A stretch of DNA of 64,000 nt from Octopus sinensis. Lineage: Eukaryota. Shown here one piece after another: positions 1 to 64,000 of this stretch. The DNA lies in contig NW_021836291.1 of NCBI RefSeq assembly GCF_006345805.1, positions 248,001-312,000 on the forward strand, read 5' to 3'. How positions within the stretch are numbered: the first letter of the stretch is position 1; each line of letters begins with the position of its first letter. A model generated the notes under the pieces. That model saw only the letters and a program-made list of their open reading frames with translations, was not told the DNA's origin and did not search any database. The translations under genes and the position numbers were made by a program.

Positions 1-387
1 GGGATCTTAATCCGAATAACGTTTTTTGGTCCTGTAAAAGTGGTATTAATAATAAGAATTTCAAAGAAATATTCCCCCAATGATTAGAGGTTTTTGATAG
101 AATATTAATTATTTGAAAAATTTATTCGATATTTTGATAATGGAATTTTTATATTAACTGAATGCTATGTTTACTGAAAGATTGCGATTTATTTTGCGAA
201 GGGAAAATTGACATCTAAAAAAGTGAAGGAAACATAAAGGAGTAGCTAAATGCTTGTATTTGCAGCTGTGGAATAATTTGGAATCGGAAAGGCCAAAAAG
301 CTCAAAATTAATTTAGTCCAAACTCTTGCGGCCAATGAGTTTGTCTGAATAAAAAAATAAAATAATCAGAGTTTTAATTTCCTAGAC

Positions 388-765
388 TTTTTTTTTTATT
401 TTACAAACGAAAAGAGTTAAAATGCGCAGCGGATCGACTGGCAATTCCCGCGCATGATGGCCAATGAGATCCTTTGAAAGAGTCTGATCGACTCGTTGGG
501 ATCTTTCGTGGCAACCACGAGCTTAGATCCAAGGCGGCGGAGAAACGATAGCGTCTGCGGGCCGATGACTCCAGAGGTTTCCACCGCGACTGCAGTGAAT
601 TGGTGATTCTTTGCCAGGACCCGGTACTTCTTCTGTTTTGTTAGTTCCGCCTGCTTTGCAACTGAGCCCGGTTCCGCAGCGGAGGCAATTAGATTCTTGG
701 CGGAGAAAGTGTCGGAGCAGGTGGCGTCCCAGATAAGAGAAGGTCCCTAGATTTTAGCAAATTCG
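388..765 (-). mobile_element. CRE-like (RLE) non-LTR retrotransposon, 3' fragment
   Basis: Minus strand reads SLIWDATCSDTFSAKN...AVETSGVIGP...FQRISLAIMRGNCQSIRCAF*, the PD-(D/E)xK C-terminus of CRE-clade elements. A-rich tail appears as the T-run at 388-402 on plus. Homologous to 25592-25954. Confidence 0.8.
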
Positions 766-859
766 GGTAATGCAGAAAATGTGCGGTTGTGGAAGAGAAG
801 GAAAAAAAATGCTATGCGGCCGCAAACCCGAAAAGCTTGCGCACCCCTCTAGAGTCTAG

Positions 860-1870
860 ACAATGAACCCGAAATGGAGATCGTTGCTAAAAGTTTGCAT
901 GACTTCTCGCATGGAGGAGTTAACAAAATTGAATATGAATGTCGACAACGATATTTCCCAGTTAAAATGAGATTATTCGAAAAGTCATTCGAAACTGTGA
1001 AATTTGTAAATTTGCGCGACCCTTAAAAGTTTTAATTTTTCTAAATCCTAGATTGGGAATATAAATAACCATGTCTTTGCATCTTGCCCAAATGAAAGAT
1101 TTCAGATAGATCTTATAGATCTGAAAAGTTTTTCTACTATAAATAAAAATTTTAAATGGATTTTAACGGTCATTGACGTATATAGCAGGTTAGTTTTTTT
1201 TAACAATTTTTATAGATTTGCATTTGCGAGGCCGCGCTACACTGAGTCCTCAAATGAAGTTTGTGAAAACCTCAGATCATTATTTTTCTTAAATGGTCCG
1301 TGTCAATTTCTTCAGTCCGATAATGGGACTGAATTCAAGAATCGTGAAATGACCAATCTATTTGAGGAATTCAATATCAAACGAATTCACGGAAGGCCAA
1401 ACAATCCCCGCTCACAAGGGATTGTCGAAAGCTTCAACCAGTCAATTACAAGAAAAATGGCAAAAATGATCGACAATGATAATAAAAAGTGGCTGGAAAA
1501 ATTAGAAAATGCAGTGTACAGTTATAACATTTGTGTCCACTCATCTTCTAATGAGAGCCCTTTTGAAAGATACCGGGGAATAAGTGGAATAAATACAATA
1601 TTTTATGGTTGTAATTATAAAATTATTCCTTAGATAATTCAAGTAATGATTTGTTGAGTCCTGATCAAGTCGATGATGCAAACAATTGTCCGAGTCCAAT
1701 TGAAAATTCATGTAATTTGAATTTCTATATGTAGATGATTGTAATTATTCGTTTACAAGTCCAAAAAGATTTCAGTTCGAAATCAACCCCATTGATCCTA
1801 ATTCTAATTATTATTTTATCATATCTGGGACGCCACCATCCATTCTTTTTCCAACATACAAACAACATTG
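860..1870 (+). mobile_element. Intron-containing rve integrase with HHCC domain (Ginger/KRBA2-SCAND3-like), probably pseudogenised
   Basis: HDFSHGG...CEIC zinc domain, then PNERFQIDLID, IDVYSRFAF, SDNGTEF and PRSQGIVESFN (DDE). Continuity is restored by GT-AG introns at 1029-1051, 1189-1215, about 1608-1633 and 1712-1734. One frameshift near 965. No RT, gag or LTR seen nearby. Confidence 0.8.
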
Positions 1871-1888
1871 ATTTTTATCACTATATTT

Positions 1889-4346
1889 TATTTATTTATT
1901 TATTTATTTACCCCCGGCCCCTTCAATTGAAGGAAGCCGGTGGCTAACAAGAACGTTAGGGCCAATGTCGGACGCTCCCAAAGATCCCCGATCGTGATCC
2001 GGTGTTCCGAGGAAGTAGAAGGCGGGCCTGGACAGGAGAAAAGGTCGTTGAGGGAATAGGAAGGGGTTATTTCACCAAGACCGATTTTTATGCGATAATC
2101 GTGTAGGCCAGTATGGTGGCCACAGCGGAGACGAGCCAAGTTCACTCGGGCTTCTCTTGAGAGGGAGGATTCGATCTTATTAATTGGCGGCGGAAGGCGT
2201 CCCAGAAGCTTGTTTATTCCAAGACATCTGATTGCCCTCGTAGCCACCAGGTCGTGAATCCCCTTCTGGTTAATGTCCGGAGGGGATCGTATAAGCTTGC
2301 GGACTTTGTCCGCGAGGGTCGGAACTATTCTCCTGTTGTTAGTGGAGTGCCAGAGGAAGTAGCCAGGGTGATTTAGGGTTCGGCATTTGTCAAGAAATTG
2401 CAGCCCGAGCATTTCAAAATGGTCACTGATTGGAAGGATTTTCGATTCCCAATGTAGGTGGTCGGTAGGTGTCGTTTTTAGACAGCCGGTAATAATTCGT
2501 AATGCTGAGTTTTGAGTTCTCTGAAGTTTTTCAAGGTTTGTATTAGATAAGCAGGAACCCCAAGCAGGGATGGCGTAGTTCATAGTTGTTCTAATAAACT
2601 GCTTGTATACAGTTGTTAGACTTTCCTTATCCTGCCCAAATGAAGTCCCCGCAATAGCTCGGAGCACATTGAGTTTTTTCTGGGATTTTCCACAGATATA
2701 TGAAACATGTTTCGAGAAGGACAAACAGCAATCAAATATCAGACCCAAGATTTTGGGGGATTTTTCAACTGGGAGTGGAGTGTTGTCTAGGAATAGTTTA
2801 GGCTCTAAGTTGAACTGACGGCGGTCAGTTGTGAATAGCGTAACAGATGATTTGGAAGGAGAAGGTTGAAGAAGATTGCATTTCAGCCAGGACGAAAGAG
2901 TGTTCATGTGTTCCTGCAGAAATCCAGAAGCGGTGATTATGTTTTGGTGGCGGGAGGCAAAAATTAAGTCATCAGCGTAGGAGAGAAGTAGAGTATTATT
3001 GTTCGTCGGGATATTTGACAGATGTAAGTTAAATAAGGCAGGTGAAAGGACCGAGCCTTGGGGAACTCCGTTAGGCAAGTATTTGTAGCGTGAGTAAGAA
3101 GACATGATTGTGGTGCGACCAAGACGCCCAGAGAGAAAAGAGAGTAGCCATGACTTTATTTGGTGGGGGAATTCCGTATCGGTTATTTTCCTACACAGAA
3201 CGTGTCTTGACGTTCTGTCAAATGCCTTTTCAATGTCGATGGATGCAATAATTGTTCTTTGAGGTGGCTTATGATTGTTAAACCCATCCGCAATGAATTG
3301 TGTCAGTTTTGAAAGATGGGTGGAAGTGGAATGCAAAGAACGAAAGCCATGTTGAGATTCAGCAAATGGGAGGAAAGGTTTTATGATGCTCAATACAACT
3401 CGCTCTGTTATTTTTGAAACCACTGAGATCAAAGAGATAGGTCGAAAAGAGGAGGGGTCAGAGGTATCACGATTTGGCTTTGGGATAGGGATGATGGTAG
3501 ATTTCTTCCAAAGCATAGGAACCAGACCATGGTTGATCGAGTATTCGATTAAATTGGTCAGAGCCAGAAAGCCATTAGGACCCAGATTTTTTAGGTGGTG
3601 GATGGCAAGGCCATCAGGACCTCTGGCGTTAGAATTCCGCGAGTTAACAACAAGTTGCCTGGTAAATGATTCTGGGATGTTAATATAGTCAGTAGAATTG
3701 TCATTTGACTTATAATGTGTACGACTACCAACGCCACAATCCTATTCTAATCAAAATAAACCATCACCCTGTAAAGAAGAGAATTACGAAGACCTACATT
3801 AACTACAAACGGAAATGGGACTCGTTCAGGAGTGAAACTGAACGTATATTCAGTAATTTTTCTTGCTCTCCACTCAATCATTTGACGCTGCCGTTGCTTT
3901 CTTACTAGTACACTTCTTTCTGCGGACAAAAAATTTATTCCCCGCGGCTTCATCCGAAATCACGGCCTCCACTTCCCCCACCTATCATTGAACTATTCAA
4001 AAAACGAAGGAGGATCAAATCGACGACTTCTATCAATGGAAATGGAGAATCTCTAGCAGAAATACAACAAAAATTGACGAATAATCAAGAAACATAAAAC
4101 TGACGAATGGAATGATTTTATCACTTCAATAACCCCAAATACTGGATCCCGTGCTTTCTGGAGAACCCTCAAGAAAATTCACACGGGCAAACATGTCCCC
4201 TCTCACATGCCACCGGTATCTCGACCAAAAATCTGTCCTATCTTTCCAGGATCAAGCCAACATCTTAATTCGCCATTATGCAAAAATCAGTCACCTTCCT
4301 ACCCCAAAGGATCTCCGTTTCGTAAGAAAATCACATTATAAGTCAA
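1889..4346 (-). mobile_element. I/Ingi-group-like LINE, 5'-truncated with 5' inversion, 12-bp TSD
   Basis: 538-aa RT ORF 1900-3516 (QHGFR, DIEKAFD, PQGSVLSP, YADD, RLRCGH) that extends upstream to 3719. (TAAA)n tail at 1889-1910. Upstream linker is on the plus strand at 3720-4348. TSD ATCACTATATTT at 1877-1888 and 4347-4358. Confidence 0.92.
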
Positions 4347-7242
4347 ATCACTATATTTATGATTCATCATCCCATTTTTTTCCAACATACAAACAGAAAA
4401 AATTTAAAATAATATATACATTATTTGTTTACACTTTTATTAAAAATAATTATATATAATTGATTAAATAAAAGGAATTTAAAAACCACGTGAAATTTAA
4501 TGTTTTGTTGATGAAACAAATCAAAGTCAAAAATCCTAAAAATAAAGGCGTGTCAAGATCTAAGAGAAAAAAGATTGGAAAATTATTCCAAAAACACATG
4601 TATTTCAGATTTAACATTTCAGCCCCCTTCGTACGAATAAAGATTGGGAAAAAATTTATTCCGACAAGTCACTCTACGGTAAAAATGAGACCAGGCCACT
4701 GTTACCAACAAAAGTTGGCACAAAACTTTTTCAACGATTTATCCAAGTGGAGATTCCTGAAGAAAAGAAACCCAAATCAAAAATCCATACAAAAGAGAAT
4801 AAAAACACTCAAAACATTTCCAAACTCCAAGATTTCAGTTTTGAAGAATTTAAGTCATATTTAACCCACGTGGAAACTCTCGTCATCTCATTTCCAATAG
4901 AAAATGTTAAATTCATTTAAATTCAAAATAGATTTTAAAATTTTCACAATTTTTGGATTTTCTGAACTCTTATCCACTCGACGGTGAAAAAATGGAAGCC
5001 ACTGTCAACTCACTTTATGAAGTCTTGGTTGATCTCACTCCGGGGTACCAGTATAAGCCCACCATCCACAAGAATCAGACTCGGGTCTTATAATTTCTCG
5101 TATTTAGTCAGCTTAAAAAAGAGACACTATCACAGTGTCGATACGAATCTGATTTTTTGTCGATTTACAAAAGATTTGTGGATTTTCTCATAAAAATGTC
5201 AAGTCTCACAACAGATGACAAATCGTCGGTTTTTTGTTTAACAAAATTGTCTGAATTGATGCTTTCAAATGGACATTTCAACTTTTTTGAGACCGTCGTT
5301 GAGTTTTTTGTTCGAGTTCTTTCTTTTAAAGACGAGGTACTTGATTTTTATATTTTTACTACCAGAAAAATCACATTGCATATAATGCGTTGGCTAAACT
5401 GCTGATGGAAGATCAGTTAGGAGAAATTAGTCTTAAAGTCGTTTCCGTCGTCTCCGCGATTTCAAAAAACGCGGGAGTTTTTTGCAAGGAGGTTTGATGC
5501 TGTTTTATTGGTGGAGATGGTGACTATTTTATTCCATGTCAAGATTGATGAAGAACTCAGTCTTCGTGCTTTGGATACTCTGAAAGGAGCCGATGAGTGT
5601 GTTGATAGAAGAAGTATGTCTAGAAAAGAGCGGAAAGTTGTCGGTTTCAATTCATATTTAGGAAAATCGAGAATTTCGTATTTTGGAAAAGGAAATGCGT
5701 CATACGGAAATAAAAGAGAACCGAGAAAGAATTTCCGAATTAGTATTTATTGTTAAATCAGTCAAAGCAAGCAAAAATATTGCAACAGATTTTCTACGTT
5801 CTTTTTAGAATTGTCCGAAAAGAGCGGGTTGAGGCTGATTTACTCTCTGCCGTGCTATCAGGTCTTTCCAGGTTTTTCTAAAGCATTGAAAGCTTAGATT
5901 TGCTGGTTACATAAATATTGAGATGGTCCATGATTTGCTGCAGCATTTTAAAAAAATGTTAAATGAGGTTGATTGAGATGATGATCTCAGAATGAATTGA
6001 GTGATTTAGACAAAATAAATATAGTGCGGACTGCCTTTGTGATCACAGCTGGCGGGGAGGTTTCACTCAGTATAGAACAAAATACATTCCTCCGTGGGCT
6101 TAACGAATCTATCCAGTCCGTTTTGGGTTGTTTGTTTGGCAATATTCGCAGGATCTAACGAGGATGTAAAATGTTTGATTGACTGTCTTCAAGTCGTTGT
6201 CTCTCGTTGTTGCGGACAGTTAAATAGTACTCATATTGAGGGGATATTGGGGAGATTAATATCCACCTGCATGTACTCTTCTCCTTCTGTAGTTTTGACT
6301 TATTTTGACATTGCGAAAAAATTTATAATGGTTTGAGTTGTCTGTGGATTATTGTAGAGAGGGGGAAGGGGAGTTATGAGAAGACTAATGGGAGAGGCTG
6401 TTTATAGTTATACAAATGATTGCTCACTCGAAGGGGTTCTCTGGCAGTTCTCTTTTTTGAAAGTAGACTGGGTTTGAATGAGTTTAGAAACATTTTGCAG
6501 TTGATGTCTGTGATGGAGTTGATGGAATTTTATCTTTGATTGATGGAAAAGTGCATCCTGCGAATTTCAGAAATAACACTGTTGTCAAATCTGCTGGTTT
6601 GGACGAGGATTGTGAATTGATGATGAGGGGTGTGGAGAAACCTTTTCCAGTATCTCGAGTTTTAATTTCATGGTACATTTTCTAGGCAAAGTGGAATGGT
6701 TTTATGTCGGAGGAGTTTTCTCGTTATTATCGTGATATTCAATAATATTTTGAATAAATTATTTTTTTTGTCATTCAAGCTTTAGAAAAATATCGATTAT
6801 CAGTTAATTATTCATCTTCTTGTAGTATTGATTATTATCGCTAATCGGTTGTATTTTAAAAGTAAAAGATACTTTTAATAACAGTTCTTAAGATTAGTTA
6901 AAATTTGAGACTTTTTATGCATTCGAGCATCAACAAAAATTTTTTTCTTTTAATTTTTGACATTGCGAAATTGGGTCAATTTATGTATTATAGCAATAAA
7001 CTGAATATTCAAGAATTTGGACAATTTATTTTTTAGGTTACTTCAACTTCGATAGTGATCTCATAACATTTGATTAAAGTGCTCAATTATTTCCCCTAAA
7101 ATATTTTTATTCCTTAAAATAACCTGTGATTTAAGATTATTAGATCTGTAGCAGAATTGTTAAATTATGGACTTTTCGAAAATCAGGATGTCTGTATTTT
7201 TTAATTCTGTAGAATCTCAGAAGGACTATTGAGATAAAAAAA

Positions 7243-7741
7243 GGTACTTTTGCATTTCATCCTGCACGAAAATAGCCACTAAATGAATTAAGGAAAATTT
7301 TTATAAATATTATATAGAAAATTTAAAAATTGAACTATGCCGATTTTGTAAATTTTATTCTAATTTTTTTTAAAAAAGTGGTGTCAAAACAATACCGACA
7401 AAATTAAATCTGAGCTATTTACGACCACCTGTCTAAAAAGACACAGTTGTTCGTTAATAAAGATGCTTAACATCATCCCCTCAGTGAAAAAATCTTTATT
7501 ACACAAAAAAGGTCAGCTGGTAGTACGCATGTATGGCCGCTCCATTCCAGTTGACTCCGACACCATAAAATACTGTGTCTGTCGAAACTCCACATGTACA
7601 TAAAGCGAATACATGACTGTAAGGTCACTTTCGTGCCTTCGAGCCACGTACCTAAAAATAAAGTACTCTCTTGTACCGTTTCTAATAGAACATTAATTCA
7701 TTTAGTGGCTATTTTCGTGCAGGATGAAATGCAAAAGTACC
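7243..7741. mobile_element. MITE / internally deleted DNA transposon with 49-bp perfect TIRs (Merlin-like)
   Basis: TIR GGTACTTTTGCATTTCATCCTGCACGAAAATAGCCACTAAATGAATTAA at 7243-7291, inverted at 7693-7741, flanked by A-runs. The GGTAC start fits the GGNRM Merlin consensus. Internal remnant ...DSDTIKYCVCRNSTC... resembles a Merlin/IS1016 N-terminus. Superfamily is inferred. Confidence 0.75.
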
Positions 7742-9572
7742 AAAAAAAAGGGGCTCGAGATTTTTAGAAACCTCAAATTTATTTATTAGTGACCTAGCAA
7801 AAGCAAAACTAAGATAATTATGATCATAAAACCGATTATAGACGTCAATAACAAATAAAATCAATTTTTATTCTCCGTTAACTCTTTCAAATCTTTTCAG
7901 ATCAATAAGGTCAATTTAAAATCGCTCATTTGGACCAAAGCGAAAAACATGATTGGTTTTATCTACGTTTTAAGCCATTAAAAAACTTAACTTGAAGTAG
8001 AAGTAAAAACTTGCAGACATCGCAATGCCGAGGATAAAAGATTTTAATTTATTTGACCCCTTCATGAGATATTAGAGGGAAAGAAAAAGCATAGGTCTTT
8101 CCATTTTTGACAGACAGACCAAGGGAATTACTAATTTTTAATTTTAATTTTCAAATAAAGCCTTTAGATTAAAAAAGATTAATACTTATCCTTTTTGGCA
8201 AAAATGGGAGATCCTTCAGCCAATCGTAAAAAGCAAGCTGCCCATGTCACATATTGTGCTAAATTGTTTTCTGTATAGCTGGTAAATGAACAAAGAATAC
8301 TAATTTCATTATATACAAAAGTGGAGACCTTCATCACCTAAGTGCCTTTTAGTCTTAGAATAATATTTTCTTCAACTATCAAATGTAAACTACTTTTTAA
8401 GAGCAAAAAAATCTTTGGTTTTTTTGGAATTGAATAGATACTTTCTGAAGTTCAGCATTTCAGGGTAGTGAAAGGGGGTTCCAGAAATCTGATTTTATGT
8501 CAAAATATTTTAAACCCTTTTGAGATATTTGCACATTAAGCTCGTAAAAAGTCAAATGATTGCTCTCAATATCATCAAGATAAACATGTTTGCAAATCTC
8601 ACCAATTTTTATTCTTTTAATGTCGACAACATAGAAATGGCTTTTGAGTATGAAAAATTACTATCTGAGATTCAGCACGTATCTAGCATCCATTATTTTT
8701 TTGATTTGCTTTGTCTCCCAAATTCTCCTTATATATCTAGTTCCTTCGACTAGTCCATTTCAGATAAGACTGAATGTATTTGTAGATTTTCTCTTTTTCT
8801 GTAGAAATTTCATGATCAAACAGTCAAGGATATGATCATTCAGACTAAGCTTAAAAGCTAGTTTAAGCGTGACAGTGACTCTGTTCAGATTTTAAGACGA
8901 TATTCTGATATTGCTTAAATTACTATCAGGCTTCTAGTCCAAGTAAAAGACTTGAAAAGATAACTGTTCTTCCTTTTCTCAAAAATGTCGAGCTGATAAT
9001 TTGAAATCCAGGTACCGGATTTACGACAAAAAGTGCGTTTTAATATGTCTCAGGCGCTAAGCATTACCGAGCACTACGAATTACTCGAATGGACTTTGAA
9101 AAAATCAAAAAAATACTTGAAAGTTTATTTTTTTCAAATTAATATACTTAATTTGATCAAACACAAAAACAAAGTTATTAACAAGAGGTTTATTGTTACA
9201 AAAGATAGTGGATACAAATTTAAGCACCAGTAGTACACATTTTTCGTGACACGTGGTATTTTGTCTCTCAGATTCACGCCAAAGGTTATCTTAAATGGTA
9301 TTCTGTTCATTTTCTTCAGTAATTTTATGATTCTTGCTTTTGAGGGGGACAAGATTCACTATTCCAACCCATACATCAGCACTGGAAAAATAGCTCTTGC
9401 TCGGAAAATAAATAGCATAGTTTCCGGGGGTAAGCGAAATTTGATTAGGCACATGATCATTTGTGTACACCGTTGGGGATAATTTCCTGCTTATTTTCTG
9501 AAAATTGGACTCACAGGTACAGAAATATGGTAAGGTTTTTGCCTTTCTTTCTACTCTAGTGAGCATGCACTT

Positions 9573-10130
9573 CTATATTGACAGAGTCAAGTAATTTAGT
9601 TTCATTTCCGACCTCGTGGGGAGGGCTGCCTCGTCCCTAATAAGAGTGTAATTGGCATAAATAAGCACGTTCGTTGAGATACACACAGGTTTTAGGAAGT
9701 CAGCTATATACACGTTAAACAATAATGGGCTGAGGACTGAGCCCGGGTGGTAATCCTCTTCTTTAAAAAAAGGCTCTCGAATCTGGGCCAAGATAGTTGA
9801 AAAAAGAGATCCTCTGACTCAAAAAACTCATTAGCCATTCAATTTCATAATTTATAAGATTTTTCAGGAAGACGGAGTGACAGACACTGTCAAAAGCTTT
9901 CGAGACATCCAAACAGATAATACAGAATCCCGTGCCTTGGATACTATGGAATTCAGTTGATAGATAAAGAAACCAAAGGGCCGAGTCTCAGAATCAGTAA
10001 TCGGGCAACGTCTCAATATGCTTGTGTAGTTTGCTGAAGGTGGCTCCGGTAAAGAGGCAAATGAATCTGGTCCAGAACAGTTTCGAGTTGATTGCGGAGA
10101 AGTTTGTTAGTTTCCTCTTGACTGGACAGG
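9573..10130 (-). mobile_element. Degraded LINE reverse transcriptase fragment
   Basis: Frameshifted motifs CIICLDVSKAFDSVCH (about 9890-9930) and PGSVLSPLLFNVYIAD...LIYAN. Confidence 0.7.
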
Positions 10131-11003
10131 TTCAAAACCCAGTATGTATTACTTTTTAACATCTCTCAAAATTGAAATGAATGGTTTAAAAAACTCATGA
10201 AACGTTGATACTCATGAAACGTTGATACAATTGAAAACCCTTTCATAGATTACTATTTTTTTCCAAATTGATTAAACTGATATAGATGATACAATTGAAT
10301 CAATAAACAAACAATTTAATTACACTAAAGTTTAAGAGTATAATTTAATAAAAAGACTCTTTTTCTTTTATGAGTGTATTCATGAGGATCCACCCAATTA
10401 CTATCTTCTTTTCGACAGCCGGACTCGCAATTTTGTGAACATATTTAGTTTCGCGCTTTTCCAATCAATCTGTGGAAAATATTATTTTCTCAATTCGAGT
10501 TCTGATCCTATGTTAATGTTTGACGGTAATACTTTCAATTGTCTTCTTTAGTACTAATCATTGAATATATTCCTCATTTGGCACATCAATCGATAATGCA
10601 TTCACATGGTTTTTGAAGCATTTCGAAACAATTCCACTCCATGTCAAACCAAATCGAACAATTTTTTCAGGAACATTGCATAAAATTTCCAATTCACTAT
10701 CTAGCAAGTCATACTTGTATTGTTTTTCTACCTCAGTCTGTATGAGTGCTTCCTATGACGTGATCCAAACTTATATAATCACGATCTCCATCTTGAGAGT
10801 TTGAACTTTTTTATATCATACATTCTAAATAAATAAAGATTTATGCATCTAACAACTTTGTTATGTCTTCTCATGTAATCACTGGTTAGCATTCGGTTCC
10901 TCGTGTGGCCAGATGATCAACGGATTTCTTGGTCTTTTGTTACAGTCCTTCAGTTATGGTATATTAATAATTTAAAGTCAGAATTAAAAAAATATAATAA
11001 AAA

Positions 11004-11075
11004 AGGTTCCACCGAGATTCGAACTCGGGTTGCCGGATTCAAAGTCCGGAGTGATAACCGCTACACTATGGAACC
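11004..11075 (-). tRNA. tRNA-Gln (anticodon TTG)
   Basis: GGTTCCATAGTGTAGCGGTTATCACTCCGGACTTTGAATCCGGCAACCCGAGTTCGAATCTCGGTGGAACCT. Complete cloverleaf, anticodon stem CCGGA/TCCGG, followed by a T-run terminator. Confidence 0.95.
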
Positions 11076-11085
11076 TTTTCCCTAA

Positions 11086-12136
11086 CTAGTTCTCCATTTT
11101 ATAGGACGTGACACACCTGTTATTTACACATTGTTTTCTAAACATATGACAAATGAGCATTCGAGCGTCGTTGGAATGCCCACAATTTTCGCACGTGTTC
11201 CCTTTTCGGTCAAAGAACAAAGCATAGTGGAAGTCGACTGCCTTTGCTTGGTTGTCTAAAAGTGTGGTGCATTGATCATTTCTTATGACACAGTGTACTC
11301 TGTAAAACCACATCTGATATGAAAACTGTTCATATTCTATTGCCACACTGAGTGCCGGGGAGACGATTTTGGTTGGGAAGCCAGAATAGGTTTGTGCTAG
11401 TGCAGTGTTCTGGGAGGTCGCACTCGTTCTGGGTGGGGCGACAGATTTCGTCTCTGTTTGATCGAGTGGAACAAGACCGGCCATGTAGGAAGGTCATCGC
11501 ACTCGGCAGTGCTGCATATGGCATTGGGTCAGAGGATTACAACAAACATTTTCAGAGTGTTCGGCCAGTCAGCAGTCGCAGTCTTCTCCTTATCGACCAC
11601 ATAATTGCCACACAAGGTGATCTTTGGAAGATTGACAAGACACTCTCTCCGTTTAAACGGGAGATTGCGGAGGTGCTTGGCTGACCATGCGACAAAGTGG
11701 ACCTTGGTAAGTTGTAAGGAAAGTGACTTGATTTGATAGTCCATGATACAGTTATAAAGATGGTGAGGCAGTCAGAGAGTGTGTCCAATCTCATATGCTA
11801 AGGCAATGACGTTTTAATAGTCATAGTTCAAGTAATGTGGGGGATAATTGTAAGGATATTTGATTGATGTAGATGATACTGTTCAACTCGTATGTACTGT
11901 TTTTGTAGGTCTGACCCTTCACTAAATTATCAGGTTCGTGTCTTTTTTCTATTTTTAATGACCAACGATAAATAGAAGAGAATGTCAACCACGTCTTTCT
12001 TTGGGCGAGGGATTTGAGTATTTGTGTCCTGTCCATTCTGTTGTAGGCATGTAGTTTGTTGAATGCATTTATATTGCCAAGGACAGTGAAAATATGGTGT
12101 TGCATGAAGAGAGTGGCCACACAGTTGACGATTCAC
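11086..12136 (-). pseudogene. ADAM metalloprotease-disintegrin pseudogene
   Basis: Degenerate zinc motif AYEIGHTL*LPH, Met-turn CIM, CGNYVVD, disintegrin CRPTQNECDLPEHC and Cys-rich domain. Multiple frameshifts. Confidence 0.85.
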
Positions 12137-12739
12137 TTAATCCTGTCTTGAAGGGCTATTTTTAGTTTTCAGAGTATCGAATTCTAGAAGATGCTTTAAA
12201 AATAAATTTCGGAAAGTTTTTTCTAGGCAAGTTGGAAATCAATATAGACGTGTAAAAAAGGGTGATAATTTTATAATAATTAATGAAATGTATTTTATAA
12301 ATTTTGAATAATAAATTCTTGTTTGAAAATAATCGATGATTAAAATTTAAAGATTTCTCGAAAGTAAATTACAAACAGTTTATTTCCCCTGTCATTTAAT
12401 AAACGCAATTACTGATTTAGTCGTAAGCAATCGTTTTGATTAGAACACATTTAAATATTACTGAAGCCACAGCAGTACGTCGGCACCATAAATGGTAAAC
12501 GTCGGATTCCTTGAAAGTGATTTTGTTGCATATCTTCAGATTTATTTTATTTAATTCCAATCCATCGAATCGTTAGGCCCATAATTTTTGAACGTTTCGT
12601 GAATTAATTGTACTAGAATTATAAATTTTGTTTCCTCGTCGTAGAACGTTCTTTAAGAAAATTTAGAAAACTAACATTTAGCCTTCAAAATGCAAAAAAT
12701 AAATATTTGTTTTGTTGCCCAAAAAGGGTGACAGCAAAG

Positions 12740-13665
12740 TACAAATTACCGTTTAATTTCTCTCATACCTTTGTTAGCAAAATACTCCTGAAGATAATAA
12801 AACAACGTTTATCTCCAATTTCAGAAAGGATTTTATCTATTTATCAAACTGGTTTTAGACGTGGTCGTGGAACGCGAAACCACATCTCCAGCCTCCGATG
12901 GATTATGGAAAAATCGCGTGAATCTCAGAAGTATCTTTACATATGTTTCACTTACTATCTCAATGCTTTTGATTGCGTACTTCACAATAAACTGATCTGT
13001 GCTGGAAGAATTTGGAATTCCTCGTCATTTCATATGAATAATTAAATATCTTTATACAAAGCAAAATAAGCTTTTGTGGACTCCTTATGGGGACACAAAT
13101 TGTTTCATTATTGGGAAGGGTGCTAGACAAAGCTGTATTTGATCTCCCCTTCTGTCTAATATTTACACTGAGAAAATTATGGAGGAGTTAAATTGTGAAA
13201 ATAATATTGGAAAAAAATTAAGTGGACTAAGAATAAATAATCTTTGTTATGAAGATGATACCACGTTGCCTTCGGAAACAGAAGATGATTTGAGACTATT
13301 GAGAGTAAAGGAGAAAAGAGCCACATTTGGTTTTTTTCTAAATGTGGAAAAAACAAAATAATGGCAACTTCACTATCTAGAAAAATGAGAGTTGTTGTCA
13401 ATACCGAAGAAATACAATGTGCTGAAAGCAATATATTTCTGGGTAGTCTGATAACTAGAGATGGTGGTTATGTTTTGGAAATCAATAGACAGATGATATT
13501 ATCCAGAAGTACAATGATAAAACTGAATAGCAAGAATGTCTGGAGTAACGAGGATGTCTGTCTCAGGAAAAGGACTTTTCAACGCGATTGTGTTCCCAGT
13601 CATCCTCTATGGTTTGTGAATTGTTAAAATTGTCCGAAGCAGATAGAAGAGAATGGATGCATTAG
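12740..13665 (+). mobile_element. Degraded RTE-clade (BovB/RTE-like) RT fragment
   Basis: QTGFRRGRGTRNHI..LRWIMEKSRE, AFDCV.HNKL, INNLCYEDDTTL, LGSLITRDG..EI. Many stops and frameshifts. Confidence 0.85.
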
Positions 13666-14698
13666 ACAATTACGTACAAATTTGCGCTAACGTATGGATG
13701 TTTGACAATTTATTAAATTTAGGGTTTTCCATGATTTTTAAAATTGTACATTTATTATTTTTTGAAAAACTTTATTACAGAAAAAAGAAGAGAAAATAAA
13801 ATGAAAAAGTAAATTCTCTCTGAGGAAAATAAGCATTGACTACGACAGATTACATCTATCACATACCATTTTATTTCTTCCAGGCACTGGTGTGATGTTT
13901 CTGTTTCAAAAACAAACAGTAAGAGCATTTCTGACTATCAAGTATGCATTATTTACACGGAGAGAATTACCGACTGTTGAATGATAGTTCATTTTCGACT
14001 GTCGTAGACGGGCTCTGTTTTGGATAAAAATAATAAAATTACAGAGGCTTGTTCTACTACAAAAAATATTGGCAAACATGTAAAAAATATTCTTCTATAG
14101 ACTGTCAAGTAAATTGAACTTTTTAATTTATAGATTGAATGCAAGTGCAAAGCTGCATTTTTTGGCTGTGTGTATTTTCCTTTAAAGTATGTAATATTAT
14201 TTTGTAAATTGATAAAATTTAGAATTCATGTTGAATGAAATTGACATCAAATTGTTGTTTTTAATGATTTTTCGATTTAATTATTAGATTTTGAAAATTG
14301 TATTTTGTTAATGTTAAAAATTTTAGAAATTCATCAAGTTATTATTATTTTTCTTGGTAATAAATATTATATATTTGTTTTTATATTGAATATTAAGTAA
14401 TCAAATTACAAGTAATATTATGTCACAGAAAGTATTTAAATATGGTCTGAGTTATTTTATAACAAATTTCGTGCTACAATAGAATGATTTATGCAATAGA
14501 ATGTTTACAAATATTTTTTTTATAAACAGCATCAACAAAAATGTACAGATATTTAAAAAACATACTCAAATTATACCAGTTCTAACATTCTGATGACATC
14601 TAACATAAATGAACAAGAGAATAAATTTTAAACTAATAATCATTACTTTTAATTTTTTATTTGATGTAAATATTTCCTATTCTGTTGTTGTGGTATGT

Positions 14699-15095
14699 GT
14701 ATAAAATTAACGAATCTTCTCTTCTAACGGAAAAAGGAGTTGATTTTTTCCATAATTTTGATCCCTGAATTAATTCTAAAATCGTTACGGGGAGGTATTG
14801 TATTGCCGATGTATAATGTGAGAATTTTTGTATTTAAAGTAATTTTGATATTTTATGTTTTTTTTGTATAAAATTAATGAATCTTCTATTTTACCGGAGA
14901 CATTTGATTTATGAATTAATTGTAAAATCGTTACGGGGAGGTATTGTATTCCGATGTAAATGTGAGAATTTTTTTATTTAAAGTAATTTTGATATTTTAT
15001 GTTTATGTGTTTTTTTTGTATAAAATTAACGAATCTTCTCTTTTATCGGAGAAATTTGAAGAATTTTTTTGTTTAAAGTAATTTTAACTGGATCA
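14699..15095. repeat. Degenerate tandem repeat, about 2.5 copies of 150-170 bp
   Basis: TATAAAATTAACGAATCTTCT recurs at about 14699, 14868 and 15018. AAATCGTTACGGGGAGGTATTGTATT occurs twice. Confidence 0.85.
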
Positions 15096-15479
15096 ATTAC
15101 TATAATTAAGTGATTCAAATTAAATAATTTATAAATAATTTTTATGACTTAATCAATCAAGTTATTTTGTTTAGTGAGTAAAATAAATACAAAAAACGAA
15201 TTGCATTTTGTCACCATTTAAATCAAACCAGATTTTGGACACCATTTTGAACTGCTTTTCAAGATACGGAAGGAAGATTTCATATTTATGCAAATTCTCC
15301 CTTAAGTTCTGAACGTTTCGTAAAATTTCTGACGACTGATTACAAATTTCCGTTTGACAAATTTTTTGACATTCATGAAGTCTTTTTCAGTGCATCTTGG
15401 GGTTTTTGTGTGTGATTGACTTAATAAAAGACTTAGCAAAGAGAAAAATCAAGAAAGCATTTGTTATTTTTCCAATGAT

Positions 15480-18400
15480 GTGTGCATGTACGTTTTCAAG
15501 AAGTCAAGGAAAACGAAACCTATGGGCCTTCCTGCAAATCAAAATAGTTTAAAAAAGACAGGACCGTCGCCTGTGGGACTTCATAATGCCATAAGAGCTA
15601 ATGGTGTTAAAGAAGATCTTGTTGGTGATGTTGCCAAAACTAACTTGCATTCTCTTTCTGCAATCATCGGAAATGTCAATGGTGTCTCTGAAGGCGAATG
15701 GGTGTCTCAGATTGTCCTTGACAAAAGATGATCCGCCCCAAGATATTAATCAAATTACCGATATTCTATATGCTGCATAGTTTGCTTATTTGGCCTTAAC
15801 TACGAGAGCCAGATCACAGAGCACATGGTTGGAAAACACGGAAAGAAAAATCTCTAAATTAGCAGATGAAATTGACACAGTTCGTTTCTTCTCCAGACAA
15901 ACCTTGCCTCAGGCAGAAAAGCAAAAGGCAATGAATGTTCTCTGCCGCTACGGATATAAGAAGTCTAAGAAGGGGGAGCTAACCAGAATTGAGACTCTAT
16001 TGAATGATCTAATTAGAATAAAAAAGAAACAGATATCTATCCATTCCTCGAGGAAGGATTTCCGGAAAGACAATGCGTGTTTTGAATTAAATCGCAGAAG
16101 ATTTTATCGAAATTTATCTTCGAGCAATGAAGCCACCCTATATGGGTTTGGTGATGGTGATTGCTTGTCATTTTGGGAAGATGTCTGGAGCAAGAAAAAT
16201 ATGGGGCCGTAGTTAATGATTTTGTGGGTTTGAGGTGTACTGGCGGTGAAACTATGCGACCTCAATTCACAAGTGATTTTATTATGGATATGCTCAAATA
16301 CGCATCTGACTGGAAGGCATGACGGAACGTATAACTTTTTCTTAAAGAAAATGGATTCTTTGCATGGGTTTCTGTGTAAAGAGTTAGTCCGAATAATTAA
16401 CGGAGAGTACACGCCTAATAGCTGGTTTACACTGGCATAACTTACTTGATCCCTAAAAAAAGTGGTTGTGAGACCCCGAAGGACTTACGCTCTATAACGT
16501 GTATGCCAACTTTGTATAAACTTGTCACCAAATGTGTTAATGCCAAACTGCCCGATTTCATCAAGGCATTTGGCTTAATCTCAGATAATCAGCTCGGGAT
16601 GAGGAAGCAATGTCAAGGCGCCAAAGAGCAAGCCCTCATTAACCAATGCTTAAATAAGAAGTATGGAAATGGCCTCTATTCTGCTTGGGTCGATGTGAAG
16701 AAGGCATTTGACTCAGTTGATTACGAGTACTTGTTCCACGTTTTCGATTGCTTTGGAATACCACATTAGATTGTAAACTTTGTAAAGAACATAGTCAAGA
16801 AGTGGACAGTAAACTTACATATCGATGGGAAAAGAATTGGGAAAGTAAAGTTAGGCCGGGGAATACTCCAAGGAGATTCATTTCCCCGTTGCTATTCGTT
16901 ATGGCGATGGATCCCCTAAGCAGGATGCTTAACTCCATGTTTCCCAAACTCAAAATTAGTCGGGAAGATCCCAATATGTTGACATACTTCACAAATCATT
17001 TCTTCTTTATTGACGATCTGAAAATAGTTGCCCTCATAGAAGATGTGCTAGTTAAAATGATGGAGGCTGTTAATGGATTTTTTAAAAGTGTTGGCCTAGA
17101 GATGAATTCCGAAAAATCAGCATCTAATGTGGAATCTTTATCATGCTGTGAGACTGTGGATGGAATCAACGGATATCAGTACTTGGGTGTACTTGAAGAC
17201 GGCGGAAGTAATGTTCTACAAGAATAAAGTTATGGAATCCATACTAGAGAATGTCAAGAAGAGGATAATGCATTATCCCTATATAATTATTATATCAGGC
17301 TAATCAATATCGAACCTTACGAATTTGATGAAATTGACCAACAAATACGCCGATTACTTACGATTTTAAGTTACACCTCCAGCCTGCAAATAAGGAGAGG
17401 TTGTATTTGGACCGCAAGACGCTTGGAAGAGGACTTGCCTCAATTTCGCCAAAAGCGAATTAATACTCTTCCAGTTTCTTAAAAGTTTGGAAAAACAGTC
17501 GACTACCTGTTTGCGGAGATCGGGTATTTTGCGAGTAATAAAAAGAAAAAAATGGCACTTAGCCACAATCGCAGAATTTCTTGGCAGGGAAAATCTGACC
17601 ATTGAGTTACTGAAGGACGCACAAAGGAAACTCTTGCTTAACCGAATCAACTGTAAATCACTATACTCGGTGATGTTCAAATGTATGGAGGAATCAGATG
17701 TCTACATATCTACTTCTTTGCAATGGCTATCAAAAGAGAACAATGGTCCACGAAGCGAAGCATTGTACTGTCTTTTGCAAGATAGGAATTTGTTCTTTGC
17801 ATACACGGGATCACTATGCGTCCACTGCAAAAAAGCAGGCAGACTGTTGACCACCTAGCCACGCAGTGTGGTAGGATTCTAAACAGTGATTATCTCCAAA
17901 GACACAACGAAGTGGTAAAGTGTATCCATCTCCACTTGTGTCGAATGTATGGAATTAAACGAAGCAGGAAAATGAAAGGACATTCAGTTGTGTCAATAAT
18001 GTCGACTCAAAATGTCGAAATCAGAGTTGACACGTCAATTATTATTATTATTTATTATTATTTAAGCCAAAAAACAGAATCACCGTCTTAACCATTTACT
18101 AACGTGTTCAGGTGATTCCGACACTTCTCAACAGTCGAGCCATCTTTTCACGATGTTCAGACCGTGACCCCACACACTTTCTGTATGTACGGTGAAATGC
18201 TTGTGGTCCATCTCCACGATCCCTCCCACTTGCCTCTACAAGAGACTCCAGTGTTCGATGGACAATTTTCCTGTCGGTATGGTCCTTCAGTAGGTTTATG
18301 GATTTTTCTTGGATTTTCTCGATTTTTAGTTGGTTCGTTGCCGCCAGGTTACAGCCCCAAGCAGCACATGCATAGCCTATTGTTGGCTCGATATACTGCT

Positions 18401-19135
18401 TGTAAAGGGTCTCTACCCCTGGCGGACAAGTTCTTCCACAGTTCCAAAGAAAGGCTTTCACAAAATTAATTTTCTTTATACAAGTTGACACGATCGATTC
18501 AACATGAGGTGAAAAACAGAGGAAAGTATCAAACGTTACACCCAATATCTTCTGTGTTTTCTATGACTGAAACGTAAGTTCAATTCAATAAACCTGATAT
18601 TTTTGTTTATGACAAGAGGAAAAGAGAAATTCATTTAATCGAAGTGGGAGTTACCTCGCAAGACCGTTTAAAGCAAGTTGAAGTGGAGAAATTTCACAAA
18701 TACGACCTCCTTGCAAACGAACTGTAGGTTCTCTATGAAGCAAAAGTGAAGATTATTCCAATTTTCTTGACATGGGATGGAGTTGTCTCAAAGTTCTTAA
18801 AAAGTCATATGAACAAGTTATCCGTTGAAGAACATCCAGTCCGTTGTGCTGAAGAGGACGCTAGAGAGTATGCTTATCGAGCACAGACATGGGATGAAGG
18901 TAGACAACAAGGAATACGCCTCTGCCGCCAATCAATTTGCGGAGCTGGCATGTCGTGAGGACACTCAATTGAATAAATTCATTGACGAGGAAATAGAGAA
19001 TGAAAGAAAGTTTATGGAAAACTCTTCTTCCAAGCGAAGAAGAGAAATCACTGAAGATCTGGATTTTTAACTAGCTACTTTCACGTGATTGTTTTTCTTG
19101 TTACATGTTTGTTGTAAATGAAATAATAATAATGA
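15480..19135 (+). mobile_element. R4/Dong-like RLE non-LTR retrotransposon, near full length, degraded
   Basis: FELNRRRFYRNL, ITCMPTLYKL, QGAKEQALIN, WVDVKKAFDSV, GILQGDSFSPLL, FFIDDLK, CCHC (CVHCKK...HL..QC), RHNEVVKCIH, KPDIF, KYDLLANEL. Many frameshifts. Confidence 0.9.
18041..18562 (-). mobile_element. 5'-truncated LINE 3' end nested in the R4-like element
   Basis: ORF LGVTFD..LCFSPHV...LYKQYIEPTIGYACAAWG with a (TAA)n tail at 18041-18063. It interrupts GACACGTCAATT/ATGACTGAAACG, which is contiguous in the sister copy near 54693. Confidence 0.85.
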
Positions 19136-19264
19136 CATGCTTTAACTTTTGTTACTTGTTGTTGTGTTCCAATATAAAATTAGTTTTCTCAATTGATCTG
19201 GCCAAAGCACATCTCAAGCAATAGGGTACGGATTACTCTTCGGATTACTCTACATCAAGACCTA

Positions 19265-19328
19265 ACCTCGAATGATGACACATCAAAATATGAAGCCTGA
19301 TTATAATGAGGCATTTGTCTGACGAGTT
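19265..19328 (+). ncRNA. Candidate box C/D snoRNA 1
   Basis: Stem CTCG, 1 nt, C box ATGATGA (19272-19278), D' CTGA (19297-19300), weak C' ATGAGG, D CTGA (19319-19322), stem CGAG. Confidence 0.5.
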
Positions 19329-19361
19329 GTAAATATTTAGTGCAATAACTAATTATATATG

Positions 19362-19424
19362 GTGATTATGATGAATATTATTTTTTGATTCACTGATTTA
19401 TATACACTTTGATTCTGACATCAC
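19362..19424 (+). ncRNA. Candidate box C/D snoRNA 2
   Basis: Stem GTGAT, C box ATGATGA (19368-19374), D' CTGA (19393-19396), D CTGA (19415-19418), stem ATCAC. Confidence 0.45.
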
Positions 19425-19559
19425 ATATTCAAATATTTCATCTGGCTTGAAATATTTATATTTTCCTGTTAGAATCATAAAATTGGCCTACTCTTTATGA
19501 CTAATCTCAGCCTTGCTTGCATTTAGTGCGTTCGGGGAGGACTTTGTTAATAGTTCTTT

Positions 19560-19900
19560 TATGTTTGATAATTTTTTGTCAGTGAATGAGTTTAGAATAC
19601 TACTGTAGGATGTCCTGGCGTGTTTTTGATGTTCCTTTCAGGGGTTGATGTTGTCGTGAGATGGTTTTTGATAATACTCACTGAGGCGGAAATTGGGTTC
19701 CTGGTGCATATAGTTAGTCGTGTAGACTTTATAAAGCCGTAATGATTTTGAGTGCTTGGTTTTGAATTGATGTAATTTCTGAAGAAGTTTTTTGTCAATA
19801 TGGGCGCCCAAGATAGACTAGAATAGTTTAATGTTGGAAGAATATATTGTTTTTATAGGAATGTTAGGGATTCTTTGTTTTGTACAAAGTCGGTTCCTGT
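19560..19900 (-). mobile_element. LINE 3' fragment (same group as 1889-4346)
   Basis: GTDFVQNKESLTFL*KQYILPTLNYSSLSWAP aligns with GTSFGQDKESLTTVYKQFIRTTMNYAIPAWG. Confidence 0.7.
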
Positions 19901-20349
19901 CAGTGAACGGAGAGCATTCATTTTATATCTCTGGACTTGTGCGCGTGATTTCGTCAATTCCTCGATGGATCCGCAATGTGATGGTGTCCTAAATTGACTC
20001 CGCAGCAAACACCCCCATGCCCCTGCTAAATTCGTGCAATACTGAAGCTAGATCCGGTTCTGTCTATTTCGATCACTTGCTATTTCCGTCATTCTTCTTT
20101 GTTCACATATTGTTACGGATGCGATTCTAACCGTTGCAAGATAGCTTTTTTTCTCTGCTGGGCTCATTGCCCTGTCGAAGGTCGAGGGTGGCATTACGGT
20201 CGGTAACGTCTTCGGGAGACTCTTTACCAAAATAATTTCCCACAAGGTCGTTTCCTCTCTGAGTTTAAGTTCTTTCTCTTCCAGTAGGGTGTCGGCGTCC
20301 AACGTTCCTGCGAAATACTTGCGCACGGTACTTGCCGACTTGCCCAGTC

Positions 20350-21030
20350 AAAGGCAAAGACTGGAAATTCATTGCAAAGCTGAACGTTAGTAAAGCCTTC
20401 AACTGTAATTTCGGGACTATCTTGACATTTGGTTGGTGTTAATTAATTATCTTGATTAATTTTAATTAGGCTGTTCGCATCGAAGTGTGTATTCGATTTG
20501 GACTTGATATATGCCAACCGCGCCGTTTCCAATATGATTTCATAATCTCCTCAAACGGATTACACGCCTTGTCTTGTAAGAGGAGTGCTGGCCGATTTCC
20601 TCGCTATGCTCTACTCAATGAATTGATTAAGATGGCATTTGATTCCACGGGATTCTTGTCTATCCTGGAACCGGTTGGTCTCTTTGGGGTGATAAACGTA
20701 ACATGTGTGGATTCTCTGTCAGAGATATTGTGTCTAGGACGGCATGTTCGCAGGCTATGCTTGCGCGCTTACGGGGGAAAAGAAAATATTGAAATACGCG
20801 CAGCTTTCTGAGATGAGTTTGTGGCCTTCGCATTTGAGACCACTGGCGTAGTTGGTAAGGAGGCTAAGAAGTTTTTACCGTTGGCAAGCGAAAAAATCGC
20901 ATTGATAACTAATGACCGGAGGGGACGAGTTGGCTCTTCTAACGCGTCTCGGTCTCGATTCTTCGCGGGAACTGCTTCTCAATTCGCAGCGCGTCGTCGG
21001 ACTGACCCTTAAGTCTGTGACACTCTATAT
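20350..21030 (+). mobile_element. CRE-like RLE retrotransposon fragment
   Basis: KLNVSKAFN, RFGLDICQP, GLHALSCKRSAGRFPRYALLNELI, ILEPVGL, FAFETTGVVG. Internally deleted. Confidence 0.8.
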
Positions 21031-21500
21031 TTATTTTTTTCTCATGAATTGAATTTATAAAATAAAATCAGATAATGAAACATTAAACATTAACGAATTA
21101 GTTTAATTTTCCTAACTAGCAGAGCGATTATGTTTATAAATTTTTTAATAGACTATTGATTAATTAAATATGTGCTGCTTAAAAAATTCAAAAAATTTAT
21201 CAATAAAAATCAGATAATTGTGGGCAGAGGGATCCATAAAAATGTTTTTGCAAAGTTTATAAACCGTTTTTGAAAGTAGAAAACATTCTGCCTTTTGAGT
21301 CTCAGGGCTTTCGATACCGTCTTCAAACAAATCCTCCCTAGTTTTTTTTTATTTTTTGAATTCTTAAATAATTAGTTTTGGCTAATAAAATTATGTTTCG
21401 AAAACACATAAATGAGTTTTGCAGTTTGCATAAAACCTATTTGTTTGATACAGGCATGAAAATTTATTATATTTTGTACTTCGTACATACAGCGTACATA

Positions 21501-22662
21501 CAGTGAACAAAAATAAAAACTGAACACGCTTTTTGTTATAAATTTACAAAGGGACAATATTACGAATATGTCTCAAATTTATTCTTAACATGGATTTAAG
21601 TATTTTACATTTATTAGTTTTTTTAGAAACATATATTTATATTCATGCGCTTTTTTATGAAATCAAAAATTCAAAACCAAAAAAAACTGAACAAATTTAA
21701 ATTACTTAAATATATCAAAGAAAACGTTTTTTTAAAAAAATTCGTTCACATTCAATCATTTGTAATCTCGCTACATGGCTAGCTATACAACATTTAAAGA
21801 AAAAGGCATTATAATTGGCATGCATAAATCTGGAAAAACATACAGAGGAATACAAGATATCATCAAAAGATCCCTCGGCACGATATCGTAAATTGTCAGA
21901 AGCTACTTAAATAACTGCTTGACAGACAGAAAAGCCGGGTTTGGTCGACTATCGTTGCTTAATCGTCAAGAAATATTTAAAATTAATGAGACTCAAAAAG
22001 TTGGTGTCCATTTCAGCTTTGTTGAATTTGAAAAAAACTTTCACAGGAAAAGCAGGGAAATTAGTAACAGCTCAAACAATAAGAAATACAATAGAAAAAT
22101 TGGTCCGAATGCTTATCAACCCACAAAAAGGCCACTTCTTACCAAAAACATAAACTTCGACGATTGACGCTATGCCAAACATGGAATATGCTCTCAGAAT
22201 ATTTTTGAGAGCAAGTTATTTTAAGTGATGAAAGTAAATTTAACATGTACAATAGTGATGGAAGAACTTTTGTATGGAGAAATCGCAAGCAGTATATTTA
22301 ACAAACAATGTGAAAAAACAGTAAAATTCGGTAGAGAAACCATGTTATAGGGTTCCATAAGCATTATTGGATTCAGTAATTTGGTTTGGATAAAAGAGAA
22401 GATGGGTGGAGCTTTGTATGTTAACATACTAACGAACAATCTTATCTTATTTCTGAACAAAATCGAACTTAAAGATCCTATTTACAGACACGACAATGAT
22501 CCGAATCATACTTCGGCAGAAGCAAATCGTTTTTATGGAAATAATTGATACCATGACCAGCACAAAACCCAGATTTAAACCCCATAGAGAATGTTTGGGC
22601 CTTTATTAAAGAAAAATCAAATTAAAGAAAAATGTTTGTTCAGTTTTTATTTTTATTGTTTG
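21501..22662 (+). mobile_element. Tc1-family transposon, degraded
   Basis: 26-bp imperfect TIRs (22/26) with TA flanks. Transposase remnants: MASYTTFKEKGIIIGMHKSG, HDNDPNHTS, PAQNPDLNPIENVW. Confidence 0.85.
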
Positions 22663-23674
22663 TATCTGTGATATTACTAAAATTTTTGAAGCAATACGTC
22701 AGAAAAAAAACGTGGAAATGATCAGGATACAAATTTTACTTTTTTGGCTACGAGTATGCAATTATCCAATTTGAATTTTTTATGTCGACCAAACGCTTGT
22801 CAAAACAGTAACGTTCGATCTTAATTACTATATTTGACAGCGTTAATAGTTGCTGCAAATAATAGTCCTTAGTTGCAGTCTTGGTGAAAAAAATTATAAA
22901 ATTAAAATCTTTATAAATCAGCATCACAGTCGCCTAAAATTCAACCACTTAGCTAAAAAGTTGATCAAATACGTCCTGCTGATAATATTATTAATAAAAA
23001 CATCACACTCAAAACCATCTAATTGTTTAAAAAAATAATCTTTATATAACAAAGTGGATTAATTTTAGCTGAATGACACTTCAGGGGGCCATTAAATTGA
23101 AGGGAAGATAGTCGAAAAAACAAAGCTAAATTGCAATAATTTAACACTAATCAGACGAGTTGACTTTATCGGCGTCTTCTATTTTGGAACACATCGACAA
23201 AAGTGACTGTTTCTTTTTTCTCGCTGGCGTCAAAACTCATATTTGTTCTCAACATTGTTTCGCGTGTTGTTTTCATTGATTTTAGGCCGTTCAAAAAATT
23301 TGAAGGACCTCTCAAATGTAATATCCAGGAATTGTTGCCAAACTAATCCGTTTTGCCAGACTTGTATTGAGGTCAAGGACAGACTTAAGTAACATATTGT
23401 GAAGACTCAAGAGACTCAAGAGATGACTTACCCCTTCTAAAATTTTTTATTATAACCTAATTTATGGATTCTAAAAACCTAGTTTTTATTGACCAATTTT
23501 TAGTCAATTGACATTTTTATAGGAATTTTTCCAGACTTTTTTCTAGTTTCCTTATGGTTTTTTGGCATATGCTTCTGGGTGAAATCTCCATAGATTGTAT
23601 GTGTTTAGTTAAAATAGCCGAAGATCGTCATAAGATCAATCCTCTGAAACCATAAAATCAATATTTAAGATATA

Positions 23675-25086
23675 CAGTAAAACCTCTGGTGCTCGCCATT
23701 TTCGGGACCGAAGAAAAAATGGCGAGCAATAGAATTTGGCGAGCAATGGAAATAATCAATAAATTTTTCGACTTTGAAATTTTGAAAACATCTCGGTTTT
23801 TGATACTTTCCTAAGTGAACCTTCCAAGTCATATTAAAGCAAAGAAACAAAGAGAATCAAAAGAAATTAAAAAGAAATAATTAACTAAAAATTATCAATT
23901 TCAACAGTTGGTCTTTCGAGTTGATTTTCACATTCGATCCATTTTGAATGTCCGAAACAATTTGTACTTGTTTTGGTCGTTACTTTTTTCCAGGCAAAAT
24001 ATGCAAAAAGAAGACCGTCTTTTAAAGTTAATTTTGTATGAGCTTCCAGTGGATTTTCTCCATTTTCAATTTTTTCTAACATAAACTCAAATTTAAGTTT
24101 ATTAAAATGTCCTTTGAAGGATCTAATGATTCCTTGATCCATTGGTTGTAGAATTGTTGTAGTCTTCGAAGGTAGGTAAAGAACTTCAATTGACTCTAAA
24201 TCAGCGTAAAGTTTATGGGATGGGCATCGATCCACAACTAAAAGAATTTTTTGTTTTTTTAGATGCCTATCCCATGTTAAAAGCCATTCGTTAAAAATTT
24301 TACTTGTCATCCATGCTTTTGGTGAATGACAGTAATCGACAAAATTTTCGACTTTAAAATTTTTAAAGCAGCGAGGTTTCTGGAACTTTCCAATCATAAG
24401 TGAAATTTTTTTGTTTGTCCCAGCCATATTTGAGCATAGCAACAAAGAAAATCTAAAAAAATAAATAAAAATTAAACCGTTTTTTAAGGATTTTATGTCC
24501 ATATCGAACCTTCTGACAAACACTTTTTGAAGGGATAGATTTGTAAAAAATCCCAGTTTCATCAGCGTTATAAATGTTTTCAGCATTATATGTTGAATCT
24601 TTGCAGAGATCAATTTCTTGTTTCTGATCAACTGCAGCTCATGTATTCCATCCAAGTTAATAGTTCGGTGTCAATAACAGAATAAGTTAAGTTAGATAAT
24701 CTCTTCTTATTGGAGAAAATAGGATCAGTAGACAGTATTTTCTCTTTTCCAAGTCTAAAATCGTTTCTTCAAAACAGAAGAAAAAATGTAAGCTATACGG
24801 TCCATCGTGAGATTTTTGTTCTCCTCCATGTACGCAATAATGCGACGTTTTTATTAAAAGACAATCTTGTGCTCTTACGCATGTTGAATTTAGCATGGTT
24901 GAAATATTTTATATAAAAAATAGTTTAACCAAAAAATATTTTTAAAAATTAATGGCGAGATTTAGAAAATGGCGAGCAAAAGAATATTTATCAAAATTTA
25001 CTAGAAATTTTTAATTTTTTGGAAAATATGTGGCGAGCAATAGAGGTGGCGAGTAACAGAGGTGGCGAGCACCAGAGGTTTTACTG
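23675..25086 (-). mobile_element. pogo/Tigger (DDE_1) transposon, internally rearranged, with a 25-nt intron
   Basis: TIR CAGTAAAACCTCTGGTGCTCGCCA at both ends with TA TSD. Reads IYNADETGIFYK...GHKILKK|RFSLLLCSN (intron 24453-24477), VVDRCPSH, LQPMDQGIIRSFK. A second paralogous transposase scrap lies at 23740-23850. Confidence 0.92.
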
Positions 25087-25574
25087 TATAACGTTTAATG
25101 CAACTAAGAACGTTTGTCCTGAGTTGTCATCGGTGTATGTTTTGGGTTATTTAAAAAAGACAACACGATTCACATAGATATGCCTACTAAATACTTCCTT
25201 CATCTTGCTAATCTCGTACTCGTAGTGTTCAAACACAGAGACATCCTGACAGTGTAATTGCAGTGCCAGTTGTCTTTTTAAATTAGAAAAAGAGGCTTAT
25301 TTTATAAAAAAAATTTACTCTAAAGCTTAAAATCGGTTTTCTTTGTTTTTAGTCATTTGTAGGTAGAATTATCAAAAATGAATATTTTTGCGTTATGAGG
25401 GTGACAAAATTTATTATCATGTTAAAGAATTGCCGATAAATTTTCCTTTTTTTTAAATTAAACATTTGCAGGAGGACAGGAGGAATTTAAAGAGTCGTGA
25501 ATCAATTCTGAAACAAGTCAAAACTAAAAATTCATCTATAAAAATAGTCAACAAGTTATTAATATATTCGAGTG

Positions 25575-25990
25575 AAAAGATAGAATTATGTTTATGGTGG
25601 ATATGTAGCCTGGCGGATTGCCAAACTGTTTCCCCGGATAATGGCAATCGAGAGCCGTTGCATTAGCCAGTTCGCCTCCCGAGGATCATGGGTGCGCATT
25701 GAGATTTTGGCTCCGAGCTTGCGAAGGAACTTTTCAGTTTTTGGACCGAGAGCACCCGACGTCTCAGCCGCAATCGGCACCACGGAAAACTTCTCCGAGA
25801 GGGCAGAATATTTTAAAAGCTTTAAATCTTCAGCCTTCTTAGCTGCAGATTTGGCCTCCAGGGCACACGAAGTTAAGTGAGAAGCAGAAAAGGTGTCGCA
25901 GCAGGTTGCGTCCCAAACGAGGCCTTTTCCGCCTTCGAAGGGGAAAAGGGTCATCCCGTCAAGACGTTTCCCGTCGCCGCGTCAACAAGT
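25575..25990 (-). mobile_element. CRE-like RLE retrotransposon 3' fragment
   Basis: GDGKRLDGMTLFPFEGGKGLVWDATCCDTF...AAETSG...LMQRLSIAIIRGN. Confidence 0.9.
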
Positions 25991-26029
25991 TAAAGTTCCC
26001 ACAACTTGATGAAAAACGTTGAACCTAAA

Positions 26030-27190
26030 GGTATATCTTAGTCTTTTGAAATTTTGGATTTATTACTGAACGATTCATTAATATCTACTAAGGCAGAATT
26101 ATTTGCTAAGGAGCTTTTTCTTGAAAATTTCAAAAACTTTTATGAATTTTTATCCAAATATAAGAAAACGTATGGATTTCGGATGAGAAAATTACATGGA
26201 CATAAGTGCACTGACAAAAGTGTTGACATTAAAGTTTTTCTCAAAGAATTTTAAAAACCTTCAATGTCATATGTGACAGGTAAGAGGCGGAACCACGCCG
26301 GAGCCGGAACCCAAGTTGTTATTTTTAATAAACAATAATTTTTTTGATTTAATTTTCATTGGAAAATCATTTAGGGTTAGGGCTACGGTTAGGGTTAGTT
26401 TGTTCACTTGGGGAAAAAGTGAAATAAAGTTGAGCAAAAAATGTATATTTGAGTGTTTTAATAAATATTTTAGTGTACAATTTTAATTTTACAAAAAAAT
26501 TTGAAAAATTTCGCCTCCAGGTTCCGCCTCCGGCGTGGTTCCGTCTCTTACCTGTGACATCATATATCAGCGATCAGATTTATATCCTGAATAAAACTGG
26601 GATATTCTACAAACTTATTCTATCTAAAGTATCTGTAGGACTTCGTTCGGAGCATACAAAAACTTCAAGGATAGAGTATCTGTGTTATGCGCAGATATGT
26701 CTTGAAATCATAAATTGAAGCCTTTATTGATTGGAAAATCAAAAATGCCAAAAATATGATTGTCGATGTTCTGTTTCGCATTACAGTTCTAAAAGAGCTG
26801 GATGACTGGATATATTTTTACTAACTAAATGATAAACTTCGATAACCTTTCGAGGGCAGACAAGAAAAAAATTTTGCTTATTATAAATAGTTGTCCCTCT
26901 CATTTCTTACCTTTGATTTTGGAGAATATTCAAATAATGTTTTTTCCTAAAAATGCTACAGAAATAATTCAGCCAATAAATTTTGGCATTATTAAAATTT
27001 TCAAAGTCCATTTTAATAGACACAAATTTAATATCCACTTCGAATGGATGGCTTTGTTAACTTCTAGTTGATGTAACTAATATTTTCTTAAAAAATTGGA
27101 GTATCTTACTAAATTATTGGAAAAAGAAAAGTTGCCGGTATATGAATCATATAAACATTTGAACTTTAAAGACGCTGTTCCTCTACTAAA
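26030..27190 (+). mobile_element. pogo/Tigger transposase remnant interrupted by a MITE
   Basis: CENP-B-like KAELFAKEL...FRMRKLHG, IYILNKTGIFYK, LLIINSCPSH, FPKNATEIIQPINFGIIK. TIRs not identified. Confidence 0.8.
26277..26554. mobile_element. 278-bp MITE with 34-bp TIRs, 3-bp TSD (TGA) and internal TTAGGG repeats
   Basis: TIR CAGGTAAGAGGCGGAACCACGCCGGAGCCGGAAC (2 mismatches). TGA at 26274-26276 and 26555-26557. TTAGGG TTAGGG CTACGG TTAGGG TTAG at 26371-26398. Removing it restores the Tigger frame. Confidence 0.92.
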
Positions 27191-27377
27191 GTAACTGGTG
27201 ATTCAAAAGAAGACCGATAAAGCTAGAACGATTAGCCAAAAGCAAGAAAACATAGCACATTTAAACAGGGAAATTTCCAAATTCAAAGCTTGTCTCGATG
27301 AACTAAATCTGCAAATTCAGAAGGTGAAAGCTATTTCAAGAAATTCCCGGCAACCAACTCCTAAGATCCATAGCAAC

Positions 27378-27572
27378 CTATAGCCTACAACACGCACATT
27401 CAGGTTTCATCGTGTAATCCCAGAGGATGATGTCGTCTGCATATATCACCATTTCAGTACTAGCATTGAGTGGCATGGGGGCAGAAGCCATAAAGACATT
27501 AAACAGTGTGGGACTCAGCACAGAGCCCTGAGAGACCCGGCGAAGAACTGTTGCAACTTTAGAATATTCCAA
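27378..27572 (-). mobile_element. Isolated LINE RT fragment
   Basis: VSQGSVLSPTLFNVFM...IYADDIILW. Confidence 0.8.
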
Positions 27573-27619
27573 GGGCCGTAGCCTTCTATTGCTATTACAA
27601 AACCGAAATTTTTTCTTTG

Positions 27620-28310
27620 GAAAAAAGATAGAATTGCAATCATTGTAAATCTGTCAAAAACAGTCGATCATTTGGCAACGAAACGCAATAGGGTGTTAAA
27701 TAGTGACTACATAAGACGACACAATGAGGTGATAAGATGTATTCATTTAAATCTGTTTAGTAAATATGGAATCACATATTTAAAGAAATTGAGAACTCAT
27801 TCAGTCCAATCAATAGCAACAACTGAGAATGTTGAGATCTGAGTCGATACACGCTAATGACGGATGTCAAAGTACAGCATAACAGACCGGACACATTTTT
27901 TTGATAAAAGGACAAGTGATATTACTTTAGTAGAGGCTTGAATCACTTCTCAGGAAATTTTGAAGGTGGTTGTGATAGAAAAGCTTTACAAATACACCTT
28001 GTACAACCTCCTCCTTGGAGTGTTCTCTTAAATATACAACACAGAAGTTAAAATTATTCCTATTTTTTGACCTAAGAAGGAATTATAAGTAGATTCTACA
28101 ATTTTGAAAGAATGTTAGTGAAGCATTGACATGGGATTACTTTCAAGAGAGTAATGTTAGTGAGGTCATTCATTTCCTACGACGAAAGTCTCTGCGAAAA
28201 ATTAAAAATGACAGAATCATGCTCATTGACAACAATGCTGGAATGAAGATCAGATTGGTGGTAAGAAATAATTCAAAACGAAGAAAAATAAATCAATACA
28301 ACAATCAATT
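27620..28310 (+). mobile_element. R4/Dong-like 3' fragment
   Basis: CNHCKSVKKTVDHLATK...YIRRHNEVIRCIH...HNRPD...EKLYKY. Confidence 0.85.
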
Positions 28311-29789
28311 TTAAATAGTTTAAATTCTGATTTTGTAAAAATACTGAATGTATTAATTTGTTGATTTGTCATAGTCAATTATTTTAGAATGCAAAAACGA
28401 TATGTTGGCTTTAATCCTCAAACATTTTCCAATCATATTTACCACGGTAAACTCCACTGTGGTGAATATGTACAATCATACTAATTTTACAAATAAAAAA
28501 TATGTGATTTTTCCAATCATATTATATTTTTATTGCATTAAATAAGCCCTCCAGTTATGCGCTCAATTTCGTAATTTTTGTGAAAAGTTCAAGCAAATTC
28601 AACAACACCAAATAATCTCAAATTGACTTGAAATAAATTTTGTCAATTAGGTTTATGCTGAATGCAAAAAATGCAGAAGTACTCCATGCTTGTCGAAAAG
28701 TATCAATTCCTTCAATTCACAGTTGAGACTTCCGGTTCCGTGGAAGAAATGCAATCAGCTCTGTTCAGGATGTCGGTCCCGGATGTCTACAGGCGACGGC
28801 CGCAAATTGAGATGGTTTTTTGAGTGGATATTATATGCGATAGTACGCTCTAACTCTTTCTCGATCGCGTCAACCTCTCGCTCGGCTAATTAGGTGATTT
28901 CCTTTTTTTGTCTAACGTTTTGGTTAAATTCCGGTTATATATTAAAAAAATTATAGTTACACCGAAAAATAAAAATCAATCTGGGATGTTCATTATTAAG
29001 AGGCGTTTACAATGGATTATTTCTGCTGAATTCAACTAATCCAATTATAAAATTTGTGGTTCAAATAAATTAAATAATATTCAACAAATTGGAGAATCAA
29101 TAAATATAAATCAATTTCCATTTTTCCAGTTTAACGCTGGATATTCATTCTATCAAGTTATACTTCTGACTAATTCTAAATAATTAATAAATAGAACCAA
29201 GTTATTTTCACAAGAGAAAATTTCGTCAATGATAAAACGAAATCTATTATTCTTTATTTTAATTCTTAAAAAGCAATATTTTGAATTTGTAATGAATCAT
29301 CAAATTAACTAAGAATGAAAATCATATAGAAAATCGAACAAGAAGTAGAAATAAAATATTCAGGTTTTCTATGCAACTGGAAACTTTAGATTAGATAAAT
29401 CTTAAAATTCAATGTCAAGAGATTGTTGTCTGTCACCCATTCTTTTTATTTCTCATTAAGTTCCTGGTGTTCTAATTAAAACTACTTAATTCAATTTATT
29501 GAATAATCAAAAATTAATTCCGCATATTAGAGGAACAAATGGACCTGATTGTCAAATTTAGAAAGATTTGCCCAGTAAAATTATTGGAGTCTTTTGTCAT
29601 GCCACGACTTCTAGATTTAGACAATAATCCCTAACTGAAAAACTGAAATAGGACTTAAAGCTAATACGATTATCAACTCTATTTTAAAGTAGCCTAATTT
29701 TCTAAAAGGGATAAAATTATGGAAATAAATTCATAAATTATAACAATTTCCTTTATTAGAAACAAACGTCCAAATTATCAAATCCTTAC

Positions 29790-30290
29790 TAAATGTGAAC
29801 TAACAAGTTCAGATCTTGAAGTAATTAGTCAAAAGATAAGCATTGCTTTTCATGCACATGTCCCTGTTCTCATCTCCTTCAAATGCTTGGTACACGAGAT
29901 CTAAAGTGATACTAATTTGAAGTTACAATCGCCATTAGGGCCAGAACAGGCAGTGATAACGAGTCTTTTTTTGTCTCGCCCGACATAACACGAATGTGTC
30001 GCAGAATCAATTCCACTGTAGTCAGCGTCACATTTCGTTACAAAGAGGTAAGAATTGCCTATAATATCGCACTTGGATGGTGTCTCATCGGATATTATTT
30101 TGTTGAAAACCTCGTTGAGGCCTGTTGGATCAGCCTATTAGGAAATAAAAAGGTTAAAGAATAACGGATGTAACATCCTTTTTAAGAATGACTCTCCATT
30201 CCGAGTCCCCCTTAGGCTTGACTATACTGAGGTGTGCTCCAGGAGCGCCAACTGAGCCTTCCCAACCAGTTAAATATACTCCAACCATAT
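29790..30290 (-). CDS. Divergent profilin-like gene (spliced, 5' end uncertain)
   Basis: Reconstructed GVYLTGWEGSVGA...SEWRVILKKD|ADPTG...KCDIIGNSYLFVTKCD...GRDKKRLVITAC...D|YLVYQAFEGDENRDMCMKSNAYLLTNYF using introns 30135-30174 and about 29902-29927. Motif order resembles profilin. Recognised by eye only. Confidence 0.45.
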
Positions 30291-32059
30291 GACTTAATTT
30301 AAAAAAAATTCAATCTTATTAAATTTAGGTTAACCAAATCTATATAGTTAATATAAATATAAAACAAACAAAATAATAAAATAACTAAATTGATGAGATT
30401 TACTTTTTGAGTAAGACAAGGGTCTAAAGAAGCTCAGCCCCATTTAAATCCGTGAAATTTAAGTAGATTTCTTGAGAACAATTCTTGGAGTCTTTTTAAG
30501 ACCAGAAGGAAGTCAAAAAACTAGTTTATTTTTGTAATTTGTTCATTTAACTTTCTTTGGTTGAAGTAGTAACGTTTCTCTTTTGCACAAATATCTTTCT
30601 CACGCTTGATATTCCTTAGCCCGTTTAAAATTGGGACCCTAAACGTTAGAAGACTCAATCCTTTGTACAAAAAATTTCAACTCGTATGAGATCTGAAGCA
30701 ACAATATGTGTCCATCTGTTGCTTGCAAGAGGTAAAAATAACATAAAATAACAGAATAAAAAAGAAAATAAAAGACACAAATAACAGAATAGAGGATAGA
30801 GAATAAAATAAGAGACGAAACTAACAGAATATGGAGGCTCTCTGATTACATGCTTATTTTTTTCAACGACCTGTCGTCGCTACGATCTTCGGTTTGTAGT
30901 AAATCAAGCATGTATCTCAAGCGTGATTCGTCTCGCACAGGATTGCGGTGTTTCAAATAAAATGGGAAACCAGATCCAACTTCCTGGTCACAATCTTTAA
31001 TGTGTAATCACCGATAACTAGGGAACGCATTTGTGGAAGGATACTGACCGTGGTACAAGGAAAACTTAATTAGCTCATTATTTTCTGTTAGTGCATAAAT
31101 AACAATTTCACTTTAAACAAATACGGACAGTCTATTAATTGTCAAAAAGACTCAGACTTTCTTTTAACAGACCAAAATGCTATACGAGACTGAAAACTGT
31201 TAACAGCTCATTGGACATATATCCGGATTCTAAAACCCCGTAAAAGAATGCAATACAAGCATATTACTCCAATAACTGCAAATATCTTGTTTACTTTAAA
31301 GGACTTTGATTGTCTCCAAACTAAGGAAATGAAGATTGAAAAATGGAAGAAATTGATTGGTCAAATCTGTATGGAGAAGCTAAAATGAATTTTACTTCTC
31401 GATTGTAGTTAAACAATAAAAATGGTTAAAGCAGATAAAAAACGTGAAAAAGAAAAAGCTAGAAGTGATGTGATGACATAAACCGCCTGTTCAGCAAAAT
31501 CTACAATGGGACTAGAAGTAGTTAAGTGTTAGATGAGTCTCTATATGCTTATATGAGGTCAGCTGTTTTAATAGAACTGTGGAGAATATCTCGTTTGATG
31601 ATTTCAATCTTCTGGTAGCATTTATTCAACGGTAGGCAGTTAAAAATGAAGAGGAAGAAGAAAAGAAGCTACGTAAATGTAATAAAATTATTTTAACTCG
31701 ACATTTGTTACAATGAATTGAGTAGTTCAGACTTGCTAATTTATAGAAGACCGACAACTATTATGCATTAGACATGCGTTCACGTAAATCCTTTAATAAA
31801 CGAATTAGAGAATTCTTAATGATTTAAAATGAAAAAAAAATTCGAAATTACGAATCTGCAAAATATGAACGCAAAGTAAGAATTCTAATTACAATCTTGG
31901 AGATTAGAAAAAAGTATTTAATTCTAAATTTTATTTGTATAATGAAAGTTAATGGATTTAAAAAAAAATAAAATAAATAAGCCACAAAAATACATTCCTA
32001 GCATATGACAAAACATTTGATAATTCAGGCACATTCTGCAGGGGTGCTCGTTTCTCTAT

Positions 32060-33529
32060 AAAATAGAATTATGAGGAGGCCATTTCTATCTTACACTCCG
32101 CTCAGAAAGAGTATAGCTCCGAAGGAGATGAGTTCTCTTCTCATCAGATAGAGGTTCTGATTGGTCTTTTGAATTATCAACGTGGAATAATTGAGACCGC
32201 CAAATCACCTCCTCTACTTTCATTTAACGATTCGTTGCACAAAACGTTAATTCTGATTACAAATGTGACGGGAAATCAAGTCGATGATATTCTAGCAAAC
32301 ACTCAATTGGACATAATTTCACAAAAAAGGTAGTTTTTATACCAATCAGTATTCAGATTAACTTATATAAAAATTGAGAAACTAATGAATACTCGGTCAA
32401 CTTCAAAAAAAGAACTGAAATCATTGTATCAAGAATCTCCAGCCAAATTCCTAGTATATTTAAACCGATAGAGATATTCCATAGTTTATGATAGAAAAAT
32501 ACTTTGATATCCATAAAATATCGCTAGTGTTAAGACTATTGAGTTTTTACTCCCTAAAAGAACAAATAAGCATTCTTGTGAGCAAAGGGTGAAGCGTCGA
32601 TTTCTGAATTTTAGGCACTGTTTGACGGCTTTGGAGAAGGCAGCTAAGTCTCGAGATATGAGAACCATAACCTACGCTTATTTACAGTGCAAGTATAGTA
32701 GAGGGGAAGATTTTCACAAGAGTTTTAATATACTTGTTAAAAATAAAGTACGATTGCTTACAATAAATGATCAAGATATATAAAAAATTATTGAAAAATT
32801 GGCTTCGATGGGGAAATTGTTTAATTCTCCCACCTTTAGTATCGAAAGAAGATAAAGTATCATTAAACAAGGATTTGATTCATTTTATCTACTCTTTCAA
32901 GGTACAATTAATAAATAAAGTAAAAAAAGAATATTGACACCAAAATATTCTATTTGCACTATTATAGACTTTCCCATGATAAATTCCGAAAAGAAATATC
33001 CGAAGTTTTAAAATTACTTCGTTTTCAAATCAAAATAGAGAGAAAGACTGGCATCCAGGAATTTGATAAGACATCGCTGAACAAAACAATTCGAATTTTA
33101 CTCAGCCATGGATACACTGACAAGGCACAAATTGCCAGAAAATTATTTGGCGTCTCTGACTATAAGCATGAGGGTTTGTTAAAAATTGTAGGTGGTATTG
33201 GTTAAAATCGGAAACCTATCTAGAATCTAAAAATTGGGCTTCGTTGATGAATGTGAAGATTTTGAAGGAATATCCCGTTTTGCCTATTTTTAATGACTTT
33301 AGCGAATTATTGAAAATGTATATTCAACCAACCAGATCATCGCTTTAAAGATGATAAATTATCTTCCTTTGATTAACCGCATTCACGTATTGTGTTTAGT
33401 CGGGTCATGCGTGTTGTTATTTTTAGTGAATTTGAAAAAGCCTTGAATCTGGCAGTTCAAAATGGCGATTTGGTAGTCGTAAATATTGTCAAGAAAATGA
33501 TGGAAAAAACGAAGCAAAAAATATGCTAA
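32060..33529 (+). CDS. VPS16: Vps16-family protein (C-terminal solenoid recognised), multi-exon
   Basis: LVLRLLSFYSLKEQISILVSKGHCLTALEKAAKSRD and FDKTSLNKTIRILLSHGYTDKAQIARKLFGVSDYK match Vps16_C segments. Introns at 32330-32356, 32454-32484 and 32589-32614 keep the frame. Start not located. Confidence 0.7.
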
Positions 33530-33651
33530 TCTAATAAAATTTGAGTTCTAAACATAATTGTTAAGTATATGTAGATTTAAGAATAATAATTTTCCTAAAT
33601 AATTTTTCATTTTCTACCCGGACAAATATTAAGTAATCAAATTATATTAAA

Positions 33652-35816
33652 CTAGCTCGGCAGCTCGCTTCGCTCACCGCGACCTAGCTCCTGCGGAGGG
33701 CCTGTTTCATCAAACAACTATAAGTTTATGTAGATGTATAAAACTACCTGGTTTAATGTAACCCTATTCTATCGCCTGTTGATAAACGATGTTTGTCGTC
33801 CGTCCTTCCTTGGCATATATGAATAAATTTTCTCTTCTGCCTACCCTCGAGCATCCCACATACAGATGTCCATGTGAAAAGCACTCACTCTCTAAAAATA
33901 ACCCAACTACCTTTAATGACTGTCACTGGGCCTTGTTTATTGTCATTGCAAAACTCATCCTCAAAGGAAATTGCAGTCTTTTAAATCTAAATGGTAATTC
34001 ATCAGAAATTATCGGAATTCGTGGAATATAAACATCCTCACCTCTATACTTACCTGTTAATATCGTCGCCTCTATTACGTTAGCCATCAAATTTTTGATA
34101 ACTAACCTCGTTCCGTTGCATAATTTAGGTGGCGCAAGATTTCGTAATAAAACCACTGGAACGCCTATCTTTAACTTTAAAAGATGATTCGGCATTCCAG
34201 AGGGATCTAAGGAGTTTAAAAATTCAATCCGGTTGAATTTTTAGAAAATAACAAAAAAATAAAAAAAACAAATAAAAATGAATAATTTAAAAACAAAAAA
34301 TAAAAAAAACAAAAAAAAACTTTAAAAATTTGTAAAATAGTATAAACAAAAAAAATCTCTGCCGCCACGGCAACAACCAGTCTAATTTTTTAACAGCCAA
34401 TTAAGATAATGCTTAAGAGCCTTTATAGTCCGGAGATTTAGCTTAGTGACCTTGATTAGACAAACCACTGGCGGAAATGGGGCAGCCGGAGATGAGGCAG
34501 GCAGAGTAGCAGCAGCCAAAAAAGCGACACACAAAAAAGATTTAATTAATTACCTTAAGCTGACCGTTTTTTCTTCAGCTTCGTTTTTCCTCCTTCGGTT
34601 ATCTATTTAAAAAATTATTTTTGAATAATAAAAAAGTTTAGGAAAAGAGGCATACCGAAAATAAATTCTATCTTTACGAAAAACTTAACTAAATAGTTAA
34701 TATTTTTACGCAAATTCTTCTGATTGCGCTGTCAATTGGTGGTAAATTGTGTTAATGATTGTGCTAATGTGGTTTTAACTATCAAAGTGTTTTTCACACA
34801 CTCTATTCAAAGTCGTGCAATCTGTAATTGCACATTCTGTCAAAGTCAAATATGATAATAGCTTTAATTTTGATTCATGGTCGATAATGATATATGCATT
34901 TAATTTTAAAGAGAAAATCATAGGATGAATTGAATTTCTTTATCGCGAATAATTGGGAGTTCATCATTGTTAATATTCTCGCTGTCGTTTTCATCAAGGA
35001 TATTCTTAATACGTGAGATTTTTGCCTCGAAGGTTTTAATGGACCTCATCATGAATGTCGAGGACATTAACGTTATTCATTTTAATCAAATGCAGAAAAT
35101 AATTTTTTGATTTTTTGGCGGGAAGGTTTTAAGGACCTCATCATGTAAGTCGAGGACATCGTAGTTGTTCATTTTAACCAAAATGCAGAAAATTTTTTTT
35201 TAATTTTTTTTGGGGGGAAGGTTTTAAGGACCTCATCATGTAAGTCGAGGATATCGTAGTTGTTCATTTTAACCAAAATGCAGAAAACTTTTTTTTTAAT
35301 TTTTTTTGGGGGGAAGGCTTTAAGGACCTCATCATGTAAGTCGTGGACATCGTAGTTGTTCATTTTAACCAAAATGCAGAAATTTTTTTTTTAATTTTTT
35401 TTGGGGGGAAGGTTTTAAGGACTTCATCATGTAAGTCGAGGACATGTAGTTGTTCATTTTAACCAAAATGCAGAAAATTTTTTTTTAATTTTTTTGGGGG
35501 GAAGGTTTTAAGGACTTCATCATGTAAGTCGAGGACATTGTAGTTGTTCATTTTAACCAAAATGCAGAAAATTTTTTTTTAATTTTTTTTGGGGGGAAGG
35601 TTTTAAGGACTTCATCATGTAAGTCGAGGACATTGTAGTTGTTCATTTTAACCAAAATGCAGAAAAATTTTTTTTAATTTTTTTAAGGGGGAAGGTTTTA
35701 AGGACCTCATCATGTAAGTCGAGGACATCGTATTGCCAATTTGAAGTTGGTGTGCACACACAGACAGACAGACAGAAAGACAGACAGACACACACCATAC
35801 CATTTTATTATTAAGA
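33652..35816 (-). mobile_element. Non-autonomous Helitron (2165 bp) with PIF1 helicase C-terminal remnant
   Basis: 5' A|TCTTAATAATAAAATG at 35816 and 3' CTAG|T at 33652, with a GC-rich subterminal palindrome. Encodes [23 protein letters not shown]...[25 protein letters not shown]. Confidence 0.92.
35029..35735. repeat. Minisatellite, about 7.5 copies of a 93-96 bp unit, inside the Helitron
   Basis: GGAAGGTTTTAAGGAC(C/T)TCATCATGTAAGTCGAGGACAT... starts at 35121, 35216, 35312, 35407, 35500, 35595 and 35690, with a degenerate copy at 35029. (CAGA)n microsatellite at 35761-35790. Confidence 0.97.
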
Positions 35817-36059
35817 TGGGGTAATTTTTACAACTGGACTTTAAAGAGTGATTTTATTACTAACACGAAATGTGTTCTGTTAGTTTTTGAAACTGTTTGA
35901 GTTATAAAGAAAAGGAAAGTCGTGGTTTATTTATGACATTTACTCTGGCAGCACCTGCTCATTCCCTCTGAAATCACTCATGGCTACTTGGCGAATGTTC
36001 GAGGATAAGTGGCTTTTATATGCCGAAATTTTTTTTTAATTATTAAAAGACAGTTAGAC

Positions 36060-37330
36060 AGTTATATGCCGACAATTGTTCTACGGACCAAGATATTCCG
36101 TTTGGCAGGAGTCGAGACGTGGAATTCAAGCGTCCAGAGCACACTCTTCCCCTTCGTCCACTTAGGAGGTTTGTGATCTATTGTTTGAGCTTCGGCGGAA
36201 ATTCCGTCAATAACTGTAAGTATAAGGACGTGGACTTCGCTTTCTTGAATCCATGTTGAAAAGGCCTTGCAGGTAAAAATTTTTTTATTCATCCAAGAAC
36301 CATCCTTTCGGGAATTTTTGACATGAAGCATGACAGGGAAACCGACCTGAAAGATGCCAGGTCGTCTCTTGGTCTTCCAGGTTTCAGTATCGGCCGTATT
36401 AATGCCTGTTTCCACAATGACGGAATCACATTATGGTTGATCGAGTAGTTGAAGATAGCCGTTATAAACGTGACTCCTTCGACACCAAGATTTTTTAATA
36501 GAATGACCTAAATTTTGTCCGGGCCGTGAGAGTACGACGTTTTTGTGGAGTGAAAGATATCCACCATCTCATTTACTGAGAAGAGGAGAGGTTCCTACGG
36601 TTTTTTAGGCTTCTGTTTGAGGGATTCCGATTTCCTGTGCTCCTTGTGTGCTATTTTCGCATAGGATTTGATGAGGTTGTTCACGTCTTTTTGATCATAT
36701 TCTTCAGCAGTTTCGGTAGCGTCGCCCTTGGCCACGTTCCGAATGGCTTTCCACACTGTTCCCGTTAAACGATTACGGTTCACGGCTGTAAGGATCTGAT
36801 TCCATTTCAAACAAGTGTGTCTGCGTTCATTAGTCTTCAATGATCTTATACGGATCATTATATGGAATTTATTCGGTTGGATTTCTTGAGGTGATTTTTT
36901 TTCCTTGGCCAGGGCGGACCTCCTTTGACTACAAGCAGCATAAGGTTGGCGTTTGGGTATAGCCATTGGTTTTGCTTCCAGAATAATCTTAGTGAAGAAA
37001 CCGATTGCCTTGTCGAGAGAGCTAAAGTTGTACAGATTGCAATTCTGTAGTTTCAAATTCAAGATATCCTGGAACCATGGCCAGTTCACCGTATTATAAT
37101 TGTATGGAACACGGACTTTCCTGGTAAATACTTCCCTTTTGATCTTCACCACGATCGATTTGTGGTCGCTTTTTGTTTTATAGAGGACTGATCAGTCCGT
37201 AGTCGATACGAGGGCTGAAGAGCATAGAATTACATATGGTAATGTAGGCTTATCAGTCACTCTGAGTGGAGTCCTTGTGTTCCTCGATGGATCATTCAGA
37301 ATTGTTGAGATGTCCAATTTGATCCCATTG
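36060..37330 (-). mobile_element. Degraded I/Ingi-group-like LINE (APE end, linker, RT start)
   Basis: KSDHKSIVVKI, VNWPWFQ, HGPDKI, NYSINHNVIPSLWKQALIRPILKPG, FQHGFKK. Same group as 1889-4346. Confidence 0.85.
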
Positions 37331-38073
37331 ATGTTTAGCTGGAGAGCTGTGAAGTTTTTTCTACTTTTCTGGGCTGCGGAAAAGTTTTAAAGATTTTTTT
37401 CCGGTGGGCATTAGATTAAATCGAGTTGATAAACTACAAAACTCCACGTTTTATAGTGTATAATCCATTTAATGGAAATCCAATTAAATTTTTCCTTTAC
37501 AGTCGATTTATTGTTGTATTTCTCAAAATAAATTAATTATATGTTAGTTTACGAACTAGTCAACAGTTGTATACAGGGACCAAATCAATTTGGGTTGGTG
37601 GTTTTCAAATTTGATTACTTTTTATAGCTTTCCATGTAAAAAGTCGAATTTTGTTTTTCGACAGAATACAAAACCTATTACAACACCTAATGCACCAAAC
37701 ACTAAAACAAATAGTTGTGCTACTAATACTCATCCCACTGAAATGTCTTTCAATCAAAAAACAGTACAAAAAGTAGGGATCAACAGATCAAATCGCAAAA
37801 ACGACTGGAACTTGAATACGAACCACGATTTCGTTAATAATTCTGTATTTATAGTTATTAGTTACTTTGTTTTCTTGTTAAAAATGATTTCAAACTCAAA
37901 ATATCACAATTTGAATTTAATAAATATTTGACAGAGACAGAGAGCAAACAAACACTCTTTCTTTTAATGTAGATTTACGGAATTACAATTGATTTATATA
38001 ACTTATAAATAGTTATTGTTTGTTAAATTAAAGTAAGTTTAGAAATAATATTTTTAAAACCAGACCTCTTGTT

Positions 38074-38501
38074 ATGGTGATTTTTTTTAAATATTCTATC
38101 ATTTCTAATTTAAACATATAAATATAATTTAGTCAAAATATCTCGCACAAATAATAATAACCGGAGGCCAAATTCTTTTCAGATCCCTACAAAAAGCCAT
38201 CAAACACGAATTTCAGACAAGTAGAAGAGTTGGAGCGGCAGCTCAAGGCAACCAGCAGACTAGACTCAAAACCTCATCAGAAAATGCCTATTCTGGAATA
38301 ACACTTGAGGAATCCAAAAACATTCTTAACATCAAGGACATCAATGACACTGAAAAAGTGGAACAAGCCTACAAACATCTTTTTGAGACCAATTCTAAAG
38401 AAAATGGAGGCTCTCTTTATTTACAGTCAAAGGTTTTTCGAGCAAAAGAACGAATCGACCTTCATACAGCCGGAAAACAGACTTTTCCTAAGCAAAGTTA
38501 A
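38074..38501 (+). CDS. PAM16: Mitochondrial import motor subunit Pam16/Tim16 (Magmas)
   Basis: join(38074-38076, 38133-38501): M|[27 protein letters not shown]...[13 protein letters not shown]...[33 protein letters not shown]-only first exon inferred from ATG-GT and a 56-nt intron. Confidence 0.95.
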
Positions 38502-39020
38502 ATTAATTGTTAATAAATTTTATTTTAATAAACATTGACTTTGCCATTTATCTAATAGTCCTAATAAAATTATCACCGATTTTAGGTATCTGATTTCTGT
38601 CAAAAAAAATTTTAAAATAAATTTTAACTATGTCTAAAAATTCGGGTCACTGTTTGAGGTAATCTGAAATGTCACTCGCCTTAAAAACTATAGTCCAATT
38701 AAAAATAGTTTGCTCAGTACATTTATTAAAAGTATTTTTCGAAAGTTTGTTTCAAAAAAAAATGGGGTTCTTTAAATTTGATATTTATTAAGAAAGTGGC
38801 CTTTTTTTTGAAATTTCAAATGATCGATCACCAGTCTTTGAGTGGCTTTGACCGTTTTTGTTGAATGAATTAACTAGTCATCTTGATTTCCGTTTTTATT
38901 TGTGTAAAAATTGGTTACAAGAAGAGCGACTTACTTTCCATGCATTATCCCTTGTTGGATATAAAAAGAAAAACTCTGGAGAAAGTGCAAGAATAATCAC
39001 CTCAATAAATGATTAAAATA

Positions 39021-41968
39021 CAGTGAAACCTCTCGAATCCGCTGCTTCTCGAATCCGCCGCTTCTCGAATCCGCTTGTTTTAATCAAAAATTTGAAATTT
39101 CCTATGAATGATTCTTGAATCCGCTTGTTTCTCGAATCCGCTCCTCAAGTATTATGAAAAATAATTTTTTATTAACATTTTAAAATTCTCATTACACGTT
39201 AAATTGTATTTTTGTGATGCGTCGTTGTGTTAGACCAGGCCTGGCCAACCCAAATCGCATCGCGGGCCACTTTGTCCAAATGAATCCTTTCCGCGGGCCG
39301 CATATACATGTACATACTAAGGATAGATATCAAAACAACACAGATAAGATTTTATTTAGTAAAATAGCATTCAGTCCAATTATACGTATCAATGAGAAAT
39401 CTGTTTTTCTTTATCTTCACTTAATTTTTTCAAATCAACTTCACAATTACTAGTTGCACATCTTAATTGGTTTTCTAAGTTTTTATCTGTTAAAGAAGAT
39501 CTATATCTACTTTTACTAAACTTTAATTTCGAAAAGAATGATTCACATATGTAAGTAGATCCAAAGGAGCTTACAACTCTTTGTGCAAAAATTCTTAAGT
39601 TGGGATATTTTTCTGCAGTCACATATTTGTTATAAAAGTCAATTTTGGATATAGTAGGATAAACCTTAGTTCACTGTTGCACTGTAGGTCAATTATTTCC
39701 GTCTGCAAAGTATTGAAACAATAGAAACGTCAACATGAAATGGAGAAGAAAATGTTTCAAACATTTTCTCATATTTTTTTAGTTCCGAGAATCGACTGTC
39801 AAATGCTGCAGCAAGATTTTTTATTTCATCAGCGTACTTGAAGAAATTTTTACAATGGCTGATTTTAAATTGATTTAGCGTTGGAAAATGTTGATCATTT
39901 CCATTTCTTATTTGACATTCAAACAATGACAATTTCATTCGAAATGCTTTGACTTGATGGCATGCATTAGTAATCAAATTATCCTGTCCTTGTAACTCCT
40001 TGTTTAATTGATTAATTTTTCGGTTATATCTACCAAAAAGCACAGATCTAGCATCCATTCTTCATCATTTAATTCAGTTAATGTCATTTTCTTATGCATC
40101 ATAAAACTTTTGATTTCTTCTCTCAAGTCGAAAAAACGTTTTAAACATTTTCCGCGACTCAGCCATCTGACATTGGAAAAATACACAAGATCACCATAGT
40201 GAGAATATAACTCGTTCAATAATTCTTTAAACTGGCGATGTTGAAGTGCATGAGAACGAATGAAGTTTATAGTTCTTACAACCACACTCATAACATGGTT
40301 CATAGACAACACTTGCGCGCACAAATTGTGTTGATGTATCAAGCAGTGTATTACAAATAAATCATTTTTTATGCTTCTTGACTCCATCTCATCCATTATT
40401 AGCTTTACAACTCCTTTATTTCTTCCAATCATAGCCGGCGCCCCATCTGTTGTCAATCCAGCAAGGGTCTCTAAATTCGCTCCATTGTCGGATAAACATT
40501 TCATAACAGCTTGGAAAATATCTTCGCCCTTTGTAGTATCTTTCAAACTGACAAGGTTAAGCATTTCTTGTTTCACTTGAAAAGATTCGGTAACTCCACG
40601 AATATATACAAGTTGAGACGTGTCTGATATATCCGTGCATTCGTCAAAGGCCAAAGAATAACTTTTGAAAATTTTATTTGATCACGCAAAGTCACCACAA
40701 TTTCATTTGAAATGTCATTAACCCTGCGACATATGGTTTGACGTGACAAGCTAATGTTTGAAAACTTTTTAGTTTTATCTGGCAAAATGTCTTTCACGAC
40801 AGCATCCAAACACTCTTTTACGAATTCTCCATCCGAAATGATTTCATTCTCTTTGAAATTATCATTGCAACAGAGTAGCTTGCTTTAACAGTATCAGAAG
40901 AAGAGTGTATCGATGAATTTAATAGTCTTTGCTGATTTCTCAATTCAGATTTAAGCGAATCCAGTTTCCTTGTTTTCAATTCCTTACTAAATTTCGCGTA
41001 TTCGGAATGCTTTGTTTCATAATGTCTTCTTACATTGTACTCTTTCACCACCGATACTTTCTCCTTGCAAATTAAACATGTTGGCTTGAATTATGCATTA
41101 TAAAAAAGTAATCTTTTCCCAATGATTGCTGAATTGCCTGTTTTCTTCAAAAATTTTCCTTTTCTTCATATTGATAACAGCTACAAAAATAGATAAACTT
41201 TAAAATTATTAAACTTATAAAATTTATCTTTATTTATTAAACTTAAGAAAAATTTATCTTGAATGTATTTATAGGTTAACTACATACAAAATTTCTCTCG
41301 CGGGCCGCACCAAACTCCATCGCGGGCCGCATGCGGCCCGCGGGCCTTGGGTTGGCCAGCCCTGTGTTAGACTTTCTATCAACGAAAAAATTTCTATACT
41401 ACGTTATATTTCTGACAACCCATTTGTTTCTGCACCTCAAATTTCCAATCAGTTTAAATGAAACAATCAGTTTAAAAACTGAACAATATGGATTGGACAA
41501 TGTCCATAATTCAGATGAAAGTGGTGTTTTTTACAAGGCGATTTCTTCTAAACATGTGTGCACTAAATCAAGGCCTGGAATAAAGTTATCGAAGGATCGA
41601 TTTTCTTTACTATTATGCGCAAATTGTTCTGGTTTCCGATAAAAGAAGGCCTGTAATGATAGAAAGATTCAAAAGTCCAAGATGTTCTAAAAATTTCAAC
41701 ATTGGAAAATATGTTACCTACACCATTCCAATAAGACTTGCAATAGATAGATGATCTCTAAAATATTATGCGAATTGAGGAAATGTTATAAAATTTCTGA
41801 TAATTTGAATATAAATAATTTGTGTATTCAGTCATTTGTATATAAAAAGAAATATTTAATCTATATTGTAAGTTCATGTTTCAACTATAAAATTTTATTT
41901 AAATTGCCTCTCGAATCCGCCGATTTTGGGACCGACCAAAAAATCGGCGGATTCGAGAGGTTTTACTG
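39021..41968 (+). mobile_element. pogo/Tigger non-autonomous element (host of the hAT insertion)
   Basis: TIR CAGT(G/A)AAACCTCTCGAATCCGC with TA TSD, repeated TCGAATCCGC subterminal motifs, remnant VHNSDESGVFYK...KLSKDRFSLLLCAN. Confidence 0.9.
39236..41364 (-). mobile_element. hAT transposon (GTF2IRD2/SPIN/Buster-like), frameshifted
   Basis: 16-bp TIR CAGG(C/G)CTGGCCAACCC, perfect 8-bp TSD TGTTAGAC (39228-39235 and 41365-41372). Motifs KEYNVRRHYETKH, FDECTDISDTSQL, TTDGAPAMIG, HCLIHQ, VRWLSRG, FGSTYICESFFS. Confidence 0.96.
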
Positions 41969-41974
41969 TATCAT

Positions 41975-43250
41975 GATTCAAAAGAGGTTATCTACGCAAA
42001 AGACAAGAAAAAGATTTGGACTAGATAATCAAAAATTTGAGCTTAATCTGAAAGCCTTTTACAGAGGATTGAAGGGAGGGAAGAGTGAAAACCTTATCCA
42101 AGTAGATAGTGAAGAATGTGGAACATATTGGGAGAATATGTGGCGTTAAAAACAGTTGAGTTGTCAAATTGTGGAGATTGAGAAGAGGAAGACTGGAGTA
42201 GAAGGCGTAACAGTCCAAGTTTCGAAATGTTTATTTCATAATATCTTTAAATATTTCCCAAATTGGAAGATCCCAGGCTGGGATGGTGTGTATAATTTCT
42301 TTCTGAAAAAGTTCACATCACTTCATGAATCAATATTCAAACAGATGCTTAATGTCATAAATGGAGAAACCACTCCAGGAGAGTGGTTCTAGACAGGGGT
42401 GTTACATCTTATTCCGAAGTGTGAAAATCCGGTTTCCCCAAAAGAGTTACGGCTTATAGCATGTATGCCGGTTCTCTATAAACTGATGACTAAATGTGTA
42501 AATGCCAAGGTTGGCGATTTTGTGGAAGCTTCCGGCCTTCTCTATGAAAATCAACTGGTAACAAGGGAGCTGTGCCAGGGGAAAAAGAACAACCATTAGT
42601 GAACAAAGAGTTAAACAAAGCGAATGGCTACAAACTCTATGCTGCATTGATCGACGTTAAAAAAGCGTTTCATTCAGTAAATTAAGATTTTCGGATACAG
42701 AATTTGGAAAAGTCTGATCTACCTGTATGAATTGTCAAGTTTGTTGAGTCGATGGTCACAGATGGAGAGTCAAGCTAAGGCTAAATTGCAAGTACATTCG
42801 AGATGTACGCATCGAGAAAGGAATCTTGCAGTGGGATAGTTGTCCCCCATGTTATTTATCCTTTTATTAGGCTTTTTGAGCCGTTTATTATTTCATAACT
42901 TCAGAAGGTCTCTATAAGGCAAGGAAATCAGGGCACTTTATTTTTGAAAAATCACTTTCTCTTCATTGATGATTTGAAACTTGTCTCGAATAGTGAGGAT
43001 GTAATTGTTCAAATGACAAAAAAGGTCAATCACTCAAAAATTCCTACCATATGCACGTTTGCCTAACATCAATGAGAGAACGAAAGCATAATAAAGAAAA
43101 CACTTAAAAACATGATTGTTTTTTATAAAAAAAGAGTTGAACTTGGAAAGAACGATTGAACTGGACAAAAGATTTATCACCAAATAAGTGTCTCTTCAGC
43201 ATCGCCAGTTCCTGTCATTACCTCGAGGAGAAAAAGGCGGACTTGCTGAA
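41975..43250 (+). mobile_element. R4/Dong-like RT fragment
   Basis: FPNWKIPGWDGVYNFFLK, LIACMPVLYKL, IDVKKAF, GILQWDS, FIDDLK. Confidence 0.85.
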
Positions 43251-43356
43251 TCACTTATCGAATAGAGAATGTAGCAATCAGAAGGAAAAGTTTAATTAAT
43301 TAATATCTGAATTTTTAATTATCTCAATTATTAATAAGATAATATCTTTTCTGGTG

Positions 43357-43832
43357 ATGAGTCTGATCATTCCGGGACTATATTTAGGAGGAGTCTTTGA
43401 AGCATCCAACAAATCATTTTTGCAAGAAAAAGGCATAAAAGGAGTTCTCACCCTCAATACATACCGACCAATACAGCACGAAGGCATTCAAAACAAATTC
43501 ATAATCTGCGACCAATGCACCAATCTATTAAAACAATTTGATAACTGCTATGAATTTATAAGTGGAATAATATTCAGAGGAGAATCCGTCCTTGTTCATT
43601 GGTACTTTCGAATATACATTCACAGTGAATATGGTGTTTCCAGAAGTGCAACTGTAGTCATTGCCTTTATTATGAAATACAAAAAACTCACATTTTTAGA
43701 GGCCCATAAATTAGTTGAACAGGCCAGACCTACTATTGAGTGAGTTATTAATGATTTATGTTTAGTCCGTCTGATTCCTTCATTTCTCAGCTTGAGATGT
43801 ACGAAAAAAATTCTTGTTATTTACCACGTTAA
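43357..43832 (+). CDS. Atypical dual-specificity protein phosphatase
   Basis: join(43357-43601, 43626-43739, 43766-43832): IIPGLYLGG...SVLVHC|EYGVSRSATVVIAFIMK...RPTID|PSDSFISQL. HCxxGxSRS is restored by a 24-nt intron. Confidence 0.92.
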
Positions 43833-44249
43833 TGATTTTTTGATCTTTTGACATTCAATCAAAAACGAAAATAATTTATTATAGAAGGGTTTAGCGTTAT
43901 TTTAGTTAAAAATGATATTTTCTAAAGGATGTTGTATCAGTAAAGTCTCAATCCTTAGGCTACGTGAAAAATGATAGTAAATACTAAAATCTTGTAAATT
44001 CACTACTCCAAAAACCCTTAAAAATTACAATTTTAATTGTAAACTGGCTTAGTCCAATGGAATAAAATAGGCTCAGTGAGATATAACAGTGCCCTGTTCC
44101 AGTAGAATCTCAAGTCTCCCTTAGTCCTTCCAAGTCCATAAATATGGTGCTTAATGCACAAAAAAGTCTCAAAAAAGTGTAAAATGAATAACTTATGATT
44201 ATCTGGATTGATCCTACCGGTTCACACTTCAAGACATTTCGATTGGACA

Positions 44250-46600
44250 CCCAACCTTCACATAGGACCTCAGGAACAGCCACAACTTGATATTCTTTAG
44301 AAAGTTAGATCGAAAGTAGAGGACTCTGTTTTTTGAAATCTCCTTAGGAGTGTGACCATATCAAAGTATTTTTAGTATTCCAGTCTTTACAATTAAGTAG
44401 GGACACCCTCAGAGATCTTTCCACCTGATCTCTCTGTAATGGTCAGCAGGAAAGTAATAAAGCGACTCAGCAAAAACTTTTGTAGCACAAAATATAGCGA
44501 ACAAAACTTATTTCTACCAGTAAAATAAAGATAGCACATCAAAGTGAGATGATTCGAGCCGATAGACTCCGCGACGTTGATGATTGACATTGTGACCAGG
44601 ACTAGAGAGGTGATCAAAGCAATAAAGAAGTATGTAATCTCCTCGGGAATAATGTTAGCCCTGAAAAAAATTATGCTTGAAATCTTATTGGCAGAATTCC
44701 GAACCACCATTCGCCTAACGGACCGGACAACTTATGCTTAAGTATCTGCACCCACACTGTTACTAACCTTATGAACGAGCTCACAGTCCTTGATGATATC
44801 GGGAACGACCACCTGCCAATGAAAGTCAAAATTCACGCTGGAATTGAAAGGCAAGGACACTCACTCTCGAAAATCAACTGGGTGCACTATAGAAACTCCT
44901 TAGATGCCTTCCTACGGGACACCAATAACAAGGTTTGCTACGACTCTGTCCTTGATATCGACTCTGCGAGCGATAGATTAATCAAATTTATGCACAACTA
45001 CCTCACCTCCTACGCAATCAAGCTACGTGCTGGATATGTGGCGAGGACCAATCTATGTGCAAAAGTGACGACCCTTGTCTTGGAGAGAAAGCGCTTGAGA
45101 AATAAACTCAGACGCTGTATGGACCTCTTTGACCGGGCCACACTCAAGGAGATGATCTCTGAAATCAGTAAAAAATAAATATCTGTGCAAAGCTGGACGC
45201 CGCCAGAAAATGAGAGAAGGCCTGTAAAAACCTTAACCACAAAAATCCAAACTTCTGACAAGCTCCCTATGCGCCTTTTCAAGGAGGGTTCCGAGGAGCT
45301 ACACATGTTCCTGGGGCGACTGTTCTCAGCGAGTTTGAGATGGGGTCATGTCCCAAAAGCATGGAAAATTTCCGAGGTCCGGATGATCAAGAAACCTGGA
45401 AAGCCGACGAATCGAGCTTGCAGCTACCGTCCAATAAGCCTGATTCCACCCATCTCATGGCAAAGCGCCTCGATTTCCTGGCCGAAGAGAAGAACGTTCT
45501 GCCTACGAAGCAATGGGGTTTCCGCTCGGGACGCAGCGACTGTTTCCTGACGGTGCAGTCCTCAGTCTTGAGAGCAACAAAATTTAAAGAAATTCTATCT
45601 CTTGTATGCTTAGACATTTCAAAGGCTTTCGACAGGGTTTGGCACCGAGATCTGCTGGAAAGGATCCAACTCTAAGCCACCGGAAAAAGTCTTCCTCTGG
45701 CTACAATGCTTTCTCTCAAACCGTTGCTCTTTCTTTTCCGAATCTGGCTATCGCTCCAGGAACATCAAACTCCTCAGGGGGTCCGCAAGGGTCCTGCCTC
45801 AGTCCACATCTCTTCAATTTGGTAATGAGCAGTTTCCCTTTGCCCCCGACCCCCAGACAAATTTGCTTTTATATGCAGATGACGTCCTCATCCTTGACAT
45901 TTCAAAGGACGGAATGATTTCAGAAAAAAGGATTTCCACCTACATTGAGGTGATAAAGGAGTGGTGCGCCAGCAAGCAGCTCTCGTTAGCAATGGATAAA
46001 TCCGCATACTTGCAAATCAACTCGAAAAAGTCACCAATTGACGCTAACTCGGGTTATTGTCTGCATGTCAAGAAAAAGAGAGCGAAAGCCATCGCGGCTC
46101 TCCGCCTCTTAAGAAGCATGCATCTGGATCCAAGGACTTTCCTCTTCGTGTTCCACGCAACCATCCTACCCAGTTTGCTGTACGGGATGGAAGCATGGTA
46201 CTACTCGAAAGATCTCAAGAAAATTAATAGGAAATGCGAAAAAATCCGAAGCTACGCGCTGAAGCTAGCTTACAGGCTTGACCCGCGAGGCCCCGTCCCA
46301 AGCTGGGCGGAGACCAGGTCCCCGGAGATACGGCAAGTCATTGAGAAATCTATCCGGTCTTTCCGGAGAAGATTTCAAGTGACCGACCTGTTTATCGATC
46401 GAGACCAGTAACCGCTCAGCTTGCCCCGGACAGCAATAGACGCTTCTTAGAAGAGTTCGACTGCCTCGAGAAAGTGTAATCACCTAGGCTCGGTAACATC
46501 CTAGGTCTGTGACAATATAGAATGCCATAGGCAAAAAACGGAAACGCGCCGGAGGATATAAAAATGAATTAATCTATTATTATCCCGTTTCTAACAGAAC
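44250..46600 (+). mobile_element. Degraded APE-RT LINE (Jockey/I-like)
   Basis: DDIGNDHLPM (APE end), KPGKP..CSYRPISL, QWGFR, CLDISKAFDRVWH, PQGSCLSPHLF, YADD, LLYGMEAW. Many frameshifts; 5' limit approximate. Confidence 0.85.
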
Positions 46601-46630
46601 TTCGACACTCGCTTTTATCACACATCCATG

Positions 46631-47075
46631 TTTTTATTTATTATTTTTTTATTTATTATTTAAAGACCAAACACGGGCAAAGCCAGTTAATTATAGTTAT
46701 TCCCGTGATCGCCGATCCAAACGAGGGAGATCCTTCTGAAAGGTTCAATCCTTCCCGCAAGATCGGCCTGAGACGACGATGTCCCAGGGTCTGAGAAGCT
46801 AAGAGTCCTTTTTCGGTAGGCATTAAGTGCCTCCTGAGCGTTGCCATATCCGAAGGAATTTCCAACTGACATGGTGGACCCCGTAACGCCACGCTAAGCC
46901 CGGAAGGTAAGAGATCCCCATTTCCAACTGTGTCGTGCCAGAAGTACTCGTTGCCTCACGGGCAGGGGAACGATAACGAGAATTTGCCCCAGGATGAAAA
47001 CTGGCCTCCTTCGGAATCGAACTCACGACCGTCCAAATCCATTATCCATAGCATAGCTATGTTGTATTCTCCCGG
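46631..47075 (-). mobile_element. Candidate tRNA-derived SINE or short retroposon
   Basis: B-box GAGTTCGATTCC (47024-47013), weak A-box, GC-rich body of about 350 bp, (TAAA/A)n tail at 46631-46662. No TSD found. Confidence 0.35.
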
Positions 47076-47399
47076 AGTATTCTATCGAATGTCTTTTAGA
47101 GCATTTCTTTCGGGAAGATTCTAGCCACCTGAAGAAAGGCAACAAACTCGATTTCAGAGCTGGGAAGCTCTTAGTCCTTCAGTTTTTAATATTTTCCCAT
47201 TACAAGCCGGTAAAAAATTCAAAATTTGATTTCAAAAAAATAATAATAATATTTACGAATTCAGCATTGTTTATTTTTTCAATTTTGGATCTAATATTCA
47301 AAAAAGATCATTAATTTATTTATGGGCTTTTTTCGTCATAGATAAAATGCACAAGTACCAACCGCTATAAGACGAGAAAGGTCAATAGTTCTTAACTGT

Positions 47400-47960
47400 C
47401 CTGATTACATTAATTGATATATTCGAATCTGCTTTGGCTTATGTAAAAAAACAATTCACCTGGGACTGACAGAATGTTATGTTTTGTCGAAATATTTTTA
47501 TAAAAACTGTGAAACAAAATAGAATTATTGCAACTCCAAAAAAAGATTGTTCATCACTAGCAACAAAATATGCCCAAATAGTGAATAGTGATTATCAGGC
47601 CATACTAACGTGGTGAGATTTCTCCCAGCAATATAAAATAAAGAAATCAAAGAGCCTCAAAACCCATTCTGTTCAATCGGTGATGCCAATAAGATGGTCG
47701 AAATACGTATAAATATACTAAGAAATACGAAACAAAAGTCCTATATAATAAACCGAATATATTGTTACTGAAGCATAATTCTGATCGATAATGGGATAAC
47801 TTGTCACCAATTAATCAAACAAGTGGTGGTAGAAAAGATACGATCTGCTTACTAGTGAACTAGCAATAATACAGTTTTGGAACAACTTGTTATGAAAATA
47901 AACGGCATCACATGTGGAATTAATATACGATTAAATGGATCTACTTATATAACATTTATA
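47400..47960 (+). mobile_element. Highly degraded R4/Dong-like 3' fragment
   Basis: LATKYAQIVNSDY, KLKTHSVQSV, VVVEKIRS remnants homologous to 17800-18800. Confidence 0.65.
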
Positions 47961-48119
47961 AATTAGTTGCTTTCATTTTTAGTTTTGTCAACATGGAATC
48001 TATGACTGATCTAATTTAACAAATTGCCGTTTTAACTAAACTAAAACAACTTAAAATCAAATTTCTAAACCAAATCAATCGTAAAAAGAAATAAGTACAA
48101 ATATGAATAAATCAAAAAA

Positions 48120-49359
48120 CTAGAGAGTACTGTTTGCTAACAACTTCAAAACAAAATTCGGATTCTCCTCCTAAAAATAAACAAAAGAAAAACACATTTT
48201 TGCGGATAAACTCATGAGATGTGCGACAATCAAGGAAATATGACTGAAATATCGACGCAGCTGACGAATATCCATCCAAATCATCACCAAGTTTATTCCT
48301 CAATGCAAACAAAGACAAAATCCTCCACCGAATTGAATCCAAATATCTCTTTGGAAAAGGCCTGATCCCTTCCTCTGACCTCGAATGCTTGGCAGCCTAT
48401 CCAATATAACCCACCAATACATTCCACGGATATCGTACCCCAAATTCCTCCAAACAGTCAGTCAAAGTCCCCAGCCGGTTGGGCCATTTATTCTTATTCT
48501 TGTTTCTAACAAACACAATTGTCCCCAACTAATACTAATTCTTTACTAATACTAACACAAGTATCCAACAAATTCACTGGAAGTGGGAATTTGTGTAGTG
48601 ACAGGAAGTAGGACAGCATTCTCGAGTCGTGGATTATCTGAGTTTTAAAAACTGATATTAAACCTTAACAATGTCAGGATTCTCAAATATTGGCTCCAAT
48701 TGGACTAAAACCTCATGGATATCGAGAAAGGCACAGTCGTAAACAAACACAACCGACTCTGTGGCCAACCAGAGCACAGAAATATCAGTAAAATCAGACT
48801 TGACGGTCAAATATAAGGCAATGGGAGATTTCTCAGCCAGGATTTTAACACTGGTCTGTACTTCTTGAAAATCCTTGTCGATTATGATCTGACAGACATC
48901 CACCAGCATTTCTTGTGGTTTGGGATTTTCGTTTGGGGACTTTTGAAATTTTATTTTCTGTCTATCCTCAATTTTTTTCAAATGTTCTGGTTTTTCGTGT
49001 ATTTCCAAATAGGTTTGCCGGTCTCGACTAAAATAAATTTAATTTAAAAACGTGTTTGTGGCTGGGTTTTGTGTGGAATCAAAATTCAAAAATAATTCAT
49101 CTTTTTTATGCTCAGAAAGCAGTTTTACTAAGATTTATGAGTTGAAATGAAACAATCAAGAAGATAACTGGTTAGAAGTGACAACTGAGGGAGTTTAATA
49201 GCTCCAATTAGATCTTGAACTAGAAATAATGTGAACTAATGTACCGTTTATAAATATTAGATATCCTGTACTTGGATCATATTGGTGTAGGAGACCTTTA
49301 TATTCTCCATCCTGTGTTGTAAATTGATATTTTAATCCAACTTCAAGCTCTTCATTCAT
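48120..49359 (-). CDS. EXD1: EXD1-like protein (N-terminal LSm-like domain plus 3'-5' exonuclease-like domain), multi-exon
   Basis: VGLKYQFTTQDGEYKGLLHQYD (LSm-like); WLATESVVFVYDCAFLD...LEPIFENPDIVKV; TLTDCLEEFGV..WNVL; EENPNFVLKLLANSTL*. Intron at 48171-48195. Domain order matches EXD1. Confidence 0.65.
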
Positions 49360-49681
49360 TCGTTGACTGTTACACACAAGAAAATGTTTTACCAATATTT
49401 TATTAATTTATTTATATAATAACAAAATATTATTAATTTATAAAAAAAATTTTAAAAATATTATCATTCCTGAAAAGATCGGGGAACTTAAAAATTGATA
49501 AAAAAGCGTGAGCAGAAAGCTCAAAGATGAACAGTGGAGGAAAGAAAACTTAGAAATTCCTTGCATATATTTCTCTTATATTAATTAATTTTTTAATTAA
49601 TTAAATAATTGTTTATTTTAAAAATTTAAATACATTTATATTTAGGTTTTTGTCGTTCGTTTTATGTGTGTACAATAATGG

Positions 49682-50221
49682 ATGAATATTTTTGTTAAAT
49701 TCACATTTTTATATCAAAAAGGAATCTATCCAACCATATATTTCCGTTCTAACCACTATGAAACGCTTGGAGTCGACAAAACAGCTAAATCAAATGAAAT
49801 AAGAAAATCCTATTTAAACAAATGTAAAATATGTCATCCAGATGTTTCCACTGAACATTCTGATACTTTTCTCCTTTTAAAGGAAGCTTACGATACCCTA
49901 ATAGACCCAGTCCAAAGAGTGGCCTACGACTCGGAGCAACAATTTCACCATCACGTGAAAAAGCCGGCCTCCAAGCCTCGTCATTTTCACCACCAAGTTG
50001 CCAAAAATATGAATTTTCACACAAGGCCGAATATTTGGGCTAATTCTGCCCGTTTAAACCACAGTGTATATTGTGCATATAAAATGAGTGTGAATCGACC
50101 AGTAAAACACGATTTTATTGACAAAACTGACAGGAAAATTACCTACAAGGAGTACCACAACGATTGGCGCCTTTTTTTGTTTGGTGCTATTTTTATTTTT
50201 TGTGTTTTTATTGACTATTAG
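49682..50221 (+). CDS. J-domain (DnaJ) protein with a C-terminal hydrophobic segment
   Basis: HYETLGV...EIRKSY..KCKICHPDV...FLLLKEAYDTLIDP..R..YD (HPD motif). C-terminal WRLFLFGAIFIFCVF. Short introns near the termini cannot be excluded. Confidence 0.88.
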   Translation: MNIFVKFTFLYQKGIYPTIYFRSNHYETLGVDKTAKSNEIRKSYLNKCKICHPDVSTEHSDTFLLLKEAYDTLIDPVQRVAYDSEQQFHHHVKKPASKPRHFHHQVAKNMNFHTRPNIWANSARLNHSVYCAYKMSVNRPVKHDFIDKTDRKITYKEYHNDWRLFLFGAIFIFCVFIDY

Positions 50222-50369
50222 TTCATATTATTAATAACTAATTATTATTTTTTAATAAAATATATTTTATATTAATCTATTTGATTAAATAATCCCCCTA
50301 ATCAGACCTCATGGTGATATGTCACTTCTTTTAATATTTATGAACTATTATTTAATAATCTGTATGGAA

Positions 50370-50540
50370 TCAATACATATTGGTATTTGGGTGTATTTGA
50401 AGACGGGAAAATAATGTTCTCAAGAATAAAGTTATGACTCCATATTGGGGAATGTAAAGAAGAGAATAACTATGTTTTCAAAAAGCTGATTGTTGTAAAT
50501 TTGTTTCCTCATATAATTATTGTCACTGGTTCTATGTGAT
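50370..50540 (+). mobile_element. Short R4/Dong-like fragment
   Basis: Nucleotide similarity to 17160-17270 (TTGGGTGTA.TTGAAGACGG...CAAGAATAAAGTTATG). Confidence 0.75.
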
Positions 50541-50829
50541 AGCATGCTGAGAAATATCTTGCTAAATAAATTTACGCCGTTTGCCGTAACACAGAAAGTT
50601 AACGGTATGCGGCCGAGAAGGTTAAATACGTCTCATTAAGTATCCAAGGCATAATGATGTAAATCAACTAAATCAAAAATATATTTAAACAGGAAGTCTC
50701 AACTGCGACTGGAAGGAATTAGTACTTCTCCACAAGTGAAGAGTTGTGAAGAATATTAATTAAAAAAATCGATTTAGTGAGAATCGGCGTTATTTATTTA
50801 ACCGCCAAGACCACGATAAGAGTCAAACA

Positions 50830-51400
50830 AAAGTCACGTGATCCCGATGCACTCGACCAGGGACCTCATCTTCACTCGGTGATCTTTCCACGAGCCGACA
50901 CAAGATTGCACAGGGCGGCAGACCGTTTTTGACGGGAAATTTGCTTACGGACCGAGATTCAGCTTGATAAGGTCTTCCAGAGAAGCTGGACCGGGGCGTT
51001 CGCCATCATGCGACCAACGATCGGTTAATCTGAGGGCCCTTTGTTGGCCCTTCTCGATTCGCCTTCTGTTAAACCACGATAATCCGGAGGCGTAGGCGAT
51101 AGAAGGTTCGAGATACTGGCGGTTCGAAGTACTTACGGAAAAATCAAAATTTTCGCGATCGTTCTCAACCTGAAATCACTCTCAACCGGTGACAATTATT
51201 ATATCGGGCTAATCAGCATCGAACTATACAAATTTGATAAAATTGACCAAAAAATACGCCGGTTTGGGGAGAAGAATCGCCAAAAGGAGGGACGACCCGA
51301 GAGAGTTTTTTTGTCTTCTTCAACGCCTCTCCATTGCCGTAATCCGCGGCAACTGCTTCGCAATCCGTGAGGCTGGGAAGGCGCCCTAATTTGCGTAGTC
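50830..51400 (+). mobile_element. CRE-like RLE retrotransposon 3' fragment, degraded
   Basis: GVRHHATND, LQRLSIAVIRGNCFAIREAGKAP*. Confidence 0.75.
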
Positions 51401-51518
51401 TTAAACAATCCTTCTCCCTTTTCTAACTGTCTTTTAATAAAAAAATACGCCGATTACTTACGACTCTCAAGTTACTTACATCTTAAGTCTACAAATATAA
51501 GAGAGAATATATTTGGAT

Positions 51519-54102
51519 TTTTGGTTGAGGTGGATGAACTTGATGAATTCTATTCCACTCTCACAAATTTATACAACACACTCAGATCCTCGTATATGTG
51601 TTTCATTGCTGGTGATTGGAACGCCAGAGCAGGGAAAGCCAGGCCCGGAGAAACATGCATAGGATCCCATGGAAGAAACCGGAGAAATGTGCCTGGAACT
51701 GCCTTGATCCAATTCTGCACCTATTTAGACCTATTCTTATGCAACACGGCATTCCGTCATCCAGCCAGGCACAAAACAACATGGACTGGAACCAGAAAGG
51801 ACTCAAATGGAAATTACATACCTATATTCAATCAAATAGACTACATCCTCTGCAAAGCTGCCCATAAACATCTACTTGTGGATTCACGTTCATACGGGGG
51901 ACTGGAGACAAATAGTGACCACAAACTAGTAATCACTAGCATCGGACTGTACAAGACATACAACAAACTGAAAAAACTTACGCATGATGAACAAGAAAGC
52001 TATAATCTTGAATTATTCCGTGATGAAAAACTCAAACAGAACTATGCAGACAAACTACAGGAAGAACTCGACAATATTGACACAACAAAACCTGCAAATG
52101 CGATTTGGGATGCAGTGACCAGTGCAATGAAGAAGACAGCTGTAAATGTTGTTGGACTCACTCGAAAAAAACACAAATTTCACGATAACGAGATTTGCTC
52201 CCTCTCAGAAAGGCAGAAAACCTTGAGGTTAAAAATACAAAACTCCAGCAACCCGAAAAAAATAAGAGAACTCCGAAAATTACGGAACATGATATTACTA
52301 AATATCAAGAAAACACAGAAATTGCTAATGTACAAAGAAACAGAAGAGCAATTTCAACACATAACAAAACAAAAGGACGACACGAAAATGTTCATGGCAA
52401 TGAGGCTGCTAAACAAAAAAAAGAGGCAAAATTCGATCACTGTCTGGGACACCACGGAAGCGGCTATCATTGACAACAAGAGTAAGGTAGAGGCTATATC
52501 TGAATACTACTACAAAATGCTTAACTGGGAGGATGAATCAGGATACAAACACTACCCATATACTGTAGGGGCACTAAGTTCCCCATTAACCACTTACGAA
52601 ATATTGGAGGCAATGAAGAAACTGAAAACCGGCAGGTCTGGGGGACCGGACAATATCCCACCTGAACTAGTAAAATATGCGCCAATGAAGTTTGCTGAAA
52701 TCGCTGCAAATATCCTGAACAAGGCATTTGAGCAGAACAACCCATTAGACCTCGGCAAAGGATGGTTAATTCCTCTACAGAAACCTGGAAAACAAAAAGG
52801 ACCCCTATCCAGCCTAAGACCTATTATTTTGCTAACGACGCTTCGGAAAACACTGTCGTTGATCGCATTAGAGAGGATAAGAACCAAGGTGGAAAACTTT
52901 CTGTCACCGGGACAAAGTGGCTTTAGAACTGGCAGGTCCACTGCTGATGTGATCTGGACTCACAGATGGACAGCTGCCACATGCCAAAAATATAAACATT
53001 GCACTGAAATACTCGGCATCGATATGTCCAGAGCATTCGACTCGGTTCACAGAACTAAACTTGTGGAAATACTTATGACCTTCTTAAATCATGACGACAT
53101 CAGAATAATCCTAATGCTTCTTCAGAACACTCAATTAGCAACCAAACTTGGTAAAAATGTGTCAAACTATTTCTACACATCACGGGGCATACCACAAGGC
53201 GATTCGCTGTCCCCAGTTCTCTTTATCGTCTACCTAGAGGCAGCACTCAGAGACTTTCGGCCTCTTGTGGACAACACTAAATACAACGAAATAATATATG
53301 CTGATGATGTCGACTTCGTATCTGAAACCCTTCGATTTATTATCGAAACATTACCAGATATTTTTTCCAAATGGTTTCTAACAATCAACCACAATAAAAC
53401 TGAACATACGAAATTTATTCGATCTGAACGAACTCATGATGAGCCCTGGAGAAGACAAAAAAAGTCGGATCTCTCTTAGGGGACTCTGAAGACATTATGC
53501 ACAGAAAAATACTATCAATTGCCACATACAATAAGTTTATGAACATCTGGCGCCTAAAGAAGCTAAATTCAAAGACAAAACTTAAAATATACAACACATT
53601 TGTTGTCCCAGTCCTAATGTACAATGGATCGACGTGGGGAATCAGTAAGACCGATATGAACAATTTGGACCGATTTCATCGGAACCAACTGAGAAGAGTG
53701 ATAAACATGCAATTCTCAAGGAAAATAGCAAATTCCACCCTATACAAAAGATGCAATTCGAGACCGATCTCTATGGACATCCTGGAGTCCAGATGGCGAC
53801 TCTTTGGACACATATTAAGACTTGACAGCCTCACTCCGCCGAATATCGCGATGGAAAACTACTTTGCCCATTCCAAAGGAGACTTCCGTGGAAGACCCAG
53901 GGTCACTCTGGCTACCACGCTAAATGAAGATCTAGCTGGAATTAATAAAAAACTGAAAAATGGCGATGATCTCGACTCACTCAGGACGATCGCAACTGAC
54001 CGGAGAGCCTGGAGACGCATGACCGGGAGAATTTCAATGGTGGCACAAGGAAAGCTTAATTAACTTATGACTTTTCCGAAAGTGCTTTATAATAATAATA
54101 AT
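51519..54102 (+). mobile_element. RTE-clade LINE, 5'-truncated in APE, single frameshift, 13-bp TSD
   Basis: ORFs 51521-53479 and 53497-54063 (GDWNARAG, QIDYIL, SDHKLV, RPIILL, QSGFR, PQGDSLSP, YADD), (TAA)n tail. TSD AATATATTTGGAT at 51506-51518 and 54103-54115. Confidence 0.96.
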
Positions 54103-54229
54103 AATATATTTGGATCGCAAGATGTTGAAAAAGCACTAGCTAAAATTTACTCCAAAAGCGAATTAATACTCTTACAGTTTCTAAAAAGTTTTGAAAAACA
54201 TTCGACGAGTAATAAAAACAAAAAATGAA

Positions 54230-54900
54230 GATTAGCCAGTATTTCTTGTCTTCAAATATGCACTTGTCGACAAGGAAAATCTGGACATTAAGTCACTCAA
54301 GGATGCTTGATGAAAACTCTTGCTTTATCGAATCAACTTTAAATCAATACACTCGGTTATGTTTAAATGTATGGATAAATCAAATGTCGACATTTCTACT
54401 TGACCCTAATCATTATCCAAATGGAATAATTGCTCACGAACCGAAAAATTTTAATGTCTTTTGAATGATAGGAATTTGTTTTTTGGATCACTACTGTAAA
54501 AAGCAGACAGAATGTTGACTATTTATTCACGCGGTGTGGTAGGTGCTAAACAGTGATTATCTCCAAAGACATAATAAAGTGGTAGAGTTTATCCATCTTG
54601 TTATCCAAAAATATAAAATTAAACATAGCAGGAAATTGAAAGGACATTTAGTTGTGTCAATAATGTCGATCAAAAATGTCAAAATCAGGATTGACACGTC
54701 AATTACGACTGAAACGAATTTCAATTTAATAAACCTGACATTTATGACAACAGAAAAAAGAAATAAATTTAATCGAAGTGGGTATTACTTTACAAGACTG
54801 TTAAATCAAGTTGAAGTGGATAAATTTCACAAATAAACTGTCGAATTCTTTATGAAGAAAAAGTAAAATATTATTTCGGTAGTCTTGACATGGAATAGAG
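54230..54900 (+). mobile_element. R4/Dong-like 3' fragment
   Basis: LNSDYLQRHNKVVEFIHL...KLKGHLVVSIMS...RIDTSI...KFHK. Confidence 0.85.
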
Positions 54901-55049
54901 TTGTTTCAAAATTAACGATTTTATTTAAAAAAAATTTAATAATTAAATATTTAATTTTAACTGGTTAACCATTGTAAAATTCTAGAATTAAATTCACGTT
55001 TAAGTGTGTATTCGGTTTAGTTGCTATCTTTCTTTATAATTATTTAGTC

Positions 55050-55636
55050 ATGCTTTTTAACGAAATTACATGGGCTGAAAGGCGAAATAGGCTGATGCTG
55101 ACTGTACTTGGAGTAAATAGTCAAACCTCTGTCAATTTTGCCGAGAATAGCCTGACATTTACGTTAACCTCTTTTTAATCAAAAATAGTGAACAAAATGA
55201 TGACCAAACATTTGTTTTGCAACTTATAAAGTCAGTAAACCCTGAGAATTGTACATATCGTGTTGTCGGAGACAAAATGTACATAAATTTACCCAAAGCA
55301 GAAGAAGGGCCTTATTGGAACAAACTGACTGCCACTAAAGTCAGTTTTATATTTTAAATTCAGTATTTCTGGATCAGAACTGATTTTGACCACTACCGAC
55401 CGGAATCCGACGGGGATTCAGAACAGGAGAATAACAGCTTAGGAGGAGATGTAATGTGTTATTTTAATATATTTAGATGGACTATGATGGAATGGTTTTT
55501 TAGGCTGTTTTTATTTTATTAGAATGGTGACTACTCCGATAGTGATGATGAGGCTGCCGAAGAACAAGAGGATATGCCAGAGCTTGTAGATGAAGAGCCT
55601 GAGGAGCCTATAAATACAAATGAGACCACTGTCTAG
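55050..55636 (+). CDS. PTGES3: Hsp90 co-chaperone p23 (CS domain with acidic tail)
   Basis: Five exons (introns 55163-55188, 55340-55363, 55451-55476, 55495-55522): MLFNEITWAERRNRLMLTV...GPYWNKLTATKYFWIRTDFDHY...DSDDEAAEEQEDMPEL. Confidence 0.88.
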
Positions 55637-56299
55637 ACTTATTCCATTAGTTAGTTTCTTCTCACTGTTTCTTTTGATCTCATTTTTGTCTTTTTCTTTA
55701 TTTTGATTGAGTTGTGTTTTAGTGAGGGATATTATTAGAGGAAGAATGTAGATTTTGATAAGATTGTTCAAGTTAGTTTTTTTGTGGTTGAGTTTTTTAA
55801 ATTTTGTTTTTATTTTGGCGACTAACACTATTTGTGGAGTTTGAGTCACACTATTTTTGATTTGAATATTTTCTTTTTAATTTTTGTGGTGATGAAAAGA
55901 GATTGAATGGAATGACGACGTGTTTATTGCGCGAAAGTTATTTATGTGACATGCACGGGCATGTTATCGTCCTCAAATATCGTAGTTGCTGGCGATCCCA
56001 TTACATCAGGGATGGCAAAAATTTTCAGCCGATGTTCTAAAAATAGAAATCTACAATCTACAATTTTTGGATTTTCTTTGAATAAGAATGGTGCACATTT
56101 TATCTACGCTTCTTAATATATTGGCCATCAGAAAAAGGCTTCCCATGCTTCGCAATAACATGAGAAATAACGTAACTAGCACTGATTGAATCAGATTGAC
56201 TGTTAACGAGTGTTCTGAGTGATTCTGTAAGTTCTTTTTTAACTGAGATGCAATTCACTGGCCGGAGCATAACACACATAAAGCTTTGTCTCCTAAAAA

Positions 56300-56930
56300 T
56301 AAAATATTAACCTCTGTTCAGCAATCTATATTTTTTAATCCATGAATTTTGAAATGCTCTGCCATTTGATTTAGCTTGCTTTGATTTTTTTCCAACTATC
56401 ATAGTCGGTACAGTCAGTACACGTATTCCTGATTCAGAGGAATCCTTCGGTTGACGCCCAATCACTGCTTGCTCCTCTGCGGGAACCGATATTCCATGTC
56501 TTGTCTCCACCTGCATACTCTCCAATGTTTTTCTTAAAACGAGTGTTTGGATATATGCCTTCATTCTGTCTTCCACTGCGATAGAATCCAAATGACTTTT
56601 AAAAAATCTTGAGACAATTCCATTCCAAGTAAGTACAAATATGAATAATTCAAAAAACTAGAGAGTACTGTTTGCTAACAACTTCAAAACAAAATTCGGA
56701 TTCTCCTCCTGAAAATAGACACAAAGAAAAAACACATTTTTGCGGATAAACTCATCTTCATTTTAGCCTGATGAATCGCCCCTAATTCATTTGCCAAAAG
56801 GTCATATTTGTGGGACTTTTCCACTTCAACTTGCTTTAGGCAATTTTGTGAGGTAATCTCAACTTCGGTCTTCTTTAGTGAGTTGCAGTAATTGCATTTA
56901 TTATATTTAGTGAACAATATTAATTATTTT
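56300..56930 (-). mobile_element. R4/Dong-like 3' fragment carrying a 126-bp EXD1-derived insert
   Basis: VEITSQNCLKQVEVEKSHKYDLLANELGAIHQAKMK [insert 56630-56755] VLTWNGIVS...LRKTLESM. Confidence 0.88.
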
Positions 56931-57278
56931 TATTAGAAAATCGATATTTTTTACAATTAAAAATTTTTAATTAGTAAATTATTTTAAGGTTTCTACGTCT
57001 TGACTTTGTGAGGAAATAAACGCAGTAAACGGTCCCCATTAGAAGACTAGAAGTGTGCCACACACCACCAGGCTAATTAACTAAGACAACGATATGGCTC
57101 ATCAGAAAAGATATTACGTGAAAATGACTCTGGGGAGATAATACTAAAGAGGATATCACATGTATAATAACTGATATTTTAAATGAATATTAATTGTTTT
57201 ATTATAAAAATCAATTATAATATAAATATTATATAATTAAAAAAAAATTAAATATTACAACTGATTGTATTATATGAT

Positions 57279-59844
57279 ATGATATCTGGTGCTATAATTA
57301 ATAATATACATTTAGATAATGCCCAAGTGCGTAGAAGACGAAATTATAAACTAATCGTAGACCCAGCTCTTAATCAGGGACTAAAAAAAGTGTACAGAAT
57401 TGAAGGCATTGTCCAAGGGGTTCCCTTTCTAGTGTAATCAAAGACATCTTCTCCCTGCACTATTCCAGTCCAAGACCCTCGTAATCAAGTGACCAGAATT
57501 TGGGGAGACTTTAAACCCATTTCTGAGCTGGTCCACCCAAAATTTCGAGTTTGATTGACTTTTTAATACCAAAACAGAAACATGTTTTGGATTCTTTACT
57601 CAAAAATGAAATATCCGAAATACCCTGTCGAGAACTGACATTTACGAATTTAAACGACAATTTTGATATCAATTTTTTGAAAGAAGTGTGTTGTCCATTC
57701 GGGGAGATTGAATCATCAAAGGTTTACATTCATCCGGAGAATGGCAGACATTTAGGCGTGGCTAAAGTGAAATGTCTCTAAAATAATTTAGGTTGTGTTT
57801 AAAGACCCTTCTTCTGCCAGTAGATGCCTAAAAACTGTGGACGGGACTCGAAAAATGGGAATGCAAGTTTCTGTCGAGGCCGATACATTTGGTTGTGGTT
57901 TTTTTAATATTTTAGGTCGGAAAAGAACTCAACTTTTGAAAGATTTGCTTAAAATTCAAGTCGATCGTCCCAAAATTTCATTTTCGATCCAAAATTCCCA
58001 AAATAAATTAGAAAAGTTGTCAAATCCTGCCCAAAATACGTTTATTTGTATTTTTGTTTATAATAACTAATTTTTAGTAAATTCAGTCACTGAGGAGGTG
58101 GTTAAGCTGTTGAGGCACAAGTTAAGGAAGGATATAAAGAGGAAGTTACTCAAAAACGTGGTTTCTCCCTTGGTGGACAAGTTATGTGCATCTTCCAAAG
58201 TTTAGAATCCTTAAATTAAGCCAATTCAGAAACTCAGAAGGAAAAGACATCGCAGAAGAAGTCGAGAAAGGGATCGAAGGTCACATCATAAAGAACGGTC
58301 TAAAAAGTCTAAAAGAACTGACATTTCACGTGATGATCGAAAAAGAAAGGAGAAAGTGTCTAAGAGTGAGCATAGAAATGGAAGGAAGGATGTTAAATAT
58401 CAATCAGTCCAAGAAAATAAAAAGCAGTTTGATAGAAAAAGAGAATCAGTAAAGTCGATCCCCGAACTGGGCCTTTCCGTCGTTGATAAAACACGTGATC
58501 AAAAGAGAGATAAAGACACGTCTATGGACAAAGTGACTCAGATGGAAACAACCAATGTTGATGAGATTAAAAGGAAGCAAGTTGATGAATCGGATAAACC
58601 TGTCAATATAAAACTTGATAACGTGGAGACGGTTGACAAGGTTATGAATGAGGTGACTGTTGGGAATATAAACGGACTAAAAGTCCCGGAATATAAACCA
58701 TGTGAACCACCGTCCCCAGAAGAGGTAAATTGTGTACAAAAAGTCCCGGAATATAAACCATGTGAGCTACAGTCACCAGAAGAGGTAAAAGGTGTAATGT
58801 AATAGTAGATTGAGAGGGATGACACACGTGTGTTATCCAGTCCTGAGGAGTATAGGAGTGTGTATAAAGTTCGTTCAAAAAAGAGTGACATGAAGCTGAT
58901 AAGTGATTACATCACAAATGGGCTTAGTCAGGAAGATATAATGTAGACATGTGGGTTGTTATTCTAGATTTTTAAAGATGGCCTATGAGCAGATGTTGTC
59001 ATTTGATGAGACACCGACATGGCTGCTTTCATCACATTGGGTGGACCATTGTCCCACAATTCAGAAAATATTCCAAGACAGGAAAAAGTATAGTATCCTC
59101 GTTATGTGTAGTCTGAATGTTGTCGGACATTGGATGTTAGTGCACTTAAGGCAATGTCGTGTCGTATTGGAAGGGTGAAGGAGGTGAATAAGAAATGTAG
59201 TAAGGTGGAGTAGTTGGATGTATGATTAGATGTCCGGGGGATATAGTGTGGGGACATATAACATGTCACAAGCCCAGTTCAGTGTACGGGCCACTGGAGA
59301 CCAGAGGAGATTCAATAATGACTTGGCAGGGCTGTTTGATAAGAATAACCTTAAAGTTGTTTTTGGTTGATTTTTGTTTAGTTGCGAAAAAAAATGTTAA
59401 AGTTTAAGAAAAGTGAGATTCATGACTGGGGATTATTTGCTGATGAGCCTATTTGGGTGGATGATTTGGTCATCGAGTATGTGGGGAGTTACATTCGGAT
59501 GAGCCTGGCCGAGATCCGTGAGAAGGAGTACAGGAGGATGGGGATTGATTCGTCATATTTGTTCCGGGTTGACGAATATGGGTGTATTGATGCGACCATG
59601 ATGGGGAATCTTGCTCGGTTTATAAACCACAGTTGCAATGTACAGCTTGATTGGGGTGATTTGACAGCCAAATTGTTCAGCGAGAGTGATTGAGGTGGAT
59701 GGAAAGAAGAAGGTCTGCATATATTGCAGGAGGGATATTGCTCGAGGAGAGGAGATTACATATGATTATAAGTTCAGTTCGGAAGAGGGGGATAAGATTC
59801 CGTGTCACTGTTCTGCACATAATTGTCGCCAACATCTCAACTGA
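57279..59844 (+). CDS. SETD1: Histone H3K4 methyltransferase Set1/SETD1 (RRM plus SET/post-SET), compact, multi-exon
   Basis: [25 protein letters not shown]...[34 protein letters not shown]|PNCSA, ITYDYKF, IPCHC...CR. Introns include 57289-57315, 57420-57443 and 59640-59667. Confidence 0.95.
58679..58798 (+). repeat. 60-nt coding tandem duplication in SETD1
   Basis: [20 protein letters not shown] / [20 protein letters not shown]. Confidence 0.95.
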
Positions 59845-59993
59845 TTATATTTTGTGTGAATAAAATATTTTTTAATTTTATATCAGAATGACTGTTCCAA
59901 AGAATCTTTATTGCGATTCTGACTGGCGACGTTTTTTTGATCATTATTAGTTTTAGATCAAAACTACCTTAATTTCTGTGAATAGTACACATA

Positions 59994-61461
59994 CACCCCT
60001 CGTCACTGAAAACCGGACAAGCTATTTTTGATGATTTTATTAATTAAATATGAAAAATCAAAAACTTAAGCTTAATATTTTTACTTAATAATAATAATTG
60101 TGTAATAATTATTAATTATACTATTATAGAACTAATATTTAAAGCAGAATTTCAATTTACTTAAGACATGTAAAACCGGACAAGAATAAAAACAAGTCAT
60201 TTAGTAGTTAATATGTCCACCATTTGCACTGAAAATTTTATAACATCTATTTTTCATAGACATTACTAGTTTTTTCAATAATTCTGGTGATATATTATTC
60301 CATATTTCTGTTAATTTGTCCTTTAGTTCATTTTGTTTTTGACTACATTTTTGATAATTCTCTCTTCATTTCTGTCCATAGATGTTCTATCGGGTTTAGA
60401 TCCGGTGATCGAGCAGGCCATTGAAGTAAAATAATGTTTTTTTCTTTAATATAATCTTGTATCATTTTAGATTTATGGCAAGGTGCATTATCCTGTTGTA
60501 AAATAAATGAGTCTATCCCGAATTTTTTGGCACATTCGAATATATTATTAGATAAAATATTAATATATTTTGCGCTATTAAGAATTTCATCAATAAAAAC
60601 AAGATTACCGACTCCGTTATACGAGAAACTGCCCCAGACCATTACTTTTCCACCACCGAATTTTACAGTTGGGATAATATTGCATTTTTTGTATGCAGAA
60701 CCATTTTCTCTATACACTATTTGATGCTTATTGATATTAAAAATATCAAAAGACCATTCATCAGTAAAAATTACCGACTTCCATGTCTCGTCGGAAATGC
60801 TTAAAAATGATTTTGTAATTTCACGTCTTAAAATTATATTTTTTGTGGATTAAAGAGGTTTTCTTTTAGCAGCTCGGCCATATAATCCTTTCTTATTTAA
60901 AATTCGAGATACTATTCTTGTGAAAATTTTTTTTGAACATAGTTTTAATTTCGATGCTAAGAGTTTTGGCACTTTTATGAGGGGTATTATTTGATAGTTC
61001 TACTAAAATCAAAATTTCTTCCTCTATCAATATTTTCTTTCTTTCAGTTCCCGGATGTATGTTAATTGATACAGTTTTTGTGAATTTCTGAATCACATCT
61101 GATACAGTTGATTTTGGGACTCATATACTTGCAGAAATCATTCGATAAGTCACATTATGATTATAAAATGCAATAATTTGTCCTTTCAGGAAATCTGAAA
61201 GGTGACTTCTTCTTTGACTATACATTTTTAGCTTCTTTTCAACGACTTTTAGATCTATAAAAGTTTTGTCCGGTTTTACATGTCTTAAGTAAATTGAAAT
61301 TCTGCTTTAAATATTAGTTCTATGATAGTATAATTAATAATTATTACACAATTATTTTTTATTTTTATTTTTTTAAATATTAAGCGTAAGTTTTTGATTT
61401 TTCGTATTTAATTAATAAAATCATAAAAAATGGCTTGTCCGGTTTTCGGTGACGAGGGGTG
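59994..61461 (-). mobile_element. Tc1-family DD34E transposon with long IR/DR termini, pseudogenised
   Basis: TIRs of about 190 bp (59994-60184 and 61266-61461) starting CACCCCTCGTCAC with TA TSD. AAAACCGGACAA direct repeats at both ends of each TIR. QQDNAPCH...NPIE gives 34 residues between D and E. Confidence 0.96.
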
Positions 61462-62399
61462 TATATTGTATTATGTTTTTTAATAATAAGGACAAAGAAA
61501 GATGAGATGAGAAGGACAAAGAAAGATTTGCCAAAGTGACAGTAAATCAGTTATCATTAAAGCAGGGATTTACAGCAAGCTTGCGTGTATAACTACAAAG
61601 AGAAGATAATTTGTATATGAAAATATCATCAACAAAGAAATTTCAAACTTATATTCAGATAACTGCGTGATTGAGTTGGACCAAAATGATATCAATATTT
61701 AAAGTTTCAAATTACCTAAACTTATTGAAATCAAAAATATAACCGTTTTAGAATACCCGCAGCATGCTGCAAATATTAACAGCCTTGTTTAAATTTATTC
61801 TCAAATTTTATTTTTTTATATGCTAATATTAATTTTGTTTTTTTGTTTAAATATAAGTTAAGTTTGGCTTGTTTAAAATTTATGAAAATTTTCCGATCTC
61901 AAGCTATACGAACGGGACTTTCAATTTCTGTTTATCATTTACTTAAAATGTGTTAGATAATACTTGGAGTGAGCTTTGCTGCTCTGATTCAAATAACTAA
62001 GCGTAATTACAGAAATCGACGTGTTCACACAGTTATAATAATGATTATAATTAGACTAGCGTTCAAGTCAGAGTGGAGATTTCGGTCTAGCACAGACAAT
62101 GCCCACATTAGAGTCGGAACTTGAGGTGTGTTTAATTTATAAAGTTAGAAATACAAGAGGAATAAAGTGGGGGAAAATTGGTCTAACGTACGAATATATC
62201 GCCACAGTGAACAAAATTAAATACATCTAATTACGATTTCTTTTTTTCTAAAATATATTTTCAATAAGATTTGTTAGTTTTTAGAGTTTTGATTCTCAGG
62301 AAGAGTCTGAAAGTGTTAAAAATCTTTTGGAGAACAATCCTTAATTATTTGACATAATTTTAAATTTCTTAATATAAAGTCAAAATAAAGATGTTGATA

Positions 62400-62650
62400 A
62401 ATTCTGGCTGTCGGGGACCTAGAGAGTCAGTCCGGTGACGAAGCACTGCGGATTGAGAGGCAATTCCCGAACTGGAAGAGCCAGCTCGCCTCCTTCCGGT
62501 CATTCGTTTTTAAGAAGATTTTCTCGCCAAGCATTCGCAACAACTTTTCTGCCTCCTTACCGTTCACGCCAGTGGTCTCAAAAGCAATGGCCACGAACTC
62601 GTAAGCGTTAGAAAGGACTAAGTATTTCGACCTCTTTAGAATTTCTACGT
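62400..62650 (-). mobile_element. CRE-like 3' fragment
   Basis: SKYLVLSNAYEFVAIAFETTGVNGKEAEKLL...EASWLFQ.GNCLSIR. Confidence 0.85.
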
Positions 62651-63399
62651 TTTCTTTTGAGCTATTCTCACCATATTCTCAGATCTCTTTTTGTCAGGTC
62701 TAGCAGTGACTTTCATTTCAAGTTAATAATCTTCTTAGCTACTTCTCGGGCATTGTTCTTAATCTGCTGTTAGTTATCCCTGGCAATCCGCTCATTTCTT
62801 ATTCGGTTTGCATATAACTTGTTTCAAAAGTTGATTCCAATTTTAATTAAAGTTATAAAAACACGAAAATATCTATGTTCTCGACAATGATGTCCACAAC
62901 CCAGTTTCACATCAGGATATGAGACCAACGGCTAGCAGAAAAAATATTTCCTTTACGGGGATTTAACAGCAAATTTTCTGCAGATAGGAAAATTAGGACA
63001 GTGAAAAAAGTGCTCATCAACACAGCCAAGGCTACAGAAGGAAGAAATCAAATTGTTCATTGAGTGAGAGTAGAAAGTCTAATTATTGGTGAGCAAGAAA
63101 GATTGATATCAGCAGAACGGTCAAAAAGCATTTCAGAGGGGTAAACTTCCTTTGGAAGTTTGTTAAGGCCGGGGAGTTAGGCATCAGCCTTAGAATTGAC
63201 AACGTTGAAATAAAATTGTAAATTTTTTTCATTGGATTTGAACGTTTAGGCCAGGGATTCTCGACGGCCTTACTCCTCATTTTGATAAAATAGTAGACGC
63301 CAAACAAAATCAAAATTCTTGTATTACGCAATAAAGTTTTTTTCTTTCATCAAATAAAATATACCGCAAAGATACTCTTTATTATCAATTTGGTCTCTG

Positions 63400-64000
63400 A
63401 GTTAAGAAGGTTGAGAACTCCTGGTTTAGACCATTGATTTTAGCAAGAACACGGGAGTAATGTTTACCGTGCGTATTCTTTAGTGCATGGCCATTGTCAT
63501 TTAGCATGTTTAGGGCAGTTCAAAGGTGTTAGGATTATCGCAAAACAAATATTGTGCTCCTTTTATATTTAGATGTTCTTCTATCGTGACAAAATTGGTT
63601 TCGCAGTGCAGATGCTCGATGGATGTTGATTTCAGACACCTGGATATAATGAGCCTAGCAATGTTTTGAACAGATTGGAGTCCCACAGTGGAGCTAGTAG
63701 ATAGACTGAGAACCCAGCTTAAACTTCCGTAGATTATAACGGGGCGGATGTACTGTTTTAGAATTGCTTTAAAAATTGTTTCTGGGCATCAGTGATCCGA
63801 CCACTTATTGCTTTTAAAATGTTTGTACGCCTTTGAGGGTCTATCGAATTTTTGGAGCTGTTTGATCTTTAGCTGATTAAGGCGATAATTTGATTCTACT
63901 TTGAACCTGTGTGCTAATTTATGACAGCGTTAATTTGTTTTATAGAGGACTTAGCAGAGTGCCCTGTTATCTGTTTCAGTTTGTTGCGAGTCTTCATAAG
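63400..64000 (-). mobile_element. Degraded I/Ingi-group-like LINE fragment running off the window
   Basis: KQYIRPVIIYGSLSW...LQSVQNIARLIISRCLKSTSIEHLHCET. Confidence 0.8.

Follow-up and report, generated by a model that had tools for sequence, protein, structure and literature searches.

The window, i.e. the whole 64-kb stretch of Octopus sinensis DNA that was analysed, contains a LINE copy whose two arms lie on opposite strands, and this copy is very probably the product of a single retrotransposition of a non-L1, endonuclease-type LINE that was resolved by twin priming. The inverted copy is a real feature, and each statement about the sequence made in the preliminary description is exact. 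The reverse transcriptase (RT) and 3' half had been assigned to minus 3719-1889 and the preceding linker to plus 3720-4348, which agrees with strand mapping by the homologue P0001 and by a profile of relatives; the same 17-mer does stand at both arm ends (plus 4332-4348, minus 3719-3703, 17/17); and an uninterrupted frame, reading ...VRKSHYKSNDNSTDY..., results when plus 3720-4348 is followed by minus 3702-1889, as had been claimed. The 12-bp target-site duplication (TSD) enclosing the unit and the AT microhomology at its 5' junction are likewise there to the letter. Collinearity over the breakpoint stands up against the profile, and the broader proposal of twin priming in a non-L1 LINE is strengthened by the full set of hallmarks in this copy and by a second case, L009. 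To call the inversion "fully resolved" was slightly too strong in that microhomology at 3719/3720 needs a family consensus.

Structure of the inverted copy

Table 1. Positions in the window of the parts of the inverted LINE copy and of its flanking duplications
Feature	Position	Strand	Detail or basis
TSD, copy beside the 3' tail	1877-1888		ATCACTATATTT, 12/12 identical to 4347-4358
Microsatellite 3' tail, (TAAA)5 + TA on the element strand	1889-1910	-	Direct reading
3'-terminal hairpin CCGGCUUCCUUCAAUUGAAGGGGCCGG, directly before the tail	1914-1940	-	RNA folding
Sense (3') arm: linker end, RT, C-terminal region; single open frame, 605 codons	1911-3719	-	Profile
17-nt element stretch common to both arms, sense-arm copy	3703-3719	-	Reverse complement of 4332-4348, 17/17
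Inversion junction, sense-arm 5' end against inverted-arm 5' end, no filler	3719-3720		Homology changes strand here
Inverted (5') arm, 629 nt: end of endonuclease domain (HNPILI) and linker up to RT; four frameshifts	3720-4348	+	Profile
17-nt overlap, copy that closes the inverted arm	4332-4348	+	CACATTATAAGTCAAAT
TSD, copy on the element's 5' side	4347-4358		ATCACTATATTT; first two bases AT (4347-4348) = microhomology with element

One 12-bp TSD pair encloses the whole two-armed unit (Table 1), and the copy is 5'-truncated. The 64-kb window has just two copies of the duplicated ATCACTATATTT, those at the ends of the unit, and the base beyond each copy differs (T versus A), so that the TSD is exactly 12 bp long; a 12-bp match at a fixed position has a chance probability of ~3.5e-7, and the 17-nt overlap one of 4e-10. 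The overlap sequence CACATTATAAGTCAAAT is found once on the plus strand and once as its reverse complement, with no other occurrence in the window, and the inverted repeat around it extends imperfectly to 23 nt at 91% (3697-3719 / 4332-4354). The AT at 4347-4348, common to the 17-mer and the TSD, constitutes 2 nt of microhomology at the 5' junction, again with no filler. At the opposite end the sense arm, read on the minus strand from 3719 to 1911, passes into the (TAAA)n tail (1910-1889), which abuts TSD base 1888.

The stop codon of the ORF (1902-1900) falls within this tail, and the 3'-terminal stretch of the element (minus strand, 1889-1965) folds at -25.3 kcal/mol with z = -2.8, none of 200 shuffles being as good. 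Within the sense arm the Pfam domain RVT_1 is matched at 3486-2740 on the minus strand (E = 4e-33), with its YADD motif at 2979-2968, and the C-terminal CCHC knuckle is gone via an in-frame gap. The copy was dead on arrival, having no endonuclease, an inverted front and a frameshifted linker.

A 53-nt repeat is present on both flanks (1834-1886 / 4365-4417). It was considered as a long insertion duplication and rejected because the order of its parts differs between the two sides; it is a tandem duplication of ~61 bp that was already in the empty site before insertion. Rfam and tRNA scans of the window returned only one tRNA-Gln.

Two arms of one reading frame

With a full-length homologue of 1133 aa (P0001) as a ruler, plus 3735-4336 is covered by residues 317-523 and minus 3663-1930 by residues 540-1133. 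The profile, of 1032 positions and built from 49 full-length relatives that are at most 42% identical to the window copy, aligns at positions 224-428 with plus 3735-4351 and at positions 424-1028 with minus 3711-1933 (681 bits); its position 428 (4348-4351) adjoins the 5' TSD and its position 224 (3735) adjoins the internal junction. Since the arms on opposite strands cover positions 224-428 and then 424-1028, they are consecutive parts of one ORF, and the alignment of the rejoined protein with single relatives spans 98-99% of its length.

No second copy of the family was found. Searches of the window with blastn gave self-matches only, and no family copy was present among the proteins, where the closest had 42% identity; a junction-spanning 20-mer compared with JGI metagenome contigs met six loci (L003-L008), all of them chance matches of 20-23 nt, and the 538-aa ORF was absent from the assembly index. 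Collinearity therefore rests on distant relatives (best 42% identical), through which it is shown at the level of the protein family. Besides the inverted copy the window has at least eight LINE fragments, none of which shows an inverted arrangement.

A probable twin-priming route and a second case

Under twin priming, the element endonuclease would have nicked the plus strand of the window after ...CTATATTT, and the T-rich 3' end at the nick, by pairing with the RNA's (UAAA)n tail, would have primed a first cDNA, extending for 1.83 kb to the base now at 3719. The other target strand would have been cut 12 bp off, freeing a 3' end ...ATAGTGAT-3' that could anneal inside the same RNA, or inside a second RNA of the family, pairing by its terminal AT (6/8 bases overall) between ...AAAU and GACAAU, so that 4332-4348 would mark the internal priming site on the RNA; the 6/8 match there of target ATCACTAT and element ATGACAAT is not significant alone (estimate ~0.07). 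The second cDNA would have extended upstream for another 629 nt, as far as the end of the endonuclease-coding region, and synthesis of the first cDNA would have passed the second priming site by 17 nt, which would explain the overlap. Host repair would then have joined the cDNA ends head to head, and an uninterrupted element would read ...AAGAAAATCACATTATAAGTCAAATGACAATTC... across the breakpoint. The sequence hallmarks of twin priming are all present, viz. the TSD pair, the sense arm with its tail, the upstream inverted arm, the overlap, the 5' microhomology and the lack of filler.

A second inverted copy, L009, was identified in a related family from sample ERZ26222911, which shares ~37% protein identity with the window family, and was compared with an intact copy, L010, to which it is 98-99% identical. 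The intact element (2495-6074) is 3580 bp long with a 12-bp TSD, and a paralogous empty site exists within the same contig. In L009 the inverted arm (2518-3956) matches L010 2573-4023 in reverse complement (98.1%), its sense arm (3952-5812) equals L010 4216-6076 (98.9%) with a (CAA)n tail at the end, and its TSD of 12 bp, CACAGTAGAAGT, lies at 2508-2519 and 5810-5821. Between the arms 192 nt of the element are missing, a gap in contrast to the 17-nt overlap of the window copy, and the inversion junction shows 2 nt of microhomology, CA; in L1, microhomology at this junction is frequent without being obligatory. No excess mutation was seen in the inverted arm of L009, with 15 substitutions and 1 indel in 1451 nt versus 20 in 1861 nt (Fisher p = 1). 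The same process very probably produced L009, and such a second inverted copy in a related family means that twin priming is not restricted to mammalian L1. Inverted copies made up roughly 1 among ~13 sampled.

Competing explanations

The profile match of the inverted arm runs in interleaved frames (frame 3 at 3735-4094, frame 1 at 3892-4200, frame 2 at 4214-4351), and the resulting four frameshifts in 629 bp stand against none in the 1.8-kb sense arm (P ~0.004, or ~0.02 when weighted by homopolymer runs). As a gauge of heavier substitution in the inverted arm, the profile score ratio of inverted to sense arm is 0.13 versus 0.22-0.26 in intact relatives, a ratio that four frame breaks alone depress. 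Homopolymer sequencing errors were considered as the cause and are unlikely, as no run of five or more identical bases occurs in any of the four zones. A simple one-RNA twin-priming model does not predict this four-versus-zero asymmetry, and the identity of both the TSD copies and the overlap copies indicates a young insertion, so the frameshifts are probably older than the insertion or simultaneous with it. Both points would suit twin priming on two RNAs, in which an intact transcript was the template of the sense arm and the transcript of a decayed family copy, annealed to the second target end, that of the inverted arm; speculatively, a frameshift-laden inverted arm could reflect a second cDNA from such a different, defective RNA, or else synthesis of lower fidelity. 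The two-RNA version is nevertheless unlikely, given that the 17-nt overlap is identical between the arms, that L009 shows no such asymmetry, and that the frameshifts may owe to chance or to indel-prone sequence, homopolymer runs being 1.8 times denser in the inverted arm.

Explanations that dispense with twin priming fare worse. The assembly could be at fault, since assemblies are error-prone at repeats and a misjoin or an inverted collapse of reads from two family copies might mimic the structure; such an artefact would produce neither a perfect 12-bp TSD at the two extremities of the unit nor microhomology to the target at the end of an arm, and the window holds no second family copy to cause confusion, which makes it highly unlikely. 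It is also conceivable that recombination or repair between short inverted repeats later flipped the first 612 bp of an ordinary 5'-truncated insertion at the DNA level, for the two 17-mers do flank the flipped segment as inverted repeats. Reversing this step, however, leaves an antisense 17-mer between the 5' TSD and the element that needs a special origin. The overlap consists of element sequence that keeps the right register, and the geometry and the microhomology at the 5' junction are exactly as expected for priming by a target end; moreover, the architecture recurs in L009, where the arms are separated by a loss of 192 nt rather than overlapping and no inverted repeat exists for recombination, and later inversion thus seems extremely unlikely. 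Nested and adjacent LINE fragments are common, as those elsewhere in the window illustrate, but the idea that two independent insertions of the same family landed side by side in opposite orientation is scarcely credible: the plus-strand piece ends internally and lacks the 3' end and tail of every target-primed insertion, the pieces are exactly consecutive in the element with an overlap of ~5 profile positions (the 17 nt), and a single TSD pair surrounds both, neither having its own.

Affiliation of the element

The window element is clearly not L1, and human L1 ORF2p is only remotely similar to the relative P0001 (E ~1e-17 to 1e-15). It had been described as "I/Ingi-like", a label with which the TSD agrees, its 12 bp (found in 3/3 measured copies, i.e. 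the window copy, L009 and L010) fitting the I group, for which such a length is typical though not defining. RNase H, a domain that I and Ingi elements carry, is absent from the window copy (Pfam detects RVT_1 only) and from the best 120 relatives, and none appeared at E up to 1 in P0001, P0005, P0103, P0110 or the C-terminus of the window copy. The label is therefore not established, and both Vingi and the PHD-bearing CR1/L2 subgroups are possible.

Vingi, the sister clade of Ingi without RNase H, was reportedly described by Kojima et al. in 2011 as encoding endonuclease and RT, but not RNase H, in one ORF. The elements L001, with a 3402-nt ORF (54-3455) in a contig of 3545 nt, and L010 resemble Vingi in architecture only: a single ORF, endonuclease and RT, no RNase H and a length of ~3-3.5 kb. 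Vingi elements measure ~3.1-3.5 kb, and Vingi-2_Gav has 3128 bp as against 3.5 kb for L001 and L010.

Among the relatives, P0005, P0103 and P0110 have an N-terminal PHD finger in the same ORF as endonuclease and RT, which was not detected in P0001. In this combination they resemble those subgroups within the L2 and CR1 lineages whose single ORF bears a PHD finger (Metcalfe and Casane 2014, PMC4120745), and which likewise lack RNase H and have a microsatellite tail after a hairpin; the likeness in the PHD finger concerns the relatives, the window copy having no 5' part. The 3' tails of the relatives are (CAA)n, (TAC)n or (AGTTCA)n. A short hairpin occupies the corresponding site of L001, but its 73-nt stretch folds no better than shuffles (z -0.66, 49/200), so the hairpin is not demonstrably conserved. 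The L2-clade element ZfL2-1 differs in its TSD, of ~5 bp versus 12 bp in the window copy, L009 and L010.

Relation to other inverted LINEs

Twin priming is reportedly the subject of work by Ostertag and Kazazian in 2001 on 5'-inverted L1, and in the literature inspected it concerns nearly always human or other mammalian L1. A survey of 5'-inverted L1 in human, chimpanzee and mouse found 5' microhomology in 95%, of which ~70% was of 2-5 bp, TSDs of 10-17 bp and rare filler (PMC2912911). Like these, the window copy has a single TSD pair around both arms, upstream sequence as the inverted arm, a breakpoint at which a little element sequence is duplicated (in L1 it may also be missing), 5'-junction microhomology within the range of 2-5 bp and no filler, which is rare in L1. 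It differs from L1 in that the elements of its group, of ~3.5 kb, encode one ORF of ~1,100 aa, and in that a 3' hairpin and a microsatellite tail, (TAAA)n, take the place of poly(A). Annotation pipelines exist that stitch inverted L1 halves together; such stitching should extend to other LINE clades, as one copy is otherwise counted as two insertions.

In cell culture, the zebrafish element Nimb-2_DR (Nimb clade, I group) gave one 5'-inverted insert among ~30 in chicken DT40 cells, with a duplication peak at 12-13 bp, and ZfL2-1 (L2 clade) gave no inversions; duplications of 10-20 bp were linked to inversions, and the comparison led its authors to regard inversions as dependent on L1 and host (PMC4245944). 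The finding made here is a small extension of a known mechanism, resting on two copies. As natural non-L1 cases with 12-bp TSDs, the window copy and L009 show that second priming needs neither L1 proteins nor poly(A), and both fit the proposal of overhang length as a permissive factor. Whether 5' inversion by twin priming is a regular outcome across the group of single-ORF, microsatellite-tailed LINEs with 12-bp TSDs is a possibility that we take seriously while leaning slightly against it; if true, it would contradict the cell-culture view that inversions require L1 and human host factors, and would lend weight to the rule by which second priming becomes possible when the 3' overhang measures at least 10 nt.

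The Nimb-2_DR insert is the only non-L1 inversion in the literature searched (PMC4245944). It resembles the window copy in being a non-L1 LINE with a duplication of ~12 bp, but Nimb-2_DR has two ORFs and its insert was obtained in a culture assay, whereas the window copy and L009 are natural genomic insertions of two single-ORF families.

Structure of the window copy

The LINE in the window is bracketed by a 12-bp duplication, ATCACTATATTT, for which direct reading, a script and a repeat finder gave exactly two copies in the window, and a 17-mer, CACATTATAAGTCAAAT, was found by script and repeat finder once on each strand (chance of a match at fixed positions, given window base composition, about 3.5e-7 for the 12-mer and about 4e-10 for the 17-mer). 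The bases AT at 4347-4348 are both the first two of the right duplication and the last two of the 17-mer. Rejoining plus 3720-4348 with minus 3702-1889 restores a single uninterrupted reading frame over the joint, ...VRKSHYKSNDNSTDY.... The preliminary description had reported a duplication around the whole unit, a 17-mer shared by the end of the inverted piece and the start of the sense piece, continuity of the rejoined arms and AT microhomology at the 5' junction, and all of this was borne out. Since the duplication copies and the overlap copies are identical, the insertion looks young. The repeat finder also reported a 23-nt inverted repeat (91% identity) at the putative second priming site. 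A tandem duplication of about 61 bp, imperfect at 74% identity over 53 nt, predates the insertion at the empty site, and an exact 19-mer, TTTTTCCAACATACAAACA, flanks the LINE on both sides and does not belong to the target-site duplication.

In the sense arm a single open frame spans 605 codons; it runs through a stable hairpin (-25.3 kcal/mol, z = -2.8) directly before the tail and terminates inside the tail. The C-terminal CCHC knuckle of the family is destroyed by an 8-residue in-frame gap, with the CxxC gone and the His substituted.

Features of the window copy, the second inverted copy (L009), its intact reference (L010) and other elements
Sequence	Feature	Position	Strand	Remark
Window	Duplication	1877-1888; 4347-4358		ATCACTATATTT
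Window	17-mer	4332-4348	+	CACATTATAAGTCAAAT
Window	17-mer, reverse complement	3703-3719	-
Window	Tail, (TAAA)n	left duplication to 1911	-	TATTTATTTATTTATTTATTTA
Window	Stop codon	1902-1900	-	within tail
Window	Hairpin	1914-1940	-
Window	CCHC knuckle, destroyed	about 2030-2060	-
Window	YADD, intact	2979-2968	-	sense arm
Window	Pfam RVT_1	3486-2740	-	sense arm, E = 4e-33
Window	P0001 317-361	3735-3863	+	tblastn
Window	P0001 385-475	3931-4200	+	tblastn
Window	P0001 466-523	4172-4336	+	tblastn
Window	P0001 540-1133	3663-1930	-	tblastn
Window	Profile 224-428	3735-4351	+
Window	Profile 424-1028	3711-1933	-
Window	Tandem duplication	1834-1886; 4365-4417		imperfect
L009	Profile 3-367	3809-2499	-
L009	Profile 412-1028	3917-5758	+
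L009	Inverted arm	2518-3956		reverse complement of L010 2573-4023, 98.1% identity
L009	Sense arm	3952-5812		L010 4216-6076, 98.9% identity, then (CAA)n tail
L009	Duplication	2508-2519; 5810-5821		CACAGTAGAAGT
L009	Gap between arms			192 nt of element missing vs L010
L009	Inversion junction			2 nt microhomology (CA)
L009	5' junction			duplication's last GT matches element, after one mismatch
L010	Element	2495-6074		12-bp duplication ACCCGTGCCAAA
L010	Empty site	10-1648		paralogous, uninterrupted
Window	LINE, RTE-like in appearance	51521-54063	+
Window	Decayed LINE fragments	9423-9966; 18225-18611; 19574-20038; 27348-27686; 36052-37386; 44693-46345; 63453-63832		same profile
Window	Putative ORFs	1349-1633 (+); 23885-24655 (-); 40004-40654 (-); 49682-50221 (+)
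Window	tRNA-Gln(TTG)	11003-11076	-

Two arms of one element

The window holds no further copy of the element's own family, and relatives were therefore taken as the ruler. A search with the rejoined protein returned 5,485 proteins at E up to 1e-10, the best being 42% identical with 98-99% of the query aligned; these relatives are single proteins of about 1,000-1,170 aa with endonuclease (PF03372, PF14529) and RT (PF00078) domains, with the best of them lying on a TARA Oceans metagenome scaffold. The window was mapped in two ways: by tblastn, for which the 1133-aa full-length relative P0001 was the query, and with a profile of 1032 positions from 49 full-length relatives, on which the arms overlap by about five positions, i.e. 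the 17 nt. Both maps indicate that the arms are consecutive parts of one element, as measured against relatives at most 42% identical. The orientation agrees as well: within the inverted arm, element coordinates are highest beside the outer duplication and lowest beside the internal junction, where the HNPILI motif that closes the endonuclease domain is found.

A second inverted copy

To ask whether the window copy is a one-off, the same profile was mapped onto contigs fetched for relatives with RT alone in the called product. Among about 13 copies across L001, L002 and L009-L016, only that on L009, a 145-kb contig of ENA sample ERZ26222911, is inverted, the others being collinear or simply 5'-truncated. 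There the 5' part of the profile lies on minus directly upstream of the 3' part on plus. The family also has an intact collinear copy on L010, a contig of the same sample, and the 12-bp duplication of that copy is confirmed by an empty site on its own contig. The L009 inversion thus has a nucleotide-level reference, whereas the window copy is judged against protein relatives; protein identity between the two families is about 37%. A repeat of at least 1.6 kb occurs twice on the L010 contig: the LINE interrupts one copy (2305-2494 and 6075-7532), and the second is the empty site. This repeat also contains a 5' fragment of a related LINE. Several related copies lie head to tail on one strand within a few kb in L011 (1-6500), L012 (689-5521) and L015 (690-6484), a pattern suggestive of clustered or nested insertion in the genomes concerned.

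Other elements of the window

The window is eukaryotic, AT-rich (about 34% GC) and rich in transposons. The seven decayed LINE fragments of the table are each confined to one strand, with no inverted arm. A nearly intact LINE of another kind, which looks RTE-like, has two ORFs of 652 and 188 aa, in that order, the first with putative motifs resembling endonuclease and RT on inspection by eye. Four putative ORFs, read by eye from translations, were tentatively assigned as integrase-like fragment, pogo/Tigger-like transposase, hAT-like and DnaJ-domain, and there is one tRNA gene.

Affiliation of the element

As had been proposed, the element is not an L1: it has a microsatellite tail, and the relative P0001 is matched only remotely by human L1 ORF2p (E about 1e-17). 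Tails within this LINE group are (TAAA)n, (CAA)n, (TAC)n and (AGTTCA)n. In having a hairpin next to the tail, the element is like those LINEs in which the 3' end is recognised by the RT. RNase H is present in I and Ingi elements, and the suggested I/Ingi-like label fails because this defining feature was found by domain searches neither in the window copy nor in its relatives. The I group including Vingi, which Kojima et al. reportedly described in 2011 as an RNase H-less sister of Ingi, is one candidate clade, having 12-bp duplications, as in Nimb-2_DR, and small elements among Vingi (Vingi-2_Gav, 3128 bp). The other candidate is L2 subgroup 4/CR1 subgroup 6, for which an N-terminal PHD finger in the same ORF has been described (PMC4120745), as seen in relatives P0005, P0103 and P0110, and with which the hairpin and microsatellite tail also agree; against it, duplications are 12 bp here and about 5 bp for ZfL2-1 (PMC4245944).

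Origin of the inversion

The layout is what twin priming predicts, as the preliminary description held, and the window copy very probably represents one retrotransposition of a non-L1 endonuclease-type LINE resolved in this way. A plus-strand nick after CTATATTT would have left a T-rich end priming on the (UAAA)n tail, with the first cDNA extending to the base now at 3719. The other strand would have been cut 12 bp away, its free end ...ATAGTGAT-3' annealing to ...AAAU|GACAAU in the RNA through the terminal AT (6 of 8 bases overall) and priming a 629-nt cDNA; the first cDNA would have run 17 nt beyond the second priming site, and the two ends would have been joined without filler. We infer these steps from the end product, which is what is observed.

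Four frame changes are needed for the inverted arm to follow the profile, and all four frameshifts fall in these 629 bp (3720-4348), with none in the 1.8-kb sense arm (1911-3719; P = 0.0044 under even indels, about 0.02 weighted by homopolymer runs). Homopolymers of five or more bases are absent from all four zones, and the asymmetry was not seen in L009. It may be due to chance, to error-prone synthesis or repair, or to a template that was defective or a second one, and because of this asymmetry twin priming on two RNAs is kept in play, unlikely as it is. Misassembly is very unlikely, as it would not produce both duplication and microhomology. Still less credible is a later DNA inversion between the 17-mers, which leaves the antisense 17-mer at the 5' end without explanation and fails for L009, where there is a gap and not an overlap. 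Least probable of all are two independent insertions side by side, the plus-strand piece having no 3' end or tail and a single duplication pair bracketing both pieces.

Comparison with known inversions

Twin priming is a known mechanism; that it occurs in this LINE group is new within the open-access literature searched. Nearly all of the inspected papers that use the term concern mammalian L1, and earlier reports may exist. One Nimb-2_DR insert in DT40 cells is the only non-L1 inversion that came up in this literature (PMC4245944). The step is small, resting on the window copy and L009, but these two inverted non-L1 copies are sound evidence that bears usefully on what allows second priming. 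Among 5'-inverted L1, 95% show microhomology at the 5' junction, in about 70% of these 2-5 bp long, with duplications of 10-17 bp and rare filler (PMC2912911), and inversions accompany 10-20-bp duplications (PMC4245944); the values of the window copy fit this record.

What the first reader, a model, noticed from the sequence alone, without database searches (positions are those of the whole stretch)
56630..56755. Unspliced 3' end of the EXD1-like gene copied into a retroelement 8.5 kb away
Seen: 56630-56755 matches 48092-48215 (end of the previous exon, the 25-nt intron, last exon, stop and 3' UTR start) in the same orientation. It interrupts the R4-like ORF between ...QAKMK and VLTWNG. The last exon of about 50 nt is identical while the intron differs at several positions yet keeps GT...AG. 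The UTR end resembles the element's own ATTATTCC..T.GTACTTA sequence. Inference: a DNA-level templated insertion driven by microhomology rather than a retrocopy. It places sequence of a piRNA-pathway gene inside TE sequence, where TE-derived small RNAs could target it. The exon-conserved, intron-diverged pattern hints at a donor allele or paralogue.
Basis: partly seen in the sequence, partly recalled or inferred. Interest (0 to 1): 0.7.

Follow-up and report, generated by a model that had tools for sequence, protein, structure and literature searches.

The report
Gene tail copied into dead retroelement
A 115-base piece from the end of a neighbouring EXD1-like gene, its tiny last intron included, was pasted into a dead retrotransposon fragment 8.5 kb away by a repair or replication slip guided by short matching sequences; it is a clean but ordinary mutational scar with no shown function.

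Summary
Window 56630-56755 matches 48092-48215 in the same orientation (126 vs 124 nt, 5 differences, E about 1e-53), and the window holds only these two copies. Nine other copies of the same retroelement family lack the segment: three in the window and six fetched from contigs filed as Octopus sinensis. The closest five give the empty site GTGAAGAT|AATCCCTG|TTGTACTTACTTGG. The element therefore lost 8 nt and gained 115 nt. The junctions show 2 nt (AT) and 9 nt (TTGTACTTA) of microhomology with the donor. There is no target-site duplication, poly(A) or terminal repeat. The donor is the 3' end of a compact gene with 22-28 nt GT-AG introns. Its product aligns from Lsm domain to nuclease core with a protein whose best solved relative is EXD1. 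The copy spans the end of the penultimate exon, a 25-nt putative intron, the last exon with its stop codon, and 28 nt beyond. An RNA (pre-mRNA) template is not excluded. The piRNA idea and the "R4-like" label remain untested. The genome looks dicyemid-like. Interest is low to moderate.

The parts
56639..56753 (-). 115 nt present only in this element copy, copied from the EXD1-like gene's 3' end
   Evidence: It is absent from L001-L006 and from window copies A, C and D. In the closest five copies it replaces 8 nt, AATCCCTG.
56630..56638 (-). Right junction microhomology TTGTACTTA (9 nt), shared by the native element and the gene
   Evidence: The 9-mer is present in empty-site copies L001-L004 and at gene position 48100-48092. 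In the window it occurs only at these two sites, and the chance of a 9-nt match is about 8e-6.
56754..56755 (-). Left junction microhomology AT (2 nt)
   Evidence: The native element reads AAGAT|AATCC and the gene reads CTCAT|GAGTT.
56709..56735 (-). Copy of the gene's putative last intron (27 nt, GT...CAG)
   Evidence: It differs from the gene's 25-nt version by +T, +G and two T>C changes.
56658..56708 (-). Copy of the last exon (51 nt including the TAG stop), identical to the gene
48092..48215 (-). Donor segment: 20 nt of the penultimate exon, the 25-nt intron (48195-48171), the last exon with stop (48170-48120) and 28 nt of 3' flank
48120..49359 (-). EXD1-like gene (Lsm-like N-terminus plus degenerate 3'-5' exonuclease-like core), compact, with 22-28 nt GT-AG introns
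   Evidence: Gene model. Remote homologue P0010 found at E=2e-8. P0010 has LSM14-like and DNA_pol_A_exo1 domains. Its best PDB match is EXD1 5fiq. The alignment with P0010 is collinear over residues 14-288.
56392..56866 (-). 5'-truncated fragment (copy B) of a non-LTR retrotransposon; its open frame runs on to 56307
   Evidence: It is 87-96% identical to L001-L004 on both sides of the insert. Protein identity to P0001 is 81%.
18640..18811 (+). Same site in another copy of the family (copy A), uninterrupted: ...EAKVKIIPIFLTWDGVVSKF
   Evidence: (I3)

Best explanation
A break or stalled replication fork arose inside a dead, 5'-truncated retrotransposon fragment (copy B). It was resolved by template switching. 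The free 3' end paired through short homology with the 3' end of the EXD1-like gene 8.5 kb away on the same strand. About 115 nt were copied there: the end of the penultimate exon, the tiny intron, the last exon with its stop, and the start of the 3' flank. Synthesis then returned to the element 8 nt from where it had left. The result is a net 8-nt deletion plus a 115-nt templated insertion, with 9-nt and 2-nt junction microhomologies. This belongs to the MMBIR/FoSTeS or synthesis-dependent end-joining class of events. The donor gene is unchanged, and the insert breaks an ORF that was already non-functional. Shown here: the copy, the empty site, the junctions and the gene-to-element direction. 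Inferred: the enzymology, a DNA rather than RNA template, and the absence of function.
For: The two-copy match has E=9e-54. Nine insert-free family members keep a continuous ORF at the site. The empty site GTGAAGAT|AATCCCTG|TTGTACTTA is conserved in the closest copies L001-L004 (the fifth, L005, is more diverged there). The junction overlaps are 2 nt and 9 nt, and the 9-mer is unique to these two sites in the window, p about 8e-6. No poly(A), target-site duplication or terminal repeats are present, and 8 nt of the recipient were lost. The inserted piece has the exon / 25-nt GT-AG intron / exon layout typical of this genome's genes: other introns of the same gene are 24-26 nt GTTT...YAG, and a ~28-nt intron splits the SET domain of a neighbouring gene. 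So the segment is of genic origin. The shared segment's left end coincides, within 2 nt, with the insertion's left end in the element. That is expected if the element is the recipient. Donor and recipient lie in cis, in the same orientation, 8,540 nt apart.
Against: No reads were available, so the junctions are not independently confirmed. Only 64 kb of the window plus 122 kb of contigs that may not come from the same species could be searched for further copies. Four of the five differences fall in the 25/27-nt intron (about 15% divergence there against about 1% elsewhere), which is odd for a recent neutral copy. It needs either slippage-prone T runs, error-prone synthesis, or a different donor allele. 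Templates of MMBIR-type insertions seen in a yeast system lay within 100 bp of the insertion site (PMC8421209), not 8.5 kb away. A pre-mRNA template would give the same product.
Confidence: 0.72

Rival explanations
1. The product is the same, but the template was RNA. An unspliced or intron-retaining transcript of the neighbouring gene was reverse-transcribed into the break. This could have happened during target-primed reverse transcription of the element itself, by template jumping with return, or through a repair polymerase with reverse-transcriptase activity.
For: The insert is in sense orientation to both the gene and the element. It lies wholly within the likely transcribed 3' end of the gene. 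The recipient is a 5'-truncated product of reverse transcription. The stronger microhomology (9 nt) sits at the junction where minus-strand cDNA synthesis would leave the element RNA, and the weaker one (2 nt) sits at the return.
Against: The intron is present. No poly(A) is present, and the copy does not end at an obvious transcript end. From general knowledge, R2-type template jumping goes from the 5' end of one RNA to the 3' end of another, not internal-to-internal with a return 8 nt away. The closeness in cis (8.5 kb) follows naturally from a DNA template, but for an RNA template it needs an extra assumption.
Confidence: 0.15
2. The direction was the reverse. The element copy already carried the extra segment, and the EXD1-like gene acquired its last 124 nt, including its C-terminal exon, from the element.
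For: The homology-validated part of the protein stops 6 residues before the shared segment, so the gene's tail is not confirmed as ancestral. The last 9 nt of the shared segment are native element sequence.
Against: The extra 115 nt would then have no source. They are absent from nine relatives of the element. The fragment taken by the gene would have to start, by coincidence, within 2 nt of the insert's own left boundary, which is well under 1% for a random fragment of a ~500-nt element. The segment also has the exon/tiny-intron/exon layout of a gene, not of an element.
Confidence: 0.04
3. The 115-126-mer is an independent dispersed repeat or small mobile element that landed in both places.
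For: Only about 186 kb could be searched, so a low-copy repeat cannot be ruled out.
Against: Only two copies exist in the window. None was found in L001-L006, and an exact 31-mer scan of metagenome contigs found none. No terminal inverted repeats, target-site duplication or poly(A) are present, and the element site lost 8 nt instead of gaining a duplication. In the gene, the reading frame runs straight into the segment.
Confidence: 0.04
4. The insert is an assembly artefact (a chimeric path).
For: No read-level evidence was available.
Against: Both flanks continue in the same element copy. The overlaps of 2 and 9 nt are far below assembler k-mer or overlap lengths. The copy differs from the gene at 5 positions, so it is not a simple mis-join of the same reads.
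Confidence: 0.03

Closest known systems
Microhomology-mediated templated insertions (MMBIR / FoSTeS template switching; MMB-TIs of Osia et al. 2021, PMC8421209)
   Same: The inserted tract has an identifiable template elsewhere. Microhomology is present at both switch points. A few recipient bases were lost, and transposition hallmarks are absent.
   Different: The template lies 8.5 kb away, whereas templates in the yeast system described in that paper lay within 100 bp of the insertion site. The insert is a single 115-nt tract. The event is fixed in a germline genome of a dicyemid-like animal, not in a tumour or yeast assay.
Templated sequence insertions from distant loci at double-strand breaks (Onozawa et al. 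2014, recalled from my own knowledge, not read here)
   Same: These are tracts of about 100-300 nt copied from a distant transcribed region, and they may include intronic sequence. The class without poly(A) or target-site duplication resembles this case.
   Different: Those events were proposed to use RNA templates, often from other chromosomes. Here the donor is a close neighbour in cis, and the template type is unresolved.
Processed retrocopy / LINE-mediated transduction
   Same: Gene sequence ends up next to or inside retroelement sequence in sense orientation.
   Different: The intron is retained. There is no poly(A) or target-site duplication. The insertion is internal to the element and comes with an 8-nt deletion.
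EXD1 (PIWI-EXD1-TDRD12 complex component; PMC4712191, PDB 5fiq)
   Same: The donor gene's product has an Lsm-like N-terminus followed by an exonuclease-like core. It is collinear with a protein whose best solved relative is EXD1.
   Different: The sequence is very divergent, with no direct Pfam or PDB sequence hit. Only about 28 residues follow the core, where EXD1 has a three-helix dimerisation hook. Orthology and any piRNA role are unshown.

Membership tests
Microhomology-mediated templated insertion (MMBIR/FoSTeS/SD-MMEJ class) | The inserted tract is a copy of sequence present elsewhere in the genome | tested here: met
   The 124/126-nt match has E=9e-54.
Microhomology-mediated templated insertion (MMBIR/FoSTeS/SD-MMEJ class) | Microhomology between recipient flank and donor at both junctions | tested here: met
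   The overlaps are AT (2 nt) and TTGTACTTA (9 nt), read against five empty-site copies.
Microhomology-mediated templated insertion (MMBIR/FoSTeS/SD-MMEJ class) | No transposition hallmarks (target-site duplication, poly(A), terminal repeats); small loss at the recipient site | tested here: met
   Eight nt (AATCCCTG) were lost, and direct reading of the flanks shows no duplication or tail.
Microhomology-mediated templated insertion (MMBIR/FoSTeS/SD-MMEJ class) | DNA (not RNA) served as template | not testable with these tools
   Retention of the intron fits either DNA or pre-mRNA.
Processed retrocopy | Introns removed, poly(A) tail present, target-site duplication present | tested here: not met
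   A 27-nt GT...AG stretch is retained, and there is no A-run or duplication at the junctions.
Dispersed repeat / small mobile element | Multiple independent copies with their own ends | tested here: not met
   Two copies exist in the 64-kb window. None was found in 122 kb of related contigs or in the metagenome scan. The whole genome was not available.
EXD1 family (donor gene) | N-terminal Lsm-like domain followed by a 3'-5' exonuclease-like core | tested here: inconclusive
   No direct Pfam hit at E<=1. Through P0010 (E=2e-8), which has LSM14-like and DNA_pol_A_exo1 domains and matches EXD1 5fiq at 9e-28, the alignment is collinear over residues 14-288.
EXD1 family (donor gene) | Catalytically inactive core, C-terminal dimerisation hook, binding to TDRD12/PIWI (PMC4712191) | not tested
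   Catalytic residues were not aligned. Only about 28 residues follow the core. Interaction partners cannot be tested here.
R4 clade of non-LTR retrotransposons (recipient) | Reverse transcriptase domain | tested here: met
   RVT_1 is found in family copy A. In PDB, R2 and L1 reverse transcriptases are matched about equally well.
R4 clade of non-LTR retrotransposons (recipient) | C-terminal CCHC motif plus restriction-enzyme-like endonuclease | tested here: inconclusive
   Motifs C..C..H..C, KPDIF and EVEKxHKY are seen by eye in P0005-P0007. No library model or PDB sequence hit supports them.
R4 clade of non-LTR retrotransposons (recipient) | Placement within the R4/Dong clade by reverse-transcriptase phylogeny; target-site specificity | not tested
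   No reference set was available.

The most novel reading that the evidence does not exclude
The element-embedded sense copy of the EXD1-like 3' end (71 nt of exon plus 28 nt of 3' flank, nearly identical to the gene) is processed together with the element into antisense small RNAs. These would target the EXD1-like mRNA, giving a feedback loop in which transposon silencing regulates one of its own cofactors in a dicyemid-like animal.
Probability: 0.03. Interest if true: 0.6.

Novelty: new member of a known kind. Interest (0 to 1): 0.25.

Why it matters
This is a textbook-clean natural example of a templated insertion. Donor, recipient, empty site and both junctions are all readable, and it sits in a poorly studied, highly reduced animal genome with roughly 25-nt introns. 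It can serve as a marker for this repair or replication-slippage pathway. It is also a caution for annotation, because gene fragments inside transposons can mimic exons. On present evidence it has no functional consequence. The more useful by-product is that several contigs filed under Octopus sinensis carry the same element families, a shared satellite and tiny-intron genes, so they probably come from a dicyemid parasite.

Tried and rejected
1. A search for an orthologue of the EXD1-like gene, meant to validate its last intron and exon, found nothing. The word-indexed protein search gave no hit. The PDB sequence search and Pfam also gave nothing.
2. An exact look-up of the neighbouring DnaJ-like ORF found no record. 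The homologue search with it returned only one distant protein. No syntenic locus from another assembly could therefore be obtained.
3. I first suspected that about 20 nt at the 3' end of the shared segment were native element sequence, which would have favoured element-to-gene copying. DNA of the element's own subfamily showed that only the 9-mer TTGTACTTA is native, so I rejected this.
4. I considered ciliate genetic codes because of the 25-nt intron. The standard code and animal-type genes fit better.
5. An exact scan of metagenome contigs for the exon 31-mer gave 0 hits.
6. Clade assignment of the element from PDB reverse-transcriptase matches did not discriminate, because R2 and L1 scored about equally. 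The C-terminal domain had no PDB sequence hit.

Full report
**Observation.** Read on the minus strand, 56755..56630 (126 nt) and 48215..48092 (124 nt) align end to end with five differences.
- BLASTN gives 95% identity over 129 columns, E = 9e-54. Neither BLASTN nor the repeat finder finds a third copy in the window.
- The two copies are 8,540 nt apart and in the same orientation.
- Four of the five differences lie in a 25/27-nt GT...AG stretch: an extra T in a T run, an extra G, and two T>C changes. The fifth is a T>A change 9 nt after the stop codon.
- The 20 nt before that stretch and the 51 nt after it, including the TAG stop, are identical.

**What the recipient is.** The segment sits in a minus-strand open frame that reads ...KYDLLANELGAIHQAKMK before it and VLTWNGIVSRFFKSHLDSIAVEDR... 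after it. The two parts are out of frame with each other.
- With the insert removed, the protein matches eight "uncharacterized proteins" annotated in Octopus sinensis, up to 81% identical. All read through the site as AKVK-IIPVV-LTWDGIVSRF.
- Three further copies of the family lie in the window (A at about 15.4-19.07 kb, C at about 54.1-54.9 kb, D at about 27.7-28.2 kb). They are also uninterrupted at this site.
- Family copy A has an RVT_1 reverse transcriptase. Relatives show a CCHC motif and a KPD...E.EK motif by eye. The element therefore looks like a non-LTR retrotransposon with a restriction-enzyme-like endonuclease.
- The "R4-like" clade label could not be tested. R2 and L1 reverse transcriptases in PDB are matched about equally well, and the C-terminal domain has no PDB sequence hit.
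- The copy carrying the insert (copy B) is a 5'-truncated fragment. Its homology to relatives starts at 56866 and runs to at least 56392.

**The empty site and the junctions.** I fetched the DNA around six of the octopus-assembly proteins (L001-L006). None carries the insert.
- Five of these copies (L001-L005) are the closest relatives. Four of them (L001-L004) read GCTAAAGTGAAGAT AAT(C/T)CCTG TTGTACTTA followed by (C/A)(T/A/C)TGG. L005 also lacks the insert but is more diverged at this spot.
- Copy B reads GCTAAAATGAAGAT + 115 nt + TTGTACTTA CTTGG.
- The gene reads ...CATCTCAT + the same 113 nt (with a 2-nt shorter intron) + TTGTACTTA TTTCTT.
- The element therefore lost 8 nt (AATCCCTG) and gained 115 nt (56753..56639). 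The overlaps with the donor are 2 nt (AT) on the left and 9 nt (TTGTACTTA) on the right.
- That 9-mer occurs nowhere else on either strand of the window. A 9-nt chance match at a junction has p of about 8e-6 at this base composition.
- There is no target-site duplication, A-run or terminal repeat.

**What the donor is.** The region 49359-48120 (minus strand) holds a compact gene.
- Its coding pieces are joined by 22-28 nt GT...AG introns such as GTTTAATATCAGTTTTTAAAACTCAG.
- The conceptual protein has no direct hit in the word-indexed protein search, Pfam or PDB sequences.
- An exhaustive HMMER scan finds P0010 at E = 2e-8. P0010 has an LSM14-like Sm domain plus DNA_pol_A_exo1, and its best solved relative is EXD1 (5fiq, E = 9e-28).
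- The pairwise alignment is collinear from residue 14 to residue 288. It crosses at least two junctions of the model (the 26-nt and 22-nt introns) without a gap, for example DIVK|IIHDSR against IVKVIHDSR. That supports both the "EXD1-like" label and the tiny introns.
- EXD1 is an inactive nuclease that acts as an RNA adaptor with TDRD12 and PIWI (PMC4712191).
- The alignment stops six residues before the shared segment. The last intron (48195-48171, 25 nt) and the last exon (EENPNFVLKLLANSTL*) therefore rest on their typical intron form and reading frame only. A 23-nt alternative donor site and an unspliced read-through ORF also exist.

**Direction of copying.** Three observations point from gene to element.
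- Nine relatives of the element lack the segment and keep the ORF intact.
- The shared segment begins within 2 nt of where the insertion begins in the element. This is automatic if the element is the recipient, and a coincidence of well under 1% if the gene had taken a random fragment of the element.
- The segment has the exon / tiny intron / exon / stop layout of this genome's genes.

I had first suspected the opposite direction, because the segment's last 20 nt seemed to align with native element sequence. The subfamily DNA reduced that overlap to the 9-nt microhomology.

**Mechanism.** The anatomy is one templated tract, microhomology at both switches, a small deletion, and a donor close by in cis in the same orientation. 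This is the anatomy of template switching during break repair or replication: MMBIR/FoSTeS, or synthesis-dependent microhomology-mediated end joining (class described in PMC8421209).
- It is not a retrocopy, since the intron is retained and there is no poly(A) or target-site duplication.
- A pre-mRNA template cannot be excluded. The orientation, and the stronger microhomology on the side where cDNA synthesis would leave the element RNA, are compatible with it.
- The cis proximity and the internal leave-and-return pattern favour DNA.
- I put about 0.72 on a DNA-level templated insertion and about 0.15 on an RNA-templated version.
- Four of the five differences cluster in the intron-like stretch of 25/27 nt. 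The stretch is T-rich and one of the changes is an extra T in a T run, so slippage, error-prone synthesis or a different donor allele could each account for the cluster. A paralogue is not required. No second EXD1-like copy exists in the window.

**Consequences.** The recipient was already a dead fragment, and the donor is untouched. The idea that element-derived small RNAs could now target the EXD1-like mRNA is possible in principle, but nothing here supports it. Even the presence of a PIWI pathway in this organism is unknown to me.

**Source organism (inference).** The window has 35% G+C, is about half transposons by eye, and has introns of about 25 nt. Dicyema japonicum, a kidney parasite of octopus, is reported at 36.7% G+C, 48.9% repeats and a mean intron of 38 bp (PMC6736024). 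The element's relatives all lie on contigs of the Octopus sinensis assembly GCA_006345805.1. One of those contigs carries a Peptidase_M24 gene that is equally compact. The window is therefore most likely dicyemid DNA, and those contigs are likely parasite contamination.

**Verdict.** The finding is a clean new example of a known kind of mutation, with low functional interest on present evidence.

Noticed in passing
L001-L006 (GCA_006345805.1 contigs VCDQ01000570.1, 5811.1, 2782.1, 12182.1, 10273.1, 6889.1); L002 19056-20420: Contigs filed as Octopus sinensis share the window's transposon families and a 95-nt satellite. They also carry a very compact Peptidase_M24 gene whose frame shifts suggest tiny introns. 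With the window's roughly 25-nt introns and 35% G+C, this points to dicyemid parasite DNA annotated as host genes.
   Followed up: partly
window 35001-35817: A tandem array of a roughly 95-nt unit, with at least 7 copies, is 92-94% identical to an array in L001 (1990-3554).
   Followed up: no
window 59991-61464: A Tc1/mariner-like element has long terminal inverted repeats (94 + 90 nt blocks, 94-98% complementary) and a DDE_3 ORF at 60343-60717 (minus strand). It lies just downstream of the SET1-like gene.
   Followed up: no
window 57551-59840: A compact SET1-like gene has an RRM-like start and a SET/post-SET end. A roughly 28-nt intron splits NHSC|PNC. This is a second example of tiny introns in the window.
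   Followed up: partly
window 51521-54063: An RTE-like non-LTR element (weak endonuclease/exonuclease/phosphatase match plus RVT_1) has long open frames of 652 and 188 aa and may be recently active. It is immediately followed by copy C of the element family studied here (54147-54900, plus strand), which converges on copy B.
   Followed up: no
window 18092-18618: Copy A of the element family is split by a nested opposite-strand fragment of another retroelement (ORF 18108-18545, minus strand).
   Followed up: no
window 7243-7291 / 7693-7741: A perfect 49-nt inverted repeat has arms 401 nt apart. The same ends occur in L001 (14051-14126), so it is MITE-like.
   Followed up: no
window 49682-50221: A single-exon DnaJ-like ORF of 179 aa lies head to head with the EXD1-like gene, with about 320 nt between their start codons. 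No close homologue was found in the protein collection.
   Followed up: partly
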